Source of the DNA: a virus
Taxonomy: Duplodnaviria; Heunggongvirae; Uroviricota; Caudoviricetes
Reading direction: 5' to 3' (one strand)
IMG/VR virus record: IMGVR_UViG_2703718819_000007
Length of the DNA: 64,000 nucleotides
Part shown: one piece after another, positions 1 to 64,000 of the stretch
Layout: the number at the start of each line of letters is the position of its first letter
Position numbering within the stretch: position 1 is the first letter of the stretch
The notes under the pieces: model-generated
The model's database searches: none
What the model was told of the DNA's origin: nothing
Seen by the model: only the letters and a program-made list of their open reading frames with translations
Position numbers and translations under genes: made by a program

Positions 1-2
1 GG

Positions 3-1513
<1,511 letters not shown>

Positions 1514-1599
1514 ACGACAGCTGTTGTAGTTTCTGGTTTCTACTGAATTTAAATTGTGGGGATGATACTCACCTCACGAATTTCAGAAGGATATATGAA

Positions 1600-2112
1600 A
1601 TGGGGATAACATCGGGATGGGTAGGTTCTTCGGCTAAGAGCGAAACAGGTGAGCAATGGATGGGGGCTGCTGGCACTAAACTAGGATTGGATAAACCTTT
1701 TATGATGAGTCAAATGGTGGGGCGAGCTATGGGTTGTAAAATAGAAACCGCTTACTATAAATGGAACTCTTCGGATCAAGTTGAAAACTGGGGGGCGGTT
1801 GGAGCTGATTGGCCATTAGAAGAAAAAAGCAAAGGGACAATTACAAACGCTGAAAACTGTGGTTCTGGGAGACTGGTGGGGGCTGTCGTTACACTTTCTC
1901 ACTTTTTGACGAACTCTACACCGACAGCTGCTGTTTATTTATCCGGTGGTAAAGCAGGTAACATCACCGTAAACGTAGGTGGTGCTACACAAACCATGAT
2001 TTATCAGGGCGTTGTTAGTGGGTTCCAGTATTACTGGTCAGGTTCTGTTAGTTCCGCTTTCGTGGAGGCAATGAAAAAGACGGGAGTAACCCAGGATCTA
2101 AAAATTAGTTAA
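1600..2112 (+). CDS. Hypothetical phage protein (170 aa) downstream of the tail fibre
   Basis: ORF with GAAGGA RBS-like sequence upstream; no recognisable motif. Confidence 0.4.
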   Translation: MGITSGWVGSSAKSETGEQWMGAAGTKLGLDKPFMMSQMVGRAMGCKIETAYYKWNSSDQVENWGAVGADWPLEEKSKGTITNAENCGSGRLVGAVVTLSHFLTNSTPTAAVYLSGGKAGNITVNVGGATQTMIYQGVVSGFQYYWSGSVSSAFVEAMKKTGVTQDLKIS

Positions 2113-2279
2113 ATGGTAAATGAATAATTTTAAAAACTTCACGTTCTACATACCGGAGACGCCGGATATATAGGATATTGTTTTAAGTTGCCAGAGAAAT
2201 TTTTCCGGACGGATGCTGATAATAATGATGTAATTTTTCAAGATTTCTGGAAATCTGTATTCTGCACAGGCGCAATTGT

Positions 2280-3971
2280 ATGCCGCCTTTAAAACTTCAA
2301 TTCAGTGACTCACCTGCCATTCAAATTTTCGGATACCAGACAACCATGCCTTATATCGATATAACAACTATGCGCGGGATGATGCCAGGCGTTATTGCAT
2401 CTATGCTGCCAGATCATTCTGCTGTACTGGCAGAAAACTGTCATTTTCGCTATGGAGTGATCACGCCTGAACACCAGATGTCAGAGGCTGAGAAAACATT
2501 CGCGATTAAGCCGAAAACCATTTTTCATTACCGTGACGATTTCTGGTTTGCATGGACGGATGTGGTGGATGTGATCCGCAGTCCGGTCGCTCAGGACTCC
2601 CACGGGCGTATTTACTACACTGACGGGCGTTTTCCTAAAGTGACGGATGCGACCATTGCCACAAAAGGGGACGGGAATCACCCGACATCATCGTATCGTC
2701 TGGGGATCCCCGCGCCGACGACAGCACCTGTCTGTACTGTTCAGCAGGGCGGTGATGTTTCTGACGATAACCCGAATGATGACGAAACCCGGTTTTATAC
2801 GGAAACCTTTGTCTCAGATTATGGTGAAGAAGGTCCGCCAGGTCCGGCGTCTCTGGAGGTAACACTCCGTACTCCGGGGACTGCGGTACAGCTGACGCTG
2901 TCTCCGGTGCCATTGCAGAATGCCAGTATTAAACGCCGCCGGATTTATCGCTCTGCATCAGGTGGAGGAGAAGCGGATTTTTTACTTGTGGCTGAACTGG
3001 ATGCATCCGTGCTCAGTTACACGGACAAAATACCGGGGAAAAACCTTGGACCTTCTCTGGCGACATGGGATTACCTGCCGCCGCCAGAGAATATGACAGG
3101 CCTTTGCCTGATGGCTAATGGTATTGCCGCCGGGTTTGCCGGTAATGAAGTGATGTTTTCGGAAGCGTATCTGCCGTATGCATGGCCGGAAGTGAATCGT
3201 CACACGACGGCAGAAGATATTGTGGCTATCTGTCCGCTGGGAACGTCACTGGTGGTGGCGACAAAGGGGGAGCCCTATCTGTTCAGTGGGGTATCGCCTT
3301 CCACAATTTCTGGCTCCAGAATTCCTTCCATGCAGGCATGCCTGAGCCGAAGAAGTATGGTGGCGATGGAGGGATTCGTACTCTATGCTGGGACAAACGG
3401 TCTGGTATCTGTTGATGTAAACGGTAATACAGCACTGGCAACGGAAAAGATTATTTCACCTGAACAGTGGCAGAGTCAGTTTAACCCGGCGTCCATTGTG
3501 GCTTATTCCTGGCGTGGTGAGTACATTGCCTGTTACACGAAACCGGATGGTAAGCAGGATGTGTTTGTATTCAGTCCGGTGAACATGGATATCCGTTATC
3601 TCAGTACACCGTTTGACTGCGCATGGGTTGATCTCGCGAAAGATATGATGCGCGTGGTGACAGGAGACAAAATGTCAGTGCTTGCCGGGAGCTCTCTGCC
3701 CTCCACGATAAGGTGGCATTCAAAAATTTTTTCATTACCTGAAAGAACCTCTTTTTCCTGTATCAGGGTGAAATCTCCGGCGCCTGAGCGGGTGGGGATC
3801 ACCATTATGGCTGATGATGTTCCTGTGATTCATTTTGCGCCGGGTACGTTTAAGGGAAGTGTGGTGAGACTTCCGGCAGCAACCGGGCAAAACTGGCAGG
3901 TGATGGTATCCGGATTCGGGCAGGTGGAACGAATAACCCTGAGTACATCGATGTCGGAGATGCCGGTATGA
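2280..3971 (+). CDS. Hypothetical phage structural/tail-associated protein (563 aa)
   Basis: Long ORF translationally coupled (ATGA overlap) to the next ORF; within virion gene block. Confidence 0.5.
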   Translation: MPPLKLQFSDSPAIQIFGYQTTMPYIDITTMRGMMPGVIASMLPDHSAVLAENCHFRYGVITPEHQMSEAEKTFAIKPKTIFHYRDDFWFAWTDVVDVIRSPVAQDSHGRIYYTDGRFPKVTDATIATKGDGNHPTSSYRLGIPAPTTAPVCTVQQGGDVSDDNPNDDETRFYTETFVSDYGEEGPPGPASLEVTLRTPGTAVQLTLSPVPLQNASIKRRRIYRSASGGGEADFLLVAELDASVLSYTDKIPGKNLGPSLATWDYLPPPENMTGLCLMANGIAAGFAGNEVMFSEAYLPYAWPEVNRHTTAEDIVAICPLGTSLVVATKGEPYLFSGVSPSTISGSRIPSMQACLSRRSMVAMEGFVLYAGTNGLVSVDVNGNTALATEKIISPEQWQSQFNPASIVAYSWRGEYIACYTKPDGKQDVFVFSPVNMDIRYLSTPFDCAWVDLAKDMMRVVTGDKMSVLAGSSLPSTIRWHSKIFSLPERTSFSCIRVKSPAPERVGITIMADDVPVIHFAPGTFKGSVVRLPAATGQNWQVMVSGFGQVERITLSTSMSEMPV

Positions 3972-5236
3972 CCAGAAAACCGTGGCGTGCGGGGAAGGAT
4001 TTATCCACAGTTGTGGAGAACATGGAAATTGGCACCGGGCAGCGTGGTGACGGACGCCACGCATTTGTGACCCGTGAGGAACTGGTTGGTCTTAAACTCG
4101 CCCGGCGTCGAACATCGGGTGGTGCCTCATATGCACTGAATCCGGGTATTGAGATTGACAGTACTTTAATGACTGTTGATTTTCCCACAAAACCGCTGAA
4201 TTTTAAGGCGACAGGAGGATTTGGCTCGGTTCTTCTTGAATGGGATATGCCTAATTATCGCGGACATTCACTGACTGAAATCTGGCGGGGTACGGAGGAT
4301 GACCTTGCTGATGCAGTGCTGGTTGCCACGACGCCGGGGCAGGTTTACGGCGATCCGGTTGACCCTGGCTGGTCGGGATTTTACTGGATACGTTTTGTTA
4401 ACGCGGCAGGAGTGAAAGGTCCATGGAATGCTGAAAAAGGCACTCAGGCACAAACACAGATCGGCGTGAAGGCCATCATTGACCAGATCCGCGATGAGGC
4501 TGCAAAGTCGCCGGTTGTGTCCGAGCTGCGTAAAGAAATAAAAAACGCGCAGGGGCAGGCTGTAAAGGATGCTGCAATTAAGACAACCGAAGTTGTGGGG
4601 ACTCTCAGGGAAGAAACGACAAGAACGATTGGTGGTATTGAAACCCGCATTAGCACACTGGATTCATCAACCAGTGAATCGCTTAATGAGGTCGACAAGC
4701 GCATCACTAAACTGGATAAAGAAGGCGGTGAGGCGTTTCTGGCAATGTGGTCAAAAAAAGCGGGAGTTGATGGTATCACTGCGGGGATCGGGATTGTCGC
4801 CGGAAAAGACAGTGAAGGTAGGCCTGTAAGTCAGGTTGCAATTTCTGCGTCGCAGTTGTTTGTCTTTGACCCGAACAACCCGGATAACACCGCCTATCCG
4901 TTTGCGGTATCAGGTGGCAAGGTTGTGATCCCGAAAGCGATGATTTATGACGCGGTGATTGAAACACTGGTGTCGCGGAAGGTTGTGGCGGATGAGGTAA
5001 AAGCCGGGGTAAGTATCACTTCGCCAGTTATCCGGAGTGCCGTTATTCAGAACGGAAACTTTCAGGTTGATTCTCAGGGTAACCTGAATATTGGAGGCCT
5101 TTTCAGTGTTACGTCACAAGGGCAACTGACAATTCGTTACTCTAATCAGAATGTAGGACTGGTGATCCGCAATGATAAAATTGAGGTTTATGATCAGAAT
5201 GGACGACTGGCTGTTCGCATAGGCAGATTACGCTGA
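3968..5236 (+). CDS. Hypothetical phage tail/host-recognition-associated protein (422 aa)
   Basis: Long ORF coupled to upstream gene; region resembling tail-tip protein segments (GFYWIRFVNAAGVKGPW). Confidence 0.45.
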   Translation: MTRKPWRAGKDLSTVVENMEIGTGQRGDGRHAFVTREELVGLKLARRRTSGGASYALNPGIEIDSTLMTVDFPTKPLNFKATGGFGSVLLEWDMPNYRGHSLTEIWRGTEDDLADAVLVATTPGQVYGDPVDPGWSGFYWIRFVNAAGVKGPWNAEKGTQAQTQIGVKAIIDQIRDEAAKSPVVSELRKEIKNAQGQAVKDAAIKTTEVVGTLREETTRTIGGIETRISTLDSSTSESLNEVDKRITKLDKEGGEAFLAMWSKKAGVDGITAGIGIVAGKDSEGRPVSQVAISASQLFVFDPNNPDNTAYPFAVSGGKVVIPKAMIYDAVIETLVSRKVVADEVKAGVSITSPVIRSAVIQNGNFQVDSQGNLNIGGLFSVTSQGQLTIRYSNQNVGLVIRNDKIEVYDQNGRLAVRIGRLR

Positions 5237-5250
5237 TCAGGAGGTGAGTA

Positions 5251-5529
5251 TTGGAATACGGTTTTGCCATTTATAACAGAAATAACGTTAATGTTACGGG
5301 CGTGCTGACTCCGGTATTTTTCCTGGACAGATTTACAGCGGAGTCTGGCTCAAAGACGTACACGAATAAACCCGACGGGAAATCATTGCAGGCTGTATGT
5401 TGTTTATTTCCCTGGAATAACGTATTTGCGGATCGGAAAGTACCGAAGATAACCATTAATGGCAATACGGTGACGTGGTCGAATCTTGAGCAGGGTATGG
5501 GATCTTATATTTATACATTCTGGGGATAA
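5251..5529 (+). CDS. Hypothetical protein (92 aa)
   Basis: ORF with GGAGG RBS upstream. Confidence 0.35.
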   Translation: MEYGFAIYNRNNVNVTGVLTPVFFLDRFTAESGSKTYTNKPDGKSLQAVCCLFPWNNVFADRKVPKITINGNTVTWSNLEQGMGSYIYTFWG

Positions 5530-5534
5530 GTGTC

Positions 5535-6152
5535 ATGTATGGTTTGAGCATTATGAAGCCGGATGGCAGCGTATGGATAAGTCCAGGTTTTACGCCGCAG
5601 TGTCTGATCAACAAAGGCACCATACCGGCGACTGAAAAGTCTTTTTTTAAAACATCAATCCCGTCAGGCAAAAGTTGTTTTTTCTTTATCAGAACAGAGA
5701 AGAAGGCCGATGTCATGTACACGCATGAACAGATTGATGGATATCATGCACTAAGGCTTCATGTAATTGTCAGGGGAACGAACCCTGGTGTTACGACGGT
5801 TTATGCTTTCGCGAATATGGTTACTCCACCTTCTGAGTATGGTATCGCCATGTATAACCCGGACGGTGAGATGATTTATCATGGCGAAATGATGCTGCTT
5901 GACGCGAAGTTAATACCTGTTGATATCAAATTTGAAAAGGACCTTGGATATCCATGCGCAATCATGCCTGCACTGGTCGGGTATTATAACTGGAAAAGAA
6001 CTCCTTATGATCGACCGATTTATACCACATCCACTGGTGCTACAGGAAATAAAATATATTCCTGTGAGCATTATTCCGGCGGTGCAACATGGGATATTCG
6101 AAAGCCGTATATAGATAAGGTCCTGGTTATTAATACATCAGTATATGATTAG
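5535..6152 (+). CDS. Hypothetical protein (205 aa)
   Basis: ORF immediately following previous gene. Confidence 0.4.
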   Translation: MYGLSIMKPDGSVWISPGFTPQCLINKGTIPATEKSFFKTSIPSGKSCFFFIRTEKKADVMYTHEQIDGYHALRLHVIVRGTNPGVTTVYAFANMVTPPSEYGIAMYNPDGEMIYHGEMMLLDAKLIPVDIKFEKDLGYPCAIMPALVGYYNWKRTPYDRPIYTTSTGATGNKIYSCEHYSGGATWDIRKPYIDKVLVINTSVYD

Positions 6153-6242
6153 TTGAAGCGAGTCTTTAATATTCATTTAAAATGTCTAAAAAGATGTATT
6201 ATTAAAAAGTTTAGCGTGTTATCTGAATACAGGATATCTTAA

Positions 6243-6977
6243 ATGAAGAGTATAGCAACACTGGTTGTGTGTGCAATCTCCGGGATTGCCTGTGTAAATT
6301 TATCTGCACATGCAGCAGAAGGAAACCATACAATTTCTCTGGGGTATGCGCACTTTCAGTTTCCGGGACTGAAGGATTTTGTAAAGGATGCGACTGCTCA
6401 TAACAGGGAGACTTTCAGTCATTTCGTCAACAGAAACTACTTTTCTTCATTGGGCGAATATACAGATGGTCGGGTCAGTGGATATGAAGGCAAGGATAAA
6501 AATCCACAGGGCATTAATATCAGGTATCGCTACGAGATAACGGATGATTTTGGCGTTATCACCTCTTTTACATGGACGCGTTCTCTCACTAACTCACAGA
6601 CATTTATTGATGTGCAGTCAGCCGATCATACCAGGAAGATTAAGAATCCGGCAGCTTCTGCCAGAACGGATATCAGGGCGAATTACTGGAGTCTGTTAGC
6701 GGGGCCTTCATGGCGGGTTAATCAGTACATGAGCTTATATGCGATGGCAGGGATGGGCGTTGCTAAAGTTAGCGCTGACCTGAAAATTAAGGACAATATT
6801 AACAGTAGTGGCGGATTTTCTGAAAGCAACAGCACGAAAAAAAACTCCCTTGCGTGGGCTGCAGGTGCACAGTTTAACCTGAATGAGAGTGTTACACTGG
6901 ATGTGGCTTACGAAGGTTCCGGCTCTGGCGACTGGCGCACGAGTGGAATTACTGCTGGCATTGGCCTGAAATTCTAA
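6243..6977 (+). CDS. lom: Lom/Ail/OmpX-family outer membrane beta-barrel protein with signal peptide
   Basis: N-terminal signal peptide, alternating beta-strand pattern, C-terminal ...GITAGIGLKF typical of Ail/Lom family. Confidence 0.85.
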   Translation: MKSIATLVVCAISGIACVNLSAHAAEGNHTISLGYAHFQFPGLKDFVKDATAHNRETFSHFVNRNYFSSLGEYTDGRVSGYEGKDKNPQGINIRYRYEITDDFGVITSFTWTRSLTNSQTFIDVQSADHTRKIKNPAASARTDIRANYWSLLAGPSWRVNQYMSLYAMAGMGVAKVSADLKIKDNINSSGGFSESNSTKKNSLAWAAGAQFNLNESVTLDVAYEGSGSGDWRTSGITAGIGLKF

Positions 6978-7001
6978 CCTGTATCCGGTAACCGTTTACT
7001 A

Positions 7002-7026
7002 CCCGCTGTGATGGCGGGTTTTTTAT
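7002..7026 (+). terminator. Rho-independent terminator after lom
   Basis: cccgc-tgtgatg-gcggg hairpin followed by T-run. Confidence 0.6.
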
Positions 7027-7428
7027 TGCCCGTACAGGGCAAAAACCGTAAATTATGCGTGGGTGCCTTTCGGCTGATGGCTGGAGGGTGAACCTGAAGG
7101 CCTGATGTGGAAAGGCCCCGAGTCAACTTAACGTTAACCCGAGGCCCTAACACTTCGTACCTTGACAAGTAGAAGGTTAGCGCCTCTCCACTCAGGAGGC
7201 AAGCGCTATGTCGCAAAAATCGCTTATCACCGTCACAATTTGTATGACGGTTATCTTCACTATCTGGATGTTGCACGGTTCGCTGTGTGAGTTCCGGCTG
7301 AATTTGTGGGGAGCGGAGTTTGCGGCGTTCTTACAGTGTAAGCAGTAGGAAAACCGCGACGGGGACGAAAGTCCCCGTCAACTGGTTGCTGAGGTTCAGC
7401 CGATATGGCACCCGTTTCAGGTGAGAGA

Positions 7429-7806
7429 ATGAACGATAAAATTCTCCGGTATATGCAGCGTGTGGTGAGAAATTCCCGCAACCCTGAATTTATGAATGAA
7501 GTTAAAGACGCCTGCCTTAAAAAGCAGGCGTTTTGTTTTGAGGCACCTGATGGCTTTCTGGTGCTGCGTTCTGTGCTCAGTGCTGATGGTATCCCTTATG
7601 TTCTGGTGTTGCTGGGCGTGTGTACGGGGAGTAACAGCGTTGAGCGTTATCTGCCGGAGGTGAAGACATTAACCCGTCTGGCTGGCGGACGTTGGGCTGA
7701 ATTTCATACGGCAAGGCGGGGATTTATCCGGCTGGGAAAACGTCTGGGCTTTGAGCGAATGCCGGATGATGAGGATGGCTTCATGGTGTTCAGGATAGCG
7801 GTCTGA
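7429..7806 (+). CDS. Hypothetical protein (~125 aa)
   Basis: ORF bounded by terminators at 7002-7026 and 7860-7882. Confidence 0.4.
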   Translation: MNDKILRYMQRVVRNSRNPEFMNEVKDACLKKQAFCFEAPDGFLVLRSVLSADGIPYVLVLLGVCTGSNSVERYLPEVKTLTRLAGGRWAEFHTARRGFIRLGKRLGFERMPDDEDGFMVFRIAV

Positions 7807-7859
7807 CTGCCACAGTTTTCATCATCGTGTTTAAACCAACATTGCAATTCACATTCTGA

Positions 7860-7882
7860 CCCTGCTCCGGCAGGGTTTTTTT
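7860..7882 (+). terminator. Rho-independent terminator
   Basis: ccctgc-tccg-gcaggg hairpin followed by 7 T. Confidence 0.65.
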
Positions 7883-7900
7883 ATTATCCAGGGGGCCATT

Positions 7901-8557
7901 ATGGGTGGAAGTAAAGGTGGTGGTGATACCAAAGTAAAACCAACAGCAGCGCAAATAGCACAGGAAGAAGTGGCCTGGAAAGGGTGGCAGGATTACAAAA
8001 ATATCCTCCGCCCGGCTGAAGATAACTTCATGGAAAAGGTCGATGACCTGAACAGTGAGCAGCAGTACGACAATATCGCTGGCACCACAAATCTGGGGTA
8101 TCAGAAACAGTTTGGCGAAGCACGGAAGGAGCTGGCGGGTAATCTTGCTCAGTCCGGTGTTGACCCGTCCAGTGGTCGCTTTAACGCGGTAATGAATGCG
8201 AACCAGAGTGATCAGGTAACCGGGCAGATTGACACAACCACACGGGGGCAGGTATCGCAGGCAGATAAGTATGTTGCCGGGCTACAGGATGTTGCAGCTC
8301 TCGGTTCAGGTCAGAAGGCGGATGCGTTACAGAGTTTTAACTCGCTGGCAGACAGCAGTCTGGCAAAAGCTAAATCGGACGCACAGGCTGCGTTTACGAA
8401 ACAGCAGGGGCGAGCCTCTCTTGTTGGCGCTGGTTTGGGTGCGGTAGGTGCATATGCGATGCATAAGGCTGGTGGTAGCGGAGGAAGTGGCGGTGCTAAA
8501 ACACCGGGCACCGGCGCTAATGCCATTCAGCATCAGGCTCAGAACTGGAGACTGTGA
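7901..8557 (+). CDS. Hypothetical virion-associated protein (218 aa), first gene of a coupled operon ending in the giant ORF
   Basis: AGGGGG RBS, stop/start overlap with next gene. Confidence 0.5.
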   Translation: MGGSKGGGDTKVKPTAAQIAQEEVAWKGWQDYKNILRPAEDNFMEKVDDLNSEQQYDNIAGTTNLGYQKQFGEARKELAGNLAQSGVDPSSGRFNAVMNANQSDQVTGQIDTTTRGQVSQADKYVAGLQDVAALGSGQKADALQSFNSLADSSLAKAKSDAQAAFTKQQGRASLVGAGLGAVGAYAMHKAGGSGGSGGAKTPGTGANAIQHQAQNWRL

Positions 8558-9006
8558 TTATGGAGTACGGTAAATACGAAACACTTGCGAGATACGGTTA
8601 TACCGGAGCTGCCCGTCCACAGGGTGACTGGCAGACGTCAGCAGCGCTGACACGCCAACAATACGACGACTGGCGAACCAGATATTTGCCCCGCGTGGCA
8701 AGGCTGGCTGACCTTGGCGAGAACAACAGCCTGATGAATGCACAGCTTGCCCGGGTGGGCGGCCTTGCCACTTCCAGTCTCCGTACAGCGCAGATGGCGC
8801 AGGATAACCAGATGGCGAGATACGGGGTAAGCCGCCCGGATAATCCCGACAGTAATACGCTGGGGTTACGTAATGCCCTGGCAATTGCTGGCGCGAAAAA
8901 TGGTATCCGTGAAGCCGAACAGGATCGCCAGATGAACATACTGACGGGGGCTTCTGCACCGGCAAGACAGAAACTGAGTGTTGGCGGACAACTGGTGGCA
9001 GCGTAA
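8554..9006 (+). CDS. Hypothetical protein (150 aa)
   Basis: ATGA-coupled to upstream ORF. Confidence 0.5.
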   Translation: MIMEYGKYETLARYGYTGAARPQGDWQTSAALTRQQYDDWRTRYLPRVARLADLGENNSLMNAQLARVGGLATSSLRTAQMAQDNQMARYGVSRPDNPDSNTLGLRNALAIAGAKNGIREAEQDRQMNILTGASAPARQKLSVGGQLVAA

Positions 9007-9015
9007 GGAGGAAAT

Positions 9016-9267
9016 ATGGGGTACGGCTTACTGGATATTGCGAATCAGTCACGGCGTGAGGCATTACAGGGAATAAGTGACGCAGACCGACGACGTGAAG
9101 AAATTGAGGCTGCGAACAAACAGATGGCGGCGCAACAGAAAGCGCAGAACAAGCAGAATATCGGTACGGGCATTGGTACGGGGGCGGCTATTGGCGCATC
9201 CGTTGGTGGTCCTGTTGGTGCTGTTGCTGGAGCAGTAATTGGCGGCATTGCTGGTTCTTTGTTTTAA
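9016..9267 (+). CDS. Small protein with C-terminal glycine-zipper/hydrophobic segment (83 aa)
   Basis: Strong AAGGAGG RBS; C-terminal GTGIGTGAAIGASVGGPVGAVAGAVIGGIAGSLF. Confidence 0.5.
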   Translation: MGYGLLDIANQSRREALQGISDADRRREEIEAANKQMAAQQKAQNKQNIGTGIGTGAAIGASVGGPVGAVAGAVIGGIAGSLF

Positions 9268-9277
9268 GGAGTGGTGA

Positions 9278-10543
9278 ATGAGCGGATTTGCACAGGGGTT
9301 ACTTGCCGGATTCAGCACGGTTGACCAGGCAATGACCCGTCGTAAGGAGCTTGGTCTGCGTGAAGCACAGCTTGCCCGGCAACAGAAAAATAACGAGCGC
9401 GATTTTGAGTTTGCGCAGTCTCAGTTTGAACATAATAAAAACGTTGATCAGCGGAACTTTGATTACAGAGCCAAAGTTGACGACCGTAATTATGCACTGA
9501 AGGAAAGGGAGTTTAACGCTAACCAGAATTACCGGAATGCGTCGCTGGGTATGGAGCAGCAGCGACTCCGGATGCAGAAATACAACCAGCGACGGCTTGA
9601 GTATAACGATATGCTGGCGCGCGATCAGCCTGTGATGGCGGCGCTTGGAAAGGCTGTGGATGCTGGCGATCGGGATGCAGCAATGCGTCTTTACGGCCAG
9701 TTGTCAGAGGGTAATCCGCTGAGGCTGATGGCGAATGATGGCTATGTAGCGAAAGCGGGTCAGGCCGTGAACAACCTGCAAAAAATCTTTGATGACAAGC
9801 CAGACAGGGCTATCGCTTCACTTAATACGCCGGAGAATCTTGATGTCCTTTCCGGGGTGTTTGGCCCGGAACTGCAACAGCGTATTGGCATGCCCGATTC
9901 AACCGGGAAAAAGACGATAAAAGAGGCCAGGATTGGCAGTATAGTACCGGCACAGCAGGAAGGGTACATACTTATCGGCCTTGATCTCACATACAGTGAT
10001 GGCTCTACAGCACATAAACCTGTAACAGAATACGGCAGTGCGCACCCTGATGATCAAACCGTGCTGGCGATACCCGTTGATAAGGCTATCGCTCAGGTCA
10101 GGGATCGCAGCAAATTTGCAGAGATATCGAAAAATTATGGTTATTTTATGCCGAAGCAGCAGGGACTTTCTCTGAAAGAGCTTCAGAAGGGGGCCAGCAA
10201 CGTCGCGGCGGACGCGATCAAGAATGGCGGTAATGCACAGGCTGCGGTGGATGAATATTATGCTGCGACTGGTTCACAACCGCATCAACAGAAAATTCAG
10301 CAACAAAAACTTCAGCAACAGGTTATCAACTGGGCGGGAGATGATCCTGATAAGCTGTCATTTGCCAGAAATGTAGCGGCCCGTCAGCCTGAAATGCTGG
10401 AGCCTCAGAATCAGAAATTGCTGGAGAACGGGTATGCGAATTTTCTCCGTATTCAAAAGGCCAGGGGGGAACAGGCCAGAGATGAAAGTGCTTCATCTGC
10501 ATCTCAGTTTATCCGTGGACTGAAACAGAATTACGCCCAGTAA
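9278..10543 (+). CDS. Hypothetical Q/N-rich protein with predicted coiled-coil character (421 aa)
   Basis: AAGGAG RBS; Q/N/R-rich sequence. Confidence 0.5.
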   Translation: MSGFAQGLLAGFSTVDQAMTRRKELGLREAQLARQQKNNERDFEFAQSQFEHNKNVDQRNFDYRAKVDDRNYALKEREFNANQNYRNASLGMEQQRLRMQKYNQRRLEYNDMLARDQPVMAALGKAVDAGDRDAAMRLYGQLSEGNPLRLMANDGYVAKAGQAVNNLQKIFDDKPDRAIASLNTPENLDVLSGVFGPELQQRIGMPDSTGKKTIKEARIGSIVPAQQEGYILIGLDLTYSDGSTAHKPVTEYGSAHPDDQTVLAIPVDKAIAQVRDRSKFAEISKNYGYFMPKQQGLSLKELQKGASNVAADAIKNGGNAQAAVDEYYAATGSQPHQQKIQQQKLQQQVINWAGDDPDKLSFARNVAARQPEMLEPQNQKLLENGYANFLRIQKARGEQARDESASSASQFIRGLKQNYAQ

Positions 10544-10575
10544 TTCACGATATTCCATTAATACCATTTCCTGAT

Positions 10576-10601
10576 GCCCGGCCATTGTGCCGGGTTTTTT
10601 T
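10576..10601 (+). terminator. Hairpin plus T-run immediately upstream of the giant ORF start
   Basis: cccggc-cattgt-gccggg followed by 7 T; implies the true start of the giant gene is the ATG at 10613. Confidence 0.55.
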
Positions 10602-10612
10602 ATGGAGTCTGT

Positions 10613-13600
10613 ATGGCCTATTCAGAGGAACAGCGTCCTGAGGCGCAACTCGGTAACCAGAATCGTAACAGCCTGAACATTCAGCAACCCGGCGAAACTG
10701 ACAGCTATGAAGCATTTTTCTCTGATCCGAATCGCTGGAAGGATAACAGTACGTCGTTCAGCCTGGGCGATGTATTGCCAACAATGGGTAAAGGTTTCGC
10801 CCAGTCCGTCCGGGGAACAGGGGAAATGGCCCGTGGACTCGGTGATGCGATGATTCAGAGCCCGGTAAAAACAGGGGCGCGTATTTTAAATGAGTTCAGC
10901 CGTATGGGGCTGCCGGGTGTCGCAACTGTGCAGGATATTTTTGCCGGTGGCAGCAGGGGGGCTGATGAGGTCATCGATACCCTGCCTGATGGCAAAAACG
11001 CGGTTACTGATACTGTCGGTAAAGGTCTGAAGGCAACCGGTAAGGCTGTCAGTGATGGTGCTGAAGCCACTGATGAATGGCTGACCGGTAAGATGTCGCC
11101 GGGTGCAGTTCGTGCGCTGAATACGCCGATGACCGAAGGCTATGATGATTCTGCGGTCTGGGTGGCGAAGGGTGTAAACCTGATTGGTGCGCTTGTACCT
11201 GATATGGTTGCTGGCGGTGTGGCTAAAAAGGTGGGTGATGTCACACTGCGAAAAATGCTGACCGCCGGGCTGGAGAAAAAATACATCGCGGCAGGGATGC
11301 AGCCGGAAAGAGCCACGGCACTGGCAGCAGAAGCTGTCGATAAAAAAATGCCGGATTTATTCCAGGCGGGCCTGATCACCCATTCCACAGCCAGTGCACA
11401 GGGGCAGAGTGCAATGGCGGCAGCAGATGCTGTTCTTAATGCGGATTACTCTGAGCTGGCGCAGTCACCGAAATTTCAGCAGACGTTTTTGTCCATTGAC
11501 GCCGACCCGCAGCACGCACAGCTTACTGATCGCCAGAAAATGGATCTGGCAAAAGAGCGTGTTGCCGATGAGGTGCGCGCGCAGCTGGCAACCGATCCTG
11601 AATTGCTGGCTGTGAATGCCATGGCGGCAAAACTGGGTGACGCACAACTGTTTAATCTGGTGACACGAGGCACAGCGAAGACCGTTAAAAGCGGCATTGT
11701 CAGAAATGCCACGGAACAGGGGGCGATTAATGCGGCGCAGGGCGGCTATTCACGCTATCAGGAAAACACGGCATTGCGTGAGACCGCCGGAATGGATGTG
11801 TCACCGTGGGAGGGCGTGGCTGACGCAACGATCGAAGGTGCAGCCTTTGGTGCTGCGATGGGGGCTCCATCCGGTGCGGTTGCCGGATATCGTGGCAGAC
11901 GTCAGGCCGCAGAAGAAGCAGCCATGCGTGATGCTGAAACCGTGCAGCAGGACGACGCAGCCCCGCAACCAGAATCTGTTGATCCGGTGGCGCAGCATCG
12001 TGAATCCATGCAGGGGATGAATCGCGAGCAGCTTCTGGAGCAGTATGCTGATGCGGATATGGCAACAGAGGGGGACGCATCCGCAGCTCATCGCCGGGAA
12101 GCTGCCAGCCAGTTGTTGAATGAACTGGACGAACAGGCGAAGCGACAGGCTGTGATGAATGAGCTGAAGGCGAAGCCGCGTTCTGAACTGCTTGAGGAAT
12201 ACCGCAGACTCAGCCAGAAAGAGGAGCGCACCGAGACTGAAGAACAACAGTTTCAGGCAATACGAGAAGTCATTCGCCCACAACAGGAAGTGACGCCGGA
12301 AGCACAGTCACAGCCTGAAAATGCGGAGGATGGTAACGGGAGCATTTACCCGACGGTGCGGTTCCGGGACCCGAATGAAGTCCGCATTGAAATTAACGGG
12401 AATGGTGCGTCCAGACCAGCGGAACGCATTGAAAAGGTGCGCCCGGACAACCGTTATTTCACGGATGAGAAAAGCGCCATGGGGAGTGATGTTTTCCGTA
12501 ATGCCGCCGCCACCGGCCTGAAACCGTCCGTAGTGAAGAAAGGCGAGACTCAATATGCTGTTGAAATGGATAATCCTGCGTTCTCTGAAGATGTGGCAAC
12601 GGAAACCATTAACACCCTGGCTGACGGAGAGCGTATTGCTGATGCTGACCCGATGGAGCAGCCCGCGTTCATGCGTGACCCACGATTCCGTGGTTTCACG
12701 GGGGATGATACGGAGGTACAGGCCCGCCTTGCCCGTGGCAACGTGCCGACGGCAGAGGAGCTTGTACGTTCACAGATGGCTGAAGGTGATGCCGGTCCGA
12801 CAGCACAGGAGTTAACTGAGCGTCCACGCCTGCCCGCTCCCGGCGATATTCATCCCGGACAGGGATATCCGTTACCGGGAGAGGTGGCGCGTACGCCGGA
12901 TGAGAATCAGGCAGGACGTGGTGGTCGTTTTACCACAACCGGTGAGGTTAAGGGCCAGAGTTTCCAGAAAGGACAAGCTCTGGCACCGGAAAACGCCGCT
13001 GGTCGCCAGGGGGAAACACTCGAGGGTGAAATGGTTCGTCGTGGTCTGCCGTCACCGGATGCGCAGAACGCGACAGCACCGGTACGTGAAGGGCTACCGG
13101 CTCCGGACATTACACACAATGTCCGTATGCCTCAGCCTGATCAGCTTCCCCGAACTGTTCGTAACTCATTGCCTGAGCTCGCACAGCAGGCAGAAGTACG
13201 TCGACAGGCCGGAGGAAATCGTGACATCCCGCAGCCTGAGACAATCGCACCTGAATCTGAAACAACAGTCGCTACTGACAGGGAAGCTACCGTGCGCGGA
13301 GGTGAAGTCAGGGGCAAAAAAATTGAAGACTTTGGTGAAGAAATTAAGGGCGCGGCAAAACACCGTTATGCACAGCTTGCTGAAACACTGGGTAAAACGC
13401 TGGAAGACAGGGATTATGTCACGCAACCGCTGAGCAAACTGTTCCCGAAACCGGACTACGCAAAACTGGCGAGCGAAGGGGCTGATGCTGACACCCTGGC
13501 AATGATAGCGCTGTATCGTAGCGATATTCCGGTGAAGACGAAACACAATACGGCAGGCTGGGGGGAGAGCGTAAAAAAAGTACGACACAGTGTATCGGAA

Positions 13601-16600
13601 ATGCTGAACGGAACGGTCAGCGCGAAACGCCTCGCAGAATGGATGGAAGGCAGAATGCCCTCCCGTTACGCGGACACCTGGCAACTGTTACGCACTCTGC
13701 CACCCTCACAGATGGACAAGGCTTCTGCTTATCGGGTGGTATCGGGTGTGTATCAGGCGGCAGGAGGGAAGCGTTACGATCCGCCACAGAAACTTTATTC
13801 ACTGCGCAATAAGGACAATAAGGGGAGTAACCTCTTTTTCTCGGAAAGCAGGGATGAATTACTGGCAAAGGCGAAAGTCTGGTTTGCAGAGCAGGAGGAA
13901 AAATCACAGGCGAAAGGTGATGAAAAAACAGCACCGTCTCCGGATGACAAAATCCGCTTTGACGTTTACCGGAATACCCGCAGTGGCGATATTTTTATCG
14001 CTTACGGTAAAAACAAAATGCGGGTGAGAGGTGGCTTTAAGTCAGCCAGTGATGCGCGTAAGTACATTGATTTACATCGTGATGAGCTTGTTCGTCATGT
14101 GAAGGAGATGCGGGAGATTTCGCGTGAGGAGCAGCGCAACGCCACCAACCGCGACCGTACCGGACCAGAACGCCGCAAGGGGGATGTTTCACCGGAGCAG
14201 TTCAGTGATGCGTTTGGTTTTCGTGGTGTGCAGTTTGGTAATTATGTGGAAAGTCCGCGTCGTCAGGCTGATTTGAACCGGGCTTATGACTCGCTGCATG
14301 ACCTGGCTGACGTGCTGAATGTACCGACAAAAGCGCTTTCTCTGAACGGTCGTCTTGGGCTTGCTTTTGGTGCCCGTGGTAAGGGTAAGGCGGCGGCACA
14401 CTATGAGTCAGGTGAGGTGGCAATCAACCTGACAAAAGGTAACGGACCGGGTGCGCTGGCGCACGAATGGTTCCATTCTCTGGATAATTATTTTGGTCGT
14501 TATGACGTTTCCAGTGACGGGAAAATTACGTCAGGTGGCGACTTTATGACGGAAGCACAGCGTGTCAGGCGCATATTTAAAGACGGCAGGTATGTTGATG
14601 CTGAATATCCGGTACGTCAGGAGGTTTACGACGCTTTTAAAGGTGTGATTCAGGCCATTAAAAACAGTGACATGCCGCGTCGTTCAGCGCTTCTTGATGA
14701 GGTGCGCTCAAAACCGTACTGGTCAACGGATGTTGAAATGGCGGCACGTGCCTTTGAGCGTTATGTTCAGGATAAGGCGCGTATGGCTGGCGTGGAGAAT
14801 GATTATCTGGTCAATATCCGTAAGGCACCTGAGCACAACACAGATAACACCTACGCTTATCCGACGAATGCGGAACTGGATGGCGGTATTCGTGAGGCAT
14901 TCGATCACCTGTTCCGCACCCTGAAAACCCGTGAGACGGACAAGGGCGTTGCGTTTTATTCCCGTAAGGGCATGACCCGCACACCTGAAGGTAATCTCAT
15001 TTCGGATGTTAACCGTAGTGCGGAAGCCAAAGGCAGCCCGGTCCCGCAGGTTGAAGCGGTTGCCCGTGGCGTGATGAGCGGCATTAAGGACAGTGACCTG
15101 ACGGTCCGTGTGGTGAAGTCACAGAAAGAGGCTGAAGCGCTGGCGGGTGAATCGTTCGACGGTTACGGCAGGGTGCACGCATTCTATCGTCCGGATAAAC
15201 GAGAAATTGTCCTGGTGGCGGATAACATCCCTGACGGGCAGACCGTACGCGAGAAGTTGCGTCACGAGATTATCCACCATGCCATGGAGCATGTTGTCAC
15301 GCCAGCGGAATATCAGACGATTATCAAAACCGTGCTGAAAACCCGCGACAGTGATAACGCCACCATCCGTGAAGCCTGGCGTAAGGTTGATGCGTCCTAT
15401 GGTAAGGAATCACCGGAAGTACAGGCGGGTGAATTTCTGGCACATATGGCGGAGAAACAGCCGAATAAATTCGTGGCGGCATGGGAGCGTGTTGTTGCCC
15501 TGGTCAAAGGGGTACTGCGTCGTACGGGGTTACTGAAGCCGACGGAACTGAACGATATCAGACTTGTTCGCGAGACCATCCGTACGTTAGGCCAGCGTGT
15601 GCGGGAAGGTTACACGCCGCGTGAGGATGGCGTGGGCGCATCGTCTCAGTACTCCCGTAGTGGTAAGCCTGATCCGTTCAAAGTGCCGGAAGGTGAGGGT
15701 GAACGTTATCGCGATGACCTTGCCAGAATGATGAAATCTCTGCGTACCACAGATTTAACGGTAAACATCGGGCGTACGCCGCCGGTATTGCGTCACCTTG
15801 GTGCACCGGATTTGCCGCTGGTTATTTCCCGCGATACTGTGCGGAAGGCCACCAATGGTGTGAAACATGTGGTGCCGATGGATGTTATCGAGAGACTACC
15901 GGAACTGATGCACGATCCGGATGCAATTTACCGCTCAGCGACAGAAAGAAATGCGGTTGTGATGCTGCTTGATGCCGTGGATAAAAATGGTGATCCGGTA
16001 GTGTCTGCGGTGCATATGAAGGCAACCCAAAAACTTCTGGAAGTTAACCGTATTGCTTCTGTTTACGGAACGGAAAACGGGAAAAAACTGAAGAGTATGG
16101 AAACGGCTGGCTTAACATTATACAGGAGAGAAAAACTAAACCCTGATGGTTCTCTGTACAGAGGGCTCCAATTGCCCAAAGATGAGCACTCCCGTCAGGG
16201 TTCTGCGGATAAAATACTCTATCCTGAAGATATTCGCAAGGGGCCGTATTACTCCCGTACCAGCAGTCTGACACCGGAAGAGACAATTGCATCGCGTTTT
16301 GTGCGCCAGATGCAGGATAAATTCCAGGTGCTGAAAGCTGTTCAGGAGAATATCCGTAAAACTGGTGGAAAAATAGACGACAGTAACAACGCTTATATGG
16401 CGGAAGAACTCTTCCACGGGAAGGCGGAAAACGACCTGAACGTGATGAAGGAGCGCTACGTTCAGCCACTGGCTAAATTACTGGCGGACTACAAAATTGC
16501 GCAGGCCGATCTGGATGAGTACCTCTACGCCCGTCACGCGCCGGAACGTAACGCGCATATCGCGAAAATCAACCCGAAAATGCCGGACGGCGGTTCGGGG

Positions 16601-18994
16601 ATGACCAACGCGGAGGCGGCGGAAATCATGCAGCGTGTACGTAACAGCGGCAAACAGGCACAGTATGACCGTCTGGCAGGGATTGTTGACGATATGCTGG
16701 CCCGTCGCCGTGAGCTTATCCGTGAGGCAGGACTGGAAGAGAGCGGCGTGGTGGATGCCTGGCAGAAAGCCTACCGTTACTACGTTCCCCTGAAAGGGCA
16801 GGATGTTGACGGTGTGGTGTCACTGCCACGTACAGGCAAGGGATTCACCATCGGCGGGCGTGAAAGTAAGCAGGCCATGGGGCGCGCATCCCGCGCACAG
16901 TCTCCTTCCACTCAGGCGATACAGGATTTGAGCGAATCACTGATCCGCAATCGCAAAAATGAAGTGGGTAACGCCTTCCTGAAACTGGTACAGGATAATC
17001 CCGACAAGGATTACTGGCAGGTATTCACCGATGACAGACCGGATACCATGCGGACGATTGCAGAGCGCAAGGACAAGGAAACTGGTGAAACCATTCGCGA
17101 AGTTGTCGAACGCCCTGTACCGATGGCAATGATGGCAGACCGGTACTTCACCACCAAAAAGAACGGCAAAACGTACTACATCAAACTCCATGATCCGCGC
17201 CTGATGCGTGCGATGAAGAATATGGGACCGGAAACCAGTAACGCCGTAATCCGCACGCTGGGGAAAGTTAACCGCTTCCTGGCAACGGTGAACACGTCGT
17301 ATAACCCGGAATTCCTGGTCAGTAACTTCATCCGTGACGTACAGACGGCGGTGATGAACCTGAAGGCGGAGCAGGGAAGGAGCGACGGCAAACTGAAAGG
17401 GCTGGATAACTTATCCGCACTGGCTGTGGTGAAAGACAGTCGGTCTGCCATGTCTGCCGTATACGCCAGTCTGCGTGGTAAAACCCTCACGGGCAACGGT
17501 GCGCAGTGGCAGAAGGTGTGGAAAGAGTTTGTTGAGGACGGAGGTAAAACCGGCTGGTTTAACATGGGTGACCTTGAAGGCCAGCAGAAGGAAATGGATC
17601 GCCTTGTATCGCTGGCGAAGGGAGGATGGAAAGGCCAGAGTATCGGTGCATGGAATTCGTTCCTTAACCTTGTCGAGGATGCCAACGGGGCGGTTGAAAA
17701 CGCTCTGCGTCTTTCTGCCTATAAACACGCCCGTGATGCCGGTTTGTCACGCCAGCAGGCGGCGTCTCTTGCCAAAAACATGACGGTGAACTTTAACCGT
17801 CGTGGTGAGCAGGGGGCGCTGATGAACTCGCTGTACATGTTCGCCAACGCCAGTATTCAGGGAACGGCAAATCTGGTGAGAACGCTCGGACATCTTAATG
17901 GTGAGGGACCTTTACTGGAGCGCCTTCGCTGGAAGAATCTGAATGTTCCGCAGAAAATCGCGCTTGCCGCTGTGGGAGCGGGTTATCTGCTTGGCTCGCT
18001 TAACCGCAGCGTGGCGGGTGAGGATGATGACGGGGTTAACTGGTATGACAAAGTACCGTCTCATGTGAAAGAGCGTAACCTCGTCATTATGAAATCGGTG
18101 TTCGGGGGCAAGGCCGGAGAGTACTGGAGTATTCCTCTGCCTTACGGGTACAACGTTTTCTTCCTGCTTGGTCACACAGCCGAAGGGGTGGCAGCGGGCG
18201 ACCTGACCGCTTCACGTGCTGCCGGTAATGTTGTTGGTGGTGTGCTTGGGGCATTCAGTCCTGTGGGCAGTGAAACGTCGGAAACACTGTCCGGGGCATT
18301 GCTGAAAAATGCAGCGCCGACCATTCTGCGTCCGTTTGCGAACCTTGCCATGAATGAAAACTTCATGGGGGCGCAGATTTACCAGGAGAACATGCCGTTT
18401 GGTACACCAAAACCTGACAGCCAGCTGGGAAGACGTTCAACGCCAGAAGCGTACAAGGCGTTTGCATCCTGGCTGAATGCGTTCTCAGGTGGCAGCCAGT
18501 ACCGTCCCGGCGCGGTGGATATCACACCGGAATCGCTGAAATTCTGGATTGACTATATCTCCGGAGGGACAGGGCGCTTCATTTCCAAAACCACGGATGC
18601 GGCGGTGAAATCGCTGAATGGTATTGATATACCGGAACAGCAGGTGCCCTTCCTGGGGAAAATTTCGGGGGAGGTGATGCCGTATGCAGACCAGCAGAAG
18701 ATGTACGACCGGATGACAGAGATTGCGCAGTATCACGCAGAGCTGAAGAGTCTGACCGGTGCAGAAAGAACGGCGTTCATTGACGAGAACAACGGAAAAT
18801 TGTCGATGAACGGGCTTATGCAGGATACCCGGAAGAGACTGAAGGATTTGCGTAAACAGCGTGATGCCATTTATGCCGACAGTTCTCTCAGTCTGGCGCA
18901 GCAGGCGGCGATAGTGAAATCGGTAGAGCGGGATATGAAGGTTGCCGTGGATCGCTTTAACCGCGAGTACAACAAAAAAGTGGGAGTGGATTAA
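10613..18994 (+). CDS. Giant 2793-aa phage protein with two HExxH (zincin-like) motifs; candidate multi-domain polyvalent virion/ejection protein
   Basis: Single uninterrupted ORF; GGAG RBS 5 nt upstream of ATG 10613; HEWFH and HEIIHH motifs. Confidence 0.8.
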   Translation: MAYSEEQRPEAQLGNQNRNSLNIQQPGETDSYEAFFSDPNRWKDNSTSFSLGDVLPTMGKGFAQSVRGTGEMARGLGDAMIQSPVKTGARILNEFSRMGLPGVATVQDIFAGGSRGADEVIDTLPDGKNAVTDTVGKGLKATGKAVSDGAEATDEWLTGKMSPGAVRALNTPMTEGYDDSAVWVAKGVNLIGALVPDMVAGGVAKKVGDVTLRKMLTAGLEKKYIAAGMQPERATALAAEAVDKKMPDLFQAGLITHSTASAQGQSAMAAADAVLNADYSELAQSPKFQQTFLSIDADPQHAQLTDRQKMDLAKERVADEVRAQLATDPELLAVNAMAAKLGDAQLFNLVTRGTAKTVKSGIVRNATEQGAINAAQGGYSRYQENTALRETAGMDVSPWEGVADATIEGAAFGAAMGAPSGAVAGYRGRRQAAEEAAMRDAETVQQDDAAPQPESVDPVAQHRESMQGMNREQLLEQYADADMATEGDASAAHRREAASQLLNELDEQAKRQAVMNELKAKPRSELLEEYRRLSQKEERTETEEQQFQAIREVIRPQQEVTPEAQSQPENAEDGNGSIYPTVRFRDPNEVRIEINGNGASRPAERIEKVRPDNRYFTDEKSAMGSDVFRNAAATGLKPSVVKKGETQYAVEMDNPAFSEDVATETINTLADGERIADADPMEQPAFMRDPRFRGFTGDDTEVQARLARGNVPTAEELVRSQMAEGDAGPTAQELTERPRLPAPGDIHPGQGYPLPGEVARTPDENQAGRGGRFTTTGEVKGQSFQKGQALAPENAAGRQGETLEGEMVRRGLPSPDAQNATAPVREGLPAPDITHNVRMPQPDQLPRTVRNSLPELAQQAEVRRQAGGNRDIPQPETIAPESETTVATDREATVRGGEVRGKKIEDFGEEIKGAAKHRYAQLAETLGKTLEDRDYVTQPLSKLFPKPDYAKLASEGADADTLAMIALYRSDIPVKTKHNTAGWGESVKKVRHSVSEMLNGTVSAKRLAEWMEGRMPSRYADTWQLLRTLPPSQMDKASAYRVVSGVYQAAGGKRYDPPQKLYSLRNKDNKGSNLFFSESRDELLAKAKVWFAEQEEKSQAKGDEKTAPSPDDKIRFDVYRNTRSGDIFIAYGKNKMRVRGGFKSASDARKYIDLHRDELVRHVKEMREISREEQRNATNRDRTGPERRKGDVSPEQFSDAFGFRGVQFGNYVESPRRQADLNRAYDSLHDLADVLNVPTKALSLNGRLGLAFGARGKGKAAAHYESGEVAINLTKGNGPGALAHEWFHSLDNYFGRYDVSSDGKITSGGDFMTEAQRVRRIFKDGRYVDAEYPVRQEVYDAFKGVIQAIKNSDMPRRSALLDEVRSKPYWSTDVEMAARAFERYVQDKARMAGVENDYLVNIRKAPEHNTDNTYAYPTNAELDGGIREAFDHLFRTLKTRETDKGVAFYSRKGMTRTPEGNLISDVNRSAEAKGSPVPQVEAVARGVMSGIKDSDLTVRVVKSQKEAEALAGESFDGYGRVHAFYRPDKREIVLVADNIPDGQTVREKLRHEIIHHAMEHVVTPAEYQTIIKTVLKTRDSDNATIREAWRKVDASYGKESPEVQAGEFLAHMAEKQPNKFVAAWERVVALVKGVLRRTGLLKPTELNDIRLVRETIRTLGQRVREGYTPREDGVGASSQYSRSGKPDPFKVPEGEGERYRDDLARMMKSLRTTDLTVNIGRTPPVLRHLGAPDLPLVISRDTVRKATNGVKHVVPMDVIERLPELMHDPDAIYRSATERNAVVMLLDAVDKNGDPVVSAVHMKATQKLLEVNRIASVYGTENGKKLKSMETAGLTLYRREKLNPDGSLYRGLQLPKDEHSRQGSADKILYPEDIRKGPYYSRTSSLTPEETIASRFVRQMQDKFQVLKAVQENIRKTGGKIDDSNNAYMAEELFHGKAENDLNVMKERYVQPLAKLLADYKIAQADLDEYLYARHAPERNAHIAKINPKMPDGGSGMTNAEAAEIMQRVRNSGKQAQYDRLAGIVDDMLARRRELIREAGLEESGVVDAWQKAYRYYVPLKGQDVDGVVSLPRTGKGFTIGGRESKQAMGRASRAQSPSTQAIQDLSESLIRNRKNEVGNAFLKLVQDNPDKDYWQVFTDDRPDTMRTIAERKDKETGETIREVVERPVPMAMMADRYFTTKKNGKTYYIKLHDPRLMRAMKNMGPETSNAVIRTLGKVNRFLATVNTSYNPEFLVSNFIRDVQTAVMNLKAEQGRSDGKLKGLDNLSALAVVKDSRSAMSAVYASLRGKTLTGNGAQWQKVWKEFVEDGGKTGWFNMGDLEGQQKEMDRLVSLAKGGWKGQSIGAWNSFLNLVEDANGAVENALRLSAYKHARDAGLSRQQAASLAKNMTVNFNRRGEQGALMNSLYMFANASIQGTANLVRTLGHLNGEGPLLERLRWKNLNVPQKIALAAVGAGYLLGSLNRSVAGEDDDGVNWYDKVPSHVKERNLVIMKSVFGGKAGEYWSIPLPYGYNVFFLLGHTAEGVAAGDLTASRAAGNVVGGVLGAFSPVGSETSETLSGALLKNAAPTILRPFANLAMNENFMGAQIYQENMPFGTPKPDSQLGRRSTPEAYKAFASWLNAFSGGSQYRPGAVDITPESLKFWIDYISGGTGRFISKTTDAAVKSLNGIDIPEQQVPFLGKISGEVMPYADQQKMYDRMTEIAQYHAELKSLTGAERTAFIDENNGKLSMNGLMQDTRKRLKDLRKQRDAIYADSSLSLAQQAAIVKSVERDMKVAVDRFNREYNKKVGVD

Positions 18995-19002
18995 CAGAAA
19001 TG

Positions 19003-19024
19003 GCCCCGTACGGAAGTGCGGGGC
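19003..19024. terminator. Hairpin at the convergent junction between late operon and leftward accessory genes
   Basis: gccccg-N10-cggggc inverted repeat between the two converging gene blocks; no strong T-run. Confidence 0.4.
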
Positions 19025-19117
19025 TGATTAAGGAATAAACACACATTAACCTGTAATAACCGGAGCTATTAACATATAGTCAGAAAGAGTATTTCATGTG
19101 AGACAGAGAGCCGATTT

Positions 19118-19309
19118 ATGTTTAATGAAGAAAAAGTTGCGCAAATGGCAGCGTATTTGCTGAAAAAGCATGGCGGATCTATGCGTTTCATTAAGCTGAT
19201 GAAGCTGATGTATCTCTCTGACCGCAAAGCAATGGAGTCTTTAACCGGGAAGGGGAGAGGTTTGAATGCTCCCCCACAATTCCCCGGCATCAAATCTCCA
19301 TGCAGGTGA
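19118..19309 (+). pseudogene. Truncated fragment resembling the N-terminus of a Panacea/DUF4065-type phage-associated protein
   Basis: MFNEEKVAQMAAYLLKKHGGSMRFIKLMKLMYLSDRKAMES then premature stop at ~63 aa. Confidence 0.3.
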
Positions 19310-19395
19310 ACTATTTTACCCCCAGCGGCAAATCGCAAAAACAATCAGTGCGATCGAAATGGCAGCCACTACAATTGCAAATGCTTCAGGCTAGG

Positions 19396-20322
19396 TCATT
19401 GGCTTACCTCCTTCGGCGGTTCTGGTAGCGGCATCCAGTGGGTTACTTCTTTGAGATGCAGGTCTTCGCCATCACCGTCATCCCAAGTGGGATTGCCATC
19501 ATTAAACCAGTCGCCATATACGCCGACCTGAGTGTTGGGGATGCTTGGTGGGTAGTTGTTTTTAAAGTCAGCTGCTAACACATAGTATTGTCGCTCTCCC
19601 ATTTCTGGCATTCGATCACTACAGCTTATCCAACCATCCGGAGTTACCGGAACTGGCGGAACGGCTGTTTGCTCTCGAACGTCATTAGTCGCTATCGGTT
19701 CTGCTGCCAACTGACTGGCATATTTGTTAATGGTAACGATAAGCTCTTGCTCAGCCTCATCCAGACAATCACCGATACCTCGCCTGTCACCGTCAAAATC
19801 ATCGAAATCGGCACGAATCTTGGCAACCTTCTGGATTGCGGACAACACCTCACTAGGAATTACCGGATAGTTGGTTGACGTTTCCGCGATTTCCCGAAAA
19901 TTATTGGTTGACGAATTCTTGTTTTCCCGAAAGTTTCCGGACTGAAGCATGGCGGCGCGGCAGGCATTCCAGCCTCTTACCTCTGCAATAGCGGCAACCG
20001 CATCAACCGCGTACATGCTAAGAGGATTAGGCATTGGTTTTTCTTCCGGTACTACTGGTGCTGGAGGGGCGGCGTAAATGCCCTCTATCACTAAATGTTT
20101 GCGCTCAAAATCATCTGGCTCTCGATGATATACGTAACTCCAATCACCAAGGTTATCATTGCGCCTGCAACGGAAACCTATCGGCTCGGCTTCCAGCGCT
20201 GCCAGAGCAATTCGTGCCAGTTCTTCCGCTTCTTCTGCTGGCAGTACAACGTTGCTACCAGGTCCGTATGTTTCGCGCCACTGCTTGATTGTCAGTAGTC
20301 GCTCTTTGGTAATAGTGATCAT
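19396..20322 (-). CDS. DUF551-like lambdoid prophage protein (308 aa)
   Basis: C-terminal W/D-rich motif (DGWISCSDRMPE...VTHWMPLPEPP) typical of DUF551 proteins. Confidence 0.55.
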   Translation of the reverse strand: MITITKERLLTIKQWRETYGPGSNVVLPAEEAEELARIALAALEAEPIGFRCRRNDNLGDWSYVYHREPDDFERKHLVIEGIYAAPPAPVVPEEKPMPNPLSMYAVDAVAAIAEVRGWNACRAAMLQSGNFRENKNSSTNNFREIAETSTNYPVIPSEVLSAIQKVAKIRADFDDFDGDRRGIGDCLDEAEQELIVTINKYASQLAAEPIATNDVREQTAVPPVPVTPDGWISCSDRMPEMGERQYYVLAADFKNNYPPSIPNTQVGVYGDWFNDGNPTWDDGDGEDLHLKEVTHWMPLPEPPKEVSQ

Positions 20323-20834
20323 GCCGCGTTTCCTTCTTTCTTATTAACAATTACACCGTCATATATTTCATTAAGGTGCCCTCTCAACTCCATGCGCCTT
20401 AATGCAGATAACATGTAATCGCATTCAACCTGCTTATTCCCAATAAAAGGTTTATCTTCAGGGTTACCCCAACAGCAATTCCCCTTGGGCCATCCATGTA
20501 CTTTCCGTACTCTTCCGTTAACAACGTGAAGTAATCCCCAGCCAGGTGGTAAATCCTCAATTGAAATAATTCCCGGCTCACTAATAAAGAATCGCCAGTC
20601 GCCCATTCCAAGAGACGGATTTTTACGAAAACGCTTTTTTCTATCTGCCAACAAGTCAGCACGAGAACATTTCGCCTCTATCAGGCATGATGCTGAATTT
20701 CTGAATCCCATAGCATCTGGCTGTTCTCCGGTACTGGTTACAGCTATAAAGCGGTCATGAAAACAAACCTTGAACCCGTTGCGCTTAAGGAACTTGTACG
20801 CAATCTGACAGAGTTCGCGGTGTGTTAACGCCAT
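20319..20834 (-). CDS. Hypothetical prophage protein
   Basis: ORF coupled to neighbours in leftward operon. Confidence 0.45.
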   Translation of the reverse strand: MALTHRELCQIAYKFLKRNGFKVCFHDRFIAVTSTGEQPDAMGFRNSASCLIEAKCSRADLLADRKKRFRKNPSLGMGDWRFFISEPGIISIEDLPPGWGLLHVVNGRVRKVHGWPKGNCCWGNPEDKPFIGNKQVECDYMLSALRRMELRGHLNEIYDGVIVNKKEGNAA

Positions 20835-20835
20835 A

Positions 20836-21786
20836 TCACTCTCCTTTGATGCGAATGCCAGCAAGCCAGTTTCTTATGCCGATATATTCAGCGTTCCGGA
20901 AACCGCTTTTTACATATATAAATGGCAAGCGAAGATTGTGACCATTGACTGCCAGGTAGTCTTTACAACCCTGTTCGGTGAAACAGCAGGTAACGAATTC
21001 ATCAATATCTTTCACAGCAACGCGCCGCCATTTTTCTGGTGGCTCTCGAAAGTTTTCATGAAGTAGCTCGAGACGACGACTATGGCGTTTATTGGCTTCA
21101 TTGCCATCTTCGTCAACCCAGACAATCCGGTCATGGTCATAATCAGCATCAACAACGATTTCGCGCTTTTGATACACACAAAACATGGGATCTGACGTTA
21201 TTCGATTGTCCTGTGTTCGAATATTTTCACCGATGATGCCAAACGAATCTGGTGCAGATTTTGTCTGCATCTCTTCGATACGTTCAGCCATCGCAGCACA
21301 CTCTTCAAAGTTGCTTAATGCTTTTCGCTCCCATTCGGCGCATTGTTTTTCCAGTTCTGCTATGCGCTTACTTCCATCCGCGATTACTCCCTCGTAATAT
21401 TCACGCTGCTCGTTGAGTTTTGATTTTGCTGTTTCAAGCTCAACGCGCAGCTTCCCTACCGTAAGCGCAATATCCTCGTTCTCCTGGTCGCGGCGTTTGA
21501 TGTATTGCTGGTTTCTTTCCCGTTCATCCAGCAGTGCCAGCACGGTAGCCGGATTGGCTGCGGCGATGAATTCAGCATTGGCCTGCTGTTCCATTTGGAA
21601 ATCTTCATCGAAACCGCTTTCAGGATGTGCTCCTTCAATTCTGCAAATGGGAATATATCCAGCAGCCTCGCGATGAATTAGTGCATCATCACCATCAAAT
21701 CGGTTCTCTCCATATTCGAGCGACCACTCACCACGCGTTGCTTTTTCTGCCTTTTCACGCAGTACCTGATAGTTAATCTCGCTCAT
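20836..21786 (-). CDS. Ea22-like lambdoid prophage protein
   Basis: MSEINYQVLREKAEKATRGEWSLEY N-terminus characteristic of Ea22-family proteins. Confidence 0.6.
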   Translation of the reverse strand: MSEINYQVLREKAEKATRGEWSLEYGENRFDGDDALIHREAAGYIPICRIEGAHPESGFDEDFQMEQQANAEFIAAANPATVLALLDERERNQQYIKRRDQENEDIALTVGKLRVELETAKSKLNEQREYYEGVIADGSKRIAELEKQCAEWERKALSNFEECAAMAERIEEMQTKSAPDSFGIIGENIRTQDNRITSDPMFCVYQKREIVVDADYDHDRIVWVDEDGNEANKRHSRRLELLHENFREPPEKWRRVAVKDIDEFVTCCFTEQGCKDYLAVNGHNLRLPFIYVKSGFRNAEYIGIRNWLAGIRIKGE

Positions 21787-22057
21787 TTTTCTCTTCGCTC
21801 CGGTATACAAGAATTACAACGTCACCTCTGCTAATTACGCGAGCTGGATCTCCTGGCTCCATGCTGTCAATCCCGAAGGCTTCGGAAAACGCATTCATTG
21901 CCTTCTGGCGTTGATCCTGCTTACGGCATTTATTCCATTTTTTCAGTAACAACAGCGATAGCCACCGCCCGGCGCAGAACATAATGTAAAAATAACCAAG
22001 AAGCGCCAGACCTGTGTTGAGGGCCGTATCGATCGTTATAGTGGTGTCTATGCTCAC
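21773..22057 (-). CDS. Small hydrophobic hypothetical protein
   Basis: ORF coupled in operon. Confidence 0.4.
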   Translation of the reverse strand: MSIDTTITIDTALNTGLALLGYFYIMFCAGRWLSLLLLKKWNKCRKQDQRQKAMNAFSEAFGIDSMEPGDPARVISRGDVVILVYRSEEKNERD

Positions 22058-22275
22058 TTCACACCTCTCTGTTTGTTGATAAGTTCAATATCCTGCTGGC
22101 AACTGGCGCAAGTTCGGCATCCGCGAACAGCCTGGCGTCGCCGCTCATCTATCGGATCGCCACACTCGCAACAATGAGTAGCAGATGGGGCATTACTTTC
22201 GGATTTGTATTTTTGCAGGGAGAGATTGCGCTGCAATTCTTCGATTTCAGCGGCATTGTCGATGATATCTGCCAT
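22054..22275 (-). CDS. TraR/DksA-family C4 zinc-finger protein
   Basis: CCECGDPIDERRRQAVRGCRTCASC motif. Confidence 0.65.
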   Translation of the reverse strand: MADIIDNAAEIEELQRNLSLQKYKSESNAPSATHCCECGDPIDERRRQAVRGCRTCASCQQDIELINKQRGVK

Positions 22276-22322
22276 TTTCCTTTCCTTCAGGCATGAAAAA
22301 AGGAGCCGAAGCTCCTTTGGTA

Positions 22323-22946
22323 TCAGAATTCAAATTGTCTTGCTCTTAGTTGCGCTAGCATACTTCTGGCCCTATGCACCATATAGTTGGCGGGATCAAG
22401 TTTTGCTGCTTCGCGGAGCAATGTGTCGCGAGTCCGGTTGGTTATATGACGAGTCTCGTAGGCCAGATCAAACAGTTTCCCGTAGTAATCAGAATTCAGT
22501 TCTCTCATGACGGGGTATAGCTGCTTACTGAGTTGTTGTGCTTTTTCCATCCAGAGTTGAACGTAGCAGAGCAGGATGATGTCTTCTGCTGTGAATTGCT
22601 GCTCAGTTTGTACTGGCTGAATGTTGCGAAGTTTCTTTTCGCACTCGATGAAGTATCGGCGTATCTGGCGGCCTTTTTCGTTACGTTCAACCATCGCAAG
22701 CTCTTTGGCTGTGTCGAGGGTGAGGTGGTAATCCTTGCGGCGGCGGCCTGGAGTTTTCGCCAAATTTGGCGAAAATAGAATGTAGTCTAAATTTTCTACG
22801 AATCCATACTCGTTTAGCTTGGCCCGTATCCAGTTAGAAAAATCTTTACCTACCTCTAAAAATCCATGCAAATCACGCGCGTTCACCAGAAGCGTAGGTT
22901 CATTTGAGATTGTACCTTCAAACACAGGGATGAGTTGAGTGGTCAT
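22323..22946 (-). CDS. Phage antirepressor (AntA-like N-terminal domain plus C-terminal domain)
   Basis: MTTQLIPVF...ARDLHGFLEV...NLDYILFS...RKDYHLTLDTAKELAMVE; AGGAGG RBS. Confidence 0.7.
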   Translation of the reverse strand: MTTQLIPVFEGTISNEPTLLVNARDLHGFLEVGKDFSNWIRAKLNEYGFVENLDYILFSPNLAKTPGRRRKDYHLTLDTAKELAMVERNEKGRQIRRYFIECEKKLRNIQPVQTEQQFTAEDIILLCYVQLWMEKAQQLSKQLYPVMRELNSDYYGKLFDLAYETRHITNRTRDTLLREAAKLDPANYMVHRARSMLAQLRARQFEF

Positions 22947-23195
22947 GATGACCTCCTTTGGCTTTTTTCGAGAAATGCCACCACAAAATGTGGTGCCGGG
23001 AGGCTCGAAACGGCCCAAAAGATACCGCGGACTTATTCCCCTTGCGGGTGTTGTATTCGTCGCCCTCCCGACATTGATCGGGGATGTGACCGCACACTGT
23101 GCTATCACTGAATAACAGGCATAAAAAATCCAACACTGACGGGGTTGGTTTAATCCGCTTTTGGGAGGTTTTCGAGGCCTCGGCGCGGAGTATAG

Positions 23196-23483
23196 TCAGT
23201 ATTGGACGCAGTCGTCAACCATCGCCGTTTCTTTGGCTGTGTCGAGGGTGAGGTGGTAATCCTTGCGGTTGTGACCGCCTCTACCAGATGTTTGCTTTCC
23301 CAAATTGGAAAGCAAAATATAGTCTTGATTTTCAATGAATTCGTATTCTGAAATGCGATTTGTAATCCATGCCGCAAACACCTTTTTCACGCCTAAAAAA
23401 GCATGCAGATCGCGGGCATTGCAGAGTAGGGCTGTTTCGTTGTCGATAGTGCCGTTGAATACGGGGATGAGTTGATTAGCCAT
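23196..23483 (-). CDS. Truncated paralog of the antirepressor N-terminal domain
   Basis: MANQLIPVFNG...ARDLHAFLGV...QDYILLS...RKDYHLTLDTAKETAMVDD; ~60-bp nucleotide near-identity with 22690-22750. Confidence 0.55.
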   Translation of the reverse strand: MANQLIPVFNGTIDNETALLCNARDLHAFLGVKKVFAAWITNRISEYEFIENQDYILLSNLGKQTSGRGGHNRKDYHLTLDTAKETAMVDDCVQY

Positions 23484-23810
23484 AATTATGACTCCTGACG
23501 TTTTAGTATTGACTGCCACCTTAGTGGGGTGGCGGGCTTCAACTACCGCGTCAGACGGCGGAGCGTATTTCCCGAAAGGGTATTGTATTAGGCTCTCTCG
23601 ACCCGCCATTGATATGGCGATACCTGTAAACAGGCATAAAAAAGCCGCAAAGCTATCGGGTGCGGTTGACCGCTGACGTTGTAGTGCAGTCAGTATGCGA
23701 TAGCTCTGGCAGATTTGTCAAATCGTGCAGTAACATCCTTTTCTTCCTTGCCATTTCTCAATGATGACAAAGGGTGGATTCGGATTGGTATTGGGACAAA
23801 AGTGAGACAC

Positions 23811-23844
23811 ACAAAGCTTTGCATCGGCTTACAAAGCTTTGCAT
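23811..23844. repeat. Two direct copies of acaaagctttgcat 20 bp apart next to the prophage/ynfG junction; candidate integrase arm-type sites
   Basis: Exact 14-bp repeat at 23811-23824 and 23831-23844; related ctttgca occurs at the junction. Confidence 0.5.
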
Positions 23845-23924
23845 GTTTTTCAATGTTGGGACGTGTGAGCGCAGAAATGACGGGCTATCTAATTGATTTT
23901 AAACGATACGTAACCAACTTTAAA

Positions 23925-24002
23925 ATCTTTGCACGCCAGTTCGCAGGTTTTACAGCCAGTACAGCGGCTGGAATCGATAAAAAATCCATATTGTGTGGTC
24001 AT
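23925..24002 (-). pseudogene. ynfG: ynfG 5' fragment (Fe-S subunit of DMSO-reductase-family enzyme), truncated by prophage insertion
   Basis: MTTQYGFFIDSSRCTGCKTCELACKD then divergence into phage sequence. Confidence 0.7.
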
Positions 24003-24012
24003 GGGCTACTCC

Positions 24013-26439
24013 TTAAACCTTTTCGATCTGGACAAGATTGCTGTGCGACGGGTTTCCCTTTGCCAGCGGTGAAGGGCGGTGAGAGGTCAGAATATTGATA
24101 CTGCCGCCGTGATCGACCCGGTCACCAAACATATCCGCTTTAAGCCACGCACCTTGCCCGATGGCGGTAACGCCAGGCAGAATACGCGGAGTCACTTTTG
24201 CGGCAATCAGCATTTCTCCATTATTGTTAAATACCCGCACGGTATCGCCATGACGGATACCGCGTGCCTGAGCATCAATGGGGTTGATCCACACCTCTTG
24301 TGGGCAGGCCTGCTGTAACACATCAATATTGCCGTAGCTGGAGTGGGTACGCGCTTTGTAGTGGAAGCCCGTTAACTGCAGTGGATAGGTTTTCCGCAGG
24401 GGATCGTCCCAGCCATCAAAACCTGGGGTATACGCAGGAAGGGGATGAATAATTTCATCTTTTTTCAATTCCCAGGTATCTGCAATCTTCGCCAGTCGTT
24501 CAGAATAAATTTCGATTTTCCCCGAAGGTGTTTTCAACGGGTTTGCCTGTGGATCTTCACGGAATGCGCGGAAAGCGACGTAGTGTTCTTCCGGGCATTT
24601 TTTCTTAAAGATCCCGGTCGTTTTCATCTCCTCGTAGTCGGGCATCTCAGGGTTACGTTCCTTCGTTTTCGCATGGAGATATTTGATCCATTCATGCTGA
24701 CTGCGACCTTCAGTAAAGGTTTGATAAACGTCTGGTCCTAAGCGTTTGGCGACTTCACTCAGCATCCAGTAGATGGGTTTGCGTTCAAATTTTGCTGAGG
24801 TTGCGGGTTGGGCGAGGATCACATAGCCCATATTCCCTGCAGATTCATGAGAGATAAGGTCTTCTTGCTCTGTTGGCATCAGGTCGGGCAACAGGATATC
24901 GCAATACTTAGCCGAGGCCGTCATGAAGTGGTCAATGCCAACAATCATCTCGCACTTGCTGTCATCCTGAAGCACCTCATGGGTGTGATTGATGTCGCCA
25001 TGTTGATTGATCAATGTGTTACTGGCGTAGCACCATAAAAACTTGATGGGGACATCCAGTTTTTCTTTTCCACGAACACCATCACGGGTCGCGGTCATTT
25101 CCGTACCATGGTCGATGGCATCTGTCCATGTAAAGACGGAAATCTGCGTTTTAACAGGATTCTCAAGCATCGGGAACCATTCTACCCCCAGATCCCAGCT
25201 ACCTTCGCGTACACCTGAGTTGCCGCCGTTTATGCCGACGTTACCGGTGAGAACGGAAAGCATGGCAATAGCGCGGGACGTTTGCTCGCCGTTGGAATGT
25301 CGTTGTGGCCCCCAACCCTGACAAATATAAGCAGGTTTTGCTGAACCGATCTCTCGTGCCAACTGGATAATTTTTTCTGCCGGGATGCTGGTGATTTTTG
25401 CTGCCCATTCCGGCGTTTTAGCTATGCCGTCAGGCCCTTCGCCCAGAATATAGGCTTTATAATGCGCGTTACGTGGTGCGTTGGCGGGCAGCGTTTTTTC
25501 ATCGTAACCAACACAATATTTGTCGAGAAATGGCTGATCGACCATGTTTTCAGTAATCAGTACCCAGGCAATCGCACAGGCCAGTGCGCCATCGGTGCCA
25601 GGGCGAATGGGCAGCCATTCATCTTCACGCCCGGCAGCAGTGTCGTTATAACGTGGATCGATGACGATCATGCGTGCGTTTGAACGTTCGCGGGCTTGCT
25701 CGACGTAGTAAGTGACACCACCGCCGCTCATCCGCGTTTCTGCCGGGTTATTTCCGAACATAACGACCAGTTTCGTATTGGCGATATCATCCGGGCTGTT
25801 GCCATCATTGGCACCGAACATATAACTCATTGCGGCACTGATCTGTGCGGTACTGTAGCTGCCATAGCGACTGAGAAAACCACCGCAAGAGTTCATCAGA
25901 CGGTACGGGACGTTTGAGTTGGTGATGTTTCCGCCATCTACGCCTGTTCCGTACAGGACATGTACAGCCTCATTGCCGTAATCTTTCAGGATCCGCCGAA
26001 GATTATCACTGATGGTATCCAGGGCTTCGTCCCAACTTATCCGTTCAAATTTACCTTCACCGCGCTTGCCGACGCGCTTCATGGGATATTTCAACCTATC
26101 AGGATGATTCATCCGTCGGCGGATAGAGCGCCCGCGTAAACACGCTCGAACCTGATGGTTACCGTAGACGTCGTCACCTGTCGTATCAGACTCCACCCAG
26201 TACACGGTGTCATCTTTCACATGCAAACGTAACAGACAGCGGCTCCCGCAGTTAACGGTGCAGGAACTCCAGACCGCTTTCTCTTCTACCGGAGCCTCTG
26301 CCGCCCGGACCATTTGGGAAAATGGCAGAGTGAAAGCACTGCTTGCCAGCGCAAGACTGCCAAGTGCGGAGGTTTTCATCAGACTTCTACGGCTGATTTC
26401 AGCCTTCATGAGCGCCTCTGTGGTATGGATTTTCATCAT
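24013..26439 (-). CDS. ynfF: DMSO-reductase-family molybdopterin oxidoreductase catalytic subunit YnfF (Tat signal)
   Basis: RRSLMKTSALGSLALA twin-arginine signal, CxxCxxxC Fe-S motif, 808 aa. Confidence 0.85.
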   Translation of the reverse strand: MMKIHTTEALMKAEISRRSLMKTSALGSLALASSAFTLPFSQMVRAAEAPVEEKAVWSSCTVNCGSRCLLRLHVKDDTVYWVESDTTGDDVYGNHQVRACLRGRSIRRRMNHPDRLKYPMKRVGKRGEGKFERISWDEALDTISDNLRRILKDYGNEAVHVLYGTGVDGGNITNSNVPYRLMNSCGGFLSRYGSYSTAQISAAMSYMFGANDGNSPDDIANTKLVVMFGNNPAETRMSGGGVTYYVEQARERSNARMIVIDPRYNDTAAGREDEWLPIRPGTDGALACAIAWVLITENMVDQPFLDKYCVGYDEKTLPANAPRNAHYKAYILGEGPDGIAKTPEWAAKITSIPAEKIIQLAREIGSAKPAYICQGWGPQRHSNGEQTSRAIAMLSVLTGNVGINGGNSGVREGSWDLGVEWFPMLENPVKTQISVFTWTDAIDHGTEMTATRDGVRGKEKLDVPIKFLWCYASNTLINQHGDINHTHEVLQDDSKCEMIVGIDHFMTASAKYCDILLPDLMPTEQEDLISHESAGNMGYVILAQPATSAKFERKPIYWMLSEVAKRLGPDVYQTFTEGRSQHEWIKYLHAKTKERNPEMPDYEEMKTTGIFKKKCPEEHYVAFRAFREDPQANPLKTPSGKIEIYSERLAKIADTWELKKDEIIHPLPAYTPGFDGWDDPLRKTYPLQLTGFHYKARTHSSYGNIDVLQQACPQEVWINPIDAQARGIRHGDTVRVFNNNGEMLIAAKVTPRILPGVTAIGQGAWLKADMFGDRVDHGGSINILTSHRPSPLAKGNPSHSNLVQIEKV

Positions 26440-26496
26440 TACTCACTTATTGCTTTTCAAACAAAATGTCATGCCAGAATTTATGATTGTCGTGGG

Positions 26497-27523
26497 TTAT
26501 ATTTTTTCGATCTCGACCAGATTAGTGTGCTGCGGGTTTCCCTTCGCCAGTGGTGAAGGGCGCAGAGTGGTTAGCGTATTCACACAGCCGCCATGGTCGA
26601 TTTTATCGCCAGACATATTGGCCTCGTGCCAGGCTCCCTGGCCCATAGCGCTAACTCCAGGGAGAATACGTGGTGTTACTTTGGCTGGTAGCCGAACTTC
26701 GCCACGATGGTTAAACACCCGCACCATATCGCCGTTGGCAATCCCACGTTTCTGCGCATCTATAGGGTTGATCCACACCTCCTGACGGCAGGCAGCCTTC
26801 AGGAGATCAATATTGCCGTAGGTCGAGTGAGTACGGGATTTGTAATGGAAACCAAACAGTTGCAGTGGGAAGGTTCTACGTTCAGGGGAGTCCCAGCCTT
26901 CAAAGGTAGAGGCATAAACTGGCAGTGGGCTTATCACTTCATCTTTTTCCAGTTCCCAGGTACGGGCAATTTCCGCCAGCTTGCTGGAATAAATTTCAAT
27001 CTTACCGGAAGGTGTTTTAAGTGGATTTGCCTCGGGGTCGTCACGAAATGCTTTGTAGGCGACAAAATGACCATTGGGATCTTTACGCTTATAGATACCC
27101 ATTTTTTTCAGTTCGTCGTAAGACGGTAACGCCGGATCTTTGGCAAGCATTTTGGCGTACAGATGTTGTAACCATTGTTCCTGCGTGCGACCTTCAGTGA
27201 ACTTTTGATAGACGTCAGGTCCAAGACGTTTCGCGACTTCACTCAGGATCCAGTAAATCGGTTTGCGTTCGAATTTTTCGCTGGTGACAGGCTGGAGGAA
27301 AATGAGATATCCCATGTTACCGGCGTAGTCGTTAGGAATAATATCTTCCTGCTCAACGGTCATCAGGTCTGGCAGCAGAATGTCGGCATATTTTGCCGAT
27401 GAGGTCATAAAGTTTTCGATGACCACAATCATTTCGCATTTCGATTCGTCCTGCAGAATTTCATGCGTTTTGTTGATGTCAGAATGCTGATTAACGAGGG
27501 TATTTCCCGCGTAGTTCCAGATG
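26497..27523 (-). pseudogene. ynfE: ynfE 3' (C-terminal) fragment, separated from its 5' part by the 6.7 kb insertion
   Basis: Translation ...ESIWNYAGNTLVNQHSDINKTHEILQDESKCEM... to ...VEIEKI paralogous to the YnfF C-terminus; upstream part of the ORF reads into element DNA. Confidence 0.8.
27513..27523. repeat. Left copy of 11-bp direct repeat agttccagatg (target duplication or att core)
   Basis: Identical 11-mer at 34224-34234; joining the flanks restores an in-frame ynfE (KFIWNYAGN). Confidence 0.75.
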
Positions 27524-27588
27524 GACTCCACTGTCAGACGGATGGACGGACTTGAAGTAGTTGACTCAACGCTACTTAAGGTCCTGAT

Positions 27589-29211
27589 ATGACTGACATT
27601 AACCATGACAATACTGTATATCCATCCAGTTCTTTCTCTGGGTCTCCCTATCTGTATCAGCAAGTCTACACCTCAAGTCCTGACACAAGGCTGACACAAA
27701 TCAACCTACTCGGCGTGGCTTGCTCGCTACTTGCTAAGCCTCAGTTAGTCCGTAGAGCCAATGGTCGATATACTATCCGCTTCAGACTCAAGGGACAGAC
27801 CATCCCGTTTCTTTCAGTATCGACCCGAAGCACAGACAGGAGAGTAGCCACAATGCGTCAGAGAGAGCTTGCAGCCACAGCTAAGTCCTTCATGTTGGAT
27901 AGGCCTGATGTCTCGCTACAGGAGCTTACAGAGCACCTCCGGTCTATGGCTGAGCAGTTCCTGACAGACGCTAGTGACGATTACTGGAATGGACTTGAGG
28001 TCGCTACTTTGGTGGACGAGAAGTCCAACCTGAAGGAGCTAGCCGCTACGCAAGCCTTAAGTCTGGACCAGCAGAAGGGCATAAGGTTAGCGCTTGAAGT
28101 CCTGACCGCAGCACAGCAGAGGGTAGACACTGGTGATACCTCTGGTCTGATTAAGCTGATTGATGATAATAACCATACTGATTACTCAACTATAGGCGAC
28201 TCTACGTCAATTCTGAAGAATGAGCAGGGGGATAGACCAGCAGTTTTCACACAGGAGCCCCAACCTGAGGTCACTATCGCTGACCAACCAGCTATCTGTA
28301 GTTTTTCTGAGCTAGTGTCCTCGCTGCTGGCTGAGAAGGTCCAGACCCTGAAGTCATCCAGCTACAAGGACCTGTCGTCCTCACTGAATACCGTCTCTCG
28401 GTTCTTACCTGAAGACATGGACCTGATGTCCCGCTCTGAGTGGCTGGCTGTCAGGGACGCTATGCTGGCTTCTGAGGTGAGACCGTCGACGATTAACAAG
28501 CTGCTGACTAAGGCGAAGATGTGTCTTGACTACGGTCTGATGAATGGGCAACTTGAGGGCCGCAACCCTATTGAACGGATGAAGCTGACCAAGGATATCG
28601 ACTCCAAGCGCAGAGCGTTCACAGACGAGGAGCTGGAGAGACTTCTGGTCCGTGTTGAGGCTGAGTATCAGTTCACACGACACACGGCTCACACGACCTC
28701 TGAGGCCCGTAGATGGGCGTCTCTGGTGTCTGTAGTTACTGGCGCTCGGTCTGCTGAGGTCTGCCACCTGACTAAACGTGACATTGTAACCTTAGACAAT
28801 GGACTGGTCTGTATCGACATCAACGAAGATGGGGACGGTAAGTCTGTGAAGAACAAGCATTCAGTCCGACTTGTGCCGTTGACCGATGGGGCCTGTGGTC
28901 TTGACCTGAAGTCCTTCCTCGAATGGGTAGACATGCAGCCTGACGAGGGTCCTCTCTTCGGGATGACTCCAAGCGCATACTCTAGCTGGTTTAACTCTAG
29001 GGTCCTGACTGAGGCCCTAGGAGACTCTCAGGATGTCTCTCTCCACAGTCTGAGGCATTGGCTGGCGACCCGCATGAAAGAGCGTGGAGTCAATCTGGTG
29101 GATGCTCAGGGCATCTTAGGCCATAGCAGTCAGTCCATTACGTATGACCTGTACGGGAAAGGACATGCAGTCCAGAGACTGGCTGAGGTGCTGAAGACAG
29201 CTTTACTTTAA
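27589..29211 (+). CDS. Tyrosine recombinase/phage integrase (start uncertain: ATG 27589, GTG 27715 or ATG 27853)
   Basis: C-terminal HSLRHWLAT...GHSSQSITYDLYG catalytic motifs (H-x-x-R, Y); N-terminal RYTIRFRLKGQ arm-binding-like motif. Confidence 0.85.
   Translation: MTDINHDNTVYPSSSFSGSPYLYQQVYTSSPDTRLTQINLLGVACSLLAKPQLVRRANGRYTIRFRLKGQTIPFLSVSTRSTDRRVATMRQRELAATAKSFMLDRPDVSLQELTEHLRSMAEQFLTDASDDYWNGLEVATLVDEKSNLKELAATQALSLDQQKGIRLALEVLTAAQQRVDTGDTSGLIKLIDDNNHTDYSTIGDSTSILKNEQGDRPAVFTQEPQPEVTIADQPAICSFSELVSSLLAEKVQTLKSSSYKDLSSSLNTVSRFLPEDMDLMSRSEWLAVRDAMLASEVRPSTINKLLTKAKMCLDYGLMNGQLEGRNPIERMKLTKDIDSKRRAFTDEELERLLVRVEAEYQFTRHTAHTTSEARRWASLVSVVTGARSAEVCHLTKRDIVTLDNGLVCIDINEDGDGKSVKNKHSVRLVPLTDGACGLDLKSFLEWVDMQPDEGPLFGMTPSAYSSWFNSRVLTEALGDSQDVSLHSLRHWLATRMKERGVNLVDAQGILGHSSQSITYDLYGKGHAVQRLAEVLKTALL
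27681..27700. repeat. Left arm-type repeats tgacacaagg-c-tgacacaaa
   Basis: Same 20-mer recurs at the right end (34136-34155) in direct orientation. Confidence 0.6.
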
Positions 29212-29218
29212 GTAGGAA

Positions 29219-29270
29219 GACCCAAGGTGGAGACCATATACGGCTTGATGGTTGAGACCTTGGGTCACTG
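29219..29270 (+). terminator. Long-stem hairpin after integrase stop; possible terminator or processing site
   Basis: gacccaagg ... ccttgggtc 9-bp inverted repeat. Confidence 0.35.
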
Positions 29271-29399
29271 AAGTCTGACTGAAGTTAGGGAGGGTGATAA
29301 TAATCATAATCCCTCCTGACTATAGGCCCACTGGTTCGCCTTCGGCTGTCCGACTCTAAGTCTGTCTGTGGTCTTATTTAAACTGCGTCCTAAACTCCA

Positions 29400-29650
29400 G
29401 TCCCTCCAAATTCCTATGGTCTCCTCTTGACATTCCTGTTTAACTGTGAGTCGCCTCTGGTCTCTCTTTATATATACTTCCTTAATTCCTGAGGCGTCTT
29501 TAGTCCTTGACATTCTGTCCAACCTGTGAGTCACATCCGGTCCTCCCTCTTTATATTTACTTCCTTAATTCCTAGGGTCGCCTTAATCCTTGACATCCAG
29601 TCCAGCCTGTGAGTCACATCCTGTCGCGCTACTGTATGCATCACCAGTGG
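29400..29650. repeat. Three tandem ~80-83 bp repeat units each containing TTGACAT and palindrome TGTGAGTCACA; candidate operator or iteron array
   Basis: TTGACA at 29427, 29507, 29590; cttccttaattcct and ctgtgagtcac recur with the same period. Confidence 0.65.
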
Positions 29651-29652
29651 TG

Positions 29653-29675
29653 GACTTGATTATCACTATAGGGGA
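29653..29675 (+). promoter_or_regulatory. T7-type single-subunit phage-RNAP promoter motif (tatcactatagggga)
   Basis: 12/12 match to T7 core TCACTATAGGGA (-8 to +4); 36 nt upstream of an RBS-preceded ORF. Confidence 0.6.
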
Positions 29676-29705
29676 ACCAACTAATTCAACGACAGGAGAT
29701 ACTCT

Positions 29706-30074
29706 ATGGCACGACCAATCGCAACTCACGACAACACGTTCACCAAAGCCTACTTGCAGCAGCACTGCGGGGACCTGCTGTCATTCGATGGTCAGGGTGA
29801 CTTGAGTGGCTGGCTGGATGATGTCCTTACTGGTGCTGGTCGCCTGAGCGAATCAATGGCAAGCAATACCAAGCCTGTCAGCCCATACTTGATTCTGACC
29901 CAACTACTAACGCACGACACATTAACTGTAAGCGCTGTGCAGGAGTCCCTGAGCCGTAAGCGTGTTGCCTTGGGTGAACCTATGGTTTCAACTCGCTACG
30001 CTCGCTACGTCTATTCTACGGTGGTCAGCGCCAGTAAATCCGTCAAGTACCACGCCAGTAAAGCTGGTTCATGA
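29706..30074 (+). CDS. Hypothetical protein (122 aa), first gene downstream of a T7-type promoter
   Basis: AGGAGA RBS 6 nt upstream of ATG. Confidence 0.6.
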   Translation: MARPIATHDNTFTKAYLQQHCGDLLSFDGQGDLSGWLDDVLTGAGRLSESMASNTKPVSPYLILTQLLTHDTLTVSAVQESLSRKRVALGEPMVSTRYARYVYSTVVSASKSVKYHASKAGS

Positions 30075-30095
30075 TAAAGGACCCTAAACTATCAC
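30073..30095 (+). promoter_or_regulatory. Second T7-type promoter motif (tatcactatagggaaga)
   Basis: Shares exact 13-mer tatcactataggg with 29660-29672. Confidence 0.6.
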
Positions 30096-30504
30096 TATAG
30101 GGAAGACCAACCTTGCCTCTGAGTCTGATGCGTCAGAACATGCGAGCATCTGGTCAACCGACATTAAGTATCTCTCCTAAGTAATCAAGGCCCGTGACCG
30201 CCTCTGTCAGACCTCCTGTATGACCTCCAGCTCGTTAGCGTTCTTTAGTCGTCTCGGTTAGTAGCTCGTCTACTCACTACATTGGCTTAAGTCTATCACC
30301 GCTCACCATCTGGAAGTCCTTACAGCTCGTCCTGACATGCGGTCGCACCTTTATACGTACATGGAGAACATGGTCACTCCAGACCGTCAACATTTAACCA
30401 TTCACTTTCGTTAAGCACTTTCTGATGGGTCCGTTTAGGATGCGTCTGAATGGTGCGGACTCCATGTGGAGACAGAAAGTGCTTTACCAAAGGAGCATCT
30501 TTGT

Positions 30505-31020
30505 ATGAATACCGAATTACCAGTAACTAACCGCCAGTTCTTAATCATCCTGCTGACCAATGCAGAGTCCAGTGTCGATTGCTGTCGCTATAACTTAGAC
30601 CTGCTGAAGTTATCCCGATGGTATGCCCAGGCGGAAGACTGGGACTATGAGAAAATCCGGGAGATGTACGCGGAGCCTATCCAGTCATACCTCCAGACAC
30701 ACACCGAGGAAGAGCTGAAGCGTGGCCTGCAGGACATCTTCTATTTCAACAATCCTTACACCTGTGAGGGTGACTCAGAAGAGATGGATTGGATAGCGTC
30801 ACGCTCTGATGCCGACTTGAAGCACATCTCTAACGCGATGATGCAGGTGGAGAGCAAATGGTCTCGCCGACTTCAGGTCCTAACTGAGGATTACGAAAAC
30901 GGCACCTTTGATAAGCTGGTCCCACCTGATACCGAACGTCTTCAGGCGAAAGCTGACCAAGAACAGCGCTTCAAGTCCTTTGCCGAAGCTCTGGCGGGAG
31001 GTGCCTCTTATGACTTCTGA
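30505..31020 (+). CDS. Hypothetical acidic protein (~171 aa)
   Basis: AAGGAG RBS 10 nt upstream of ATG 30505. Confidence 0.55.
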   Translation: MNTELPVTNRQFLIILLTNAESSVDCCRYNLDLLKLSRWYAQAEDWDYEKIREMYAEPIQSYLQTHTEEELKRGLQDIFYFNNPYTCEGDSEEMDWIASRSDADLKHISNAMMQVESKWSRRLQVLTEDYENGTFDKLVPPDTERLQAKADQEQRFKSFAEALAGGASYDF

Positions 31021-31504
31021 CAATAAGCAGGAATACACCATTCATATCTTCGGTCAGGACATCACCAGTCAGGACGGATTGTTTCGACTCGATGAAATTC
31101 GCCGGGTCGGCATTCAGATTGGCAAAGTAGAAGACACCGAGTCGACACAGTACAAGCGTTTTGCTCAGACCAAAGTTGGAAAGCTACTGAGGAATAGGCA
31201 GAAAATCCGCCTTATCCGAATGGGTGAACTCGGGTCTACCGTCCTTGCTGACCCCGCCGCTACTGTAGAGTTTGGTCGCTGGCTGGACTTTGAGTACGGA
31301 CTGGCAGTCTCTGAAGCCTTCGTGTCTATGACCTCCAGCGCCACCGTGCAGTCTGCTGTAGCGTCTGCTGAGGACATCAAGCCGGAGACCAAGGAATTCA
31401 TCCAGCGTCATGGCACAGGCCTCTACATCGCCGGACGTGAAGTCTCACAGGCTGAGTATTCAGACTATCAAGCTGTGACCGCTGGTCGCTGTGAGTGGAG
31501 GTAA
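31009..31504 (+). CDS. Hypothetical protein (~165 aa)
   Basis: ATG overlapping the upstream stop (translational coupling). Confidence 0.5.
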
Positions 31505-31510
31505 GTAATC

Positions 31511-31684
31511 ATGGCTATGATTGACCCACGCACACCTGAGGGCCGCATGACTCTCCGTTACCGTGGCTACCGGACTGAAGTCCTCCTCAGAGAGCTTGGT
31601 CTAGACCCGGAAGATGAGACCCGCCAGCACCAATCCCGAGACGAGCTGATAGCGCAACTGGTCGCTATGAAACTGTCTGCCTAA
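31511..31684 (+). CDS. Small hypothetical protein (57 aa)
   Basis: GGAGG RBS upstream of ATG; not in ORF track because <60 aa. Confidence 0.45.
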   Translation: MAMIDPRTPEGRMTLRYRGYRTEVLLRELGLDPEDETRQHQSRDELIAQLVAMKLSA

Positions 31685-31780
31685 TTTTAAAACCTTTTGA
31701 GATGACCGATGCGGGGAGACCCGTAGGCGCTACTGCGTCTGCGATACCGATAGTCTCAACTCTCAAGAGGAGAATTACCT

Positions 31781-32272
31781 ATGATGTTCAACAACAACAA
31801 CTGGAAGCTGTCAGTCACCGACATCAACCTTTATGAAAACACTGTGAGTCTGGACGGTCAGCCCTATCCGCTGTCGCTCGCTATCAAGACCCTCATTCCG
31901 GGCTACCTGTCAGGCCTGCCGTCTACCAGCCGCGAGGCAATGGAGTTACTGGAAGCTCTGGCTGAAGCTGGCGTAGCTATTGGCAACTTCTTCAGTAATG
32001 ACCTGATGACCGCCTATGGTCGCCGCCAGCTTAACAAACGAGCTGAGGCTGAGCGTATCGCTAAAGAGCTGGCATCTCAGAAAGAGCGTATGCGTGAAGA
32101 GAACATGACCGATGCAGAGTGGCAGAAAGAGCTACAGCGCCGCGAACAAGTCAAAGCTGAACGCCGGACCTATGGTGAGAACCTCCGCAGTGCAACCCAT
32201 TCCGCTGGTCGCTCCCGTGCCGCTATTGTCGCTGACCTTGAGTCAGGCGGTAACTGGCTGGACAGCTTATAA
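31781..32272 (+). CDS. Hypothetical protein with charged coiled-coil C-terminal half (163 aa); scaffold-like by position
   Basis: AGAGGAGA RBS; K/E/R-rich helical region; immediately precedes the 328-aa ORF. Confidence 0.5.
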   Translation: MMFNNNNWKLSVTDINLYENTVSLDGQPYPLSLAIKTLIPGYLSGLPSTSREAMELLEALAEAGVAIGNFFSNDLMTAYGRRQLNKRAEAERIAKELASQKERMREENMTDAEWQKELQRREQVKAERRTYGENLRSATHSAGRSRAAIVADLESGGNWLDSL

Positions 32273-32356
32273 GACACACAGTCCCTGACCCGATGTTAGG
32301 GACTCCTCAGTTTTGAGGACTCACAGTATTTAAACTAATTTAGGAGATTGATTATT

Positions 32357-33343
32357 ATGACGATTAAAGACGCTTTCCAGTTTGGCATTGAGCCAGTACG
32401 CATCACCGATACCGACAACATTCAGGTCAATGAAGGTCTGCCGACTAACGCTGACCCGCAGGTCTACGCCCTCCAGTTAGCTAAGACGGTTAAGGCTATG
32501 CTGAACGGTGTACTTAAGGACGCTCAAGAGAACATCCCGTTCCCTGTAGAAGTCCTGCCGACCCGTAACAGCTTACCGACCCCAATCATTGCCCACACTC
32601 TGGCTGACCGCTCTGTGGTCGTTCCTGTCCGTGGTGGCAAGCGACCTGAAGTCGTGACCATTCCGTCTGGACAAGAAATCGTGGTCGAACCAATCGAGCA
32701 GGCTATTCTCATCTCTGAGCAGACCACTCTCTGGGACGCCAAGTCATCCACCGGATTCACTCAGGGCACACTTCAGCAGGACGCTATGAACATCTGTGAG
32801 AATGTGGTCCGTACCATCAACGCTCACATGGTCGACGTTCTGGAATCCTCTAAGCTGCTGAAGACCGTAGAGCTTCCTGTCCTGACTGGTAGCCTGACCG
32901 CTAAGGCAGACGCTATCATGGACGCTCTGTATGAGAACACAGAGCCTTCTTTCGGTTCTGAGGTGTCTAACTACGGTATTATCGCTCATGAGAGCCAACT
33001 GAAAGCACTGTCCCGTCTGGCTGCTAAGCAAGGCTTCTCCGGTGAAGACGCTATCGTCGATATGCTGGGAACAGACATCGCCTACTACAACGGTGAAGAC
33101 AAGGGTGTATTCATGCTGGCTAAACGCTTCACGGCTCTGAGCTTCGGTTGCTTCCGTCACGATGGCGAGAATATTACGGTCGTCCTTTCACGTGATGGCG
33201 ACTCTCAGTCCCACGACTTGGAAATCCTCGGTAAAGTGTACGTTGTCGCTGAAGCTGCTACGACCATCAAGATGGGCACTGGCTCAGCTACTGCCGTCCT
33301 GCCTGTAGTCAAACGCCTGAAGTTCACCAAGACCGAAGCGTAA
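32357..33343 (+). CDS. Hypothetical 328-aa protein, largest non-integrase gene of the element; candidate structural (capsid-like) protein by context only
   Basis: AGGAGA RBS 8 nt upstream; leader tttaaactaatttaggagattgattattATG resembles the T7 gene-10 leader. Confidence 0.5.
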   Translation: MTIKDAFQFGIEPVRITDTDNIQVNEGLPTNADPQVYALQLAKTVKAMLNGVLKDAQENIPFPVEVLPTRNSLPTPIIAHTLADRSVVVPVRGGKRPEVVTIPSGQEIVVEPIEQAILISEQTTLWDAKSSTGFTQGTLQQDAMNICENVVRTINAHMVDVLESSKLLKTVELPVLTGSLTAKADAIMDALYENTEPSFGSEVSNYGIIAHESQLKALSRLAAKQGFSGEDAIVDMLGTDIAYYNGEDKGVFMLAKRFTALSFGCFRHDGENITVVLSRDGDSQSHDLEILGKVYVVAEAATTIKMGTGSATAVLPVVKRLKFTKTEA

Positions 33344-33348
33344 GACCA

Positions 33349-33588
33349 ATGGGTAAGAGCATTAGTAAAGGCTTCAGGTCCATCGCCAAGGGCCTGACAG
33401 GTGGTGGTGGGACTCAAGGTGGGGCTTCGGTCCCGCCTCCTGTAGCTCCTCCTGTAGCTCCTCCAGATGACGCTCAGCAAGCTGTAGTCGATACCCAAGG
33501 TCAGGAGACCGAGGGAGGTAAGACCATGAGCAGAGGTAAGTCTGGACTGAATATCAGCAGGACTTCAGGTGGTGGCCTGTCACTGTGA
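33349..33588 (+). CDS. Small Gly/Pro-rich protein (79 aa)
   Basis: ORF 5 nt after previous stop. Confidence 0.4.
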   Translation: MGKSISKGFRSIAKGLTGGGGTQGGASVPPPVAPPVAPPDDAQQAVVDTQGQETEGGKTMSRGKSGLNISRTSGGGLSL

Positions 33589-33826
33589 TTAAGACATCTA
33601 TACAGCCTGTGGAGGGTGGACGATATCAAGCAACAATCTGGATGACACGCAGAGTCTATAAGCGGCTATGCTGGTCACTGGCTGAAGCTGAACAGTGGGT
33701 GAGACGTAAAGTGCCTACCGTTCAATCGTTCCAATCATCATGATAACTATGGTCTGGACCAATGGTCTGGACCTTTGTTTTGTACTAGTTATCTAGTGCA
33801 GTAGTACAATAGACGAAGGAGGCTTT

Positions 33827-33982
33827 ATGTCCATGACTTCCGCAGACCTAAGGTCCCTCCTGACTCTGGTCTATAAACTCGTGCTCCTCTCTGTGGGTCT
33901 CTATATGGTCCTCTCCGGTCGACTCGGTGTGAATGTATTCGACACTCTGTCTAAGGCTGTGGGTGGGCTTCTGGGGGCTTAG
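33827..33982 (+). CDS. Small hydrophobic (single transmembrane) protein, 51 aa; holin-like by size only
   Basis: Strong AAGGAGG RBS; LVYKLVLLSVGLYMVLSG hydrophobic core. Confidence 0.4.
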   Translation: MSMTSADLRSLLTLVYKLVLLSVGLYMVLSGRLGVNVFDTLSKAVGGLLGA

Positions 33983-34135
33983 GTTTGGACTCACAGTGGG
34001 ACCGATGGTTTCTGACAGAAAAATGTGAATGACCATCTAATACATTAAGCCAGCAGACTTCTCCCCCATAGCCCCGCCTCAAGTCCAGACCGAGGCCACC
34101 GGGGTCCTGACCAGCCGTCTAGACATCCCGTCTAA

Positions 34136-34168
34136 TGACACAAGGCTGACACAAAGCCTGACACAAAG
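34136..34168. repeat. Right arm-type repeats: three copies of tgacacaa(g/a)g
   Basis: Direct repeats at 34136, 34147, 34159 matching the left-end 20-mer. Confidence 0.6.
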
Positions 34169-34223
34169 TCCTTGACTCAATGCAGGACCTCAGACCTACT
34201 AAGGGTCCGCTTCAAGTCCTTGA

Positions 34224-34234
34224 AGTTCCAGATG
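34224..34234. repeat. Right copy of 11-bp direct repeat agttccagatg
   Basis: Identical to 27513-27523. Confidence 0.75.
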
Positions 34235-35634
34235 AACTTAATGGGCACATCCAGTTTATCTTTGCCGCGGACGCCGTCGCGGATTGCCGTCATTTGCGGA
34301 CCATGATCGATAGCATCTGTCCAGCTGAAGCAGGAGATTGACATTTTGACCGGATTATCCAGCACCGGCAGGCGTTCTATGGTAATGGTATAGGTCGATT
34401 CACGCGCGCCACTATTTCCGCCGCTGATGCCGACATTGCCCGTCAAAATAGGTAACATAGCAATAGCGCGTGCAGTCAGTTCGCCGTTTGCCTGGCGTTG
34501 CGGCCCCCAGCCCTGGCAGATATAAGCGGGTTTTGCTGTGCCAATTTCACGCGCCAGTTTGATGATACGGTCTACCGGGATACCGGTAATTTGCGAAGCC
34601 CACTGCGGCGTTTTCGCTGTGTTATCATCACCTTCACCAAGAATATAGGCTTTATAGTGACTATTTTTGGGTGCATCTGCGGGTAAGGTTTTTTCGTCAT
34701 AGCCGACGCAGTATTTATCGAGAAAAGGTTGATCAACGAGATTTTCGTTAATCAATACCCAGGCAATACCCGCAACCAGCGCGGCATCGGTGCCCGGGCG
34801 AATAGGGAGCCATTCATCTTCACGACCAGCAGCCGTATCGGTATATCGCGGATCGATAGCAATCATTTTGGCGTTCGATTTCTCGCGCGCTTTTTCAAGA
34901 AGATAAGTGATGCCACCGCCGCTCATGCGGGTTTCTGCCGGGTTGTTACCAAACATCACGACCAGCTTGCTGTTTTCAATATCCGTGGTGCTGTTGCCAT
35001 CATTACTGCCGTAGGTGTAGGGCATGGCACAGGAAATTTGCGCGGTGCTGTAGGAGCCATACTGATTGAGTGAACCGCCGTAGCAGTTCATCAGGCGTTT
35101 GACCGCCGAGGCTGATGGCGAAGAGCGGGTCATATTGCCGCCAACGATCCCCGAAGAGTACTGAATATATACAGCCTCATTGCCATATTGTTCGACGGTT
35201 TTCTTCAGGCTACTGGCGATAGTATCCAGGGCTTCATCCCAGCTAATCCGTTCGAATTTGCCTTCGCCGCGTTTGCCCACGCGTTTCATTGGGTAATTCA
35301 AGCGATCGGGATGATTAATACGCCGACGGATGGATCGACCACGCAAACAGGCGCGTACTTGATGATTGCCATACTCGTCGCTGCCGGTGTTGTCAGTTTC
35401 CACCCAGGTGACTTCATTATCTTTAACATGTAGACGAAGTGCACAGCGGCTACCACAGTTGACGGAACAGGCACCCCAGATCACTTTTTCGCTGGCCTGT
35501 TGTACCGCTGCCGCTGCACTGCGCAGGGTGAACGGTAAAGAAAAACCGCCTGCAGCCAGCGCCAGAGAACCTATCGCGGTTGATTTAACGAGTGTTCTGC
35601 GGCTGATGCCCACCATTCGGTCATTTTTGGACAT
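34224..35634 (-). pseudogene. ynfE: ynfE 5' (N-terminal) fragment with Tat signal, interrupted by the element
   Basis: MSKNDRMVGISRRTLVKSTAIGSLALAAGG...; reading frame runs into element sequence and stops at 34177. Confidence 0.85.
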
Positions 35635-35832
35635 AACTCACTCCCTGTTCTTTATCGTTATATAAATGTTTATATATTGAATATTTAGCGCGCTAACAAT
35701 AGAGGGAGTCTACCCATTTTGGGTTAAGAATTATTAATCCATATCAATAGAAGGGTATGAGTAATAAGGTGGGATTATGTTGTATGTTCAAATCGCCGGA
35801 TGTGTCGTATCCGGCGTTCAGTCGATAATGTA

Positions 35833-36141
35833 TTACTGCGGTTCGGCAGGCGCGCCATCCTGGGTAGACTGCGCGGGAGCAGAGACGTTACCGCTGGTGG
35901 TGCGGGTATAGAGAATTTTATGCGTATCATTAGCGCAATGGCCGACGACCTGGGAATCAGGCTGATCAACCTGGTCATTGGGTACAATACTTAACGTGAA
36001 GCTGCTTTCGGGTACGCCATTATTGATAATGCGCTGTGATATATCGCTCTGTATGCGCTCACAGGATCCCGGCGCGGCGAGTACCGCGGGTGAGGCGAGG
36101 GCGAGCAGAAGCGCGGCACAGCAGGTTGAGAGTTTCATCAT
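35833..36141 (-). CDS. ynfD: YnfD (DUF1161) secreted protein
   Basis: MKLSTCCAALLLALASPAVLA signal peptide. Confidence 0.75.
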   Translation of the reverse strand: MMKLSTCCAALLLALASPAVLAAPGSCERIQSDISQRIINNGVPESSFTLSIVPNDQVDQPDSQVVGHCANDTHKILYTRTTSGNVSAPAQSTQDGAPAEPQ

Positions 36142-36245
36142 AAGCTCCTTACGCGAAGATAACTTCTTTAAGCATAGCATTTAACGTGTAAAGTACTGTA
36201 TTTGCTACTATGATTGAGAATCATCTCTACTCTCTGGTGACTGTT

Positions 36246-36956
36246 GTGAAATACAAATTACTACCATGCTTACTCGCGATATTCCTCACAGGATGTGACC
36301 GCACAGAGGTAACACTTTCATTTACCCCTGAGATGGCCAGTTTCTCTAATGAATTCGATTTTGATCCGCTGCGTGGTCCGGTAAAAGATTTCACTCAGAC
36401 ATTAATGGATGAGCAAGGTGAAGTGACGAAACGTGTTTCTGGGACTTTGTCGGAAGAAGGCTGTTTTGATTCACTCGAATTACTGGATCTGGAAAATAAT
36501 ACCGTGGTCGCTCTGGTACTGGACGCCAATTATTACCGTGATGCCGAGACGCTGGAGAAGAGAGTACGTTTACAGGGAAAATGCCAGCTAGCAGAATTAC
36601 CTTCTGCCGGGGTGAGTTGGGAAACCGATGATAATGGCTTCGTGATTAAAGCCAGCAGCAAACAAATGCAGATGGAATATCGCTATGATGATCAGGGTTA
36701 TCCACTGGGTAAAACCACGAAAAGTAACGACAAAACATTATCTGTCAGCGCCACGCCATCAACGGACCCGATCAAAAAATTAGATTACACAGCGGTTACT
36801 TTACTGAATAATCAACGAGTTGGTAATGTAAAACAGAGCTGTGAATATGACAGTCACGCCAATCCGGTGGACTGTCAGCTGATCATTGTTGATGAAGGAG
36901 TAAAACCCGCCGTCGAAAGGGTTTACACCATCAAAAATACGATCGATTATTATTAA
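36246..36956 (+). CDS. ynfC: YnfC lipoprotein (UPF0257), GTG start
   Basis: KYKLLPCLLAIFLTGC lipobox. Confidence 0.75.
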   Translation: MKYKLLPCLLAIFLTGCDRTEVTLSFTPEMASFSNEFDFDPLRGPVKDFTQTLMDEQGEVTKRVSGTLSEEGCFDSLELLDLENNTVVALVLDANYYRDAETLEKRVRLQGKCQLAELPSAGVSWETDDNGFVIKASSKQMQMEYRYDDQGYPLGKTTKSNDKTLSVSATPSTDPIKKLDYTAVTLLNNQRVGNVKQSCEYDSHANPVDCQLIIVDEGVKPAVERVYTIKNTIDYY

Positions 36957-36958
36957 TG

Positions 36959-37519
36959 CTATTGTGCGGTCGGCTTCAGGAGAGTCTGACCCGGTGTTTT
37001 GTGCTCTGCCAGATACTGATGCTGGAATATACACATGCGAATGGCATTACGATATTGACCATTAATAAAGAACTCGTGCATCAATTCACCTTCAACCGTA
37101 AAGCCAAGCTTGCGGTAAATGTGAATCGCTTTTTCATTCTCTTTATCGACGATCAGATACAGCTTATAGAGATTGAGAACGGTGAAGCCATAGTCCATTG
37201 CTAATTTGGCGGCACGGGTTGCCAGACCTTTCCCCTGATACTCCGGGGAGATAATTATCTGAAATTCTGCCCGGCGATGTACATGGTTAATTTCCACCAG
37301 CTCCACCAGACCGGCTTTTTCGCCGTCACATTCCACCACAAAGCGTCGTTCGCTCTGATCGTGAATATGCTTATCATACAGATCAGAGAGTTCAACAAAG
37401 GCTTCGTAGGGTTCCTCAAACCAGTAACGCATCACACTGGCGTTATTGTCGAGTTGATGTACATAGCGTAAATCTTCACGCTCCAGCGGGCGTAGCTTAA
37501 CACTGTGGGCGCTTGGCAT
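36959..37519 (-). CDS. speG: Spermidine N1-acetyltransferase
   Basis: [39 protein letters not shown]...; GNAT fold, 186 aa. Confidence 0.9.
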
Positions 37520-37553
37520 AACGTGTCCTTACATTCCTTAAATCAATAACAGG

Positions 37554-37895
37554 TTAGGGGGTAATAACGCGGCCAGTTCGACGGTCCAGGCAGCGCAAAG
37601 TATTTGGCTCCCAGTAGGCATTGATGTTGGCGCTTTGCTCACATTTATCGCGGTTATCAAAAGCGGCGTCGGCTTTATCCCACTCTTTTTCAGTGCGTTT
37701 ATTCACTTTCTGACGCAGATTGCGCGTGTCATTCCATTGCTCTTTTTCCATAGCGGCGTGCTGGCGGCTTTGTGCACTGTCGCCAGACTCAATCACCAGT
37801 TTGTTAGTTTCGGCATGAACAGTTGTGCTCAGTGCCAGTGCGCAAGGCAGCAGAAAAGCGAGCAGGCCGATTCGTTTGCTGAGAGTGATTTTCAT
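37554..37895 (-). CDS. ynfB: YnfB (UPF0482) secreted protein
   Basis: Signal peptide; 113 aa. Confidence 0.75.
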
Positions 37896-38029
37896 AATTC
37901 ATTCCCTGTATGAATGATTAAAGGAGATTCTACACCATCCACTGCGAACGCAAAACGTACCAGGAGGGTGTTTATATTGATGATATTATGTCGCCCTATA
38001 ACTATACATGATGTCAATAAGTGACAAAG

Positions 38030-38356
38030 ATGATTAAAGCAACGTTACTATTTTTTGCTACTGCGCTGTGTGAAATTATTGGATGCTTTCTGCCCTGGTT
38101 GTGGTTAAAACGAAACGCCAGTATCTGGCTGTTGCTTCCGGCGGGGATTTCACTGGCGCTGTTTGTCTGGTTGTTAACGTTGCATCCAGCGGCGAGTGGG
38201 CGTGTTTACGCGGCTTATGGTGGCGTTTATGTCTGCACGGCGTTGATGTGGCTGCGCGTTGTGGATGGCGTGAAACTGACTCTTTATGACTGGACGGGTG
38301 CGTTGATTGCGCTTTGCGGCATGTTGATCATTGTTGCGGGCTGGGGGCGCACGTAG
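38030..38356 (+). CDS. ynfA: YnfA (UPF0060) small membrane protein
   Basis: Four hydrophobic segments, 108 aa. Confidence 0.75.
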
Positions 38357-38561
38357 GAACATAAATCCATTTTATCAATAAGATAAGAGGAAGTGTCAGC
38401 TGACAAAAGGTATTCTATTTCATCTTTTGTCAACCATTCACAGCGCTAATATACGCCTTTTTTTGTGATCACTCCGGCTTTTTTCGATCTTTATACTTGT
38501 ATGGTAGTAGCTCAGTTGCGTAGATTTCATGCATCACGACAAGCGATGCAAGGAATCGAAC

Positions 38562-39776
38562 ATGAAGATCGTAAAGGCTGAAGTTTTTGTTACCTGTCCG
38601 GGGCGTAATTTCGTCACATTAAAAATCACCACTGAGGACGGTATTACGGGCCTTGGGGATGCCACCCTCAATGGACGTGAGCTTTCCGTGGCCTCTTATT
38701 TGCAGGATCACCTTTGTCCGCAGCTTATTGGTCGCGATGCGCACCGTATCGAAGATATCTGGCAGTTTTTCTATAAAGGTGCTTACTGGCGTCGCGGTCC
38801 GGTTACGATGTCGGCCATTTCAGCGGTTGATATGGCGCTGTGGGATATTAAAGCCAAAGCTGCCAACATGCCGCTTTACCAGTTACTCGGCGGCGCGTCT
38901 CGTGAAGGGGTGATGGTTTATTGCCATACCACCGGTCACAGTATTGATGAAGCTCTGGATGATTATGCCCGTCATCAGGAGCTGGGATTCAAAGCCATCC
39001 GCGTGCAGTGCGGAATCCCTGGTATGAAAACCACCTACGGCATGTCGAAAGGTAAAGGTCTGGCTTATGAACCCGCAACCAAAGGACAGTGGCCGGAAGA
39101 GCAGTTGTGGTCGACGGAGAAATACCTCGATTTCATGCCGAAATTGTTTGACGCGGTACGTAACAAGTTTGGTTTTAATGAACATTTGCTGCATGACATG
39201 CACCATCGCTTAACGCCTATTGAAGCGGCGCGCTTTGGTAAAAGCATTGAAGATTATCGCATGTTCTGGATGGAAGACCCGACGCTTGCAGAAAACCAGG
39301 AATGCTTCCGTCTCATTCGCCAACATACCGTCACACCCATCGCAGTGGGTGAAGTCTTCAACAGCATCTGGGACTGCAAACAACTGATTGAAGAGCAACT
39401 CATCGATTATATCCGCACCACGCTGACCCATGCAGGCGGAATTACCGGTATGCGCCGGATTGCCGATTTTGCTTCGCTGTATCAGGTACGTACTGGCTCA
39501 CACGGTCCTTCCGATTTGTCACCAGTCTGCATGGCTGCAGCGCTGCACTTTGATCTGTGGGTCCCCAATTTCGGTGTCCAGGAATACATGGGTTATTCCG
39601 AACAAATGCTCGAAGTCTTCCCGCACAACTGGACTTTCGATAACGGCTATATGCATCCGGGAGACAAACCGGGTCTTGGCATCGAATTCGATGAAAAGCT
39701 GGCGGCGAAATATCCCTATGAACCTGCTTATCTACCAGTCGCACGTCTGGAAGATGGCACGCTGTGGAACTGGTAA
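38562..39776 (+). CDS. rspA: Starvation-sensing protein RspA (enolase superfamily, mannonate dehydratase-like)
   Basis: [38 protein letters not shown]... Confidence 0.9.
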
Positions 39777-39787
39777 GGAGTAAGATA

Positions 39788-40807
39788 ATGAAAAGCATAT
39801 TAATTGAAAAACCGAATCAACTGGCGATTGTCGAACGTGAAATACCCACCCCGTCAGCGGGTGAAGTACGAGTAAAAGTGAAACTTGCCGGAATTTGTGG
39901 TTCAGATAGCCATATTTATCGTGGGCATAATCCTTTTGCGAAATATCCGCGCGTCATTGGACATGAATTCTTTGGCGTCATTGATGCGGTGGGTGACGGC
40001 GTGGAAAGCGCCAGAGTCGGTGAACGTGTTGCTGTCGATCCGGTGGTCAGCTGTGGGCATTGCTATCCGTGCTCTATAGGTAAACCGAACGTTTGTACGA
40101 CACTTGCTGTATTAGGTGTGCACGCTGACGGTGGTTTCAGTGAATATGCCGTGGTTCCGGCAAAAAATGCGTGGAAAATTCCTGAAGCAGTGGCCGATCA
40201 ATATGCGGTGATGATCGAACCTTTTACCATTGCGGCTAACGTAACCGGACATGGTCAACCGACTGAAAATGATACCGTTCTGGTTTATGGTGCCGGTCCA
40301 ATCGGCCTGACGATCGTTCAGGTATTAAAAGGCGTCTATAACGTTAAAAATGTGATTGTTGCCGATCGCATTGATGAACGACTGGAAAAAGCGAAAGAGA
40401 GCGGGGCAGACAGGGCGATTAATAACAGCCAGACACCGCTTGGCGAGATTTTCGCTGAAAAAGGCATCAAGCCGACATTAATTATCGATGCGGCTTGTCA
40501 TCCTTCTATCCTGAAAGAGGCCGTTACGCTGGCTTCTCCAGCGGCACGTATTGTATTGATGGGCTTCTCCAGTGAACCGTCTGAAGTGATTCAGCAAGGA
40601 ATTACCGGAAAAGAACTCTCTATTTTCTCTTCACGCTTAAATGCAAATAAATTTCCGGTTGTTATCGACTGGTTAAGTAAAGGGTTAATTAAACCAGAAA
40701 AATTAATTACCCATACGTTTGATTTCCAGCATGTTGCTGATGCCATTAGTTTATTTGAACAGGATCAAAAACATTGCTGCAAAGTCTTACTCACTTTTTC
40801 TGAATAA
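39788..40807 (+). CDS. rspB: Starvation-sensing protein RspB (zinc-dependent alcohol dehydrogenase family)
   Basis: GICGSDSHIYRGHNPFAKYPRVIGHEFFG zinc-binding motif; GAGPIG Rossmann motif. Confidence 0.9.
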   Translation: MKSILIEKPNQLAIVEREIPTPSAGEVRVKVKLAGICGSDSHIYRGHNPFAKYPRVIGHEFFGVIDAVGDGVESARVGERVAVDPVVSCGHCYPCSIGKPNVCTTLAVLGVHADGGFSEYAVVPAKNAWKIPEAVADQYAVMIEPFTIAANVTGHGQPTENDTVLVYGAGPIGLTIVQVLKGVYNVKNVIVADRIDERLEKAKESGADRAINNSQTPLGEIFAEKGIKPTLIIDAACHPSILKEAVTLASPAARIVLMGFSSEPSEVIQQGITGKELSIFSSRLNANKFPVVIDWLSKGLIKPEKLITHTFDFQHVADAISLFEQDQKHCCKVLLTFSE

Positions 40808-40994
40808 TACCAATAACGGCGAGTAAGTAGTACGCATCTTACCTCTTTTTTAGAGATAACCATTATGACAATAGAAAAACATGAAAGAAGCACTAAGGAT
40901 TTGGTGAAAGCAGCAGTATCGGGATGGCTGGGCACTGCGCTTGAATTTATGGATTTCAAGAGTCATGCGTGTTAACTATTTGATAAATATTAAA

Positions 40995-42290
40995 TTAATT
41001 TTTCATTGATTCGTTATGGGGCATGGTTGGGGCAAACTCGCTTAACTGTGTATTTAACAAAGCTACCTGTGCATTATTGTTTTCAGACATCCATTTTCCG
41101 TATACCTGAAATACCATTTGCGCATCTGCATGGCCCATCTGGTTTGCTATAAATGCCGGGTTAGCACCAGCTGTCAGCGACCAGCAGGCATAAGTATGTC
41201 TCGACTGATATGATTTTCGATGGCGGAGTCCGGCACGTTTTATCGCTGCGTCCCACATCTGCCTTATTGAGTCAACGGTAAAATGGTCACCATAATTTTT
41301 TACTCTCGCTGACACTTCAGGTTGAAAAACAAAGGTGCATTTTTGTTTTTCTGTTCTGCCATACTCTCTGAGGTGAACATCAATGATATGCTCTTTGCTC
41401 AGTCTCGTTAATGTCATCTGACTCCGGAGAGCGTCGATTGCTGGCTTAATAAGATGAATGGCCCGATTGGTTCCCGCCTGTGTTTTTGGTACCGTGAAAC
41501 GGTCTTTTGCTAAATTTCTCCTGATCATCATTGTTCCATTTTTCAGATCTATGTCCTCCCATCCAAGTGCACACAGCTCACCAGGGCGAACGCCAGTATA
41601 AACAGAAACACACCATAAATTTTTTGCTTGCTGATTTCTGCACGCATCGATAAGACGGATAAATTCCTCCCGCGAAAGAGGATCCGGAATGGTTCTTGAT
41701 TCCTTTAATGGCGAGATCCCCTTAAACGGATTATCTGCCAGGTAACCGTTATCAACACCAAACTGGAACACGGCGTTAAGATTTGTCATGTAATTATTTA
41801 CAGTTACAGCCGATCTCCCTGGTTGTGTAACAATATAGTTACTTTTGGGGATCTGGTATCCAGTCAGTAGCTCTTTACGAACCTCCAGTAATTTTTCTTT
41901 ATTAATCGATGAGGCAAGATTTTTTTCACCGATTATGCTCAGGATATTTTTGATGACGGCACGGTATGTGTTGAGTGATGTTTTGGCGACTTCAGTTTCT
42001 TTCAGTGCCAGAAATTTTTCAGCCAGTTCTTTTATGGTTAAATCTTGTCGGGCCTCACCAAATTTTTCCAGATTGCGTGAGGAGGGAAACTGTTTTGCAT
42101 AGTCGAAAACACCAGTTTTTATTGCGTAACAAACAGAGGAGCGTAGTTCACCTGCAACGCGCCTGTTTTTTGCTGTGTCAGGAACCCCCAGATTTTCCCT
42201 GACTCTTACGCCTTTATAAACAAACCAGATACGTAATTTCCCTCCATGGTTTTCCACGCCTGTCGGATATTTCATTTCAACTTCTCTCAT
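40995..42290 (-). CDS. Phage integrase (tyrosine recombinase) of the Qin-type prophage
   Basis: C-terminal catalytic region (RHTYACWS...GHADAQMVFQVYGKW); start may be M6. Confidence 0.85.
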   Translation of the reverse strand: MREVEMKYPTGVENHGGKLRIWFVYKGVRVRENLGVPDTAKNRRVAGELRSSVCYAIKTGVFDYAKQFPSSRNLEKFGEARQDLTIKELAEKFLALKETEVAKTSLNTYRAVIKNILSIIGEKNLASSINKEKLLEVRKELLTGYQIPKSNYIVTQPGRSAVTVNNYMTNLNAVFQFGVDNGYLADNPFKGISPLKESRTIPDPLSREEFIRLIDACRNQQAKNLWCVSVYTGVRPGELCALGWEDIDLKNGTMMIRRNLAKDRFTVPKTQAGTNRAIHLIKPAIDALRSQMTLTRLSKEHIIDVHLREYGRTEKQKCTFVFQPEVSARVKNYGDHFTVDSIRQMWDAAIKRAGLRHRKSYQSRHTYACWSLTAGANPAFIANQMGHADAQMVFQVYGKWMSENNNAQVALLNTQLSEFAPTMPHNESMKN

Positions 42291-42309
42291 TAGTTAGTGT
42301 GGCTTTTAG

Positions 42310-42561
42310 TCAAGTAAGATGACATCTTGGTCTCGCTGATGCTTGGCGCTCAATCCAGCGATCAATTTCTTCCAGGTTGTAAAAGCATGGACTGTTATCC
42401 CATGGCATACCGTCATGAGCGACATGCTTATATTCCCTTCCTTCCATAAACGATTTTTCCCGAGCCTTTTTTAACGTACCTTTTTTTATTCCTTTCAGCG
42501 CAATTAACTGCTCTTCGGATACCCATTTGCCGGGAGAGACAATCATGATTACTTCGCTCAT
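42310..42561 (-). CDS. Excisionase-like protein (DUF1233 type)
   Basis: Position upstream of int; KWVSEEQLIALKGIKKGTLKKARE...CFYNLEEIDRWIERQ. Confidence 0.55.
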   Translation of the reverse strand: MSEVIMIVSPGKWVSEEQLIALKGIKKGTLKKAREKSFMEGREYKHVAHDGMPWDNSPCFYNLEEIDRWIERQASARPRCHLT

Positions 42562-42633
42562 CGATTTCTTTATCTCTTACATCAGACGAGCGCCGGTTGC
42601 AGAATACCAGTCACAACCGGCGACAGTTGAACA

Positions 42634-45105
42634 TTAAGAATCAGCCTGACTCGGGATCAGTTTTTGCCAGATAACTGAAACGTATTTTGCCTGGTAACGG
42701 GCGTCATCAAGTGCATTATGGCGCTCACCTTCGAATGGAATAGCCGTTCTGGCATCGAAGTCTATGGCTTTCCCCAGCTCAACGATTGTGCGTACATCGC
42801 GATCGTTGTAGTAACGCCACGGGCAGGGGATCCCCTGCCGTTCATATGAACGGCGCAAAATCGTGTTGTCGAAGTTGGCTCCATTTCCCCAAACCTGAAC
42901 AAAAAATTCACCGGAGTTTTCGTCGATAAATTCCCGCAATTGTAACAGTGCATCATCTAACGGGATTTCATCGGTCATAATGGCAGATTGCGCTTCGCGT
43001 GATTGCTTAAGCCACCATTTAATGGTGTCCCGATCAATGACTCCGCCAGCAGTTTCCAGATCGATAGTCTTACTAAATTCCGGTCCCATATCTCCGGTTT
43101 GCGGATCGAAAAATATTGCACCTATTGAGATGATCGGGGCATCAGGATTTTTTCCCATGGTTTCAAGGTCGATCATTAGATGGTCACACGTCCTGCTGGT
43201 GGATGTGATTTCGTGATGACCGTTCACCTTAATTGGGTGATCTGCCGTCTCGCCAGTTTCATTATCGCTATTGTGATGCTGATTGCCGCCAGTGTTCTCC
43301 TTGTGTGGATGTTCAGCGCCTTCCATTTCCTCCGGATCATCTTCCTGAACTTCAACCTGATACTCTTCATCGAATGTTTCTTGGTATGTTGCGTCGCCCA
43401 TCACCGCGCCACAATCAGGGCAGTTGCCGCCGCCGGTCTGACCGCAGGCGGTGCAGACCTTTTCCACTTCCTGTTGCGCCACTGGTTCAGGCTGTTTCGT
43501 TTCTGGCTCGTTTTGTAACGCATTTGGACTGTTTTGTTCCGCTTTTTGGTAGTTCCGTTCCGATTCATGCTGGTTCTGGTTCACAGAATCGCGGGTCTGG
43601 ATCCCCTTAACCCATTTCGGATCATTCGGGTCACTAATCCCTTCAACAAATTCACCACGTGATGCAGCAAGCAACTTATCGGCGTCAGGCTGGCTGATAT
43701 TGGCTGCCTGCATAATTTTGTTTACTTCGTCAGCGGTAACTTTTATCGGCTCTGGTTGTTCTGAATCTTCAGCGGTATCTACATTTTGCGGTAAGCCCGT
43801 GTATGTGCCATTTTTTCGGGCAAAATATTCTTCTTTTGTGATTTCAGTGGCGCCAGCAGCCAGTGCCTTATCCAGACCAGAAAGTTTGTTTGCGCGACCG
43901 TATTTTTCTCCGTCCTTATCTGCGAAGAGGAAATAGAACGGCCCCTCACGCTCTACAGATGGTTCAGCTTCCGGCGCGGTTTCATTTTTTGGGATATCAG
44001 ATACCTCAGTTTCCACTGCATCAGTTTGTGTTTCTGATGACTGGAGAACATCAACAGTGCCCAGGTCTGTTTCTTCATTCTCAAACACGCCCTTTGTCGT
44101 CAGGTATTCGCAGATATATTTGTTCAGTGCTACGGGATCTTTGTGAATGTCGATCGGACGCTCACGGACAAGGCCAAAAATAGTTTGGCGGTCGTAGCGA
44201 AGGGCATCAGGCTGTTTGCGCATTGATGCCGAGATACGCTTCCAGTCTTCGCGGTCGTTGTCGATAACTTCTTTTTTTGCCCAGCGATGGATGCTGCCGT
44301 CAATGTTTCCGGCATCCACATCACCAGGCCAGAGAGCGTAGGCCAGTTCGTCATCCAGTGTTTTCCATGTCTGCTTGTATTCGCGATGAATGGCAGCAAT
44401 GACCGGGCTGATTTTTCCTGTTGAATTTTCAGTGTACTGTTGATTGGCTCTGGCGCGGGCGAGATCAACAACAGACGTGTATTTTCCGGTTTCCTTGCGT
44501 TCACCTTCGCGACGTTTTTTCCAGATGCGCATCTCTGCCTGAATTTCGGGCCATTTAGCACCAGGAATACATTTATGCTTAACCCACCCAATGGCGTGCA
44601 ACTTAAGCTCCGGATACATGGCGTTAACTTCTGGCATTTTCATCAACGCTTCAACGATATGTCCGTCGAATGTTGCCATGTCTTCCTGCAACAATTCCTG
44701 TGCGCTAATAACCATATCAACGGTGATGTTTTCACATGTGTCGAACTTAACCATGACAGCGTTCTGTACTTCAGGGGCCAGCTTGTCAAAAGTGACGTTC
44801 ATCGGATCGGATTCAGTCTCAACCGGGACAAAAGAAGCAGACTCCTCATCCCAGCGGTTTTCCTGCATATATTCAGCATCCCATGAATCGAGGGCAGGGC
44901 GGGGTATGCCAGGTTTATCCTCGCAGACAATAAATTTATAAGCGCAGTCCTGAGCAGCCGGATAATGTTCCAGGAATTGCCAGTGAAATTTTGCTCGAGC
45001 ACGGCGTTCGTCGCCAGCTTCAATGGCTGTGGCTACAGCCACAGCGCCTTCTTCCCTTGTTGCCAGTTCGTCAGGAATAGCGGCGCAAATAAAGACTTTA
45101 CTCAT
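42634..45105 (-). CDS. Prophage exonuclease (823 aa) with C-terminal DEDDh 3'-5' exonuclease-like domain
   Basis: C-terminal DHLMIDLETMG...GNGANFD...HNALDDARYQ motifs. Confidence 0.65.
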   Translation of the reverse strand: MSKVFICAAIPDELATREEGAVAVATAIEAGDERRARAKFHWQFLEHYPAAQDCAYKFIVCEDKPGIPRPALDSWDAEYMQENRWDEESASFVPVETESDPMNVTFDKLAPEVQNAVMVKFDTCENITVDMVISAQELLQEDMATFDGHIVEALMKMPEVNAMYPELKLHAIGWVKHKCIPGAKWPEIQAEMRIWKKRREGERKETGKYTSVVDLARARANQQYTENSTGKISPVIAAIHREYKQTWKTLDDELAYALWPGDVDAGNIDGSIHRWAKKEVIDNDREDWKRISASMRKQPDALRYDRQTIFGLVRERPIDIHKDPVALNKYICEYLTTKGVFENEETDLGTVDVLQSSETQTDAVETEVSDIPKNETAPEAEPSVEREGPFYFLFADKDGEKYGRANKLSGLDKALAAGATEITKEEYFARKNGTYTGLPQNVDTAEDSEQPEPIKVTADEVNKIMQAANISQPDADKLLAASRGEFVEGISDPNDPKWVKGIQTRDSVNQNQHESERNYQKAEQNSPNALQNEPETKQPEPVAQQEVEKVCTACGQTGGGNCPDCGAVMGDATYQETFDEEYQVEVQEDDPEEMEGAEHPHKENTGGNQHHNSDNETGETADHPIKVNGHHEITSTSRTCDHLMIDLETMGKNPDAPIISIGAIFFDPQTGDMGPEFSKTIDLETAGGVIDRDTIKWWLKQSREAQSAIMTDEIPLDDALLQLREFIDENSGEFFVQVWGNGANFDNTILRRSYERQGIPCPWRYYNDRDVRTIVELGKAIDFDARTAIPFEGERHNALDDARYQAKYVSVIWQKLIPSQADS

Positions 45106-45198
45106 TTTGTTTTAACCTCATGACAGATTTAAGGATGAACAAATCCCTGCCATTGCTGGCATATAAGAATGAAACCGGATATTTATTACGGAACTGTT

Positions 45199-45390
45199 TT
45201 AAAGACCTGCCGGGATTTCGATATTATCCTGGTGAATAACTTTATCGACCGGGTAACAGTTACCGGGAATTTTCTGTTCGGTTGCTGCAGTCATACACTC
45301 CTGCATTGTCCTGTGAACACTGACTGCAATATCAACTGGCACTCCGGAAACAAGAAAAACTGTCAGAACAAGCGCAAATGCTGAATTCAT
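45199..45390 (-). CDS. Small hypothetical protein with N-terminal hydrophobic segment
   Basis: AAGGA RBS; MNSAFALVLTVFLVSG. Confidence 0.45.
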   Translation of the reverse strand: MNSAFALVLTVFLVSGVPVDIAVSVHRTMQECMTAATEQKIPGNCYPVDKVIHQDNIEIPAGL

Positions 45391-45575
45391 TGTGCACATC
45401 CTTTTGGCATCAGACGTAAACGAGCCAGCATTGAAACAATGCATATTTTATTTAATAGCTCCCGTTCTTGTTTTCTCTTGTTAATGGCATCTTCAGTAAA
45501 TACAGGGTTACTGATAGTGACACCAATTTCAAAACAACCTTCAGACGTATTAACGTTTGGTAATAACGTTTTCAT
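45387..45575 (-). CDS. dicB: Cell-division inhibitor DicB (62 aa)
   Basis: MKTLLPNVNTSEGCFEIGVTISNPVFTEDAINKRKQERELLNKICIVSMLARLRLMPKGCAQ. Confidence 0.8.
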   Translation of the reverse strand: MKTLLPNVNTSEGCFEIGVTISNPVFTEDAINKRKQERELLNKICIVSMLARLRLMPKGCAQ

Positions 45576-45749
45576 TATCGCGTCCTCAACAATGAATTTT
45601 GTGATGCAGTGCCTGGTGCCTCCAGGTGACGTTAACCAGTTAACAATTAACGTCGGATACAGAGAATCCACCCATAACACTGTTTTTGGTTTTAACTGTT
45701 CCGCGTGCGCTTAGCCGCATTCACCGCATCACAAAATTCACTTTAAAAA

Positions 45750-45802
45750 CGGCGGCAGAGCAGTCACGGAGTAAAACTGATACCGCCAAACGTCACCAGA
45801 AA
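45750..45802 (-). ncRNA. dicF: DicF small regulatory RNA (targets ftsZ mRNA) with 3' terminator
   Basis: Reverse complement reads tttctggtgacgtttggcggtatcagttttactccgtgactgctctgccgcc followed by T-run. Confidence 0.8.
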
Positions 45803-46448
45803 ATTGATAACAGAGGGCGTTGCAGCGGGGTTGTCACTTAAGCGTATGGTCAACCTGACAACTCGGTGTCCTCAACGGGGAAGGAATAACCCCGCCATAC
45901 TTACCGCCGCGCCATTTTGCGGGTTGCCACAACCGGAAGCGCACGGTCGAATTAAATTTAACGACACCGTACAGCGAGACGAACTTCGCCGTGCGCTTTC
46001 GTGTTGTGTGCCTGCTTTTAACCACGTCAGGCGAGGTGGTATCCTTAAAATCACCACAGTTTTAAGGATTCATTAAGCAATGTCGCAACCACCAATAAAT
46101 CCGCTTAAGAACATGAAAATTGATTACTGGTATAAAGCGCTTACAGTTGTTGGCGCTGCGTTGTTTGTCTTTAATGGAACGTCTTTTTTTGACAGATATC
46201 CCGTTGTTCCATTGGGTTTTTTGTCCTCCGGCATCTTTTTTATTGGTTTGGGGGAGTGGATTAATCACCCTCTCAAAGTGAGATTTATTGGTCCTGGAGT
46301 TTGGACTCGTGGATATAATAGTTCTTCGTGCGCACTCGGTATCATCTTCGACATACTTGGTTGTTTCCTGATTGTTACAGGAGTCGTCAAGTTCTTCTGA
46401 TGTAAAACCGCAAATGGGGCACGTAACGGGAATTTTGAAAAGCGTTTC

Positions 46449-46637
46449 TCAGGGTTCCAGAACAAAATTTTCTGCGGTCTGATTTTGCTTCTCATATTTG
46501 TGCTCCGCGTCATTGTGAGAGCACATTCTTATTCTGAGTGCCTGTTTAAACTCACTGAAGCTGAGAGCTTCTTCGCCTTCGGCAAGGCCTTCGAAGTATT
46601 CTTCGTAAGCCTTTTCCATGATTGTGTCGAAATCCAT
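46449..46637 (-). CDS. YdfB-like small protein of the dicB operon
   Basis: MDFDTIMEKAYEEYFEGLAEGEE...; operon position. Confidence 0.5.
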   Translation of the reverse strand: MDFDTIMEKAYEEYFEGLAEGEEALSFSEFKQALRIRMCSHNDAEHKYEKQNQTAENFVLEP

Positions 46638-46638
46638 A

Positions 46639-46794
46639 TCACTCACCTGAGTTTCTTTCCAGCCAGCGACGGGCACCATTTTCGGTTTTAAACGTTTTGC
46701 TTTTGGTATACGTCATCGCGGTGAACGTACCGTCCTGGTTGGGGAATACGCCACATACCAGAGATTCGTTGTTGCCAAGATCGATAGTATCCAT
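46639..46794 (-). CDS. YdfA-like small protein (51 aa)
   Basis: MDTIDLGNNESLVCGVFPNQDGTFTAMTYTKSKTFKTENGARRWLERNSGE. Confidence 0.6.
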   Translation of the reverse strand: MDTIDLGNNESLVCGVFPNQDGTFTAMTYTKSKTFKTENGARRWLERNSGE

Positions 46795-46986
46795 GCTGAC
46801 CTCATTTCCCCTTAACGCCGGGGTAGCGGAACTGTTTGCTGAGAACACCGTGCGGTGTCTTGATGGAGGTAATTTAGTTTTCTCATTGTTTTTCGTCAAG
46901 GTTTTTTGATGAGAAAACTCAAGTATTGGCGCAAGATAAAGCCAATACATTGAAATGTAAGGCTTTAAAATTTTGTGAAGGGATGA

Positions 46987-47397
46987 TTATTGATGCTTGT
47001 TGCGTTTGCGAGCCTCTAATAGCTCGGTGAACAGGCGATTAAAATTCTCAACGCGGGCGCGGAGTTCGCTGAGTTGTGCTTGTTGCTCTGATTTAGGAAG
47101 TGCGCGATACAAACGCAGCATCTCTAACTCATCTTCCGATAAGTCTAAGGCACTATCGAGTGAAACAGGGGGAGCTGGTGTTTTGTCCTCGTCGCCAAAC
47201 AGTATCCAGGTTGGTGAACATTGCAATACCTCGGCGAGGCGATGCAAATTTTGCCCGCGCGGGGCTGTATGGTCACTTTCCCATAATGAAATTGATGAGC
47301 CAGATACGCCAGCAGCTTTGCTTAAACCGTTTTGACTTAAGCCTACCTGCTTACGTCTTTCTCTAATGCGTTGACCTAAAGTTTTCTCGTTCATATT
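46987..47397 (-). CDS. dicA: DicA-like HTH (XRE family) repressor
   Basis: GLSQNGLSKAAGVSGSSISLWESDHTAPRGQNLHRLAEVLQCSPTWILFGDEDK. Confidence 0.8.
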   Translation of the reverse strand, partial: NMNEKTLGQRIRERRKQVGLSQNGLSKAAGVSGSSISLWESDHTAPRGQNLHRLAEVLQCSPTWILFGDEDKTPAPPVSLDSALDLSEDELEMLRLYRALPKSEQQAQLSELRARVENFNRLFTELLEARKRNKHQ

Positions 47398-47471
47398 TAG
47401 ATATCTTAATAACCCTTGACTTGAGATTCCTTGAGTGATTAGCATTGAGAAAACTCAATATTGGAGGTGCG

Positions 47472-47699
47472 ATGTTTAAATCAGACGTAATTAATTTTTA
47501 CGGTACGAAAGCCAAAGTAGCGAAAGCTGCTGGCGTTGACCCATCTGCTGTTTCTCAATGGCAAGAGCTGGTTCCTGAAGGTCGCGCGATGCGTCTACAG
47601 GAGGCATCTGGCGGCGAGCTTCAGTATGATCCCAAGGTTTATGACGAATATCGTAAGACGAAGCGGGCGGGGCGGTTGAACAATGAAAATCACTCCTGA
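47472..47699 (+). CDS. dicC: DicC-like (Cro-type) regulator, divergent from dicA
   Basis: GGAGG RBS; ...LVPEGRAMRLQEASGGELQYDPKVYDEYRKTKRAGRLNNENHS. Confidence 0.75.
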   Translation: MFKSDVINFYGTKAKVAKAAGVDPSAVSQWQELVPEGRAMRLQEASGGELQYDPKVYDEYRKTKRAGRLNNENHS

Positions 47700-48204
47700 A
47701 CAGGCTCGTGAGGCTCTGGATGCCTGGATATGTCGACCAGGAATGACACAGGAGCAGGCGACGATATTAATCACTGAAGCATTCTGGGCTTTGAAAGAGC
47801 GCCCGAACATCGATGTTCAGCGTGTCACAGATGAAGGTGGCGCGGTTGATCAGCGAGCGCTTGGCGTTAATCGAGTGAAGATATTCGAACGCTGGAAGGC
47901 TATCGACACCAGGGATAAGCGTGAAAAGTTCACGGCGCTAGTGCCTGCAATTATGGAGGCTATCCGGATTAATGATTTCAGGTTGTATCGTGAAATTAGT
48001 GACGGAAAAAGCATCACGTACATGATCGCCGGGTTAAACAAAGAATATGGCGATGTGGTGGAGTCCGGACTGCTTTTTGCTGATCCTGCCGTAGTGGATC
48101 GTGAAACTGACGAACTTATAGAAAAAGCAATTGCTTTCAAACTTGCGTATCGACAGCAATACCAACAAAAAGCTGGATGGAATTATGAGCCTTCTTTTTG
48201 CTGA
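47683..48204 (+). CDS. Hypothetical prophage early protein (173 aa)
   Basis: ORF following dicC. Confidence 0.5.
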   Translation: MKITPEQAREALDAWICRPGMTQEQATILITEAFWALKERPNIDVQRVTDEGGAVDQRALGVNRVKIFERWKAIDTRDKREKFTALVPAIMEAIRINDFRLYREISDGKSITYMIAGLNKEYGDVVESGLLFADPAVVDRETDELIEKAIAFKLAYRQQYQQKAGWNYEPSFC

Positions 48205-49150
48205 ACGCCCACTGGTTATAAACACACAGCTTGCGATGAAGATTGGCTTAAATGAAGCCATTGTGTTGCAGCAGTTGCATTACTGGTTGAGAGATACCAA
48301 TTCCGGTATGGAATGTGATGGTGTTCGCTGGATTTACAACACAACGGAACAATGGCTGGAACAGTTCCCATTCTGGTCAGAGTCAACGTTAAAGCGCGCG
48401 TTTGCAAGTCTGAAAACGCTGGGGCTTTTGCGTTGTGAAAAGCTCAATAAATCAAAGCGCGATATGACCAATTTCTACACGATCAACTACGGGAGCGAGC
48501 TTTTAGATGATGGCAAATTGAGCGAATCCATCGGTTCAAAATGCGCCGCTCCATCAGGTCAAAATGACACGATGGAAGAGGTCAAAATGAAACGCTCCAT
48601 TGGTTCAAAACGATCCAATGTCATCGGGTCAAAATGGCCTGATGATCTTACAGAGAATACAACAGAGATTACTACAGAGAATAAAAACACTTTTCGTCCG
48701 GAAGCTTCGCAACCGGACCCGCAGACGACTGAACAGGATTTTTTAACCCGGAACTCCGACGCGGTTGTGTTTAGTGCGAAAAAACGCCAGTGGGGTAGCA
48801 GGGAGGATTTGGCGTGTGCGCAGTGGATCTGGGGGCGGATCGTGGGCCTCTACGAACAGGCAGCCAGTGATGATGGCGAGATCATGAGACCAAAAGAGCC
48901 TAACTGGACTGTCTGGGCCAATGACGTGCGCACAATGCGGATGCTGGATGGCAGAAGCCACAGACAAATTTGCGAAATGTTTGGTCGGGTTCAGCGAGAT
49001 CCATTCTGGGTAAAAAACATCATGAGCCCGTCAAAGCTCCGCGAAAAATGGGACGAACTGGTCATCCGCCTGGGACGTTCACCTGTACAGCGTTGTGTTA
49101 ATCATATTTCTGAACCGGATACAGAAATTCTGCCTGGTTTCAGAGGATAA
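48185..49150 (+). CDS. Phage replication initiation/replisome-organiser-like protein
   Basis: N-terminal helix-turn-helix-like region; position downstream of cro-like gene. Confidence 0.5.
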   Translation: MSLLFAERPLVINTQLAMKIGLNEAIVLQQLHYWLRDTNSGMECDGVRWIYNTTEQWLEQFPFWSESTLKRAFASLKTLGLLRCEKLNKSKRDMTNFYTINYGSELLDDGKLSESIGSKCAAPSGQNDTMEEVKMKRSIGSKRSNVIGSKWPDDLTENTTEITTENKNTFRPEASQPDPQTTEQDFLTRNSDAVVFSAKKRQWGSREDLACAQWIWGRIVGLYEQAASDDGEIMRPKEPNWTVWANDVRTMRMLDGRSHRQICEMFGRVQRDPFWVKNIMSPSKLREKWDELVIRLGRSPVQRCVNHISEPDTEILPGFRG

Positions 49151-49190
49151 GTGTTGATTTCAGGTCATGAGGTAATTTTAAGGGGGACTT

Positions 49191-49613
49191 GTGGCAAAAG
49201 TTTTTACACAAGAAGAGCGGGAAAAAATTAAAGGGCAGGTGGTGGAACTCGTGCGCCAGAGCGGTCGTGAGACGTTACGGCAACTGGAAGCTAAAACAGG
49301 TGCGACTAGATATCTGATGAGCGTTCTTGCCAGAGAGCAGGTAGCCAGTGGCGATGTATACAACTCCGGCTACGGGTTATTCCCGTCTGAACAGGCGCGT
49401 AAGGACTGGCAAAACGCCCGCAAAAAACTCTCGAGGGCAAAGGTGAAGAAACCTGCTGTGGTTGATCCGGACCTTATCTGGTCATTACCTGACGGAGAAA
49501 TACGCCGCTACGACAGTCGTCTAAACATAATCTGTCGCGAGTGCCGGAAGAGCGAAGTTATGCAGCGTGTTCTGACGTTTTATCAGGGGAATTATCGGGA
49601 GGTGATGCTGTGA
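49191..49613 (+). CDS. Hypothetical prophage protein (140 aa)
   Basis: ORF in early-right operon. Confidence 0.45.
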   Translation: MAKVFTQEEREKIKGQVVELVRQSGRETLRQLEAKTGATRYLMSVLAREQVASGDVYNSGYGLFPSEQARKDWQNARKKLSRAKVKKPAVVDPDLIWSLPDGEIRRYDSRLNIICRECRKSEVMQRVLTFYQGNYREVML

Positions 49614-49843
49614 GTACATCGGCTACCATTCTCGACATGTGCTGTGGCAGTCGCATGCTCTGGTTCGATAAGAATGACGAATGGTCGATATTTAGCGATA
49701 TCAGGAAAGAGGAACATTCGCTATGTGATGGACGTCACCCGATTATTAATCCCGACATTATCGCTGATTTTCGTGCGCTGCCGTGGTTGTCTGCTTTGCA
49801 TCAAAAGCAGACATTACCAGATTTAGACATCTGTTTCCGATAG
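49611..49843 (+). pseudogene. Short ORF that may be a truncated remnant of an early gene (possibly a methyltransferase N-terminus)
   Basis: ILDMCCGSRMLWFDK... then ends abruptly before the QueH-like gene. Confidence 0.25.
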
Positions 49844-49875
49844 CCCGTTCTGATGCTACACTTTTTGCTATTTTC

Positions 49876-50562
49876 ATGAACCTCATAAACACATTTATGA
49901 CTGTTGCTGATTTCAAACGCCCCAAATTGGAGCTCCCAAACGGGGCAAAAAAACTATTACTGCACTCTTGCTGTGCTCCATGTTCCGGTGAAGTGATGGA
50001 GGCGCTTCAGGCCTCGGGAATCGACTACACCATCTTTTTCTACAACCCGAACATTCATCCTCAGAAAGAGTATTTAATTCGTAAGGATGAGAATATTCGC
50101 TTTGCTAAACAACACGGCGTGCCATTTATTGATGCTGATTACGACACAGACAACTGGTTTGAGCGAGCCAAAGGAATGGAATGGGAGCCTGAACGAGGGA
50201 TCCGTTGTACCATGTGTTTTGACATGCGTTTTGAGCGGACTGCACTGTATGCCGCTGAAAATGGTTTCAGTGTGATCAGTAGCTCACTGGGCATTTCACG
50301 CTGGAAAAATATGCAGCAGGTTAACGACTGTGGACGGCGAGCCGTCGCGCATTATCCGGGCATGGTGTACTGGGATTATAACTGGCGAAAACAGGGCGGC
50401 TCTTCCCGCATGATTGAAATCAGCAAGCGCGAACAATTCTATCAGCAGGAATATTGTGGCTGCGTGTATTCACTGCGCGATACCAATCTACACCGCAAAT
50501 CTCAGGGACGCCCTCTAATCAAAATTGGTCAACTGCACTACGGTAAGGAAGGACAGGAATGA
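49876..50562 (+). CDS. QueH-like (DUF208) epoxyqueuosine reductase family protein; start uncertain
   Basis: [16 protein letters not shown] motif and conserved Cys spacing. Confidence 0.6.
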
Positions 50563-51174
50563 TTTTATATTATGCCAACGGAGCGTAGCAGTGTTTCTAT
50601 ATATAGTACGCCTACCTTAATTTTCAAATAATCATGATTAATGAGCAGGTCATCAGTGCAAGCAATGACCTGCTCATCTTGTTGAAATTAGAGGAAATCT
50701 TGCAGCCATGATATGGCTTAAAATAACGTTTGATTATTTTACCTGCTGTTTGTCCCTGGTTTAAAGTCGGTTGTCTGATTTGATTACGCGCAACTGACGC
50801 TTACGTATTGAAGTAACGAGCACGAAGACACATATTTATCAGTGCCTGTATACGTCAAGAGCAGGAGATTTATGTGCTGGTTCTCAAATGCACGCTGGCT
50901 ATTGTGGCTGTAATGGCAATTTATTGTCTTGTTATTGTTCTTATGGATCACCTTTCTGATTGATTTCATATTGGCGAGGTAACGGTAGTTAAGTAGAATG
51001 GCTGCGGGTGCTTGAGGCTATCTGCCTCGGGCATGAACACCAACGGCAGATAGAGAAAAGCCCCAGTTAACATTACGCGTCCTGCAAGACGCTTAACATT
51101 AATCTGAGGCCAATTTCATGCTAGACACATGTAGGTTAGCCTCTTACGTGCCGAAAGGCAAGGAGAAGCAGGCT

Positions 51175-51330
51175 ATGAAGCAGCAAAAGGCGATGTTAAT
51201 CGCCCTGATCGTCATCTGTTTAACCGTCATAGTGACGGCACTGGTAACGAGGAAAGACCTCTGCGAGGTACGAATCCGAACCGGCCAGACGGAGGTCGCT
51301 GTCTTCACAGCTTACGAACCTGAGGAGTAA
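51175..51330 (+). CDS. hokD: Hok/Gef-family membrane toxin (51 aa), with in-frame upstream extension
   Basis: MKQQKAMLIALIVICLTVIVTALVTRKDLCEVRIRTGQTEVAVFTAYEPEE. Confidence 0.85.
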   Translation: MKQQKAMLIALIVICLTVIVTALVTRKDLCEVRIRTGQTEVAVFTAYEPEE

Positions 51331-51398
51331 GAGACCCGGCGAGGGAGAAATCCCTCGCCACCTCTGATGTGGCAGGCATCCTCAACGCACCCGCACTT

Positions 51399-51425
51399 AA
51401 CCCGCTTCGGCGGGTTTTTGTTTTT
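51399..51425 (+). terminator. Rho-independent terminator after hok
   Basis: cccgc-ttcg-gcggg hairpin plus T-run. Confidence 0.7.
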
Positions 51426-51546
51426 ATTTTCAACGCGTTTGAAGTTCTGGACGGTGCCGGAATAGAATCAAAAATACTTAAGTAGCGCGCAGGGATAAGA
51501 GGGATGGTCCCTTAAAGGGGAGAGCTAATTATCCGGAAGGATTCTG

Positions 51547-51798
51547 ATGATGAACATCGAAGAACTGCGTAAAATTTTTTGTGAAGATGGCCTCTATGCT
51601 GTGTGCGTTGAAAATGGAAACATTGTTAGTCATTACCGCATTCTGTGTTTGCGAAAGAATGGGGCTGCGTTAATTAATTTTGTGGATGCTCGGGTCACGG
51701 ACGGATTTATCTTGCGCGAAGGTGAGTTTGTCACTTCATTACAGGCACTGAAAGAGATCGGAATAAAAGCAGGCTTTTCAGCTTTTGCAGAAGAATAA
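51547..51798 (+). CDS. Hypothetical protein (83 aa)
   Basis: ORF with GGAAGG RBS-like sequence. Confidence 0.4.
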   Translation: MMNIEELRKIFCEDGLYAVCVENGNIVSHYRILCLRKNGAALINFVDARVTDGFILREGEFVTSLQALKEIGIKAGFSAFAEE

Positions 51799-51864
51799 AC
51801 TCATCTACAATCTTGCGCGGGGCTGAACTCCCGCTGAGTAACACCGTGCCACCGGAGAAAACCG

Positions 51865-52143
51865 ATGGCACGCAACGTAAAATATTACAATTCTGATAAT
51901 TCGCCCGTTCTTGTCTGCACGCACGAGCGGTATTCTCACGCATTCAAGTCTGAATGGTTCCAACACCCTCCATGCACTGAAGAGCAGGCTGAATGGATAA
52001 TTCAGTGTTACCGCAGGCGCGGATACGAGGTTAAGAAAGCCCTTAGCCTCGACTACCGTCACTGGATAATCTCAGTCAGATTGCCTTACTCCGAACGCCC
52101 ACCACGTGCGTCCCGCACTTTCCAGCAACGGATCTGGAGGTAA
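51865..52143 (+). CDS. Hypothetical protein (92 aa)
   Basis: ORF. Confidence 0.35.
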   Translation: MARNVKYYNSDNSPVLVCTHERYSHAFKSEWFQHPPCTEEQAEWIIQCYRRRGYEVKKALSLDYRHWIISVRLPYSERPPRASRTFQQRIWR

Positions 52144-53194
52144 CGTGCGGGTATTACTTAGACCTGTTCTGGTGCCTGAGCTTGGGCTGGTGGTCCTTAA
52201 GCCGGGCCGTGAATCCATACAGATATTTCATAATCCTCGAGTGCTGGTGGAACCGGAACCAAAAAGCATGCGTAATCTGCCATCCGGAGTCGTTCCTGCC
52301 GTTCGCCAGCCGCTGGCGGAAGACAAAACATTGCTGCCGTTTTTTAGTAACGAACGGGTGATTCGTGCTGCTGGCGGCGTTGGCGCATTGTCTGACTGGC
52401 TATTACGTCATGTTACATCCTGCCAGTGGCCTAATGGCGATTACCATCACTCTGAAACAGTCATTCACCGTTATGGTACCGGCGCAATGGTGTTGTGTTG
52501 GCACTGCGACAACCAACTGCGTGACCAGACATCGGAATCACTGGATCTGCTTGCTCAACAAAATCTGACAGCATGGGTGATTGACGTCATCCGTCACGCA
52601 ATAAGCGGTACGCAGGAACGTGAATTATCTCTGGCTGAATTATCCTGGTGGGCGGTCCGCAATCAGGTGGCGGACGCGCTACCGGAAGCGGTATTACGTC
52701 GTTCGCTGGGATTACCAGCGGAAAAAATCTGCTCGGTGTACCGCGAGAGCGACATCGTACCGGGAGAGCAGACCGCCACCAGCATATTGAAACAACGCAC
52801 AAAAAATCTTGCACCGTTGCCTTACGCCCACCAGCAACAAAAACTACCACAGGAAAAGACGGTGGTAAGCATCACCGTTGATCCAGAGTCTCCGGAATCT
52901 TTCATGAAGCTGCCTAAACGTCGCCGCTGGGTTAAGGAGAAATACACACGTTGGGTTAAGACACAGCCGTGTGCTTGCTGCGGTATGCCAGCCGACGATC
53001 CGCATCATCTGATTGGTCACGGGCAGGGCGGAATGGGAACAAAAGCACATGATCTCTTTGTGTTGCCTTTGTGCAGAAAGCATCACAACGAGCTGCATAG
53101 GGATACAGTGGCATTTGAAGAGAAGTATGGCTCCCAACTGGAGCTGATATTTCGTTTTATCGATCGCGCGCTGGCAATTGGCGTACTGGCGTAA
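52106..53194 (+). CDS. DUF968 (YdfU-like) prophage protein with C-terminal Cys/His cluster
   Basis: CACCGMPADDPHHLIGHGQGGMGTKAHDLFVLPLCRKHHNELH. Confidence 0.6.
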   Translation: MRPALSSNGSGGNVRVLLRPVLVPELGLVVLKPGRESIQIFHNPRVLVEPEPKSMRNLPSGVVPAVRQPLAEDKTLLPFFSNERVIRAAGGVGALSDWLLRHVTSCQWPNGDYHHSETVIHRYGTGAMVLCWHCDNQLRDQTSESLDLLAQQNLTAWVIDVIRHAISGTQERELSLAELSWWAVRNQVADALPEAVLRRSLGLPAEKICSVYRESDIVPGEQTATSILKQRTKNLAPLPYAHQQQKLPQEKTVVSITVDPESPESFMKLPKRRRWVKEKYTRWVKTQPCACCGMPADDPHHLIGHGQGGMGTKAHDLFVLPLCRKHHNELHRDTVAFEEKYGSQLELIFRFIDRALAIGVLA

Positions 53195-53207
53195 GTGGAG
53201 AACGAGC

Positions 53208-53960
53208 ATGAACCTTGAAGCCTTACCAAAATATTACTCCCCAAAATCTCCAAAATTGAGCGATGACTCTCCAGCGACAGGCACCGGTTGTTTAACAATT
53301 ACGGATGTAATGGCAGCGCAGGGGATGGTGCAGTCGAAAGCACCACTTGGGTTGGCCTTATTTCTGGCAAAAGTTGGTGTTCAGGACCCTCAGTTTGCGA
53401 TTGAAGGCCTGCTAAATTACGCGATGGCACTGGATAACCCGACATTGAACAAATTGAGTGAAGAAATCCGGTTACAGATTATTCCTTACCTCGTGAGTTT
53501 TGCCTTTGCTGATTACTCCAGGTCTGCGGCAAGTAAGGCTCGCTGTGAGCATTGTTCAGGTACGGGATTTTATAATGTATTGCGCGAAGTGGTGAAACAC
53601 TACAGACGCGGGGAATCTGTAATCAAGGAAGAATGGGTGAAGGAACTATGTCAGCATTGCCATGGTAAGGGCGAAGTCAGCACAGCGTGCAGAGGGTGTA
53701 AGGGTAAAGGGATTGTTCTGGATGAAAAAAGAACCCGGTTTCATGGCGTACCGGTATATAAGATTTGTGGGCGTTGTAATGGAAACCGGTTTAGTCGTTT
53801 ACCGACCACGCTGGCACGACGTCATGTCCAGAAGCTGGTACCAGACCTGACCGATTATCAGTGGTATAAGGGGTATGCGGACGTCATTGATAAACTGGTA
53901 ACAAAGTGCTGGCAGGAAGAAGCATACGCGGAAGCGCAATTGAGGAAGGTGACGAGATAA
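53208..53960 (+). CDS. Late-gene antiterminator Q
   Basis: [20 protein letters not shown]...; Cys-rich zinc-binding region CEHCSG...CQHCHGKG...CRGCKGKG...CGRCNG. Confidence 0.75.
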
Positions 53961-54066
53961 ATGATTTTTGCTGAAGATGGCGACATGATGTTTGCATTTT
54001 TCAAAAAACATGGATAAGATTTTCTCAACGATGGGCTTTGTGTATCCGACGTTTAGAAAAAAGTAG

Positions 54067-54092
54067 AAAACCCGCTGATAAGCGGGTTTTTG
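54067..54092 (+). terminator. Hairpin terminator downstream of Q (tR'-like)
   Basis: cccgc-tgataa-gcggg followed by T-run. Confidence 0.55.
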
Positions 54093-54096
54093 TGCT

Positions 54097-54325
54097 TTAA
54101 ATGGGGCAATAGAGATATTGAATCTCATCCCGGGATAAACATTGGGAGTTGAAGGTCCACGCGAACCATTTATCCGGCAAAATTCCACGCGTAATCCTGT
54201 GGTAATTTCTTCTGCATCTCGAAGATTGAGAGCTGAAACGTGAAGCTGGGCATCGATACGCCATCGGATGGGAATATAAGACCTTTGCTGCTTTTGTAGT
54301 CAAAGTTTTTGACAATTCCTGTCAT
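54097..54325 (-). pseudogene. CspF/CspH-like cold-shock gene remnant, frameshifted
   Basis: Manual translation [16 protein letters not shown]... then out of frame; [17 protein letters not shown] found in a second frame (ORF 53799..54188). Confidence 0.4.
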
Positions 54326-54635
54326 TTTAGGGGACAGAAAAACTCCTTAATACTGATAACCTGGTGCACCATACACACGTTCCTGGAGAAAACTACTTTG
54401 TTGATAGGGTTGAAGGTGTCTGGATGTCTAAAATAAACATTGCTTCATATGTTCAACTATGAGTTAATGACTGCGTCGGTTTGAAGAACAGACGATATAC
54501 GAAGTAGTTTACTAAAGCAGTTCTCATTTCAGGTGTTATTCACTTATTCCTTCTTTGAGTCTCTCCAATTAAGTACGAAGTCGTTTCTGTTATGCAAACC
54601 ATTTATGCCGAAAGGCTCAAGTTAAGGAATGTAGA

Positions 54636-54851
54636 ATGTCAAATAAAATGACTGGTTTAGTAAAATGGTTTAACGCTGATAAAGGTTTCGGCTTTATTTC
54701 TCCTGTTGATGGTAGTAAAGATGTGTTTGTGCATTTTTCTGCGATTCAGAATGATAATTATCGAACCTTATTTGAAGGTCAAAAGGTTACCTTCTCTATA
54801 GAGAGTGGTGCTAAAGGTCCTGCAGCAGTAAATGTCATCATTACTGATTAA
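54636..54851 (+). CDS. cspB: Cold-shock protein (CspA family)
   Basis: [38 protein letters not shown] (RNP1/RNP2 motifs). Confidence 0.85.
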
Positions 54852-55133
54852 AATTCATCGCTCGTCTGTATACGATAACGAAGAAGGCTGATGCCTGAGT
54901 AGAGATACGGACAGAGTAGTGAATATTGGATTTCTTTAATAAAAATTAAGGAGGTCCAATACATGAAACAATGGCCAGCATATTTGGCAAAATCTTAATC
55001 AGGAAAAGTATGCTAACCATTGTGGTGAAGTGCAGGTTTGCTGCATGAATAGTTTTACAGCAGAAGCTAACTGCTGGCATGGCAAAACAAAGTGCGTAAG
55101 TGGATGACTCCCACAAAAAGCACCACAATCTCA

Positions 55134-55157
55134 AACCCGCTCAGGCGGGTTTTTTAT
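55134..55157 (+). terminator. Rho-independent terminator
   Basis: cccgc-tcag-gcggg plus T-run. Confidence 0.6.
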
Positions 55158-55213
55158 TATCTGCTTTAAATATATTATTAAAATATAAAAATACTTGTTA
55201 CTAATAAAATCAA

Positions 55214-55384
55214 TCAGGCTACAGCTTTAAGATTTGTCTGGAATACTTTGTTGCAATGAGGGCAGATCAAAAGGGCACCTTTTTGTACTCTTGAAAAACT
55301 GTGTTCTGACTCTTGGGTGCAGTTTGGGCAGGAACATTTAACGAGATAATTACGGCGTGATTTTGAGTCTTTACGTTCTGACAT
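55214..55384 (-). CDS. Small zinc-ribbon protein (two CxxC pairs)
   Basis: CSCPNC...CPHC. Confidence 0.4.
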   Translation of the reverse strand: MSERKDSKSRRNYLVKCSCPNCTQESEHSFSRVQKGALLICPHCNKVFQTNLKAVA

Positions 55385-55603
55385 AGGCTTTTCCTGTATA
55401 AATGGCCGTATACAGTACACTAAATATGAAAACATTTCTCGTATTATTATTTTATATATGACTTTCTTTCAAAATAATTACTCACATTTTTAATGTGTAT
55501 GTTTCTTTAGCGCCGTTGAGAACAACGTGTGCTGTCAAAACTACCCCGTAGACTCCGATCTTTTCAAACATATTGCACCATCCGTGTACATCGGGGTGAG
55601 GAT

Positions 55604-55819
55604 ATGAAATCAATGGATAAGTTAACAACAGGTGTTGCCTATGGCACATCGGCGGGTAATGCTGGTTTCTGGGCATTGCAGTTACTCGATAAAGTAACTC
55701 CGTCACAGTGGGCTGCAATCGGTGTGCTGGGTAGCCTGGTTTTTGGCCTGCTGACGTATCTGACAAATCTTTATTTCAAGATTAAAGAAGACAGGCGTAA
55801 GGCTGCGAGAGGAGAGTAA
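55604..55819 (+). CDS. Lambdoid holin (S-like, dual-start MKSM motif)
   Basis: [28 protein letters not shown]...[22 protein letters not shown]. Confidence 0.85.
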
Positions 55820-55823
55820 TCCA

Positions 55824-56131
55824 ATGACTCAAGACTATGAACTGGTTGTGAAAGGAGTCCGTAATTTTGAGAATAAAGTTACGGTAACTGTAGCCTTACA
55901 GGACAAAGAACGCTTTGACGGTGAAATTTTTGGCCTGGATGTCGCCATGGACCGTGTTGAAGGAGCTGCGCTGGAGTTTTATGAGGCAGCAGCCAGAAGG
56001 AGCGTCCGGCAAGTCTTCCTGGAAGTAGCAGAAAAATTGTCAGAAAAAGTTGAGTCTTATCTGCAGCATCAGTACTCCTTTAAGATTGAAAATCCTGCCA
56101 ATAAGCACGAGCGTCCTCATCATAAATATAT

Positions 56132-56135
<4 letters not shown>
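55824..56135 (+). CDS. DUF1327 (YdfR-like) protein
   Basis: Position between holin and lysozyme. Confidence 0.6.
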
Positions 56136-57159
<1,024 letters not shown>

Positions 57160-57520
57160 GGTAATATTAAATCGGAACATTTACATCGCGGAATGTAAAA
57201 TTTAAATAAAAAGGACTCTTCCATGAGCCAAAATTCCTGAAATCTTAAGGGTAAGATAAAAGGTCTTAATCAGAATGACACGTTTTATTAATAAATAAAG
57301 CTATTCTTTCATTGCTGTGTTTTTCTTTACAAAAGTAATCCTTGCTATGGGTGGTTAATCATGCGTTAATGGTGTTCTGGTTTGTTACAAATTTATCTGA
57401 AGCAGTCATTGTTATAATTTTATTATTTGTACCTCTTGAGATTTCCTTGTTGGTTTTTCTCTCTGATATTTTTTTCGGACCATTCTGCCCAAGGGCTAAT
57501 TTCTTCAAAAGGTAATAATT

Positions 57521-57733
57521 ATGTCTAACAAAATGACTGGTTTAGTGAAATGGTTTAACCCTGAAAAAGGTTTTGGTTTCATCACGCCGAAAGATGGCAG
57601 CAAAGATGTGTTTGTCCATTTCTCAGCAATTCAGAGCAACGATTTCAAAACATTAACTGAGAATCAGGAAGTTGAATTTGGTATTGAGAACGGACCTAAA
57701 GGTCCTGCCGCTGTTCATGTAGTGGCGCTTTGA
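57521..57733 (+). CDS. cspI: Cold-shock protein (CspA family)
   Basis: [45 protein letters not shown]. Confidence 0.85.
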
Positions 57734-57938
57734 GGTAGACAATATTACAAACCATATTCACTTTAGATGCCCGTGTTGTCATGGTTCCCAGTATAGAACA
57801 TCATCTTTTGATGTTTCTGACATGAATCCTTTCGGGGCAAAATGTATCTTTTGTAAATCAATGATGATTACATTTGATAATATTTCACAATACTTAAATG
57901 CCAGCCGTCTGTCGTTGGATTTAAAAAAGTGAAAATGA

Positions 57939-57961
57939 AGGCTCCTTCGGGAGCTTTTTTG
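57939..57961 (+). terminator. Rho-independent terminator after cspI
   Basis: gctcc-ttcg-ggagc plus T-run. Confidence 0.7.
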
Positions 57962-58004
57962 CTTGGTGTCTATTCGATGGATACTCACATACTACGGTAA
58001 CATC

Positions 58005-58235
58005 ATGAAAAAAATCATAGTTTTTTTTAACTCTGAACCAGCAGTGGTAGTGCCAGCGATGACTGGAGTTAACACCATCATGCGTGAATATCCAAATGGC
58101 GAAAAAACACACCTTACTGTAATGGCCGCAGGGTTTCCATCTCTGACCGGAGATCATAAAGTCATTTATGTAGCCGCGGATCGACATGTCACTTCAGAAG
58201 AAATTCTGGAAGCAGCAATAAGGCTCTTGAGTTGA
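58005..58235 (+). CDS. YnfN-like small prophage protein
   Basis: MKKIIVFFNSEPAVVVPAMTGVNTIMREY... Confidence 0.5.
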   Translation: MKKIIVFFNSEPAVVVPAMTGVNTIMREYPNGEKTHLTVMAAGFPSLTGDHKVIYVAADRHVTSEEILEAAIRLLS

Positions 58236-58403
58236 TTTGATGCTATTGCATTGATAATTCAGGAAAATTCTCTTTGTCTGTTTGTGTAAAATTTAGACTA
58301 TCGTATGTTGATTATTGCGATGTTTCATCTTATCTTTTACACGTTTGCACCATATAATCGACTTACTGTGTAACTGGAAAGTCATAACAGACTAAAAGAG
58401 GAA

Positions 58404-58580
58404 ATGATGAATATTGAAGACTTAAAAACAAAAGCAGAAGCAGATATTTCTGAATATATAACAAAAAAAATTATTGAACTTAAGAAAAAGACCGGGAAAG
58501 AAGTTACCAGTATTCAGTTTACCGCACGGGAAAAAATGACGGGTCTTGAAAGCTATGATGTCAAGATTAATTTAATCTGA
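58404..58580 (+). CDS. gnsB: GnsA/GnsB-family small protein (57-58 aa)
   Basis: MNIEDLKTKAEADISEYITKKIIELKKKTGKEVTSIQFTAREKMTGLESYDVKINLI. Confidence 0.75.
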   Translation: MMNIEDLKTKAEADISEYITKKIIELKKKTGKEVTSIQFTAREKMTGLESYDVKINLI

Positions 58581-58731
58581 TGTATTCAATAATAAAATTT
58601 ATCCATAAACCTCGTTTTTACGGGGTTTTGTTATATTTGAATGGTTCCGAATATCTAAATCACAATTGTTGATGGTTTTTATTAAACCAATGCAGTCCGG
58701 CTCAGGAGTGAGAGAAGCCGGACGTTATGGT

Positions 58732-59142
58732 TTAGCGTGGTAAGATCTGTGTAGTTTTCTGGATGCTTTCAGTAAATAGTAATGAGTTATCAAAGGCATA
58801 GTAATATCTTTGGTGTTCCTGGATATTTGTAACCCATCGGAAAACTCCTGCTTTAGCAAGATTTTCCCTGTATTGTTGAAATGTGATTTCTTTTGATTTC
58901 AACTTATTATAGGAGGTCTCTATAAGATGTTTGTTTCTGGAGAATTTAACATTTACAACCTTTTTGAGTCCTTTTACTAACACTATGTTGTCGTTTTCTA
59001 ACACAATGTGAATATTATCTGTGGCTAAATAGTAAATATAAAGTGAGACATTGTGACGTTTTAGCTCAGAATAAAATAATTCACAGTTTAAATCTTTACG
59101 CACTTGATCGAATATTTCTTTAAAAATGGCAGCCTGAGCCAT
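58732..59142 (-). CDS. DUF1398 (YdfO-like) protein
   Basis: [43 protein letters not shown]. Confidence 0.6.
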
Positions 59143-59442
59143 TGGTAAACCTTCCATGTGATACGATAGCGCGTAGTTTGCATTATCGTGTTTATTGTTT
59201 CAATCTGGTCTGACCTCTTTGTGTTTTGTTGATGATTTATGTCAAATATTAAGCCTGTTTTTAATGAATAGTGTTGATTGCGTAACAAAGTTGAGCCTTG
59301 CTGGCATCCAGGAGGGATATGCAACCGACAGATGTATGTAAGGTCGATGTACTCAAACTTTCATACTTTTCCTCTTTTATGCAGAAAGATTTGAAGTAAT
59401 ATTTTAACCGCTAGATGACGAGCAAACGCATGGAGCGACAAA

Positions 59443-59649
59443 ATGAATAAAGAACAATCTGCTGATGAACTCTCGTTGGATCTGATTCGTGTAAAAAATA
59501 TGCTTAATAGCACCATTTCTATGAGTTACCCGGATGTTGTAATTGCATGTATAGAACATCAGGTGTCTCTGGAAGCATTCAGGGCAATTGAGGCAGCGTT
59601 GGTGAAGCACGATAAGAATTCGAAGGATTATTCCCTGGTGGTTGACTGA
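59443..59649 (+). CDS. Hypothetical small protein (68 aa)
   Basis: ORF. Confidence 0.35.
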
Positions 59650-59989
59650 GCACCATAACTGCTAATCATTCAAACTATTTCACCTGTGACAGAGTCAATG
59701 TCGCATTCTGTCACTGTCATGCTAATACAGAGCTGCAATTCAACTACTGCAATGTCCTCGTAATTAGGTGAATTTACAATATCGTCCTGTTCGGATGCCG
59801 GCTGCATTGCTGAAGATGAGGCATTTATGGTTCGCATATTTTCCCCTCATGCTCGTCAGTCCTGTGCGTAGGAAGAAACAGGACACTCACACTAATTTGT
59901 GTGGGCATGCTGTGATGTCCTTCTGAATTATTCCTATGCCATTATGTAAAGCGCTGTATCAGATGCTCGTCACGGCTGTCAGGCTGTCG

Positions 59990-60080
59990 GGTCCTCCCGG
60001 TGGGGCCCCTGCCACGGGGCGGGAGCGTCGCGGAAAAAGGCTAGTTTTTGAAATTTTATTCGTCATCACCACTACTGTAA
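59990..60080. other. cos-like packaging site (cosN/cosB region) upstream of the terminase small subunit
   Basis: ggggcgggagcgtcgcgg...tttttgaaatttt...ttcgtcatcacc resembles lambda cos (GGGCGGCGACCTCGCGG...TTTATGAAAATTTT...TTCGTCATAACT). Confidence 0.5.
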
Positions 60081-60202
60081 TTGATTGATATTACAGTTGT
60101 TTTATTTTTATGGTGTCGATTCTGATTGTTTTTTGTTCATCACTAACACCGTTTGCCTAAAGTTGTTCGCAAGATGCATGTTTAAAACATTCTGGAGCGG
60201 GT

Positions 60203-60697
60203 ATGGATCGAGAGTTAAAAAATCTGACGCTGAATATCAGTCAACTGGCGGCATTGTCAGGTGTACATCGCCAGACTGCTGCGGCAAGGCTGCAAAATCT
60301 ACCCGTTGCAGGGGGGCATGAAAGCAACCTCAAGCTTTATCGGGTGGTTGATATTGTGTCGGCATTTCTGGCATTACCACCGCCGGTTGCAGAAGGCGAA
60401 ATGGACGCGCATGAGCGCAAAGCCTGGTATCAGTCTGAACGTGAGCGTCTTAAGTTCGAACAGGAAACGGCACAACTCATTCCGGCCAGTGATGTCAGAC
60501 GGGAGTTTGCCATCTGGGCAAAAGCGGTCGTGCAGGTGCTGGAGACATTACCGGATATTCTTGAACGTGACTGCGGTCTGCAGCCTGCCGCTGTGAGCCG
60601 TGTTCAGTCCATTATTGATGATCTGCGCGATCAGATAGCCCTGCGGGTGACTGAAGCAGGTGCGGATGATGAGGAGGAATTACAGCAGGAGGAGTAA
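60203..60697 (+). CDS. Terminase small subunit (Nu1-like)
   Basis: N-terminal HTH-like LNISQLAALSGVHRQTAA; immediately upstream of large terminase, downstream of cos. Confidence 0.7.
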   Translation: MDRELKNLTLNISQLAALSGVHRQTAAARLQNLPVAGGHESNLKLYRVVDIVSAFLALPPPVAEGEMDAHERKAWYQSERERLKFEQETAQLIPASDVRREFAIWAKAVVQVLETLPDILERDCGLQPAAVSRVQSIIDDLRDQIALRVTEAGADDEEELQQEE

Positions 60698-62799
60698 TGC
60701 TGAATCAGGAAACCGCAAAGGCAGCACGAACCGATTCAGGTTATATCCTTCGCGCACCGAGACGAATGCGGGTTGCTGATGCCGTTGCTCAGTATATGCG
60801 GGTGCCCATGGGGGCAGGGAACTCAGTCCCGTGGGATCCGCTGGTGGCACCGTATGTTATTGAGCCTATGAACTGCCTGGCCTCGCGTGAATACGACGCA
60901 GTGATATTTGTTGGCCCGGCACGAACCGGCAAGACTATCGGCCTGATTGACGGCTGGGTGATTTACAACGTGATTTGCGATCCTGCTGATATGCTGATCA
61001 TTCAGATGACGGAGGAAAAAGCCCGCGAACACTCCAAAAAACGACTCGCCAGAACGTTTCGCGTCAGCCCGGAAGTGGTCAGTCGCCTGAGTCCGAACAA
61101 AAATGACAACAACGTTTATGACAGAACATTCCTTGCTGGCAACTACCTGAAAATCGGCTGGCCGTCAGTCAATATCATGTCTTCATCAGATTATAAATGC
61201 GTGGCGCTGACGGATTATGACCGTTTTCCGGAAGATATTGATGGTGAGGGGGATGCCTTCTCTCTTGCCTCAAAACGTACCACCACATTTATGTCCAGTG
61301 GTATGACGCTGGTGGAGAGTTCCCCCGGCAGGGATGTGAAGGATGTGAAATGGCGACGGACTTCACCGCATGAGGCTCCACCAACCACGGGGATCCTGTC
61401 GCTCTATAACCGTGGCGATCGCCGTCGCTGGTACTGGCCCTGTCCACACTGTGGTGAGTATTTTCAGCCCTGCGGCGATGTGGTTGCTGGTTTCCGTGAT
61501 ATTGCCGATCCTGTGCTGGCAAGTGAGGCGGCTTATATTCAGTGTCCTTCCTGTTCAGGACGGATTTTGCCTGAACAAAAACGCGAGCTGAACGGACGTG
61601 GGGTCTGGTTACGGGATGGTGAATCCATCAATGCAGATGGCAGTCGTTATGGTGATCCCCGGCGTTCACGTATTGCGTCATTCTGGATGGAGGGGCCGGC
61701 AGCTGCTTATCAGACACTCTCGCAACTCGTTTACAAACTGCTTACTGCAGAACAGGAATACGAGACAACCGGAAGTGAAGAGACACTCAAGACGGTTATC
61801 AATACCGACTGGGGATTACCTTATCTTCCCCGCGCCAGCATGGAGCAACGAAAAAGTGAATTGCTTGAGCAGCGGGCAGAGCCAGTTCCTTCCCGCAGTG
61901 TGCCGGATGGCGTTAATTTCCTTGTGGCGACAGTGGATGTGCAGGCGGGACGTCATCGCCGTTTTGTGGTTCAGGTAACGGGCTATGGCAGCCGTGGCGA
62001 ACGCTGGATTATTGATCGTTACAACATCACGCAGTCATTGCGCGGTGACAGCGACGGGGAGAGCCAGCGAATTGATCCGGCCAGCTATCCGGAAGACTGG
62101 GATGTCCTGCTGACGGATGTTTTTCATAAAAGCTGGCCGCTGGCCTCCGATCCTTCTCAACAAATGCGACTGATGGCAATGGCGGTGGACTCCGGCGGTG
62201 AAGACGGGGTCACTGATAATGCCTATAAATTCTGGCGTCGTTGCCGTCGTGATGGCCTTGGTAAACGTATTTACCTGTTTAAGGGCGACAGCATCCGGCG
62301 CGCAAAACTGATCACCCGTACATTCCCTGATAACACCGGACGAACGGGCCGACGGGCGCAGGCCGCAGGTGATGTACCGCTCTGGCTTCTTCAGACGGAT
62401 GCCCTGAAAGACCGGGTGAATAACGCGTTATGGCGTGACTCGCCAGGTCCCGGCTATGTGCATTTCCCTGACTGGCTGGGGAGCTGGTTTTACGACGAAC
62501 TGACGTATGAAGAGCGGAGCAGTGACGGGAAATGGAGTAAGCCGGGTCGCGGTGCCAACGAAGCTTTTGACCTGATGGTGTATGCCGAGGCTCTGGTCAT
62601 TCTGCATGGATACGAAAAGATCCGCTGGCCGGATGCACCGGAGTGGGCGAGCCGGGAAACCTGGCTGGAGTGTGTCCCGGACAGTACCGAACCGTCACCC
62701 ACACCGGAACCGGTATCCACGCCTGTTAAAAAACAAAAACGGAAGAAAACAGTAACTGACGATGTTAACCCCTGGCTGACTTCCGGAGGATGGTTATGA
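60697..62799 (+). CDS. Terminase large subunit (lambda gpA-like)
   Basis: Walker A-like VGPARTGKT; CPHCGEYFQPCGD zinc-ribbon-like motif as in gpA; 700 aa. Confidence 0.85.
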   Translation: MLNQETAKAARTDSGYILRAPRRMRVADAVAQYMRVPMGAGNSVPWDPLVAPYVIEPMNCLASREYDAVIFVGPARTGKTIGLIDGWVIYNVICDPADMLIIQMTEEKAREHSKKRLARTFRVSPEVVSRLSPNKNDNNVYDRTFLAGNYLKIGWPSVNIMSSSDYKCVALTDYDRFPEDIDGEGDAFSLASKRTTTFMSSGMTLVESSPGRDVKDVKWRRTSPHEAPPTTGILSLYNRGDRRRWYWPCPHCGEYFQPCGDVVAGFRDIADPVLASEAAYIQCPSCSGRILPEQKRELNGRGVWLRDGESINADGSRYGDPRRSRIASFWMEGPAAAYQTLSQLVYKLLTAEQEYETTGSEETLKTVINTDWGLPYLPRASMEQRKSELLEQRAEPVPSRSVPDGVNFLVATVDVQAGRHRRFVVQVTGYGSRGERWIIDRYNITQSLRGDSDGESQRIDPASYPEDWDVLLTDVFHKSWPLASDPSQQMRLMAMAVDSGGEDGVTDNAYKFWRRCRRDGLGKRIYLFKGDSIRRAKLITRTFPDNTGRTGRRAQAAGDVPLWLLQTDALKDRVNNALWRDSPGPGYVHFPDWLGSWFYDELTYEERSSDGKWSKPGRGANEAFDLMVYAEALVILHGYEKIRWPDAPEWASRETWLECVPDSTEPSPTPEPVSTPVKKQKRKKTVTDDVNPWLTSGGWL

Positions 62800-63008
62800 A
62801 TCAGAATGATATTGAAGCCATGATTCAGCGTTATACGGAAGCTGAAATGGCAGTGCTGGACGGAAAATCCGTCACTTTTAATGGTCAGCAGATGACCATG
62901 GAAAACTTATCTGAGATCCGGCAGGGGCGGCAGGAGTGGGAGCGCCGCCTTGCGGCTCTGATTACACGACGACGGGGGCATCCCGGGTACCGGCTGGCGA
63001 GGTTCTGA
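62790..63008 (+). CDS. Head-tail joining protein (gpW-like)
   Basis: ~70 aa, C-terminal RRRGHPGY as in lambda W; position between terminase and portal. Confidence 0.65.
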   Translation: MVMNQNDIEAMIQRYTEAEMAVLDGKSVTFNGQQMTMENLSEIRQGRQEWERRLAALITRRRGHPGYRLARF

Positions 63009-64000
63009 TGGCAATTCTTGATGATGTGATTGGCGTTTTTTCACCAGGATGGAAAGCGGCAAGGCTGCGTTCCCGAGCGGTGATCCAAGCTTATGAGGCC
63101 GTAAAAACGACGCGGACACACAAAGCCCGACGGGAGAACCGAACTGCCGACCAGTTAAGCCAGTACGGGGCCGTGTCGTTACGTGAGCAGGCCCGTTACC
63201 TTGATAACAACCACGATCTGGTCATTGGTGTATTTGACAAGCTGGAAGAACGGGTGGTGGGGAAAAACGGGATTATTGTCGAGCCACATCCGGTATTACG
63301 CAATGGTGCCATTGCCCGTGACCTGGCAGCGGAGATACGTACCCGATGGAGTGAATGGTCTGTCAGTCCGGAAGTCACCGGGCAGTTTACCCGTCCGATG
63401 CTGGAACGTCTGATGCTGCGTACCTGGCTGCGCGATGGTGAGGTGTTTGCCCAGATGGTTTCCGGGCGCATAAACAGCCTGACGCCTTCTGCCGGTGTTC
63501 ATTTCTGGCTGGAGGCGCTCGAGCCGGACTTTATTCCCATGACCAGTGATGAGAGCAACAGGCTGAATCAGGGCGTGTTTGTTGATGACTGGGGGCGTCC
63601 CGAAAAATATCTGGTGTATAAAAGTCGTCCTGTATCCGGACGGCAGATGGAAACCAAAGAAGTGGATGCAGAGCGAATGCTGCATCTTAAATTTGTTCGC
63701 CGTCTGCACCAGATGCGCGGGACGTCTTTATTGTCCGGTGTGCTGATCCGCCTCAGCGCCCTGAAAGAGTATGAAGATTCTGAGCTGACTGCAGCAAGGA
63801 TCGCCGCTGCTCTGGGGATGTACATCCGGAAAGGCGACGGACAGAGCTATGAAACGGATGGTAATGACAGCAAGGAGAATGAACGCGAGCTTACCATTCA
63901 GCCAGGCATTATTTACGACGATCTGAAACCCGGCGAAGAAATCGGAATGGTGAAGTCGGATCGTCCCAATCCTAACCTTGAAACTTTTCGTAATGGTCAG
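63007..64000 (+). CDS. Portal protein (lambda gpB-like), 3' truncated by the window end
   Basis: Open frame from ATG 63007 to the window end (not in ORF track because no stop); position after gpW. Confidence 0.7.

Follow-up and report, generated by a model that had tools for sequence, protein, structure and literature searches.

What does a lambdoid prophage gain from a single gene of 8.4 kb? The question arises from a 64,000-nucleotide stretch of caudoviricete DNA (hereafter the window; IMG/VR record IMGVR_UViG_2703718819_000007), in which a sequence-only reading had singled out one giant ORF and suspected a multidomain protein that is packaged and injected to counter host defence. The ORF stood up to inspection: a single frame at 10613..18994 on the plus strand, closed by a TAA stop at 18992-18994, encodes 2,793 aa (~308 kDa) without interruption and without cysteine. 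In the ORF listing the uninterrupted frame runs from the first ATG over 10574..18994 (2806 aa), and the base composition gives a chance of ~10^-56 for 2806 stop-free codons. We regard 10613 as the better start (Shine-Dalgarno sequence and ATG at 10604..10615, plus strand), because GGAG at 10604-10607 lies 5 nt upstream of the ATG at 10613-10615, whereas the ATG at 10574 sits at the foot of a terminator hairpin, lacks a Shine-Dalgarno sequence and would bring two cysteines. The RefSeq start in phage 75/02 Stx is the equivalent of 10613, and that in 933W is the equivalent of the 10574 ATG. Since the ORF is full-length and intact in all 186 matching phage records, it is no sequencing artefact, and a frameshift can be set aside.

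These 186 records are genomes of Stx phages, in which the protein is found full-length at 90-99.9% identity. They include 933W, VT2-Sakai/Sp5 and phi24B-type phages, so that the sequence-only reading was right to suspect comparable giant ORFs in Stx-type lambdoid phages with short tails. Shigella phage 75/02 Stx matches best (99.9%), and identity to 933W and VT2-Sakai is 97.4-97.5%. Sp5 ORF80 (ECs1242), 933W p72 and phi24B gp47 are the same gene, alike in length (2,793 aa), position and upstream intergenic sequence; the differences are point differences only, and aa 801-1200, around an LPD5 domain, vary most among lineages. Thus, the gene of the window is the already-described giant virion protein of the short-tailed Stx phages (Sepvirinae), and its existence, size, essentiality, virion association and domain families have all been published before.

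The published virion and genetic data concern orthologues 96-98% identical to the protein studied here. Deletion of Sp5 ORF80 leaves a phage that forms neither plaques nor lysogens; its DNA packaging is unaffected, DNase-resistant DNA being normal, and its heads look normal, but they do not bind tail-fibre antibody (PMC5155283). Being essential for infectious particles, the protein must be more than an accessory anti-defence factor. That it is packaged, as had been supposed from its architecture, has been shown by LC-MS/MS for phi24B gp47, which is abundant in virions with 10,962 spectral matches, a number exceeded only by the capsid protein (bioRxiv 10.64898/2026.04.10.717836). According to the same preprint, gp47 is concentrated in gel slices above the portal, its peptides extend from aa 19-41 through 2778-2789, and it is absent from the ordered capsid and tail density of the cryo-EM map as well as from the negative-stain images. 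The gel species are mostly very large, which makes extensive processing inside the virion unlikely, although the supplement gives per-slice counts per protein only, in which N- and C-terminal fragments are not separable. With the portal as reference and spectral matches counted per residue, we arrive at a rough ~20 copies per virion, a figure uncertain by at least twofold. A literature search for a 933W virion proteome returned nothing relevant.

The giant gene closes the structural block, preceded there by the tail-fibre, Lom-like and ORF79-like genes. Its immediate partner at 9278..10543 (plus strand; phrog_601) encodes a cysteine-free protein of 421 aa, the orthologue of Sp5 ORF79/ECs1241 and phi24B gp48. 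In Sp5 this gene is essential, with the same phenotype as ORF80 (PMC5155283), and in phi24B its product is found in virions with 1,634 spectral matches (bioRxiv 10.64898/2026.04.10.717836). Vibrio phage D56 encodes a homologue of the 421-aa protein directly before its giant gene (BLASTP, E 1e-13); a BLASTP comparison with the upstream protein of BcepMigl was not significant. Directly before the 421-aa gene lie three small late genes (7901..9267, plus strand) for cysteine-free products of 218, 150 and 83 aa, putative counterparts, by size and gene order only, of phi24B gp51, gp50 and an 86-aa ORF, all three of which were detected in phi24B virions (bioRxiv 10.64898/2026.04.10.717836). The neighbours of the giant gene in the late region also include true morons such as Lom and Bor-like proteins.

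The giant gene is separated from the ORF79-like gene by the terminator of its own that the sequence-only reading had noticed. As a sequence feature it is canonical: the hairpin at 10576..10601 (plus strand; GCCCGGC / CATTGT / GCCGGGT) combines a stem of 7 bp, 6 of them GC pairs, with a loop of 6 nt and a U7 tract, the form of a Rho-independent terminator, and folds with -15.4 kcal/mol (z = -2.8 against shuffles). It ends 11 nt before the start of the giant gene, and the 101 bases of 10530-10630, comprising the upstream gene end, the spacer and the first giant-gene codons, are 100% identical in 933W and 75/02 Stx. No promoter-like site was found between the terminator and the start codon. In lambdoid phages the Q-antiterminated late operon reads through terminators, and by analogy the predicted terminator before the giant gene would be read through as well.

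As to the protein itself, its N-terminal module (10613..11932, plus strand; aa 1-440, core aa ~170-440) is Ala/Gly-rich and closes with a glycine-zipper-like stretch at aa 406-433, the Pfam glycine-zipper matches to the module being weak (E 0.09-0.12). A signal peptide-like N-terminus was looked for and not found, and no strong transmembrane segment is predicted (best 19-residue Kyte-Doolittle score 1.38). There follows a low-complexity, acidic and Q/P/R-rich region (11933..13312, plus strand; aa ~441-900 by composition), where the acidic and Q/R-rich linkers described earlier are borne out: residues ~430-900 contain 86 D/E, 37 Q and 38 P, with a net charge of -29 and a hydrophobic fraction of 0.16-0.23. 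This region is indel-rich and variable between relatives, and is probably disordered. The LPD5 domain (13763..14212, plus strand; aa 1051-1200; PF18799, E 1.2e-44), termed "potentially enzymatic" by Iyer et al. 2017 (PMC5512222), falls in the divergence hot spot of the gene: residues 801-1200 of an Oslovirus variant are only 60-72% identical, against >94% for most of the rest of the protein (exceptions 73-87%).

The two HExxH motifs noted at the outset (aa 1284, HEWFH; aa 1551, HEIIHH) are both conserved motifs of zincin-type peptidases. Only 0.036 HExxH motifs are expected from the composition, two or more turned up in 9 of 20,000 shuffles, and both are kept in relatives of 32-85% identity. 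The first belongs to a CLCA_X-type domain (14156..14932, plus strand; aa 1182-1440), the C-terminal part of which matches LPD1 (E 1.1e-23) and whose HEWFHSLD motif (aa 1284-1291) is encoded at 14462-14485 (plus strand). Residues 1182-1437 match NCBIfam NF041907 over profile positions 3-245 of 250 (E 5.9e-44), and the score of 150.4 bits, below the curated cut-off of 260 bits, denotes a homologous domain that is not a CLCA_X member by the NCBI rule. Across the same range of relatives the pattern AHYEPG...INLTK..GSLAHEWxHALDNYF is invariant, and the domain fits the phage-type peptidase clade of Iyer et al. in having a His at the end of strand 2 and an Asp three residues after HExxH; the strands and helix modelled by AF2 around aa 1248-1297 likewise agree with a zincin pattern. 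The HExxH...D motif is kept as in the CLCA_X proteins of Lenart et al. 2013, which are stand-alone there, whereas the domain sits here inside a giant protein. The CLCA-like zincin also has eukaryotic relatives (PMC3650047).

The second zincin (15095..15622, plus strand; aa 1495-1670) is not in Pfam. Its HEIIHH motif (aa 1551-1556) is encoded at 15263-15280 (plus strand), its predicted third metal ligand is Glu1607, and H1551, E1552, H1555, E1607, A1610 and G1639 are invariant in the alignment of relatives (A3), most of which carry HExxxH at this place. The AF2 model puts strands at 1497-1501, 1523-1526 and 1531-1535 before helices at 1542-1556 and 1601-1614, and would thus provide the three-stranded sheet, the HExxH helix and the later Glu helix of a zincin. 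The match to Peptidase_M76 is weak (E 0.11).

Further downstream, a MuF_C/PBECR domain (15860..16123, plus strand; aa 1750-1837; PF18819, E 1.6e-17) scores 63.9 bits against a gathering cut-off of 27.6 and covers profile positions 8-95 of 103. Iyer et al. (PMC5512222) define MuF-C as PBECR, for which metal-independent RNase activity and the barnase-EndoU-colicin E5/D-RelE fold are predicted. Foldseek comparisons with RelE/HigB toxins were non-significant (TM 0.34-0.47, E > 1). The rest of the protein is a C-terminal module (16268..18991, plus strand; aa 1886-2793), mostly helical and with many invariant polar residues, which includes LPD38 (18038-18655, plus strand; aa 2476-2681; Pfam E 4e-48). 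The suspicion of a polyvalent protein is therefore well founded: LPD5, LPD1, MuF_C and LPD38, families defined by Iyer et al. 2017 (PMC5512222), all lie above their gathering scores, so that at least two effector or LPD domains, and a second zincin besides, are encoded among late structural genes as is typical of such proteins. With enzymatic-type domains present, this is no plain structural protein.

Known folds and defence annotations offered little further. A whole-protein phmmer search of the PDB gave no match, Foldseek of the AF2 model of aa 900-1879 (980 aa) against the PDB gave nothing at E <= 0.001, this multidomain piece with flexible linkers being a poor query, and profile searches of the PDB with the C-terminal and zincin-2 alignments returned low-complexity and coiled-coil noise only. 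PADLOC returned no match. Two labels in circulation were examined and rejected. The AAA+ ATPase assignment (COG1483) fails because none of the four GK[ST] sites has the Gly/Ala that [AG]xxxxGK[ST] demands upstream, and no Pfam or NCBIfam ATPase family is found; the DarB-like antirestriction label (PHROG 10089) fails because its match is confined to the shared C-terminal module, where it covers aa 2351-2681 in the region of LPD38, and Pfam shows no methylase or helicase.

Comparison with distant relatives revealed the plan of the molecule. A HMMER search among 1.84 billion representatives found 99 relatives of the N-terminal module, which lies at the N-terminus in every full-length relative matched, these being 1.9-4.7 kaa long, and is 29% identical to aa 126-372 of the protein of Vibrio phage D56. 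Zincin 2 is present in all 58 giants having the N-terminal module, and LPD38 or LPD39 stands at the C-terminal end in all 14 giants tested, around a centre that varies among ParB, methylase/helicase, and LPD5/LPD1 or MuF_C. The same layout of conserved ends and variable centre is seen in Vibrio D56, Bacillus Dartukuta and Burkholderia BcepMigl, and in these ~60-kb podophages the giant gene is again the last of the structural block and follows a gene of 420-540 aa. Podophages with T=9 heads and ~60-kb genomes that bear this frame would comprise the Sepvirinae, Ralstonia phages QkW1, YL2, Eline, Claudette and UAM5, Bcep22-like phages, and Vibrio and Bacillus phages. A homologue search with aa 1441-1740 returned nearly only near-identical fragments, the database apparently holding the family as pieces of <=~1,700 aa. 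What is new here is the chassis arranged around variable central domains. It is made up of an N-terminal domain, a peptidase of the HExxxH type and a C-terminal module of ~900 aa without a solved structural counterpart.

Another common trait is the avoidance of cysteine. There is none in the 2,793 aa of the giant protein, none in the 3,665 aa of five consecutive genes, and only 5 in the 175,059 residues of 58 distant relatives. T7 gp15, T7 gp16 and N4 vRNAP, all proven to be ejected, have no cysteine either, whereas the other T7 virion proteins checked have 2-5 each, except the scaffold with none. That cysteine avoidance marks ejected proteins is our own generalisation from these few cases; a search for literature on ejection proteins together with cysteine found nothing relevant.

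Several known systems resemble parts of this picture. The N4/DEV vRNAP (gp50/gp71, Schitoviridae) is a cysteine-free giant of 3,400-3,500 aa that a T=9 podophage packages in its head and ejects, and its gene adjoins that of a ~520-aa partner which forms a periplasmic tunnel; in DEV the C-terminal half of the giant binds this tunnel protein (PMC11445570). N4 vRNAP has a parallel layout of N-terminal region, cargo enzyme, zincin (HELVH at 2228, a weak match to the zincin-2 profile) and a C-terminal region of >1,100 aa. Outside the zincin, however, no homology was detected (bit scores were negative and E > 0.007 with the C-terminal profile, and hhalign gave a probability of 0.2%), the cargo is an RNA polymerase in N4/DEV as opposed to LPD5, a zincin and a predicted RNase here, and N4 has ~4 copies per virion, fewer than our rough count for phi24B gp47. 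The T7 gp14-gp15-gp16 operon of internal virion proteins likewise ends in the largest; these proteins leave the virion unfolded and then refold as a channel across the envelope. Neither sequence nor fold similarity was detected between the C-terminal module and T7 gp15/gp16 or the N4 vRNAP C-terminus, nor was homology of the giant protein to a known ejection protein found. In the P1 DarB/Bcep22-type proteins, a C-terminal module including LPD38 is shared with the 4,658-aa "DarB-like antirestriction" protein of BcepMigl (27% identity over ~890 aa), but the DarB-defining methylase and helicase domains are present there and absent from the Stx protein. Finally, the polyvalent proteins of Iyer et al. 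2017 are likewise multidomain late products with LPD5, LPD1, MuF-C/PBECR and LPD38, and both zincin variants described there, the His/Asp-decorated HExxH and HExxxH, occur here; the available part of that paper contains neither a fixed three-part frame, nor cysteine avoidance, nor the Stx-phage protein, and the words "cysteine", "933W" and "Stx" do not appear in it.

We accordingly consider the giant protein an internal virion protein made of a chassis and an injected cargo, with self-processing by zincin activity, and give this mechanism as a whole a probability of roughly 70%. Most likely the phage carries it inside the head and ejects it into the host. In this scheme its gene, the last of the morphogenetic operon, would be expressed late by Q-modified RNA polymerase passing the terminator, and several full-length copies of the protein would enter the T=9 head alongside the 421-aa upstream product. 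Upon release of the tail needle, the protein would pass out, largely unfolded, by way of the portal and the tail channel. As chassis, the HExxxH-type zincin and the two terminal modules would serve to package the protein, to let it out and to lengthen the short tail so that it spans the cell envelope, while the lineage-specific cargo of LPD5, CLCA_X-type zincin and PBECR/MuF-C predicted RNase would be delivered with the DNA and target nucleic acids or proteins of the host during the opening minutes of infection. One or both zincins might cleave the polyprotein into its functional parts. Inferred in this scheme are the ejection, the formation of a conduit, the self-processing and any activity against host defence, the last being the role that the sequence-only reading had suggested.

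Against the scheme, P22 ejection-protein mutants are not known to behave like the Sp5 ORF80 deletion, in which heads do not bind tail-fibre antibody. On the reading of Mondal et al. 2016, the protein would be a tail-assembly factor, an energy-using ATPase or tail scaffold, rather than an internal ejected protein; the Sp5 authors took the DNA-filled heads of the deletion for a tail-assembly defect and reported a COG1483 (AAA+) match for ORF80 (PMC5155283). Walker A is absent from all 2,793 aa, though, neither Pfam nor NCBIfam finds an ATPase domain, and the orthologue is abundant in purified virions yet missing from the well-resolved tail, the proteins of which are products of other genes. A tailless phenotype can moreover be indirect if, as we suppose, internal proteins are needed for the portal to reach its tail-accepting state, and we hold a tail-assembly role to be improbable. 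Still harder to credit, to the point of being very nearly dismissed, is a moron with no virion function, a lysogenic-conversion or toxin-like gene behind its own terminator that acts on competitors or on the animal host. The terminator does separate the giant gene from the preceding one, true morons (Lom, Bor-like) are encoded nearby and the CLCA-like zincin has eukaryotic relatives, but the orthologue is essential for plaques and lysogenisation (PMC5155283) and present in phi24B virions, the position is conserved in lytic and temperate podophages of unrelated hosts, no promoter-like site separates terminator from start codon, and the N-terminus does not resemble a signal peptide.

The most serious competitor, in our judgement unlikely but less so than a tail-assembly role, accepts ejection and confines it to envelope penetration: the protein would form or lengthen a trans-periplasmic conduit, and its metallopeptidase(s) would digest the cell wall or proteins of the envelope, with no effector function in the cytoplasm and no part in countering defence. 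The phi24B preprint proposes essentially this (bioRxiv 10.64898/2026.04.10.717836), and true wall-degrading domains do occur in some relatives: the BcepMigl giant has an SLT domain at its N-terminus, the Salmonella diarizonae homologue P0195 contains a phage lysozyme domain (PF00959), and there are LT_GEWL-named BFVD matches; besides, those characterised zincins that are most closely related to CLCA_X are secreted proteases (PMC3650047). The "metallopeptidase" of the preprint, however, is MuF-C, which Pfam and Iyer et al. (PMC5512222) define as a predicted RNase and not as a peptidase, and an RNase has no substrate in the envelope. By Pfam, the Stx version has neither lysozyme nor SLT domain. 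The cargo of relatives (DNA methylases, helicases, ParB nucleases, ADP-ribosyltransferases) makes sense only in the cytoplasm. It also counts against a purely envelope-directed role that known peptidoglycan endopeptidases are mostly of the LAS/M23 type and not HExxH+E gluzincins.

If the chassis-and-cargo reading is extended beyond the Stx phages, the N-terminal module, HExxxH zincin and ~900-aa C-terminal module, a fold without solved counterpart, might be a widespread delivery frame that takes arbitrary enzymes for injection; the near absence of cysteine might flag ejected phage proteins in general; and the Stx cargo of LPD5, CLCA_X zincin and PBECR RNase, acting on the host in the first minutes, could influence which E. 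coli and Shigella strains become lysogenised by toxin phages. This larger picture is tentative, and we think it rather less probable than its opposite. Short-tailed Stx phages carry Shiga toxin genes among E. coli and Shigella, and, should the central domains be injected effectors, they would be candidate determinants of the host range of toxin phages and of the establishment of lysogeny. The conserved frame, for its part, could serve as a natural protein-delivery vehicle. In the prophage of this window the giant gene is 99.9% identical to that of a Shigella sonnei Stx phage, and this one essential gene takes up ~14% of the phage genome.

The giant gene is a single plus-strand ORF (10574-18994 in the ORF listing of the window), whose translation from the ATG at 10613 gives 2,793 residues (~308 kDa) and ends at TAA; at the local base composition, 2806 codons without a stop would arise with a chance of ~10^-56. 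The features proposed in the sequence-only reading were all confirmed. The terminator ahead of the gene is a hairpin at 10576-10595 followed by seven T, a textbook intrinsic form (-15.4 kcal/mol; z = -2.8), and the 101 bases around it (10530-10630) are identical in 933W and 75/02 Stx. The long acidic, Q/R-rich low-complexity linker lies at residues ~430-900, with few hydrophobics, much E, D, Q, P and R, and a net charge of -29. The two HExxH motifs are HEWFH at residue 1284 and HEIIHH at 1551, against 0.036 expected from composition (two or more in 9 of 20,000 shuffles).

As judged from sequence features, ATG 10613 is the better start, because GGAG lies 5 nt upstream of it, whereas ATG 10574 has no Shine-Dalgarno sequence, sits at the foot of the terminator hairpin and would add MPGHCAGFFYGVC, with two residues that would be the sole cysteines of the protein. 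RefSeq annotations disagree on this point, 75/02 Stx being started at the equivalent of 10613 (2,793 aa) and 933W at the upstream ATG (2,806 aa); in the 933W sequence, the alternative starts at 1526 and 1565 correspond to window positions 10574 and 10613. No peptide from the upstream extension occurs among the phi24B peptides listed.

The suggestion that similar giant ORFs exist in short-tailed Stx phages was borne out by megablast, which found the gene at full length in 186 phage records (90-99.9% identity), every one a Stx or Stx-like phage of E. coli or Shigella. The top match was Shigella phage 75/02 Stx (99.9%), VT2-Sakai and 933W both reached 97.3%, and tblastn agreed. PHROG 616, labelled 'unknown function', matches the protein end to end. 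The gene is the last of the late structural block, behind the tail-fibre genes, Lom- and Bor-like morons and a 421-aa gene. Both the gene and the reading first given to it are already in the literature; the observation is real and that reading essentially right, its anti-defence part being putative.

In phage Sp5, the orthologue ORF80 (ECs1242), 'an unusually large protein of 2,793 amino-acid residues', has been deleted (Mondal et al. 2016, PMC5155283). The mutant excised normally, packaged DNase-resistant DNA at the wild-type level and had normal-looking heads; it gave no plaques, no lysogens and no binding of anti-tail-fibre antibody, and deletion of ORF79, the counterpart of the 421-aa gene, had the same phenotype (PMC5155283). 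The authors concluded that ORF80 serves 'tail formation' and mentioned a COG1483 AAA+ match (PMC5155283). An ATPase is not supported by our analysis, since the giant protein has no Walker A motif and no ATPase family in Pfam or NCBIfam.

In phi24B, a preprint of April 2026 (bioRxiv 10.64898/2026.04.10.717836) found the orthologue gp47 in purified virions and noted its LPD5, LPD1, LPD38 and MuF-C domains. In that work gp47 was visible neither by cryo-EM nor in negative stain, and the authors' proposal is that of an ejection protein carried inside the capsid. In its proteome table gp47 has 10,962 spectral matches, exceeded only by the capsid protein. Without fractionation the counts are 746 for gp47 and 101 for the 724-aa portal, and on the gel the matches of gp47 cluster in the four slices above the portal peak (bioRxiv 10.64898/2026.04.10.717836). 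Its peptides span residues 19-41 to 2778-2789 in our numbering, and therefore essentially the whole chain is in the particle, predominantly in the form of very large species. If spectral matches are divided by protein length and the portal is set to 12 copies, a crude figure of roughly 20 copies per virion results, with an uncertainty of at least twofold. The virion also contains gp48 (421 aa) and the small proteins gp50 and gp51, and its closest structural relative is named as Ralstonia phage GP4 (bioRxiv 10.64898/2026.04.10.717836). The same preprint gives the size of gp47 once as 2,811 aa, which is the stop-to-stop ORF, and once as '>3,000'.

That the protein is a large multi-domain polyvalent protein, as had been suggested, was upheld by Pfam matches to LPD5 (aa 1051-1200), LPD1 (1361-1440), MuF_C (1750-1837) and LPD38 (2476-2681), together with two zincins; polyvalent proteins and the LPD, MuF-C/PBECR and zincin peptidase (MPTase) domains were defined by Iyer et al. 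(2017, PMC5512222). HEWFH lies between LPD5 and LPD1, and because one CLCA_X match (NCBIfam; aa 1182-1437, E 5.9e-44, below the curated cut-off) spans both HEWFH and LPD1, these form a single zincin domain of ~250 aa, whose family is the CLCA-like metalloproteases of phages and plasmids (Lenart et al. 2013). The stretch AHYEPG...INLTK..GSLAHEWxHALDNYF is invariant among relatives of 32-85% identity, and the domain fits the phage-type clade as characterized by Iyer et al. (PMC5512222), with a His ending strand 2 and an Asp three residues past the motif. The second zincin matched no database family. When it is aligned with diverged relatives, among them the giants of Vibrio D56, Bacillus Dartukuta and Burkholderia BcepMigl, H1551, E1552, H1555 and E1607 are invariant, and the AF2 model predicts three strands, a helix with the motif and a helix with E1607, the arrangement of the zincin core as defined by Iyer et al. 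(PMC5512222). Most relatives carry HExxxH(H); with one residue lost in the Stx/Salmonella clade, HEIIHH meets both the HExxH and the HExxxH spacing. Given the invariant residues and the zincin-core order of strands and helices, we regard both motifs as genuine, conserved zincin signatures of predicted peptidases. The phi24B preprint bases an idea of peptidoglycan degradation on MuF-C as a 'metallopeptidase domain' (bioRxiv 10.64898/2026.04.10.717836). We reject this label, since Pfam and Iyer et al. (PMC5512222) define MuF-C as a predicted RNase of the barnase-EndoU-colicin-RelE fold (PBECR); the true zincin motifs, at aa 1284 and 1551, lie outside it. The present analysis thus adds the placing of both motifs in zincin clades and removes the ATPase and 'MuF-C metallopeptidase' labels.

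Comparison with distant phages shows an architecture in which an N-terminal module, the HExxxH zincin and a C-terminal module form a fixed frame around a variable centre. Residues 1-450 have 99 relatives in a full HMMER scan, and wherever the hit protein is full-length this domain stands at the N-terminus of a protein of 1.9-4.7 kaa. Among 58 such giants, mutually <50% identical, the second zincin and a further 900-1,150 residues after it occur in all 58, and the C-terminal profile matches 29; LPD38 was found in 9 and LPD39 in 5 of the 14 scanned with Pfam. By tblastn, residues ~1886-2791 are common to giants of ~60-kb podophages of Vibrio, Ralstonia, Burkholderia, Ruegeria and Bacillus, and what lies upstream varies from phage to phage: SLT, methylase, helicase and PBECR1 in BcepMigl (4,658 aa); ParB, pyrophosphatase, LPD5/LPD1, LPD23, acetyltransferase and ADP-ribosyltransferase in Dartukuta (4,203 aa). 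In Stx phages, MuF-C is inserted between the second zincin and the C-terminal module. In each compared phage the structural genes end with the giant gene, which stands behind a gene of 420-540 aa; in D56 the latter is homologous to the 421-aa gene of the window. The C-terminal module (aa 1886-2793; 16268-18991) matched no known fold or family; ~35 positions are invariant and ~70 nearly so among relatives of 32-77% identity, many of them polar (HAPERN, RD.QTA, ENA.RLSAY, NFNR.GE, GEDDDG), a pattern suggestive of an active site, or else of a surface in a channel or at an interface. This frame-plus-cargo architecture, with a C-terminal fold without solved counterpart, is likewise added here.

Across lineages of Stx phages the frame shows 94-100% identity, whereas aa 801-1200 (13013-14212), around LPD5, fall to 60-72%. 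The low values come from an Oslovirus Stx2a phage, in which most of the protein outside this LPD5-containing stretch is 94-100% identical and the linker at aa 1801-1900 is variable too (73-83%). The divergence of aa 801-1200 resembles the outcome of mosaic exchange, or of diversifying selection acting on a single cargo domain. A Salmonella-type homologue of 2,931 aa, 67% identical over the N-terminal 450 aa, has an insertion of ~274 aa between the two zincin domains (relative to aa ~1440-1500), and a Salmonella diarizonae homologue lists phage lysozyme PF00959 beside LPD1 and MuF_C; even close relatives have therefore gained and lost cargo.

A further, striking addition is the avoidance of cysteine. 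The giant protein has none, nor have those of D56, Dartukuta and BcepMigl; 58 distant giants hold 5 in 175,059 residues, and 234 database fragments 54 in 253,709. The other plus-strand late ORFs upstream (window 1-10560; at least 150 aa) have 19 in 2,605 residues, a rate at which none in 2,793 would have a chance of ~10^-9. Five consecutive plus-strand genes (7901-18994; 3,665 aa) are free of cysteine, as are N4 vRNAP (3,500 aa), T7 gp15 and T7 gp16; T7 gp14 has one, the scaffold of T7 has none, and each remaining T7 virion protein checked has 2-5. We infer that thiols are selected against in proteins that pass unfolded through the tail and reach the oxidising periplasm, and a near-total lack of cysteine may be a mark by which ejected phage proteins can be recognised from sequence alone. 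Cysteine avoidance is not mentioned in the accessible text of Iyer et al. (PMC5512222), in the ejection-protein review of 2022, or in the full texts covered by a literature search.

The best-supported picture is that of an internal virion protein that would leave the virion ahead of, or together with, the DNA. In this picture the frame would get the protein packaged, out of the virion and across the envelope; the central domains would serve as cargo for the host, and the zincins would carry out processing. Formation of a conduit and an effect against host defence are further possible functions. A tailless phenotype, as in Sp5, is not typical of classical ejection-protein mutants. Functionally, the nearest analogue is the N4/DEV virion RNA polymerase, which is similarly giant and free of cysteine, has a zincin ahead of a long C-terminal region, and binds a neighbouring tunnel protein of ~520 aa through that region. 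Outside the zincin, no homology to N4 or T7 ejection proteins was detectable.

From ~22.5-23.9 kb onward (window ~22500-43000), the sequence matches E. coli chromosomes at 96.5-97.8% identity and carries site-specific integrase genes, ynfF/ynfE-type selenate/DMSO reductase genes and rspA; some genomes also have IS66-family copies in this part. We expect the end of the prophage, with its attachment site, near 22-24 kb. Among 5,426 E. coli genomes, only 1 covers 80% or more of this part, in keeping with a Shigella origin. The G+C content of 0.38-0.42 at 54001-60000, against ~0.50 elsewhere, suggests another horizontally acquired segment, separate from the giant gene.

Follow-up and report, generated by a model that had tools for sequence, protein, structure and literature searches.

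A stretch of 64,000 nucleotides from a tailed phage record (IMGVR_UViG_2703718819_000007), referred to below as the window, contains a copy of ynfG that runs into phage DNA shortly after its start codon. This raises the question of what event joined the two, and which of the sequence elements crowded around the junction took part in it. A sequence-only reading of the window had proposed site-specific integration into the ynfG coding sequence, with a pair of 14-bp repeats just inside the phage DNA as arm-like sites. We consider it highly probable, taking all parts of the reading together, that positions 23600-24012 represent the attR of a lambdoid prophage of the phiPOC-J13 type inserted in ynfG, with a P22-like P arm and a likely excisionase (Xis) array. 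Both the integration site and the phage have been published already; the anatomy described here adds detail to a known phenomenon and does not define a new type of system.

Results

ynfG is split at a 7-bp core

A tblastn search with K-12 YnfG matched residues 1-28 at 100% identity on the minus strand (24002..23919), and the rest of the protein found no match anywhere in the 64-kb window. The ATG at 24002 starts ynfG directly downstream of an intact ynfF (24013..26439, minus strand; an 808-aa ORF, annotated ynfF in identical genomes). The ynfG fragment, codons 1-28 plus one base (23918..24002, minus strand), is identical to K-12 and bears the first cysteine cluster, CxxCxxCxxxC. After ...KDFK, the reading frame continues through nine codons of foreign sequence, giving a truncated ORF, MTTQYGFFIDSSRCTGCKTCELACKDFK followed by VGYVSFKIN and a stop, and the fragment is labelled by PGAP as a truncated 4Fe-4S binding protein in identical genomes. 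The sequence-only reading had correctly recognised an intact gene start followed by phage DNA, but its extent of about 25 codons (26 residues quoted) was too short, as homology reaches codon 28. It includes F27 and K28 because both codons fall in a 7-bp core common to phage and host.

The core, CTTTAAA (23918-23924, read on the plus strand; ynfG codons 27-29), emerged from a three-way alignment of K-12 ynfG with both prophage junctions, where the left prophage end is that of near-identical genomes and the window itself contains the right junction only. Window positions 311-25672 are 99.99% identical to E. coli JNEC-KY179. CTTTAAA is the only stretch common to K-12 attB, the window junction and the int-side junction of JNEC-KY179; the partner sequence switches on each side of it, and phage-specific sequence stops at 23917. 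This three-way pattern is the signature of tyrosine-recombinase strand exchange within a 7-bp overlap. At the int-side end of JNEC-KY179, a 387-aa tyrosine integrase (PF00589 at 1.5e-45; outside the window) lies 52 bp from the core and is followed by the 3' 540 nt of ynfG, ynfH and dmsD. The corresponding junction of the window's own genome would read int ... GCAACAACTTTAAAGATCTTGGCC, then ynfG codons 29-205, ynfH and dmsD; in the 99.99%-identical genomes, the remaining 177 ynfG codons lie ~64 kb off, beyond the window. The 3' remainder that the sequence-only reading had suggested looking for at the other prophage end is thus found there, beside the integrase. In the mechanism that we propose, a P22-type tyrosine integrase would exchange strands inside CTTTAAA and cut ynfG into two parts, codons 1-28 remaining beside ynfF and codons 29-205 coming to lie beside phage int.

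The reconstructed attP is GTAACCAACTTTAAAGTTGTTGCTC; across the core it reads …CCAACTTTAAAGTTGTT…, and its centre, CAACTTTAAAGTTG, is a perfect 14-bp palindrome. The host-side flank of the core, ATCTTTGCACGCC (23925..23937), is identical in K-12 ynfG, agrees with the phage flank GTTGTTGCTCACC at 8 of 13 positions, and is a candidate core-type integrase site of the B' type. The ctttgca that had been noticed at the junction and related to the 14-bp repeats is indeed present (23927-23933), at a distance of 2-9 bp from the crossover, the place expected for a core-type integrase half-site. The proposed kinship does not stand, however: the heptamer consists of host ynfG codons Ala23-Cys24-Lys25, identical in prophage-free K-12, and its likeness to a repeat unit is most simply a coincidence. 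A perfect 9-bp inverted repeat, GATTTTAAA / TTTAAAATC, also occurs at 23895-23903 and 23919-23927. Its P-arm copy is an inverted version of the core-spanning ynfG sequence, 15 bp from the real core, and could be a pseudo-core, a host-factor site, or a chance match in AT-rich DNA.

Seen in the window alone, where a single junction is visible, the same arrangement could be the scar of a rearrangement or deletion. We give this explanation next to no probability, because genomes 99.99% identical to the window have a reciprocal junction, with the same 7-bp core and the integrase next to it, and because lysogenisation experiments demonstrating integration into ynfG have been published (PMC4193171). 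The same junction, moreover, recurs in 79 genomes. With the core at both junctions, the reciprocal junction and the published experiments, the proposal of site-specific phage integration inside the ynfG coding sequence holds.

Relationship to phiPOC-J13 and distribution of the junction

Positions 1..23917 (plus strand) comprise the right-hand part, with late/tail and accessory genes, of a lambdoid short-tailed prophage, the integrase end of which falls outside the window. The phage side of the junction matches the right end of Shigella phage POCJ13 (phiPOC-J13; KJ603229) at 357 of 358 bases, the POCJ13 record ending at window position 23917. At the left end of the relatives' prophage, the int-side 240 bp are 100% identical (240/240) to POCJ13 and to phage 75/02 Stx (KF766125). 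These two are Stx1a-converting phages located in ynfG/S1742, the same target gene as here; the window differs from them in holding the right 24 kb only, without stx, int or xis. Gray et al. reported that phiPOC-J13 inserts into S1742 of S. flexneri and, in MG1655 laboratory lysogens, into the homologue ynfG, where integration was shown experimentally to be site-specific (PMC4193171). The same insertion site is used by phage 75/02 and by a crow STEC Stx1a prophage (PMC5447701, PMC10562709).

In JNEC-KY179, the DNA to the left of the junction is a 64-kb lambdoid prophage with stx1a, and the nearest complete genomes likewise have stx1a inside the ynfG prophage. Judging from these 99.99%-identical genomes, the window's own prophage copy would carry stx1a too, in a region upstream of the window start. 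The tail-fibre region at positions 1-310 does not align to the otherwise identical JNEC-KY179 prophage, a mismatch that may reflect a difference in tail-fibre cassette. Of 5426 complete E. coli genomes searched by megablast with positions 23400-24300 as query, 79 contain the entire junction, six of them at 99.9-100% identity. The junction is 97.6% identical in O104:H4 genomes, and the att module therefore occurs in other prophages too.

Other integrated elements in the window

ynfE is also split, by a 6.7-kb integrative island (27528-34223) with flanking repeats at 27513-27527 and 34224-34238 that form an imperfect 15-bp direct repeat (AGTTCCAGATGGACT / AGTTCCAGATGAACT), so that only ynfF is intact among ynfEFG in the window. 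The island encodes a 540-aa tyrosine recombinase (27589-29211) and five ORFs without a Pfam match. Strains JNEC-KY179 and S19-651, otherwise 99.98% identical, lack it, and 47 complete E. coli genomes, crow STEC RM10410 among them, carry at least 80% of it. Past rspB, at ~40995-64000, lies a second lambdoid (Qin-like) prophage that appears ordinary, with genes for an integrase and an excisionase, dicB/DicF, hokD/sok, the thermoregulators cspB/cspI, and terminase and portal.

A P22-type attachment module

The phage arm of attR (23787..23917, plus strand) is homologous to the P arm of P22-family attP. In blastn comparisons with phage genomes, the reconstructed attP was 69-75% identical to those of P22, L, ST64T, epsilon34, 2G7b and others, in alignments spanning ~130 bp to the left of the core, and the core position, and reaching into the adjoining int 3' end. 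Compared with their P22 counterparts, Int of the ynfG phage is 71% and Xis 72% identical; Xis has an HTH_17 match (7.3e-9), and its ORF and the start of int overlap. The JNEC-KY179 prophage encodes Xis, outside the window, as an intact 122-aa ORF (L002 12583-12951, minus strand); RefSeq has this region only as a 66-nt pseudogene fragment, 'helix-turn-helix domain-containing protein'.

P22, L, ST64T, epsilon34 and E. coli 2G7b share one scaffold with the ynfG phage: two TGRGAC motifs, a four-unit 10-bp array and a third TGRGAC, continued by the core and then by two TGRGAC overlapping the int 3' end. The difference lies in the core. P22-family cores duplicate the 3' part of a tRNA gene (thrW, argU, tRNA-Pro), and the tRNA targets are reconstituted upon integration, whereas the ynfG phage shares 7 bp with a protein-coding gene, which ends up disrupted. 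No tRNA similarity was found for its core segment, which is unlike the thrW, argU and tRNA-Pro types.

TGRGAC motifs as likely integrase arm-type sites

The P arm holds three TGRGAC motifs on the plus strand, TGGGACA (site 1, 23792..23798), TGAGACA (site 2, 23803..23809) and TGGGACG (site 3, 23857..23863). The window contains 21 TGRGAC in all, and these three are clustered in 72 bp on one strand, where the window counts lead one to expect about 0.012 per such interval. Using a conserved 15-mer as anchor, we gathered 48 unique P arms from IMG/VR and compared them, together with eight true attPs from phage genomes, in a gap-free alignment; an IMG/VR search with the integrase returned mostly contigs that end 3 bp after int and hence have no P arm. 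TGRGAC was invariant in 48/48 unique family P arms at sites 1 and 2, that is, at positions (23792 and 23803) outside the search pattern, whereas site 3 belonged to the search pattern and its invariance among P arms is by construction. The distance from site 3 to the first P' arm site is 154-155 bp in all true attPs, seven of which were compared for spacing.

On the P' arm, two TGGGACA motifs, 11 bp apart and within 18 bp, overlap the 3' end of int. The offsets of the five motifs from site 3 (-65, -54, 0, +154, +165) are identical in the ynfG-phage attP, P22, BZS1 and ENT47670; the P' offsets of MII_001 are +155/+166, and epsilon34 and 2G7b show the same layout but with one or two of the five TGRGAC sites off the strict pattern. 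Because the motif tracks the integrase on both arms, as arm-type sites should, comparative anatomy makes TGRGAC the likely integrase arm-type site.

Two IMG/VR loci, L158 and L187, join a P22-type P arm via a tRNA core to the P' arm of another integrase type. Their integrases show 52-60% identity, and TGTGYC instead of TGGGACA stands in the same place of the P' arm. These hybrid junctions look like tandem prophages sharing one tRNA site, and could mislead comparisons of att sites.

A helically phased array between sites 2 and 3

The 14-bp repeats, ACAAAGCTTTGCAT, occur as two exact copies at 23811-23824 and 23831-23844, as had been reported from the sequence. They lie inside the phage arm of the attachment site, and a search of the window that tolerated two mismatches found no further copy. 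By simple arithmetic, chance would give any particular 14-mer a second exact copy ~5e-4 times per 128,000 strand positions. The pair is also conserved in P22-family phages, and is not a product of chance since it has been kept there. The two copies are units 1 and 3 of an array of four tandem 10-bp phased units, AAGCTTTGCA TCGGCTTACA AAGCTTTGCA TGTTTTTCAA (23814-23853, plus strand). The array sits between sites 2 and 3 of the P arm, at 65-104 bp from the core. The 47 bp between these sites fall into 10 sequence types in the family, and all 10 are made of four 10-bp units. Self-identity at lags 10 and 20 is 0.56 versus 0.275 expected (0/1000 shuffles) and is seen in all 10 sequence types, lags apart from these two not being conspicuous; conserved columns, a T and then CA, recur every 10 bp.

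Excisionases bind tandem repeats head-to-tail, one helical turn apart, and bend the DNA (PMC7498355). By its sequence and by analogy, the array is probably a binding and bending array for Xis, which would occupy it cooperatively, one protomer per helical turn, bending attR for excision. Lambda attR offers a parallel: its X1-X1.5-X2 sites are direct repeats in helical phase and likewise occupy the P arm between the core and an arm-type Int site; in lambda, the excisionase filament bends DNA at the X sites, which stay in attR, a general principle according to PMC7498355. The ynfG-phage array has no sequence similarity to X1-X1.5-X2 and consists of four units against three, and its binding by Xis is a prediction. 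Of the attPs examined, that of Serratia phage BZS1 contains the most divergent array, and BZS1 is the only phage among them to carry four unique substitutions in the helix-turn-helix segment of Xis; this single case of co-variation is suggestive and would fit Xis binding. ENT47670 counts against co-variation, as its Xis is similarly diverged (64%) and yet its array is of the TTTGCA type. Most IMG/VR loci in the co-variation search were prophage ends without xis, and L158 and L187 were discarded as hybrid junctions.

Other functions can be envisaged for the repeats. The sequence-only reading took the 14-mers for integrase arm-type sites and the ctttgca of the junction for a related one. The 14-mers do form direct repeats 74-107 bp from the core on the P arm, one CTTTGCAT occurs in the P' arm of the ynfG phage (L002 11573-11580), and CTTTGCA is rare, with 6 copies in the window, 3 of them near the junction. 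However, the motif does not occur in the P' arms of P22, L, epsilon34 and 2G7b, the sequence differs across the 10 types though the integrase family is constant, and the junction copy belongs to host ynfG. TGRGAC fits an arm-type role better, occurring on both arms, invariant (at site 3 by construction) and at fixed spacing, and we regard an arm-type role of the 14-mers as quite improbable. Less probable again, indeed very unlikely, is that the repeats are sites of the phage activator CII/C1 (TTGC-N6-TTGC). P22, L and epsilon34 do have TTGC-N6-TTGC-N6-TTGC at the repeats, annotated in epsilon34 as 'putative CII-binding site (x2)', and the prophage family encodes a CII protein. In the ynfG phage, however, TTAC stands in place of TTGC in the middle repeat, divergent members (BZS1 and others) show TTGC in a single unit, and inspection of the sequence found no -10 element at the required distance. 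We rejected CII sites because TTGC is conserved neither across the units nor across the family.

The chief role of the repeats might instead be to form the stem of a hairpin in RNA, either an intrinsic terminator or an element similar to lambda tI/sib. Such a hairpin would lie downstream of int across attP in the free phage, and in the prophage would halt read-through from ynfEF before the antirepressor operon. A terminator-like hairpin with a 17-bp stem, a 6-nt loop and the tail CTCACTTTTG does fold on the minus strand, the sense strand of int and ynfF, at 23807..23846 (-23.1 kcal/mol, z = -3.8), and it was the only terminator-like site in the region covered by a consensus scan. The homologue in phage L has z = -3.7, and phage L and epsilon34 annotate the homologous segment as 'terminator'. 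Across the family, 60% of cells pair in register versus 22-44% when slid, with a few compensatory pairs. Farther inward on the same strand come a candidate sigma-70-like promoter (TTGACA-18-CATACT, 23692..23721, 10/12 matches in a consensus scan) and then the antirepressor (ant) genes that it faces. Against a primary role, in 4 of the 10 family types neither strand forms a significant hairpin (z -1.7 to +1.3) although the 10-bp array is kept, CTCAC intervenes between stem and U-run, and a repeated near-palindromic unit automatically gives dyad symmetry; the hairpin forms here because the array units are near-palindromic in the ynfG phage. We therefore treat the hairpin, kept in only about half of the family types, as a secondary, lineage-specific feature, given its absence from 4 of 10 types and the mere ~60% pairing in register. 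A conserved RNA hairpin as the primary, family-wide function was rejected, strong as the structure is in this phage. That the repeats act mainly in this way, which may coexist with Xis binding, seems to us unlikely, if with some real chance of being right; a binding array for Xis remains the preferred reading.

An Rfam scan of the junction gave only a sub-threshold chance match to mir-19, which fell on the hairpin. Nearby, two full-length matches to the Rfam family sRNA-Xcc1 (RF02221) lie on the minus strand at 22987-23072 and 23523-23607 (74.5 and 53 bits; gathering score 53), each immediately 5' of an ORF for an AntA-family antirepressor (22323-23108 and 23196-23609). The sRNA-Xcc1 family was described from Xanthomonas integron cassettes.

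Discussion

The split after Lys28 parts the first CxxCxxCxxxC cluster from the remainder of YnfG. At the other junction, the phage arm offers a possible GTG start (MVSNNFK-DLGPE...) without a replacement cysteine cluster, and because the phage restores no N-terminal cluster, the insertion is expected to inactivate ynfG. It would thereby knock out the Fe-S subunit of the YnfEFGH selenate/DMSO-type reductase, and it parts ynfH-dmsD from the operon promoter.

A more far-reaching reading would see in the ynfG attP a P22-type integrase scaffold that has switched from tRNA genes to a protein-coding target via only 7 bp of identity, and would take the array as doing double duty, as Xis site and, where lambda has tI/sib, as a terminator or retroregulator distal to int, with a further role in the lysogen as a barrier between ynfEF and the antirepressor operon. 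Taken jointly, these two proposals are improbable. Were the array to act in this way, nothing else would stand between the anaerobically induced ynfEF transcript and a co-oriented antirepressor operon ~250 bp inward, and leaky read-through could make RecA-independent induction of a Shiga-toxin prophage responsive to signals of anaerobic respiration.

ynfG is a recognised insertion site in Stx-prophage typing, and identifying the insertion therefore helps to place a strain among the Stx1a-carrying lineages of E. coli and Shigella. The 7-bp core, the P22-type arms, the TGRGAC sites and the phased array may aid PCR typing, and the anatomy of the attachment site at base level may aid the study of how P22-type integrases change their targets.

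Follow-up and report, generated by a model that had tools for sequence, protein, structure and literature searches.

The ynf operon and its flanking prophages

The window, i.e., the whole analyzed stretch of 64,000 nucleotides, carries the ynf operon on its minus strand, with lambdoid prophage sequence on either side. The host is a Shiga-toxin-type E. coli. Alignment with ynfD-clcB of E. coli K-12 resolved two collinear blocks, 23918-27527 and 34224-39703, whose K-12 coordinates overlap by 15 bp. The locus is composed as follows:

1-23917: right part (~24 kb) of a short-tailed lambdoid prophage in ynfG, running off the window start
23918-24002, minus strand: 5' remnant of ynfG, first 85 nt (28 codons), translated as MTTQYGFFIDSSRCTGCKTCELACKDFK and continuing into prophage sequence (K-12 alignment, junction sequences)
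24013-26436, minus strand: ynfF, intact, 807/807 aa identical to K-12 YnfF
26497-27527, minus strand: 3' fragment of ynfE, C-terminal 343 codons, 99.6% identical to K-12 (Pfam Molybdopterin and Molydop_binding)
34224-35634, minus strand: 5' fragment of ynfE, 470 ynfE codons in a read-through ORF of 485 aa (K-12 alignment)
40995-64000: Qin-type lambdoid prophage after rspB, running off the window end (collinear JNEC-KY179 annotation)

Within the window, the ynfG prophage comprises tail fibre genes, the gene of a 2,806-aa LPD38 protein, and Ea22/TraR/Ant genes, and its 24 kb match STEC2018-607, JNEC-KY179, and others at 100% identity. In near-identical complete genomes, the full prophage is a ~63-kb Stx1a-converting prophage (JNEC-KY179 annotation: int, stxA1a/stxB1a). 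In JNEC-KY179, which is collinear, stxA1a/stxB1a precede the point matching the window start by ~17 kb; stx is absent from view because the window covers the right 24 kb of the prophage only. The right junction at 23917/23918 and the left junction as seen in JNEC-KY179 have 7 bp in common, CTTTAAA (23918-23924), which represent the att core. The original prediction described ynfG as truncated by the prophage. While 85 nt are indeed left beside it, the gene is split rather than truncated: in JNEC-KY179 and STEC2018-607, both 99.97-100% identical to the window, the remaining 540 nt of ynfG together with ynfH and dmsD are found at the integrase end of the prophage, outside the window. ynfG is a published attachment site of Stx1 phages (PMC10562709, PMC5447701), and the phages residing there (POCJ-13, Shigella sonnei 75/02, and the RM10410 Stx1a prophage) use the same attachment gene as the window prophage, with no difference of substance. 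The further Qin-type prophage expected downstream starts directly after rspB, 5.4 kb beyond the ynfE start codon, with integrase (40995-42290), excisionase (42310-42561), and exonuclease (42634-45105) genes followed by the dicB/ydfD region; lysis genes and a terminase (60697-62799) are present as well.

Two insertions interrupt ynfEFG

The K-12 alignment, the junctions, and a direct repeat agree with the earlier claim that two independent site-specific insertions break ynfEFG, one in ynfE and one in ynfG, leaving ynfF intact. ynfE is split by a 6.7-kb element with an 11-bp direct repeat at its junctions (27513-27523 and 34224-34234). The cross-strain comparison proposed at that time revealed that both junctions recur: among 5,426 complete E. 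coli genomes, 149 share that in ynfE and 82 that in ynfG, which excludes a chance pattern. In RM10410 (O113:H4), the ynfE element is found beside the Stx1a prophage in ynfG, as in the window. ynfE is intact in JNEC-KY179 and STEC2018-607, the closest genomes on either side of the insert, and the insertion is thus recent. In-silico removal of the 6,711-bp insert yields an intact 808-aa ynfE, so that the disruption is reversible in principle. The insert has the properties of a gene-disrupting element: it splits ynfE without restoring it, and it recurs in independent genomes.

Between ynfF and its promoter now lie 6.7 kb of genes in the opposite orientation, and ynfF is severed from ynfG/ynfH as well. 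We therefore infer a loss of Ynf activity; with both ynfE and ynfG interrupted, the reductase is very probably non-functional. Both sites are in the literature, that in ynfE as a gene which ~7-8-kb integrative elements disrupt (PMC7192596), and the disruption of ynfEFG itself is thus not new.

Anatomy of the ynfE element

With one copy of the perfect 11-bp direct repeat AGTTCCAGATG counted in, the element measures 6,711 bp. Its features are:

27513-27523: attL core AGTTCCAGATG, single copy in K-12 ynfE
27589-29211, plus strand: tyrosine integrase, 540-aa ORF (Pfam Phage_integrase 1.7e-14; phrog_1 4.7e-43; site-specific integrase in relatives' annotation)
27681-27700, plus strand: 20-nt repeat TGACACAAGGCTGACACAAA, copy 1 (repeat search; exact copy at 34136-34155)
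29293-29324, plus strand: hairpin GGGAGGG, 16-nt loop, CCCTCC
29426-29625, plus strand: 83-bp tandem repeat, 2.5 copies, separating int from promoter 1, restricted to the K1F-type promoter subgroup of ynfE elements
29654-29676, plus strand: phage-type promoter 1 (ACTTGATTATCACTATAGGGGAA), exact K1F core TATCACTATAGGG, predicted +1 at 29671
29706-30074, plus strand: orf122, first gene behind promoter 1 (phrog_23123)
30083-30105, plus strand: phage-type promoter 2 (CCTAAACTATCACTATAGGGAAG), full match to the K1F consensus CTAAAC-TATCACTATAGGr, predicted +1 at 30100
30466-31504, plus strand: variable cargo region with orf184 (30466-31020) and orf198 (30908-31504, probable start 31013)
31511-31684, plus strand: orf57, small gene upstream of the capsid module, kept in 12/16 tabulated loci
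31781-32272, plus strand: orf163, DUF6971 family, coiled-coil, in every case the immediate upstream neighbor of the capsid gene (90% identical to RefSeq 'DUF6971 family protein')
32357-33343, plus strand: HK97-fold major capsid protein gene (listed ORF starts TTG 32348; homologues start ATG 32357)
33349-33588, plus strand: orf79, homologue of T7-group gp7.3 (phrog_1320 E 1.8e-11, full length)
33585-33743, plus strand: orf52, last gene of the predicted phage-promoter-driven unit (gene comparison)
33751-33783, plus strand: terminator-like hairpin, then T-run (sequence)
33827-33982, plus strand: orf51, small hydrophobic (membrane) protein, preceded by a palindromic promoter-like region (gene comparison)
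34136-34155, plus strand: 20-nt repeat, copy 2, inside a run of TGACACAArG units close to attR (repeat search)
34224-34234: attR core AGTTCCAGATG (junction sequence)

As in phage satellites, the element is integrated with its own integrase and att sites, and the site is empty in near-identical genomes. The 20-nt repeats are probable arm-type binding sites of the integrase, the true start of which possibly lies downstream of the listed 540-aa ORF start. Neither an excisionase nor a packaging signal or replication origin could be recognized. Contigs of IMG/VR and JGI metagenomes yielded no attP junction, a weak result as E. coli phage lysates are poorly represented there; the IMG/VR matches to the element are genome-derived prophage calls.

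Phage-type promoters and capsid module

The window contains just two copies of the core TATCACTATAGGG, at 29661 and 30090, and promoter 2 also carries the upstream K1F consensus CTAAAC. Promoter 1 is found at the same position in loci L001, L002, L006, L011, and L012. The K1F genome itself contains nine TATCACTATAGGr sites compared with 0.02 expected, and a search of 2.9 million IMG/VR contigs recovered the 19-mer CTAAACTATCACTATAGGG almost only from 39-40.5-kb genomes and from the ynfE element family. The element thus carries the genus-specific 23-nt promoters of T7-like phages. Among 50,697 phage records, the sole match of the whole element was the hairpin at 29293-29324, whose 32 bp recur unchanged in an intergenic hairpin of the K1F-like phage phiYIO1-1, close to the right end of that phage; the hairpin is also found in K1F and is kept in 6/6 K1F-promoter-type ynfE elements examined (window included).

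The best structural matches of the capsid protein include encapsulins and the Pyrococcus furiosus virus-like particle, and phage and cf-PICI capsids score about the same as encapsulins. In sequence, the capsid protein resembles neither T7-group capsid proteins nor any of the 50,697 phage records, and the fit of this capsid with a T7-type portal and tail is consequently an assumption. Based on its position, orf163 is a candidate scaffolding protein; it shows 27% identity to a Pfam-DUF6971 protein encoded upstream of a distant capsid homologue. orf79 is 38% identical to K1F gene 7.3 over 79 aa (tblastn, E 5e-7), the only match of all element proteins to K1F, and it hits Pfam VirionAssem_T7 below the cut-off (E 0.0057). 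In the T7 group, gp7.3 is a virion 'host range and adsorption' or tail-assembly protein.

Among the 10 ORFs, Pfam, PHROGs, and NCBIfam recognized no portal, terminase, tail, polymerase, primase, or replication gene, and the virion-type genes are restricted to the capsid, DUF6971, and gp7.3-like genes. Such an incomplete set of virion, packaging, and replication genes is characteristic of phage satellites. A T7-like (Autographiviridae) phage or prophage was rejected, as tblastn of the element proteins against K1F revealed no single-subunit RNA polymerase, DNA polymerase, portal, tail tube, or terminase. orf184 and orf198 gave no family match in Pfam, PHROGs, NCBIfam, or PADLOC, and no PADLOC defence model matched any element protein. 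The original prediction was right in calling the 6.7-kb insert a real insertion; it treated the element as anonymous, overlooking its T7-type promoters, capsid gene, and gp7.3-like gene.

A family of related elements

Relatives of the element were found in E. coli, Shigella, Leclercia, Citrobacter, Enterobacter, Buttiauxella, Kluyvera, and Shimwellia, and they agree in size (~6.4-6.8 kb for those in ynfE), in the order of their genes, and in having intact ORFs. The family layout of 5-7 kb consists of a tyrosine integrase, two to six T7-group RNA polymerase promoters, variable cargo, a DUF6971 gene, and an HK97-fold capsid gene, followed in the window copy by the gp7.3-like gene. The cargo slot of relatives hosts KilA-N, AP2/HNH, HNH, Rha, or DUF4145-type genes. 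In 16 loci from across Enterobacteriaceae, we counted 39 CACTATAGGr sites. Owing to the relatedness of the loci, these are not independent observations. Each one sits on the coding strand in the stretch from int to the capsid gene (56.6 kb). Not a single CACTATAGGr site occurs on either strand in 230.7 kb of flanks of these loci. The promoter specificity regions differ among family members, with tandem pairs of unlike type, and one promoter class, AACCCACACTATAGGGAGA, is present in 8 and 6 copies in two ~39-kb phage contigs. Mini-elements of the same int...DUF6971-capsid arrangement, with repeated T7-like motifs of their own, encode distant capsid relatives at 25-32% identity. Even at 25% identity, different genera retain the full-length HK97 capsid gene and its partner. 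A C-terminal Ig-like Big_2 domain, as is typical of virion proteins, is found in one family member.

Comparison with known satellites

cf-PICIs such as EcCI2 are ~10-15 kb in size, encode portal, protease, adaptor/connector, small terminase, alpA, and primase/replicase, and use the tails of temperate phages. The ynfE element has in common with them a major capsid protein of its own, here with HK97 fold, but within 6.7 kb holds only capsid, scaffold-position, and gp7.3-like genes, and its expression is apparently tied to the RNA polymerase of virulent T7-like phages. Assignment to the cf-PICIs was rejected, as portal, prohead protease, head-tail connectors, small terminase, alpA, and primase/replicase were without match in Pfam, PHROGs, and NCBIfam. 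P4-like satellites and classical E. coli PICIs resemble the element in being integrated, integrase-bearing, and helper-dependent (predicted here), with a variable cargo hotspot. Their helpers, in contrast, are temperate P2-like or lambdoid phages, and induction proceeds via helper proteins acting on satellite regulators instead of via helper RNA-polymerase promoters; no psu, delta, sid, alpha, cos, alpA, or pri-rep homologue was found in the element with Pfam, PHROGs, and NCBIfam, and this class was rejected too. T7 reportedly transduces plasmids carrying a T7 promoter-origin together with the concatemer junction (attributed to Chung and Hinkle, 1990). Replication and packaging of DNA with a T7-type promoter/origin by the phage would be a plausible route for the ynfE element as well, although those plasmids were built in the laboratory and packaged into normal capsids as concatemers, and no concatemer junction was identified in the element.

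PICMIs/VEIMEs are likewise very small (~5-7 kb), integrase-bearing, and thought to depend on virulent helpers (PMC10803314, PMC9618062). They differ in occurring in Vibrionaceae and marine bacteria, in having no capsid genes and being packaged as concatemers in full-size helper capsids, and in that no phage-polymerase promoters are reported from them. The ynfE element, with its capsid gene and without a Pfam match to their alpA/Fis-type regulators, was not assigned to them. The TIGER-mapped Eco892.7.ynfE and Sfl13.8.ynfE (PMC7192596) agree with our element in target gene and domain, 7-8-kb size class, and hosts, and almost certainly belong to the same family. That study mapped ynfE elements and proposed regulated gene integrity; in its text and supplements, no description of gene content, T7-type promoters, or a capsid gene was found. 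Nor did we find any published account of such a capsid-encoding T7-promoter element family.

Interpretation

The operon is interrupted twice, by a lambdoid prophage in ynfG and by the 6.7-kb element in ynfE, which we lean toward reading as a capsid-encoding mini-satellite, or phage-triggered interference element, of virulent T7-like phages. Counting against a satellite are the integrase gene upstream of both phage-type promoters, the quick degradation of host DNA by T7-like phages, the failure to recognize an excisionase, packaging signal, or replication origin, the dissimilarity of the capsid protein to T7-group capsids, and, weakly, the missing attP junction.

The promoter evidence would also serve for a phage-triggered defence island (abortive infection or decoy) in which the promoters sense infection, the capsid-, scaffold-, and gp7.3-like proteins poison T7-like assembly, and the element is never packaged and moves by other routes. 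A cargo slot behind promoter 2 reminiscent of the defence hotspots of known satellites, and the lack of recognized packaging or replication functions, fit this explanation. We nevertheless regard it as rather unlikely, given that no PADLOC model matches and that a full-length capsid with its partner gene, maintained to 25% identity, seems to exceed the needs of a decoy. Furthermore, the conserved integrase and att sites and the very recent gain in this lineage imply efficient movement between strains, and interference and satellite transfer are not mutually exclusive.

Less probable still is an element that is inert apart from switching ynfE off and on (regulated gene integrity), be it the decayed remnant of a temperate T7-like prophage or a generic integrative element; this is essentially the original prediction. 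The listing of ynfE as disrupted by ~7-8-kb elements in E. coli and S. flexneri (PMC7192596), the restoration of ynfE expected from precise excision, and the existence of integrase-bearing T7-like phages such as LUZ100 (PMC10134795) speak in its favor. Against it stand the size, gene order, and intact ORFs conserved from E. coli to Shimwellia, the lack of any remnant of RNA polymerase, DNA polymerase, portal, or tail genes, and a capsid protein unlike T7-group capsids in sequence; moreover, promoter specificities were exchanged while position and strand were kept, which indicates selection rather than decay. A non-phage nanocompartment island, with an encapsulin-type bacterial shell of HK97 fold and the DUF6971 protein as cargo, deserves hardly any credence: the fold and the structural matches agree with it, but phage and cf-PICI capsids score alike, the gene sits on an integrase-bearing element behind T7-group promoters and beside a gp7.3 homologue, and the Big_2 domain of one member is virion-typical. 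No enzyme cargo was recognized in this phage-type context, and an encapsulin system was rejected.

Regarding the mini-satellite or interference element, helper-dependent expression is predicted from the two exact K1F-type promoters and their family-wide conservation. The element would be silent in the chromosome until a virulent Kayfunavirus (K1F-like) infects and its RNA polymerase reads both promoters, which would lead to expression of orf122, the cargo, and the scaffold-like, capsid, and gp7.3-like proteins. Helper parts of which the element has no copy (portal, core, tail, terminase, and replication proteins) would be diverted, and the excised element DNA would be packaged into small capsids and transferred, thereby also hindering the phage. 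Tandem promoters of other specificities in relatives may allow one element to answer several T7-like phages.

What is new here is the nature of the 6.7-kb element, with its capsid gene and T7-type promoters, and not the operon disruption. Tentatively, and with somewhat less confidence than for the reading above, we propose that the element belongs to an undescribed and widespread family of 5-7-kb mini-satellites that encode a capsid, occur in Enterobacteriaceae and other Gammaproteobacteria, and depend on strictly virulent T7-like phages. Its members may sense infection via helper RNA polymerase promoters, form their own small HK97 capsids, borrow portal, core, tail, and terminase, and widen their helper range by promoter arrays. 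The inactivation of ynfE would then be a reversible side effect of the element.

Disruption of the ynf operon by two insertions

Two blocks of the window, 23918-27527 and 34224-39703, align collinearly with the K-12 ynfD-clcB region, confirming the original prediction that two mobile elements interrupt the ynfEFG operon. The 6.7-kb element splits the minus-strand ynfE gene, leaving its 3' part at 26497-27527 and its 5' part at 34224-35634. At the split, K-12 has a single copy of the 11-bp sequence AGTTCCAGATG and the window has two (27513-27523 and 34224-34234), and in silico removal of the insert regained an intact 808-aa ynfE. As had been predicted, ynfF is intact, its product being identical to K-12 YnfF over 807/807 residues. 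The expected truncation of ynfG by the prophage holds insofar as 28 codons are left before prophage sequence begins, but the gene is split rather than merely truncated. By alignment, the K-12 segment with the remaining ynfG, ynfH, and dmsD has no match within the window; in strain JNEC-KY179 these genes are located at the opposite end of a ~63-kb prophage carrying stxA1a/stxB1a. The integrase gene of that prophage adjoins the ynfG 3' part, and the two ynfG junctions overlap by 7 bp (CTTTAAA). The Qin-type prophage also named in the prediction begins at ~40.9 kb, behind rspB.

Of 5,426 complete E. coli genomes compared at this locus, 149 contain the ynfE junction and 82 the ynfG junction, the latter group including O104:H4 outbreak strains. 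Both insertions together occur in at least PS2Canimalfeces12, RM10410, EC2, and ES5. This part of ynfE is rarely duplicated, with a median of one and a maximum of two places per complete E. coli genome. The paralogous dmsABC operon is retained in E. coli, although it is not a copy of ynf. We can soundly infer from the sequence that Ynf function has been lost in this lineage, because ynfE and ynfG are both broken, ynfH and dmsD are ~63 kb away, and 6.7 kb of oppositely oriented genes part ynfF from the operon promoter. The disruption predicts that this lineage no longer reduces selenate/tellurate by way of Ynf.

The disruption is established biology, as both attachment sites have been published, and the predicted loss of function is not novel either. 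The ynfG gene is a published Stx1-phage integration site (RM10410 O113:H4, Shigella sonnei 75/02, and POCJ-13; PMC10562709, PMC5447701), and ynfE has been listed as a target of gene-disrupting integrative elements of ~7-8 kb, where it is a candidate for regulated gene integrity (PMC7192596). The disruption is of lesser weight and documents three mobile elements gathered in ~17 kb of core chromosome; the value of this interval lies in the 6.7-kb element.

Nearest genomes and flanking prophages

The window is E. coli chromosome, matching JNEC-KY179 at 99.97% identity over 17772-27527 and 34224-61694, whereas STEC2018-607 and several further human STEC isolates are 100% identical to window 1-24000 and 60500-64000. 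According to the alignment coordinates, only two structural differences separate the window from STEC2018-607, i.e., the 6,711-bp ynfE insertion and a deletion of ~124 bp in a tail-fibre gene. The latter is seen as ~122-124 bp missing at window 311-313 in comparison to the five closest complete genomes (ORFs 24-392 and 311-1513; 41418-41539 in the JNEC-KY179 locus L003) and shifts the reading frame of the prophage tail-fibre gene; it could be a true deletion or an assembly error within a repeat.

Within the ynfG prophage, a 2,806-aa ORF (10574-18994, plus strand), annotated in relatives as an LPD38/LPD5 domain protein, takes up 8.4 kb. Two minus-strand matches to the Rfam family sRNA-Xcc1 (23000-23072 and 23523-23607; 56 and 53 bits at a gathering score of 53) sit in the antA/antirepressor region at the ynfG-side prophage end. 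In the Qin-type prophage, the terminase ORF (700 aa, 60697-62799) is uninterrupted in the window and in STEC2018-607. In JNEC-KY179, the large terminase gene is interrupted at the equivalent of window 61694 (37211-46001 in its locus L005) by an element resembling a P4/PICI-type satellite, with genes for an integrase, an HTH regulator, a BRO-N protein, an Icd-like protein, and a primase.

Gene content of the 6.7-kb element

All genes of the element are encoded on the plus strand, with the integrase gene located upstream of the phage-type promoters described below.

Features of the 6.7-kb element in window coordinates
27589-29211, plus strand: tyrosine integrase gene, the first gene
29293-29324, plus strand: hairpin in the non-coding stretch behind the integrase gene
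Same non-coding stretch, plus strand: 83-bp repeat in 2.5 copies, from repeat analysis
Behind the repeats, plus strand, in this order: orf122, cargo region (orf184, orf198), orf57, orf163, 331-aa ORF, orf79, orf52
Directly behind orf52: terminator-like hairpin
Behind the terminator-like hairpin, plus strand: small membrane-protein gene
Adjoining attR: run of TGACACAArG repeats, with a mirroring 20-nt copy close to attL

Scanning the proteins of the element against Pfam, NCBIfam, PHROGs, and PADLOC gave matches only for the integrase, gp7.3, and one unknown PHROG, and no excisionase was recognised in the element. An Rfam search inside the element returned zero RNA families, and a sigma-70 promoter search of the 83-bp repeats gave matches no better than chance. 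A 9-10-nt motif occurs in six copies and both orientations (CTGTGAGTC at 29444, 29527, 29607, and 31842; GGACTCACAG at 32317 and 33989), within every 83-bp repeat, ahead of the capsid gene, and behind orf51; a regulator may bind to it.

The product of orf79 is a homologue of gp7.3 of the T7 group, matching phrog_1320 over its full length (E 1.8e-11), K1F gene 7.3 at 38% identity, and the Pfam family VirionAssem_T7 below threshold. In the T7 group, gp7.3 is a small virion protein required for adsorption and tail assembly. The DUF6971 gene orf163 always precedes the gene of the HK97-fold major capsid protein (32357-33343, within the 331-aa ORF), even in relatives whose capsid protein is only 25-32% identical; its position and coiled-coil character suggest a candidate scaffolding protein. 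A tblastn search of 50,697 phage records with the capsid protein gave zero matches. Its structure model, built from 11 close sequences, was unusable (pLDDT 46) and requires a deeper alignment.

Phage-type promoters in the element

The sequence TATCACTATAGGG, the promoter core of coliphage K1F (genus Kayfunavirus, T7 group), is found twice in intergenic DNA, at 29661, 33 nt upstream of orf122, and at 30090, directly downstream of it. In the K1F genome, TATCACTATAGGr is present at nine sites compared with 0.02 expected, preceded by CTAAAC. The second site of the element reads GACCCTAAACTATCACTATAGGGAAGACCAAC, and the promoter ahead of the K1F capsid gene reads GGACTAAACTATCACTATAGGGAGACCAAG. Among 2.9 million IMG/VR contigs, the 19-mer CTAAACTATCACTATAGGG is nearly confined to those of 39.1-40.5 kb, the genome size of T7-like phages; the exceptions are three contigs (72.9, 29.3, and 15.7 kb), of which the 72.9- and 29.3-kb ones carry the capsid gene of the element family. 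Comparison of the non-coding DNA with the K1F genome ends and packaging regions revealed no similarity except the promoters and one hairpin. The sole nucleotide match of the whole element in phage records, 32 bp long and exact, is to the K1F-like phage phiYIO1-1, at a hairpin between genes close to the right genome end. The loop of this hairpin is inverted between K1F (L008 38987-39015) and phiYIO1-1 (L024 40046-40077), with the orientation of the flanks kept.

A family of related elements

Relatives detectable by megablast are present in 313 of the 5,426 complete E. coli genomes. Some occupy ynfE; others, whose integrase differs (~30% identity), sit beside a tRNA-Gly gene at the ETT2 island. 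A scan of one genome per species extended the family to Shigella flexneri, with two copies in a single genome, Leclercia, Buttiauxella, Citrobacter, Enterobacter, Kluyvera, and Shimwellia. One relative beside tRNA-Gly (L009 1102-8861; E. coli strain 3045, NZ_CP103570.1) directly adjoins the ETT2 type III secretion island, which is degenerate. This relative contains three promoter sites of the T7 type, its integrase is a different one, and its DUF6971 gene is labelled "peptidase M16 family protein", probably wrongly. The capsid module at this type of site is also seen in O26/O103/O111-type EHEC genomes.

Across 16 loci, all 39 CACTATAGGr sites lie on the coding strand between integrase and capsid gene (56.6 kb in total), counts that are not independent because the loci are related; the flanking DNA holds zero such sites in 230.7 kb on both strands. 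The upstream specificity regions vary among members (CTAAACTAT, ATTATACCCT, AATAACCCCT, AAACCCA, and AAGGAAGGTA), and one ynfE element carries ATTACAyCCTCACTATCrGGAGA. In several elements, promoter cores of two different types form tandem pairs ~26 nt apart, twice per element (5490-5525 and 6042-6078 in family locus L013; also in L014 and L020), which looks like a dual-specificity arrangement. The AACCCACACTATAGGGAGA promoter class is present in 8 and 6 copies in two ~39-kb phage contigs, while the L010-type promoter (ACCCTCACTATCGGGAGA) could be linked to no phage in IMG/VR. Distant relatives have the same architecture, one with six AATTrmmACyCACTAATGGGAGA sites and another with two TTAAAAmCCCTCACTATTG sites, which presumably resemble promoters of Pseudomonas phage gh-1. 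The latter relative (L033 4893-13031, a JGI metagenome contig, with 25% identity in the capsid) seems to interrupt a flavoprotein gene (FAD_binding_2/Succ_DH_flav_C); therefore, gene-splitting integration is not confined to ynfE.

Position and strand of the promoters are kept while their specificity has changed, as would be expected if recognition by different phage polymerases had been selected for. That the element is an inert or decaying integrative element is an improbable reading. The excised attP junction (TCCTTGAAGTTCCAGATGGACTCC) was not found in the IMG/VR and JGI metagenome contigs. Homologue contigs of 6.4-6.8 kb were dropped as candidate free circles, the inspected one being an ordinary chromosomal fragment, and the IMG/VR capsid-gene matches were ruled out as virome evidence, being prophage calls from genomes.

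Interpretation and comparison with known systems

The best-supported reading, which we consider somewhat probable, is a putative helper-dependent satellite of virulent T7-like phages. The element would be silent before a phage RNA polymerase appears, which would then drive expression of the scaffold-like protein, the element's own capsid protein, and the gp7.3-like protein, with portal, core, tail, terminase, and replication supplied by the phage. By simple scaling from T7 (T=7, 40 kb), we estimate that a shell of T=3 size would accommodate a genome of 6.7 kb. Interference with the phage is likely as well, given that the cargo slot varies and that the element is expected to compete for helper parts. 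A pure defence or decoy element is an unlikely reading. An encapsulin island would equally encode an HK97-fold shell; the element is no encapsulin operon, and we regard this reading as very improbable.

The element is likewise no P4-like element and no T7-like prophage. Capsid-forming PICI are closest to the putative satellite in presumed working, but the element falls outside that group, being half the size and without portal, protease, connector, terminase, alpA, and primase. PICMIs and VEIMEs are alike in size and presumed dependence on virulent phages; they are without capsid genes (PMC9618062, PMC10803314), whereas the element has one. In the full-text literature, with incomplete journal coverage and a prior description therefore possible, we found no satellites of T7-like, Autographiviridae, or Studiervirinae phages described, and no mention of DUF6971 or of what the ynfE elements contain.

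T7-like phages, the textbook example of a strictly lytic lifestyle, find wide use in phage therapy and biotechnology, and K1F-type phages target K1-capsulated E. coli. The element is a well-supported candidate for a new family, either mini-satellites encoding a capsid or interference elements triggered by phages, that is wired to T7-like phage RNA polymerases. If true, this would represent a new regulatory logic of satellites, direct promoter mimicry and not derepression by helper proteins, as well as a new origin of resistance against therapeutic T7-like phages and of gene transfer by them, and would provide a compact natural system (~6.7 kb) for studying the assembly of small HK97 capsids.

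Follow-up and report, generated by a model that had tools for sequence, protein, structure and literature searches.

The 6,711-bp insertion in ynfE described here is probably an integrated helper-dependent satellite, whose helpers would be virulent K1F-like phages (Kayfunavirus) of the T7 group. The original prediction had suggested a satellite of a T7-like phage, or a miniature form derived from one, relying on a helper for transcription and perhaps for packaging. This reading is supported by the promoters, the nucleotide composition and the mimics of phage genome ends found in the element, and is also backed by a gp7.3 homologue, a capsid gene and a conserved unit size. Positions refer to the window, i.e. 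the whole 64,000-nt stretch of DNA that was analysed, and features lie on the plus strand unless otherwise stated.

Insertion site and gene content

As had been predicted, the element splits ynfE, the 3' part (26497-27523) and the 5' part (34224-35634) of which are both on the minus strand. When the 6,711 bp are taken out in silico, a stop-free ORF of 808 aa is regained, encoding a YnfE protein 70% identical to the neighbouring paralogue YnfF, whose gene is intact. The insertion is bounded by an exact 11-bp direct repeat, AGTTCCAGATG, which forms the attL (27513-27523) and attR (34224-34234) cores; the attL core is unchanged in five further E. coli copies. A 20-nt direct repeat, TGACACAAGGCTGACACAAA, is present in two exact copies, one on each arm (27681-27700 and 34136-34155), and is a probable arm-binding site of the integrase; the diverged element L019 likewise has GACACAAGG-type repeats on each of its two arms. 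The precise insertion, the recovery of ynfE on removal and the spread over genomes, genera and att sites suggest that the element is mobile.

A tyrosine integrase gene is located at one end (27589-29211; PF00589, 1.7e-14; phrog_1, 4.7e-43). Its longest ORF is 540 aa, with an uncertain true start, and is uninterrupted in all relatives (527-547 aa). It is followed by nine ORFs, all in the same direction, in agreement with the expected series of small genes on one strand. Three tandem repeats of ~80 bp (29426-29625; TTGACAT...CTGTGAGTCAC palindrome...AT-rich), present in two to three copies in relatives and missing from some lineages, may be an operator, iterons or an origin; they were rejected as sigma-70 promoters, to which they are poor matches. 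The product of orf2 (29706-30074, 122 aa), with no assigned function, matches phrog_23123 (unknown function, 9.8e-9) and, weakly by tblastn, hypothetical proteins of unrelated virulent phages. A variable module without family matches, made up of orf3 (30505-31020, 171 aa) and orf4 (31010-31504, 164 aa), occupies a slot that in relatives holds KilA-N, Rha or AP2-domain genes instead; orf5 (31511-31684, 57 aa) is also without a family match.

Follow-up of the individual ORFs left most of them unannotated, but brought to light a capsid protein and a gp7.3 homologue that had been overlooked before. The capsid gene is orf7 (32357-33343), which encodes an HK97-fold major capsid protein of 328 aa with no sequence relationship to gp10 of the T7 group. 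Directly upstream of it in every case, L019 included (26% identity), is orf6 (31781-32272, 163 aa), and the pair is retained in every lineage, even the most diverged one. The orf6 protein has an N-terminal domain, a charged helical middle and a conserved C-terminus; it has homologues throughout Enterobacterales and no similarity to helper gp9, and we infer a putative role in scaffolding or assembly. Full-length identity of 38% to EcoDS1 gp7.3 identifies orf8 (33349-33588, 79 aa; phrog_1320, 1.8e-11; PF11653, weak) as a homologue of this T7-group virion/adsorption protein. Of the last two ORFs, orf9 (33585-33743, 52 aa) is basic, has no family match and, by eye, possibly encodes a small DNA-binding protein, and orf10 (33827-33982, 51 aa) is hydrophobic with one predicted membrane helix. 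Searches of the element against Pfam, PHROGs, NCBIfam and PADLOC detected no RNA polymerase, DNA polymerase, terminase, portal, primase or Rep protein, as anticipated for the two polymerases, the terminase and a replication initiator; family searches found no tail genes, and no excisionase was identified in the element.

Phage-type promoters, composition and genome ends

A position weight matrix (PWM) trained on EcoDS1, whose annotation lists 11 phage promoters, was used to scan 128,000 window positions, and just two sites were found in the whole 64 kb, phi-a (29654-29676, ACTTGATTATCACTATAGGGGAA, +1 at 29671, 24.1 bits) and phi-b (30083-30105, CCTAAACTATCACTATAGGGAAG, +1 at 30100, 34.0 bits). 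The best background site scored 12.9 bits, and the promoters of EcoDS1 itself score 27-38 bits. Promoter phi-a is predicted to drive orf2 and phi-b to drive orf3-orf10. The 59 nt flanking phi-a match the sequence that precedes EcoDS1 gene 10 at 75% identity; in relatives, 25 nt of phi-b are 100% identical to the capsid-gene (gene-10) promoter of K1F, EcoDS1, CR44b and SH3, phages that carry 8-11 such promoters per genome. The two phage promoters originally noticed are real PWM sites, but they are of K1F type rather than T7 type; since they differ from the T7 promoter at the specificity-determining positions -12 to -9, the helper is likely to be a K1F-like phage and not T7 itself. Far from being absent from homologues, phi-a and phi-b are retained by five diverged relatives in E. 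coli, with both their location and their sequence conserved. A relative with 32% identity has another repeated phage-type promoter, as would be expected if the promoters follow the local helper. The phi-b transcript begins with a structured, untranslated leader of 405 nt (30100-30504; MFE z-score -3.86 vs shuffles), for which no Rfam family was found.

The complete lack of GATC noted at the outset was borne out (0 sites observed vs 20.7 expected under a Markov model), and GATC is the only 4-bp palindrome eliminated from the element; the flanks contain 200 sites in 57 kb. GATC is also avoided in EcoDS1 (13 observed vs 136 expected) and K1F (13 vs 143), and the tetranucleotide usage of the element correlates with that of the phage (r=0.82) rather than with that of the host (0.28). 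In GATC and tetranucleotides, the element and the K1F-like phages share an evolutionary regime.

Both ends of the element carry sequences resembling phage genome ends. A T7-type concatemer junction may have its right half at 27626-27666 (CCAGTTCTTTCTCTGGGTCTCCCT/ATCTGTATCAGCAAGTC). This candidate, with a predicted cut or RNA polymerase pause just before 27650, matches both the sequence annotated in EcoDS1 as the 'concatemeric junction' and the end of the K1F terminal repeat (...TCTCTGAGTCTC/TATCTGTATCAGACC). The offset of its motif (ATCTGT) from attL is +126/127 nt in every copy of the ynfE type, +112 in L016 and +93 in L019, where the motif is in another reading frame. Two facts count against the satellite reading here: the motif is absent from the tRNA-Gly lineage, and in the ynfE lineage it overlaps the 5' end of the long int ORF. 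At the other end, 33987-34097 mimics the helper pre-terminal-repeat/left end and is a candidate pac site, with a predicted cut before T34036 (...GTGAATGACCA/TCTAATAC...CCCCATAGCCC). It is 68% identical over 117 nt to EcoDS1 39025-39135, across the start of the terminal repeat, a similarity that is modest (E 8e-4, one phage genome searched) and to that extent unfavourable. Each element and each phage has a single copy of the composite left-end motif, exactly at the terminal-repeat boundary, and the mimic is kept in elements of E. coli, Salmonella, Enterobacter and Yersinia and in L019. The implied terminal repeat of 320-325 bp is shared by lineages whose capsid proteins are just 32% identical.

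Distribution and comparison with known systems

A search of other genomes revealed the element in hundreds of genomes and several genera, including 313 of the 5,426 complete E. coli genomes, at no fewer than four att sites (among them ynfE, a dmsA-family paralogue, tRNA-Gly(CCC) and a site upstream of dps). The unit size is steady at 6.45-6.8 kb in all lineages and at all att sites, and in some relatives the slot following int is filled by DUF4145 or HEPN-like genes. A point against a satellite is that no copy was found that is free, circular or DTR-bounded: the IMG/VR matches are calls from isolate genomes, and element-sized metagenome contigs stop at the att cores with host flank. Among 50,697 phage records there was no nucleotide or protein match to the element beyond short signals.

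In the literature we found no described satellite family of this kind, in line with the original prediction, the sole trace being two anonymous integrative elements among the TIGER entries, Eco892.7.ynfE and Sfl13.8.ynfE (Mageeney et al. 2020, PMC7192596). These are 7-8 kb long, interrupt the ynfE genes of E. coli and Shigella flexneri (PMC7192596), and almost certainly belong to the same family. They are listed, however, only as gene-disrupting ('regulated gene integrity'), and the entries say nothing of promoters of phage type, of a capsid gene or of a satellite nature.

The cf-PICIs (e.g. EcCI2 of E. coli) are ~10-15 kb in size and carry a full head and packaging module, taking only tails from the helper. 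The module is said, after Alqurainy and colleagues in 2023, to comprise portal, protease/scaffold, terminase and connectors, and the helpers are reportedly temperate siphophages. In contrast, our element adds to its capsid protein only a putative scaffold and a gp7.3 homologue, without portal or terminase, and its proposed helper would be a virulent podophage, with induction through promoters for the helper RNA polymerase. P4-like satellites of Enterobacterales, which exploit the late transcription and packaging site of their helper (P4/P2), resemble the element in host range (E. coli and relatives) and in having an integrase. P4 itself (11.6 kb) encodes a primase-helicase, Sid/Psu and Delta and uses the capsid protein and cos site of a temperate myophage; family searches detected no P4-homologous genes in the element. 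The PLE of Vibrio cholerae likewise resides in the chromosome and has a virulent phage (ICP1) as its helper; it is activated by infection and needs helper replication and virion proteins. It is about 18 kb long, has a serine recombinase and its own replication initiator and capsid-size scaffold, uses the helper capsid protein, and has no genes in common with the element. The minimal marine satellites PICMI/VEIME (PMC9618062) are very small, at about 5-7 kb, and bear an integrase and few other genes, the PICMIs being dependent on virulent phages; they lack capsid genes, move as concatemers in helper-sized capsids and encode replication functions such as primase and AlpA. The element differs from them in its capsid gene, phage-RNA-polymerase promoters and T7-type junction mimics, and in having no replication gene. 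With Kayfunavirus phages (K1F, EcoDS1) it shares the promoter consensus, GATC avoidance, tetranucleotide signature, gp7.3 homologue, left-end/pre-terminal-repeat and right-end junction sequences and a one-strand, early-to-late gene order. Those phages, however, are ~39-40 kb, virulent and without integrase, and encode an RNA polymerase, replisome, portal, gp9/gp10, tail, core and terminase, none of which the element encodes.

Proposed life cycle and alternative explanations

The satellite would lie silent within ynfE, the paralogue ynfF being intact. Upon infection by a K1F-like phage, the single-subunit phage RNA polymerase would recognise phi-a and phi-b and turn on orf2-orf10, so that the helper polymerase would be the induction signal. 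The integrase would cut out the 6,711-bp unit, which would circularise; across attP, the left-end mimic would then meet the right-end mimic, and so complete a concatemer junction of T7 type, whose terminal repeat would be ~325 bp long. No such junction exists in the integrated form, where the halves are at opposite ends. The helper replication machinery would turn the element into concatemers, and the helper terminase (gp18/gp19) would cut and package ~7-kb units; the element has no replication protein, and in its GATC-free, T7-like composition it is like the phage. A shell of the orf7 protein, probably with orf6 as scaffold, would be built or redirected on the helper portal as a small head for ~7 kb (the scaffold role and the small capsids we purely infer), and the gp7.3 homologue would join tail and core proteins of the helper to finish the infectious particle. 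The linear DNA would have a T7-like map, TR-int-...-late genes-TR, so that int would enter a new cell first and integrate at ynfE. Against this scheme, the phage promoters are downstream of int in the integrated state and the trigger of excision is unexplained; the helper portal would have to accept a capsid protein foreign to it; and T7-group phages degrade host DNA, so that an integrated element would have little time to escape.

The element might instead be a defence island, sensing infection but not itself transferred, the phage promoters acting as a tripwire and decoy structural proteins and small effectors poisoning assembly. In such an island, the foreign capsid protein and the gp7.3 look-alike would be the decoys, and the pac-like DNA would titrate terminase. 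We consider this rather unlikely. The promoter logic would suit a sensor equally well, and the DUF4145 or HEPN-like genes after int, the swappable KilA-N/Rha/AP2 module, typical of phage-interaction hotspots, and the failure to find free copies all point the same way; yet the window copy has no PADLOC match, and a defence island would need neither a split junction that is complete only after excision nor a conserved implied terminal repeat of ~322 bp, a unit size fixed at ~6.5 kb across lineages and a phage-like composition of the whole element. Interference and transfer are, moreover, compatible, and known satellites do both. Somewhat less probable still is a satellite packaged as head-full concatemers of about six units (~40 kb) in normal helper capsids. 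In its favour, six units of 6.5-6.8 kb make 39-41 kb and helper genomes measure 39.3-39.7 kb, and plasmids with a T7 junction are reported to be packaged as concatemers. Minimal marine satellites move as concatemers (PMC9618062, PMC10803314). The orf7 protein would then not be the shell of the transducing particle and could serve for interference or as a decoy. However, a capsid gene with orf6 in every lineage is hard to reconcile with an unchanged helper capsid, and T7-type packaging cuts at junctions, of which there would be one each 6.7 kb.

That the element is a decayed, inert remnant of a formerly complete temperate T7-like prophage seems very improbable. Its T7-like composition, promoters and end sequences could have been inherited, and integrase-bearing T7-like phages are known in other hosts (e.g. 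LUZ100), but every ORF is intact, the compact design recurs in hundreds of genomes, several genera and at least four att sites, and its modular variation leaves no fragments of RNA polymerase, DNA polymerase, portal, tail or terminase genes. The capsid and orf6 proteins are, furthermore, unrelated in sequence to gp10 and gp9, and the phage records hold nothing that matches more than short signals. An ordinary integrative island with coincidental phage-like motifs is effectively refuted: most ORFs do lack annotation, but the PWM scores exceed the best background by 11-21 bits in 128,000 positions, the motifs are conserved, GATC is at 0 vs 21 expected, and the composite end motif is single in each element and phage, at the terminal-repeat boundary.

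With regard to the satellite that we favour, the element encodes its own capsid protein and is therefore not wholly helper-dependent structurally. It looks like an undescribed satellite of virulent T7-family phages.

Insertion in ynfE, mobility and composition

As proposed in the original prediction, the ynfE gene of E. coli is split by the element. The 3' part of the gene lies at 26497-27523 and the 5' part at 34224-35634, both on the minus strand, and the 11-bp direct repeat AGTTCCAGATG is present at both borders (27513-27523 and 34224-34234). Removal of exactly 6,711 bp yields an uninterrupted YnfE of 808 aa, 70% identical to its intact adjoining paralog YnfF. The tyrosine integrase was confirmed by profile searches (PF00589, 1.7e-14; phrog_1, 4.7e-43), and the run of small one-strand genes corresponds to nine co-directional ORFs following the integrase gene. 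With its own integrase, an 11-bp repeat whose collapse restores ynfE, and relatives located at other att sites, this is an integrated mobile element with precise att sites.

The ynfF (24013-26439) and ynfE (26497-35634) genes are tandem paralogs and only ynfE is inactivated by the element; this may be the reason why an att site inside a gene can be tolerated. In another dmsA-family gene the homologous position is used by the relative L016, with the 16-bp core TAGTTCAGATTGAACT. In E. coli 47-1826 (L002, 1-1008), the ynfE 3' fragment beside the element is a truncated one that borders on genes for phage tail proteins, which indicates a second prophage-related rearrangement at the same locus. Within the long integrase ORF, the ~90 codons at the start (27589-27850) include a junction-like motif as well as an arm-type repeat, and differ by in-frame indels between relatives; as annotators disagree on where Int starts (429-540 aa), its true N-terminus is uncertain. 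In the integrated element int lies upstream of the phage promoters, and no excisionase was recognised in the element.

The reported absence of GATC also held: none is observed against 20.7 expected, and GATC is the only 4-bp palindrome eliminated in the element, while the flanks contain 200 sites in 57 kb. The same tetranucleotide is avoided by two Kayfunavirus phages of the T7 group, EcoDS1 (13 observed, 136 expected) and K1F (13 observed, 143 expected). The tetranucleotide over- and under-representation of the element correlates with that of EcoDS1 at r = 0.82 and with that of its own host flanks at r = 0.28; as controls, chunks of the host correlated at 0.72-0.80 with the host and at 0.18-0.47 with the phage, and chunks of the phage at 0.63-0.78 with the element. 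When the whole element and its ORF6, ORF7 and ORF8 were compared by blastn and tblastn with 50,697 phage records, no match beyond short signals was found, and for ORF2 the only matches were hypothetical proteins from unrelated phages. In composition the element resembles a T7-group genome, to which it has no detectable homology. As a side observation, the hairpin-forming sequence GGTGATAATAATCATAATCCCTCC (29288-29318) matches EcoDS1 38634-38657, between the rightmost promoter of the phage and gene 19.5, at 22 of 24 nt.

Searches of Pfam, PHROGs and NCBIfam confirmed that RNA polymerase, terminase and DNA polymerase genes are missing, and detected no primase, portal or tail genes, so that by these databases the element is without genes for autonomous virion production and replication. 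It differs from the T7-group phages (Autographiviridae/Studiervirinae) in having no gene for a single-subunit RNA polymerase; it shares with them phage-specific promoters, GATC scarcity and, as far as the junction mimics described below suggest, direct terminal repeats (TRs) with conserved ends.

Phage-type promoters and concatemer-junction mimics

When a weight matrix derived from the 11 phage promoters annotated in EcoDS1 was run over both strands of the 64-kb window, it found just two sites, namely phi-a (29654-29676, 24.1 bits) and phi-b (30083-30105, 34.0 bits). The next best site scored 12.9 bits; for the promoters of the phage itself the scores are 27-38 bits. The original prediction was right that two real promoter motifs are present, but not that they are of the T7 type. 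They agree with the T7 consensus from -7 to +6 and differ from it at -12 to -9, the positions which work on T7 and T3 has shown to set polymerase specificity. They are therefore K1F-type promoters, which would make T7 itself an unlikely helper. A 31-nt query around phi-b, in the version of the relatives, matched 808 phage records, and the 25-nt stretch CTAAACTATCACTATAGGGAGACCA is 100% identical in K1F, EcoDS1, CR44b, SH3, Dev2 and many other Kayfunavirus phages. Sites of this type recur 8-11 times per Kayfunavirus genome (ten in K1F), and the EcoDS1 copy matched by the query is the promoter directly upstream of the major capsid gene, 10A. The 59 nt around phi-a likewise resemble the region upstream of EcoDS1 gene 10, with 75% identity.

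Promoter specificity varies within the family. The most diverged relative, L019, has a third promoter type (TAAACCCCGACTATAGAGAG, two or three copies), and no helper phage for it was found in INPHARED or IMG/VR. The Salmonella Typhi relative L008 contains two tandem promoter pairs (7018-7080 and 7579-7640), whose members have different specificity regions and lie 27 nt apart, ATACCCTCACTATAGGGAA (T3/T7-like) being followed by CTTAGCTATCACTATAGGGAGA (K1F-like). A single satellite may thus be able to answer to the RNA polymerases of two different helpers. No phage genus could be assigned to the second promoter type of this element.

Two other non-coding regions are found near the promoters. The 405-nt untranslated leader after phi-b (30100-30504) folds significantly better than shuffled sequences (z = -3.86), and within it there is an inverted repeat of 20 nt (30405-30424 / 30473-30492); the leader matched no Rfam family, and might be an RNase III processing site, a regulatory RNA or an origin. 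At 29426-29625 there are three tandem repeats of ~80 bp, each composed of TTGACAT, the palindrome GTGAGTCAC and an AT-rich tract. Two or three copies are found in other ynfE-type elements and none in L004, the tRNA-Gly lineage or L019. These repeats were considered as analogues of the T7 A1-A3 host promoters and rejected, as acceptable -10 boxes are lacking and the number of copies varies; a role as sigma-70 promoters is not convincing.

Both ends of the element resemble parts of a phage concatemer junction. On one side, 33987-34097 aligns with EcoDS1 39025-39135, which crosses the start of the phage's 178-bp TR, i.e. the mature left end. The phage sequence is ...ACGATGAGTTTTGGACCAAAAGTTTGAGACCACA/TCTCACAG...CCCCATAGGCCC and that of the elements ...ACGATGAGTTTTTGACTGAAAAATGTGAGAGACCA/TCTAATAC...CCCCATAGCCC, with the boundary at the slash. 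Searched as a regular expression, the composite left-end motif occurs once per element, always in the right-hand non-coding end, and once per phage, exactly at the boundary between pre-TR sequence and TR. The right-end mimic, CCAGTTCTTTCTCTGGGTCTCCCT/ATCTGTATCAGCAAGTC, is found across the att core at 126 nt inside the element, and is to be compared with the right TR boundary of K1F, ...TCTCTGAGTCTC/TATCTGTATCAGACC; the same ATCTGT site is annotated as 'concatemeric junction' in EcoDS1. ATCTGT is the class II pause signal of T7-type RNA polymerases, and has been implicated in concatemer maturation. The right-end motif is kept in every ynfE-type copy and in two relatives, L016 and the very diverged L019, and is absent from the tRNA-Gly lineage. 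In the ynfE lineage it falls inside the long, always intact int ORF; in L019 it lies in a different reading frame, which indicates conservation at the DNA level.

If both halves are functional, a complete junction would be formed only after excision, with an implied TR spanning attP. The length of this TR would be 323-325 bp in the ynfE lineage and 320 bp in L019, strikingly constant for such distant lineages. A TR ending just before the att core (~186 bp, from a MAFFT alignment) was considered and dropped, the ATCTGT junction match at 27650 being much better. Taken with the K1F-type promoters, the mimics of both junction halves appear to be signals by which a specific helper would be exploited.

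Virion proteins, relatives and cargo

The original prediction had correctly noted the absence of replication and packaging genes, but two virion proteins, ORF7 and ORF8, went unrecognised. ORF8 (33349-33588) belongs to phrog_1320, 'host range and adsorption protein' (1.8e-11), and aligns over its full length with EcoDS1 gp7.3 (38% identity). ORF7 (32357-33343) matched nothing in Pfam, PHROG, NCBIfam or PDB sequences. An exhaustive profile search retrieved 64 distant homologs, to none of which Pfam or PHROGs gave a capsid family, and the family profile also found nothing among PDB sequences. An AF2 model from a shallow alignment was discarded (pLDDT 39.7), while a 36-sequence alignment gave pLDDT 84.9 and pTM 0.79; with this model, Foldseek searches of viral models returned capsid proteins. 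ORF7 is thus predicted to be a major capsid protein of the element's own, as is found in cf-PICIs. One distant homolog has a C-terminal Big_2 domain, and such domains are frequent on phage surface proteins. In encapsulin nanocompartments the HK97-fold shell gene belongs to a cellular operon and stands next to the gene of a cargo enzyme that has a targeting peptide, an arrangement that the element does not have.

ORF6 (31781-32272, 163 aa) is always directly upstream of the capsid gene, even where the capsid protein of the relative is only 32% identical. Its N-terminal domain and its C-terminus are conserved, and the part between them is charged and helical; from its position and composition it is a putative scaffolding or assembly protein. 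From hhalign comparisons (probability ~0.1%) we rejected homology of ORF7 to gp10 and of ORF6 to gp9 of the helper. For the ORF7 family and gp10 this probability was 0.1%, i.e. no sequence relationship, so that ORF7 is not a decayed copy of the phage gene.

Matches to the element were found in 313 of 5,426 complete E. coli genomes, all of them chromosomal, and the top matches are all in ynfE. Many copies have secondary IS insertions (ISCro1/IS66, IS3, IS421, IS1203, ISSen4; e.g. NZ_CP042350, NZ_CP097719, NZ_CM129855, NZ_LS483296), and a fraction is therefore probably inactivated. Homologs of ORF6 and of the capsid protein occur in Shigella, Citrobacter, Salmonella (including Typhi), Enterobacter hormaechei, Yersinia, Kluyvera, Rouxiella and Photorhabdus. 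The att site is the 3' end of tRNA-Gly(CCC) in L008, L011 and L017, another dmsA-family gene in L016, and a position upstream of dps in L019. At all these sites the relatives are 6.45-6.8 kb long and GATC-poor, with phage-type promoters and the left-end motif.

In other copies the orf3-orf4 slot holds KilA-N, Rha or AP2-domain genes. The tRNA-Gly lineage has an extra gene directly after int (L008 6341-7006; L017 1765-2418; L011 6206-6814), which encodes either a DUF4145 protein (3e-13) or a 202-aa protein weakly similar to HEPN_RiboL-PSP, and this is probably an anti-phage cargo slot. The equivalent place in the window copy is occupied by the non-coding tandem repeats, and PADLOC found no defence system in this copy. 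No free copies were present in IMG/VR, where the matches were isolate-genome prophage calls, and no virion-derived or circular copies in the collections searched. Element-sized Logan contigs (6,661-6,794 bp) were rejected as free copies; they end at att cores with host flank, and are therefore assembly-graph bubbles.

Proposed cycle, rival explanations and significance

The idea that the element depends on a T7-like helper phage is supported, and considerably strengthened in silico, by the promoters, the junction mimics and the composition. We consider it probable that it is a helper-dependent satellite of K1F-like T7-group phages; our confidence is lower for the details of the small capsid and the split junction than for the satellite reading as a whole. 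Difficulties for this reading are that T7-group phages destroy the host DNA quickly, that int lies upstream of the phage promoters before excision, and that neither an excisionase nor, in the collections searched, a free or virion-derived copy was found. In the cycle that we propose, whose functional steps are inferred from sequence features, the helper RNA polymerase would fire phi-a and phi-b, the integrase would excise the unit and so create the junction, and helper enzymes would copy the element into concatemers, from which the helper terminase would package units of ~7 kb. Orf7, probably with Orf6, would form or redirect a small head on the helper portal, and the particle would be completed by the gp7.3 homolog and helper tail proteins. 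By an estimate of DNA volume, and speculatively, ~7 kb needs a shell of ~30 nm inner diameter, compatible with an HK97-fold shell of T=3 size.

The main alternative is a non-transferred defence island that senses the phage RNA polymerase. The DUF4145 or HEPN-like cargo of the relatives would fit such an island, which however leaves the split junction, the constant implied TR and the constant unit size unexplained. Packaging of concatemers into normal helper heads is possible, since six units amount to ~40 kb, but gives no reason for the universal conservation of a capsid gene. That the element is a decayed T7-like prophage is contradicted by its intact, compact and recurrent architecture and by capsid and scaffold sequences unrelated to those of the phage. 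Chance origin of the phage-like motifs is excluded by the lack of GATC where 20.7 sites are expected, by promoter scores set against a 12.9-bit background, and by an end motif that occurs once per element and once per phage, at the TR boundary.

Among known systems, a K1F-dependent satellite of this kind would by analogy work most like a cf-PICI crossed with a PICMI or a PLE: like the former it brings its own shell, and like the latter it is minimal and dependent on a virulent helper. Unlike cf-PICIs, it has no portal, prohead protease, terminase or head-tail connector genes, and consists of 6.7 kb with nine small ORFs after int. As described, PICMI/VEIME elements have no capsid or capsid-remodelling genes and carry their own replication genes, primase and AlpA (PMC10803314, PMC9618062); compared with that account, the element has a capsid gene and, by Pfam, PHROGs and NCBIfam, no primase or AlpA. 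The same databases gave no matches to the hallmarks of P4 (alpha primase, sid, psu, delta), PICIs (alpA, pri-rep, terS or capsid-redirection genes) or PLEs (serine recombinase, RepA), and these hallmark-gene searches set the element apart as effectively a new family among phage satellites. The earlier remark that no satellite family of this architecture has been described agrees with searches of the openly accessible literature, in which none was found for T7, K1F or Autographiviridae coliphages. The sole literature trace is in the TIGER catalogue, where Eco892.7.ynfE and Sfl13.8.ynfE appear as anonymous integrative elements disrupting ynfE (PMC7192596).

Tentatively, and with somewhat more doubt than assurance, we propose that the T7 group has here its first family of satellites, that the element combines an undescribed induction by the helper RNA polymerase, without repressor or antirepressor, with a split junction assembled only by attP excision, and that it brings its own shell, a capsid protein and assembly partner forming a ~7-kb head, possibly T=3, on a foreign portal.

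The T7 group and its host are the most intensively studied of their kind, and the element is common in sequenced genomes. T7-group phages are the textbook strictly lytic phages, workhorses of biotechnology and frequent candidates for phage therapy. If our reading is correct, ~6% of sequenced E. coli, together with Salmonella Typhi, Enterobacter, Citrobacter, Shigella and Yersinia, would carry an element that K1F-like therapeutic phages may mobilise and that may interfere with these phages. Among the infection sensors so far proposed for satellites, the helper-RNAP-promoter switch would be the simplest, and it would make an attractive synthetic-biology part. The two-gene capsid module on a heterologous portal would offer a compact model in which to study how capsid size is determined, and might serve as a 7-kb delivery vehicle. 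The swappable cargo slots of the relatives, with their DUF4145 or HEPN-like genes, would suggest a new defence hotspot, and virulent podophages would drive specific horizontal transfer in enterobacteria.
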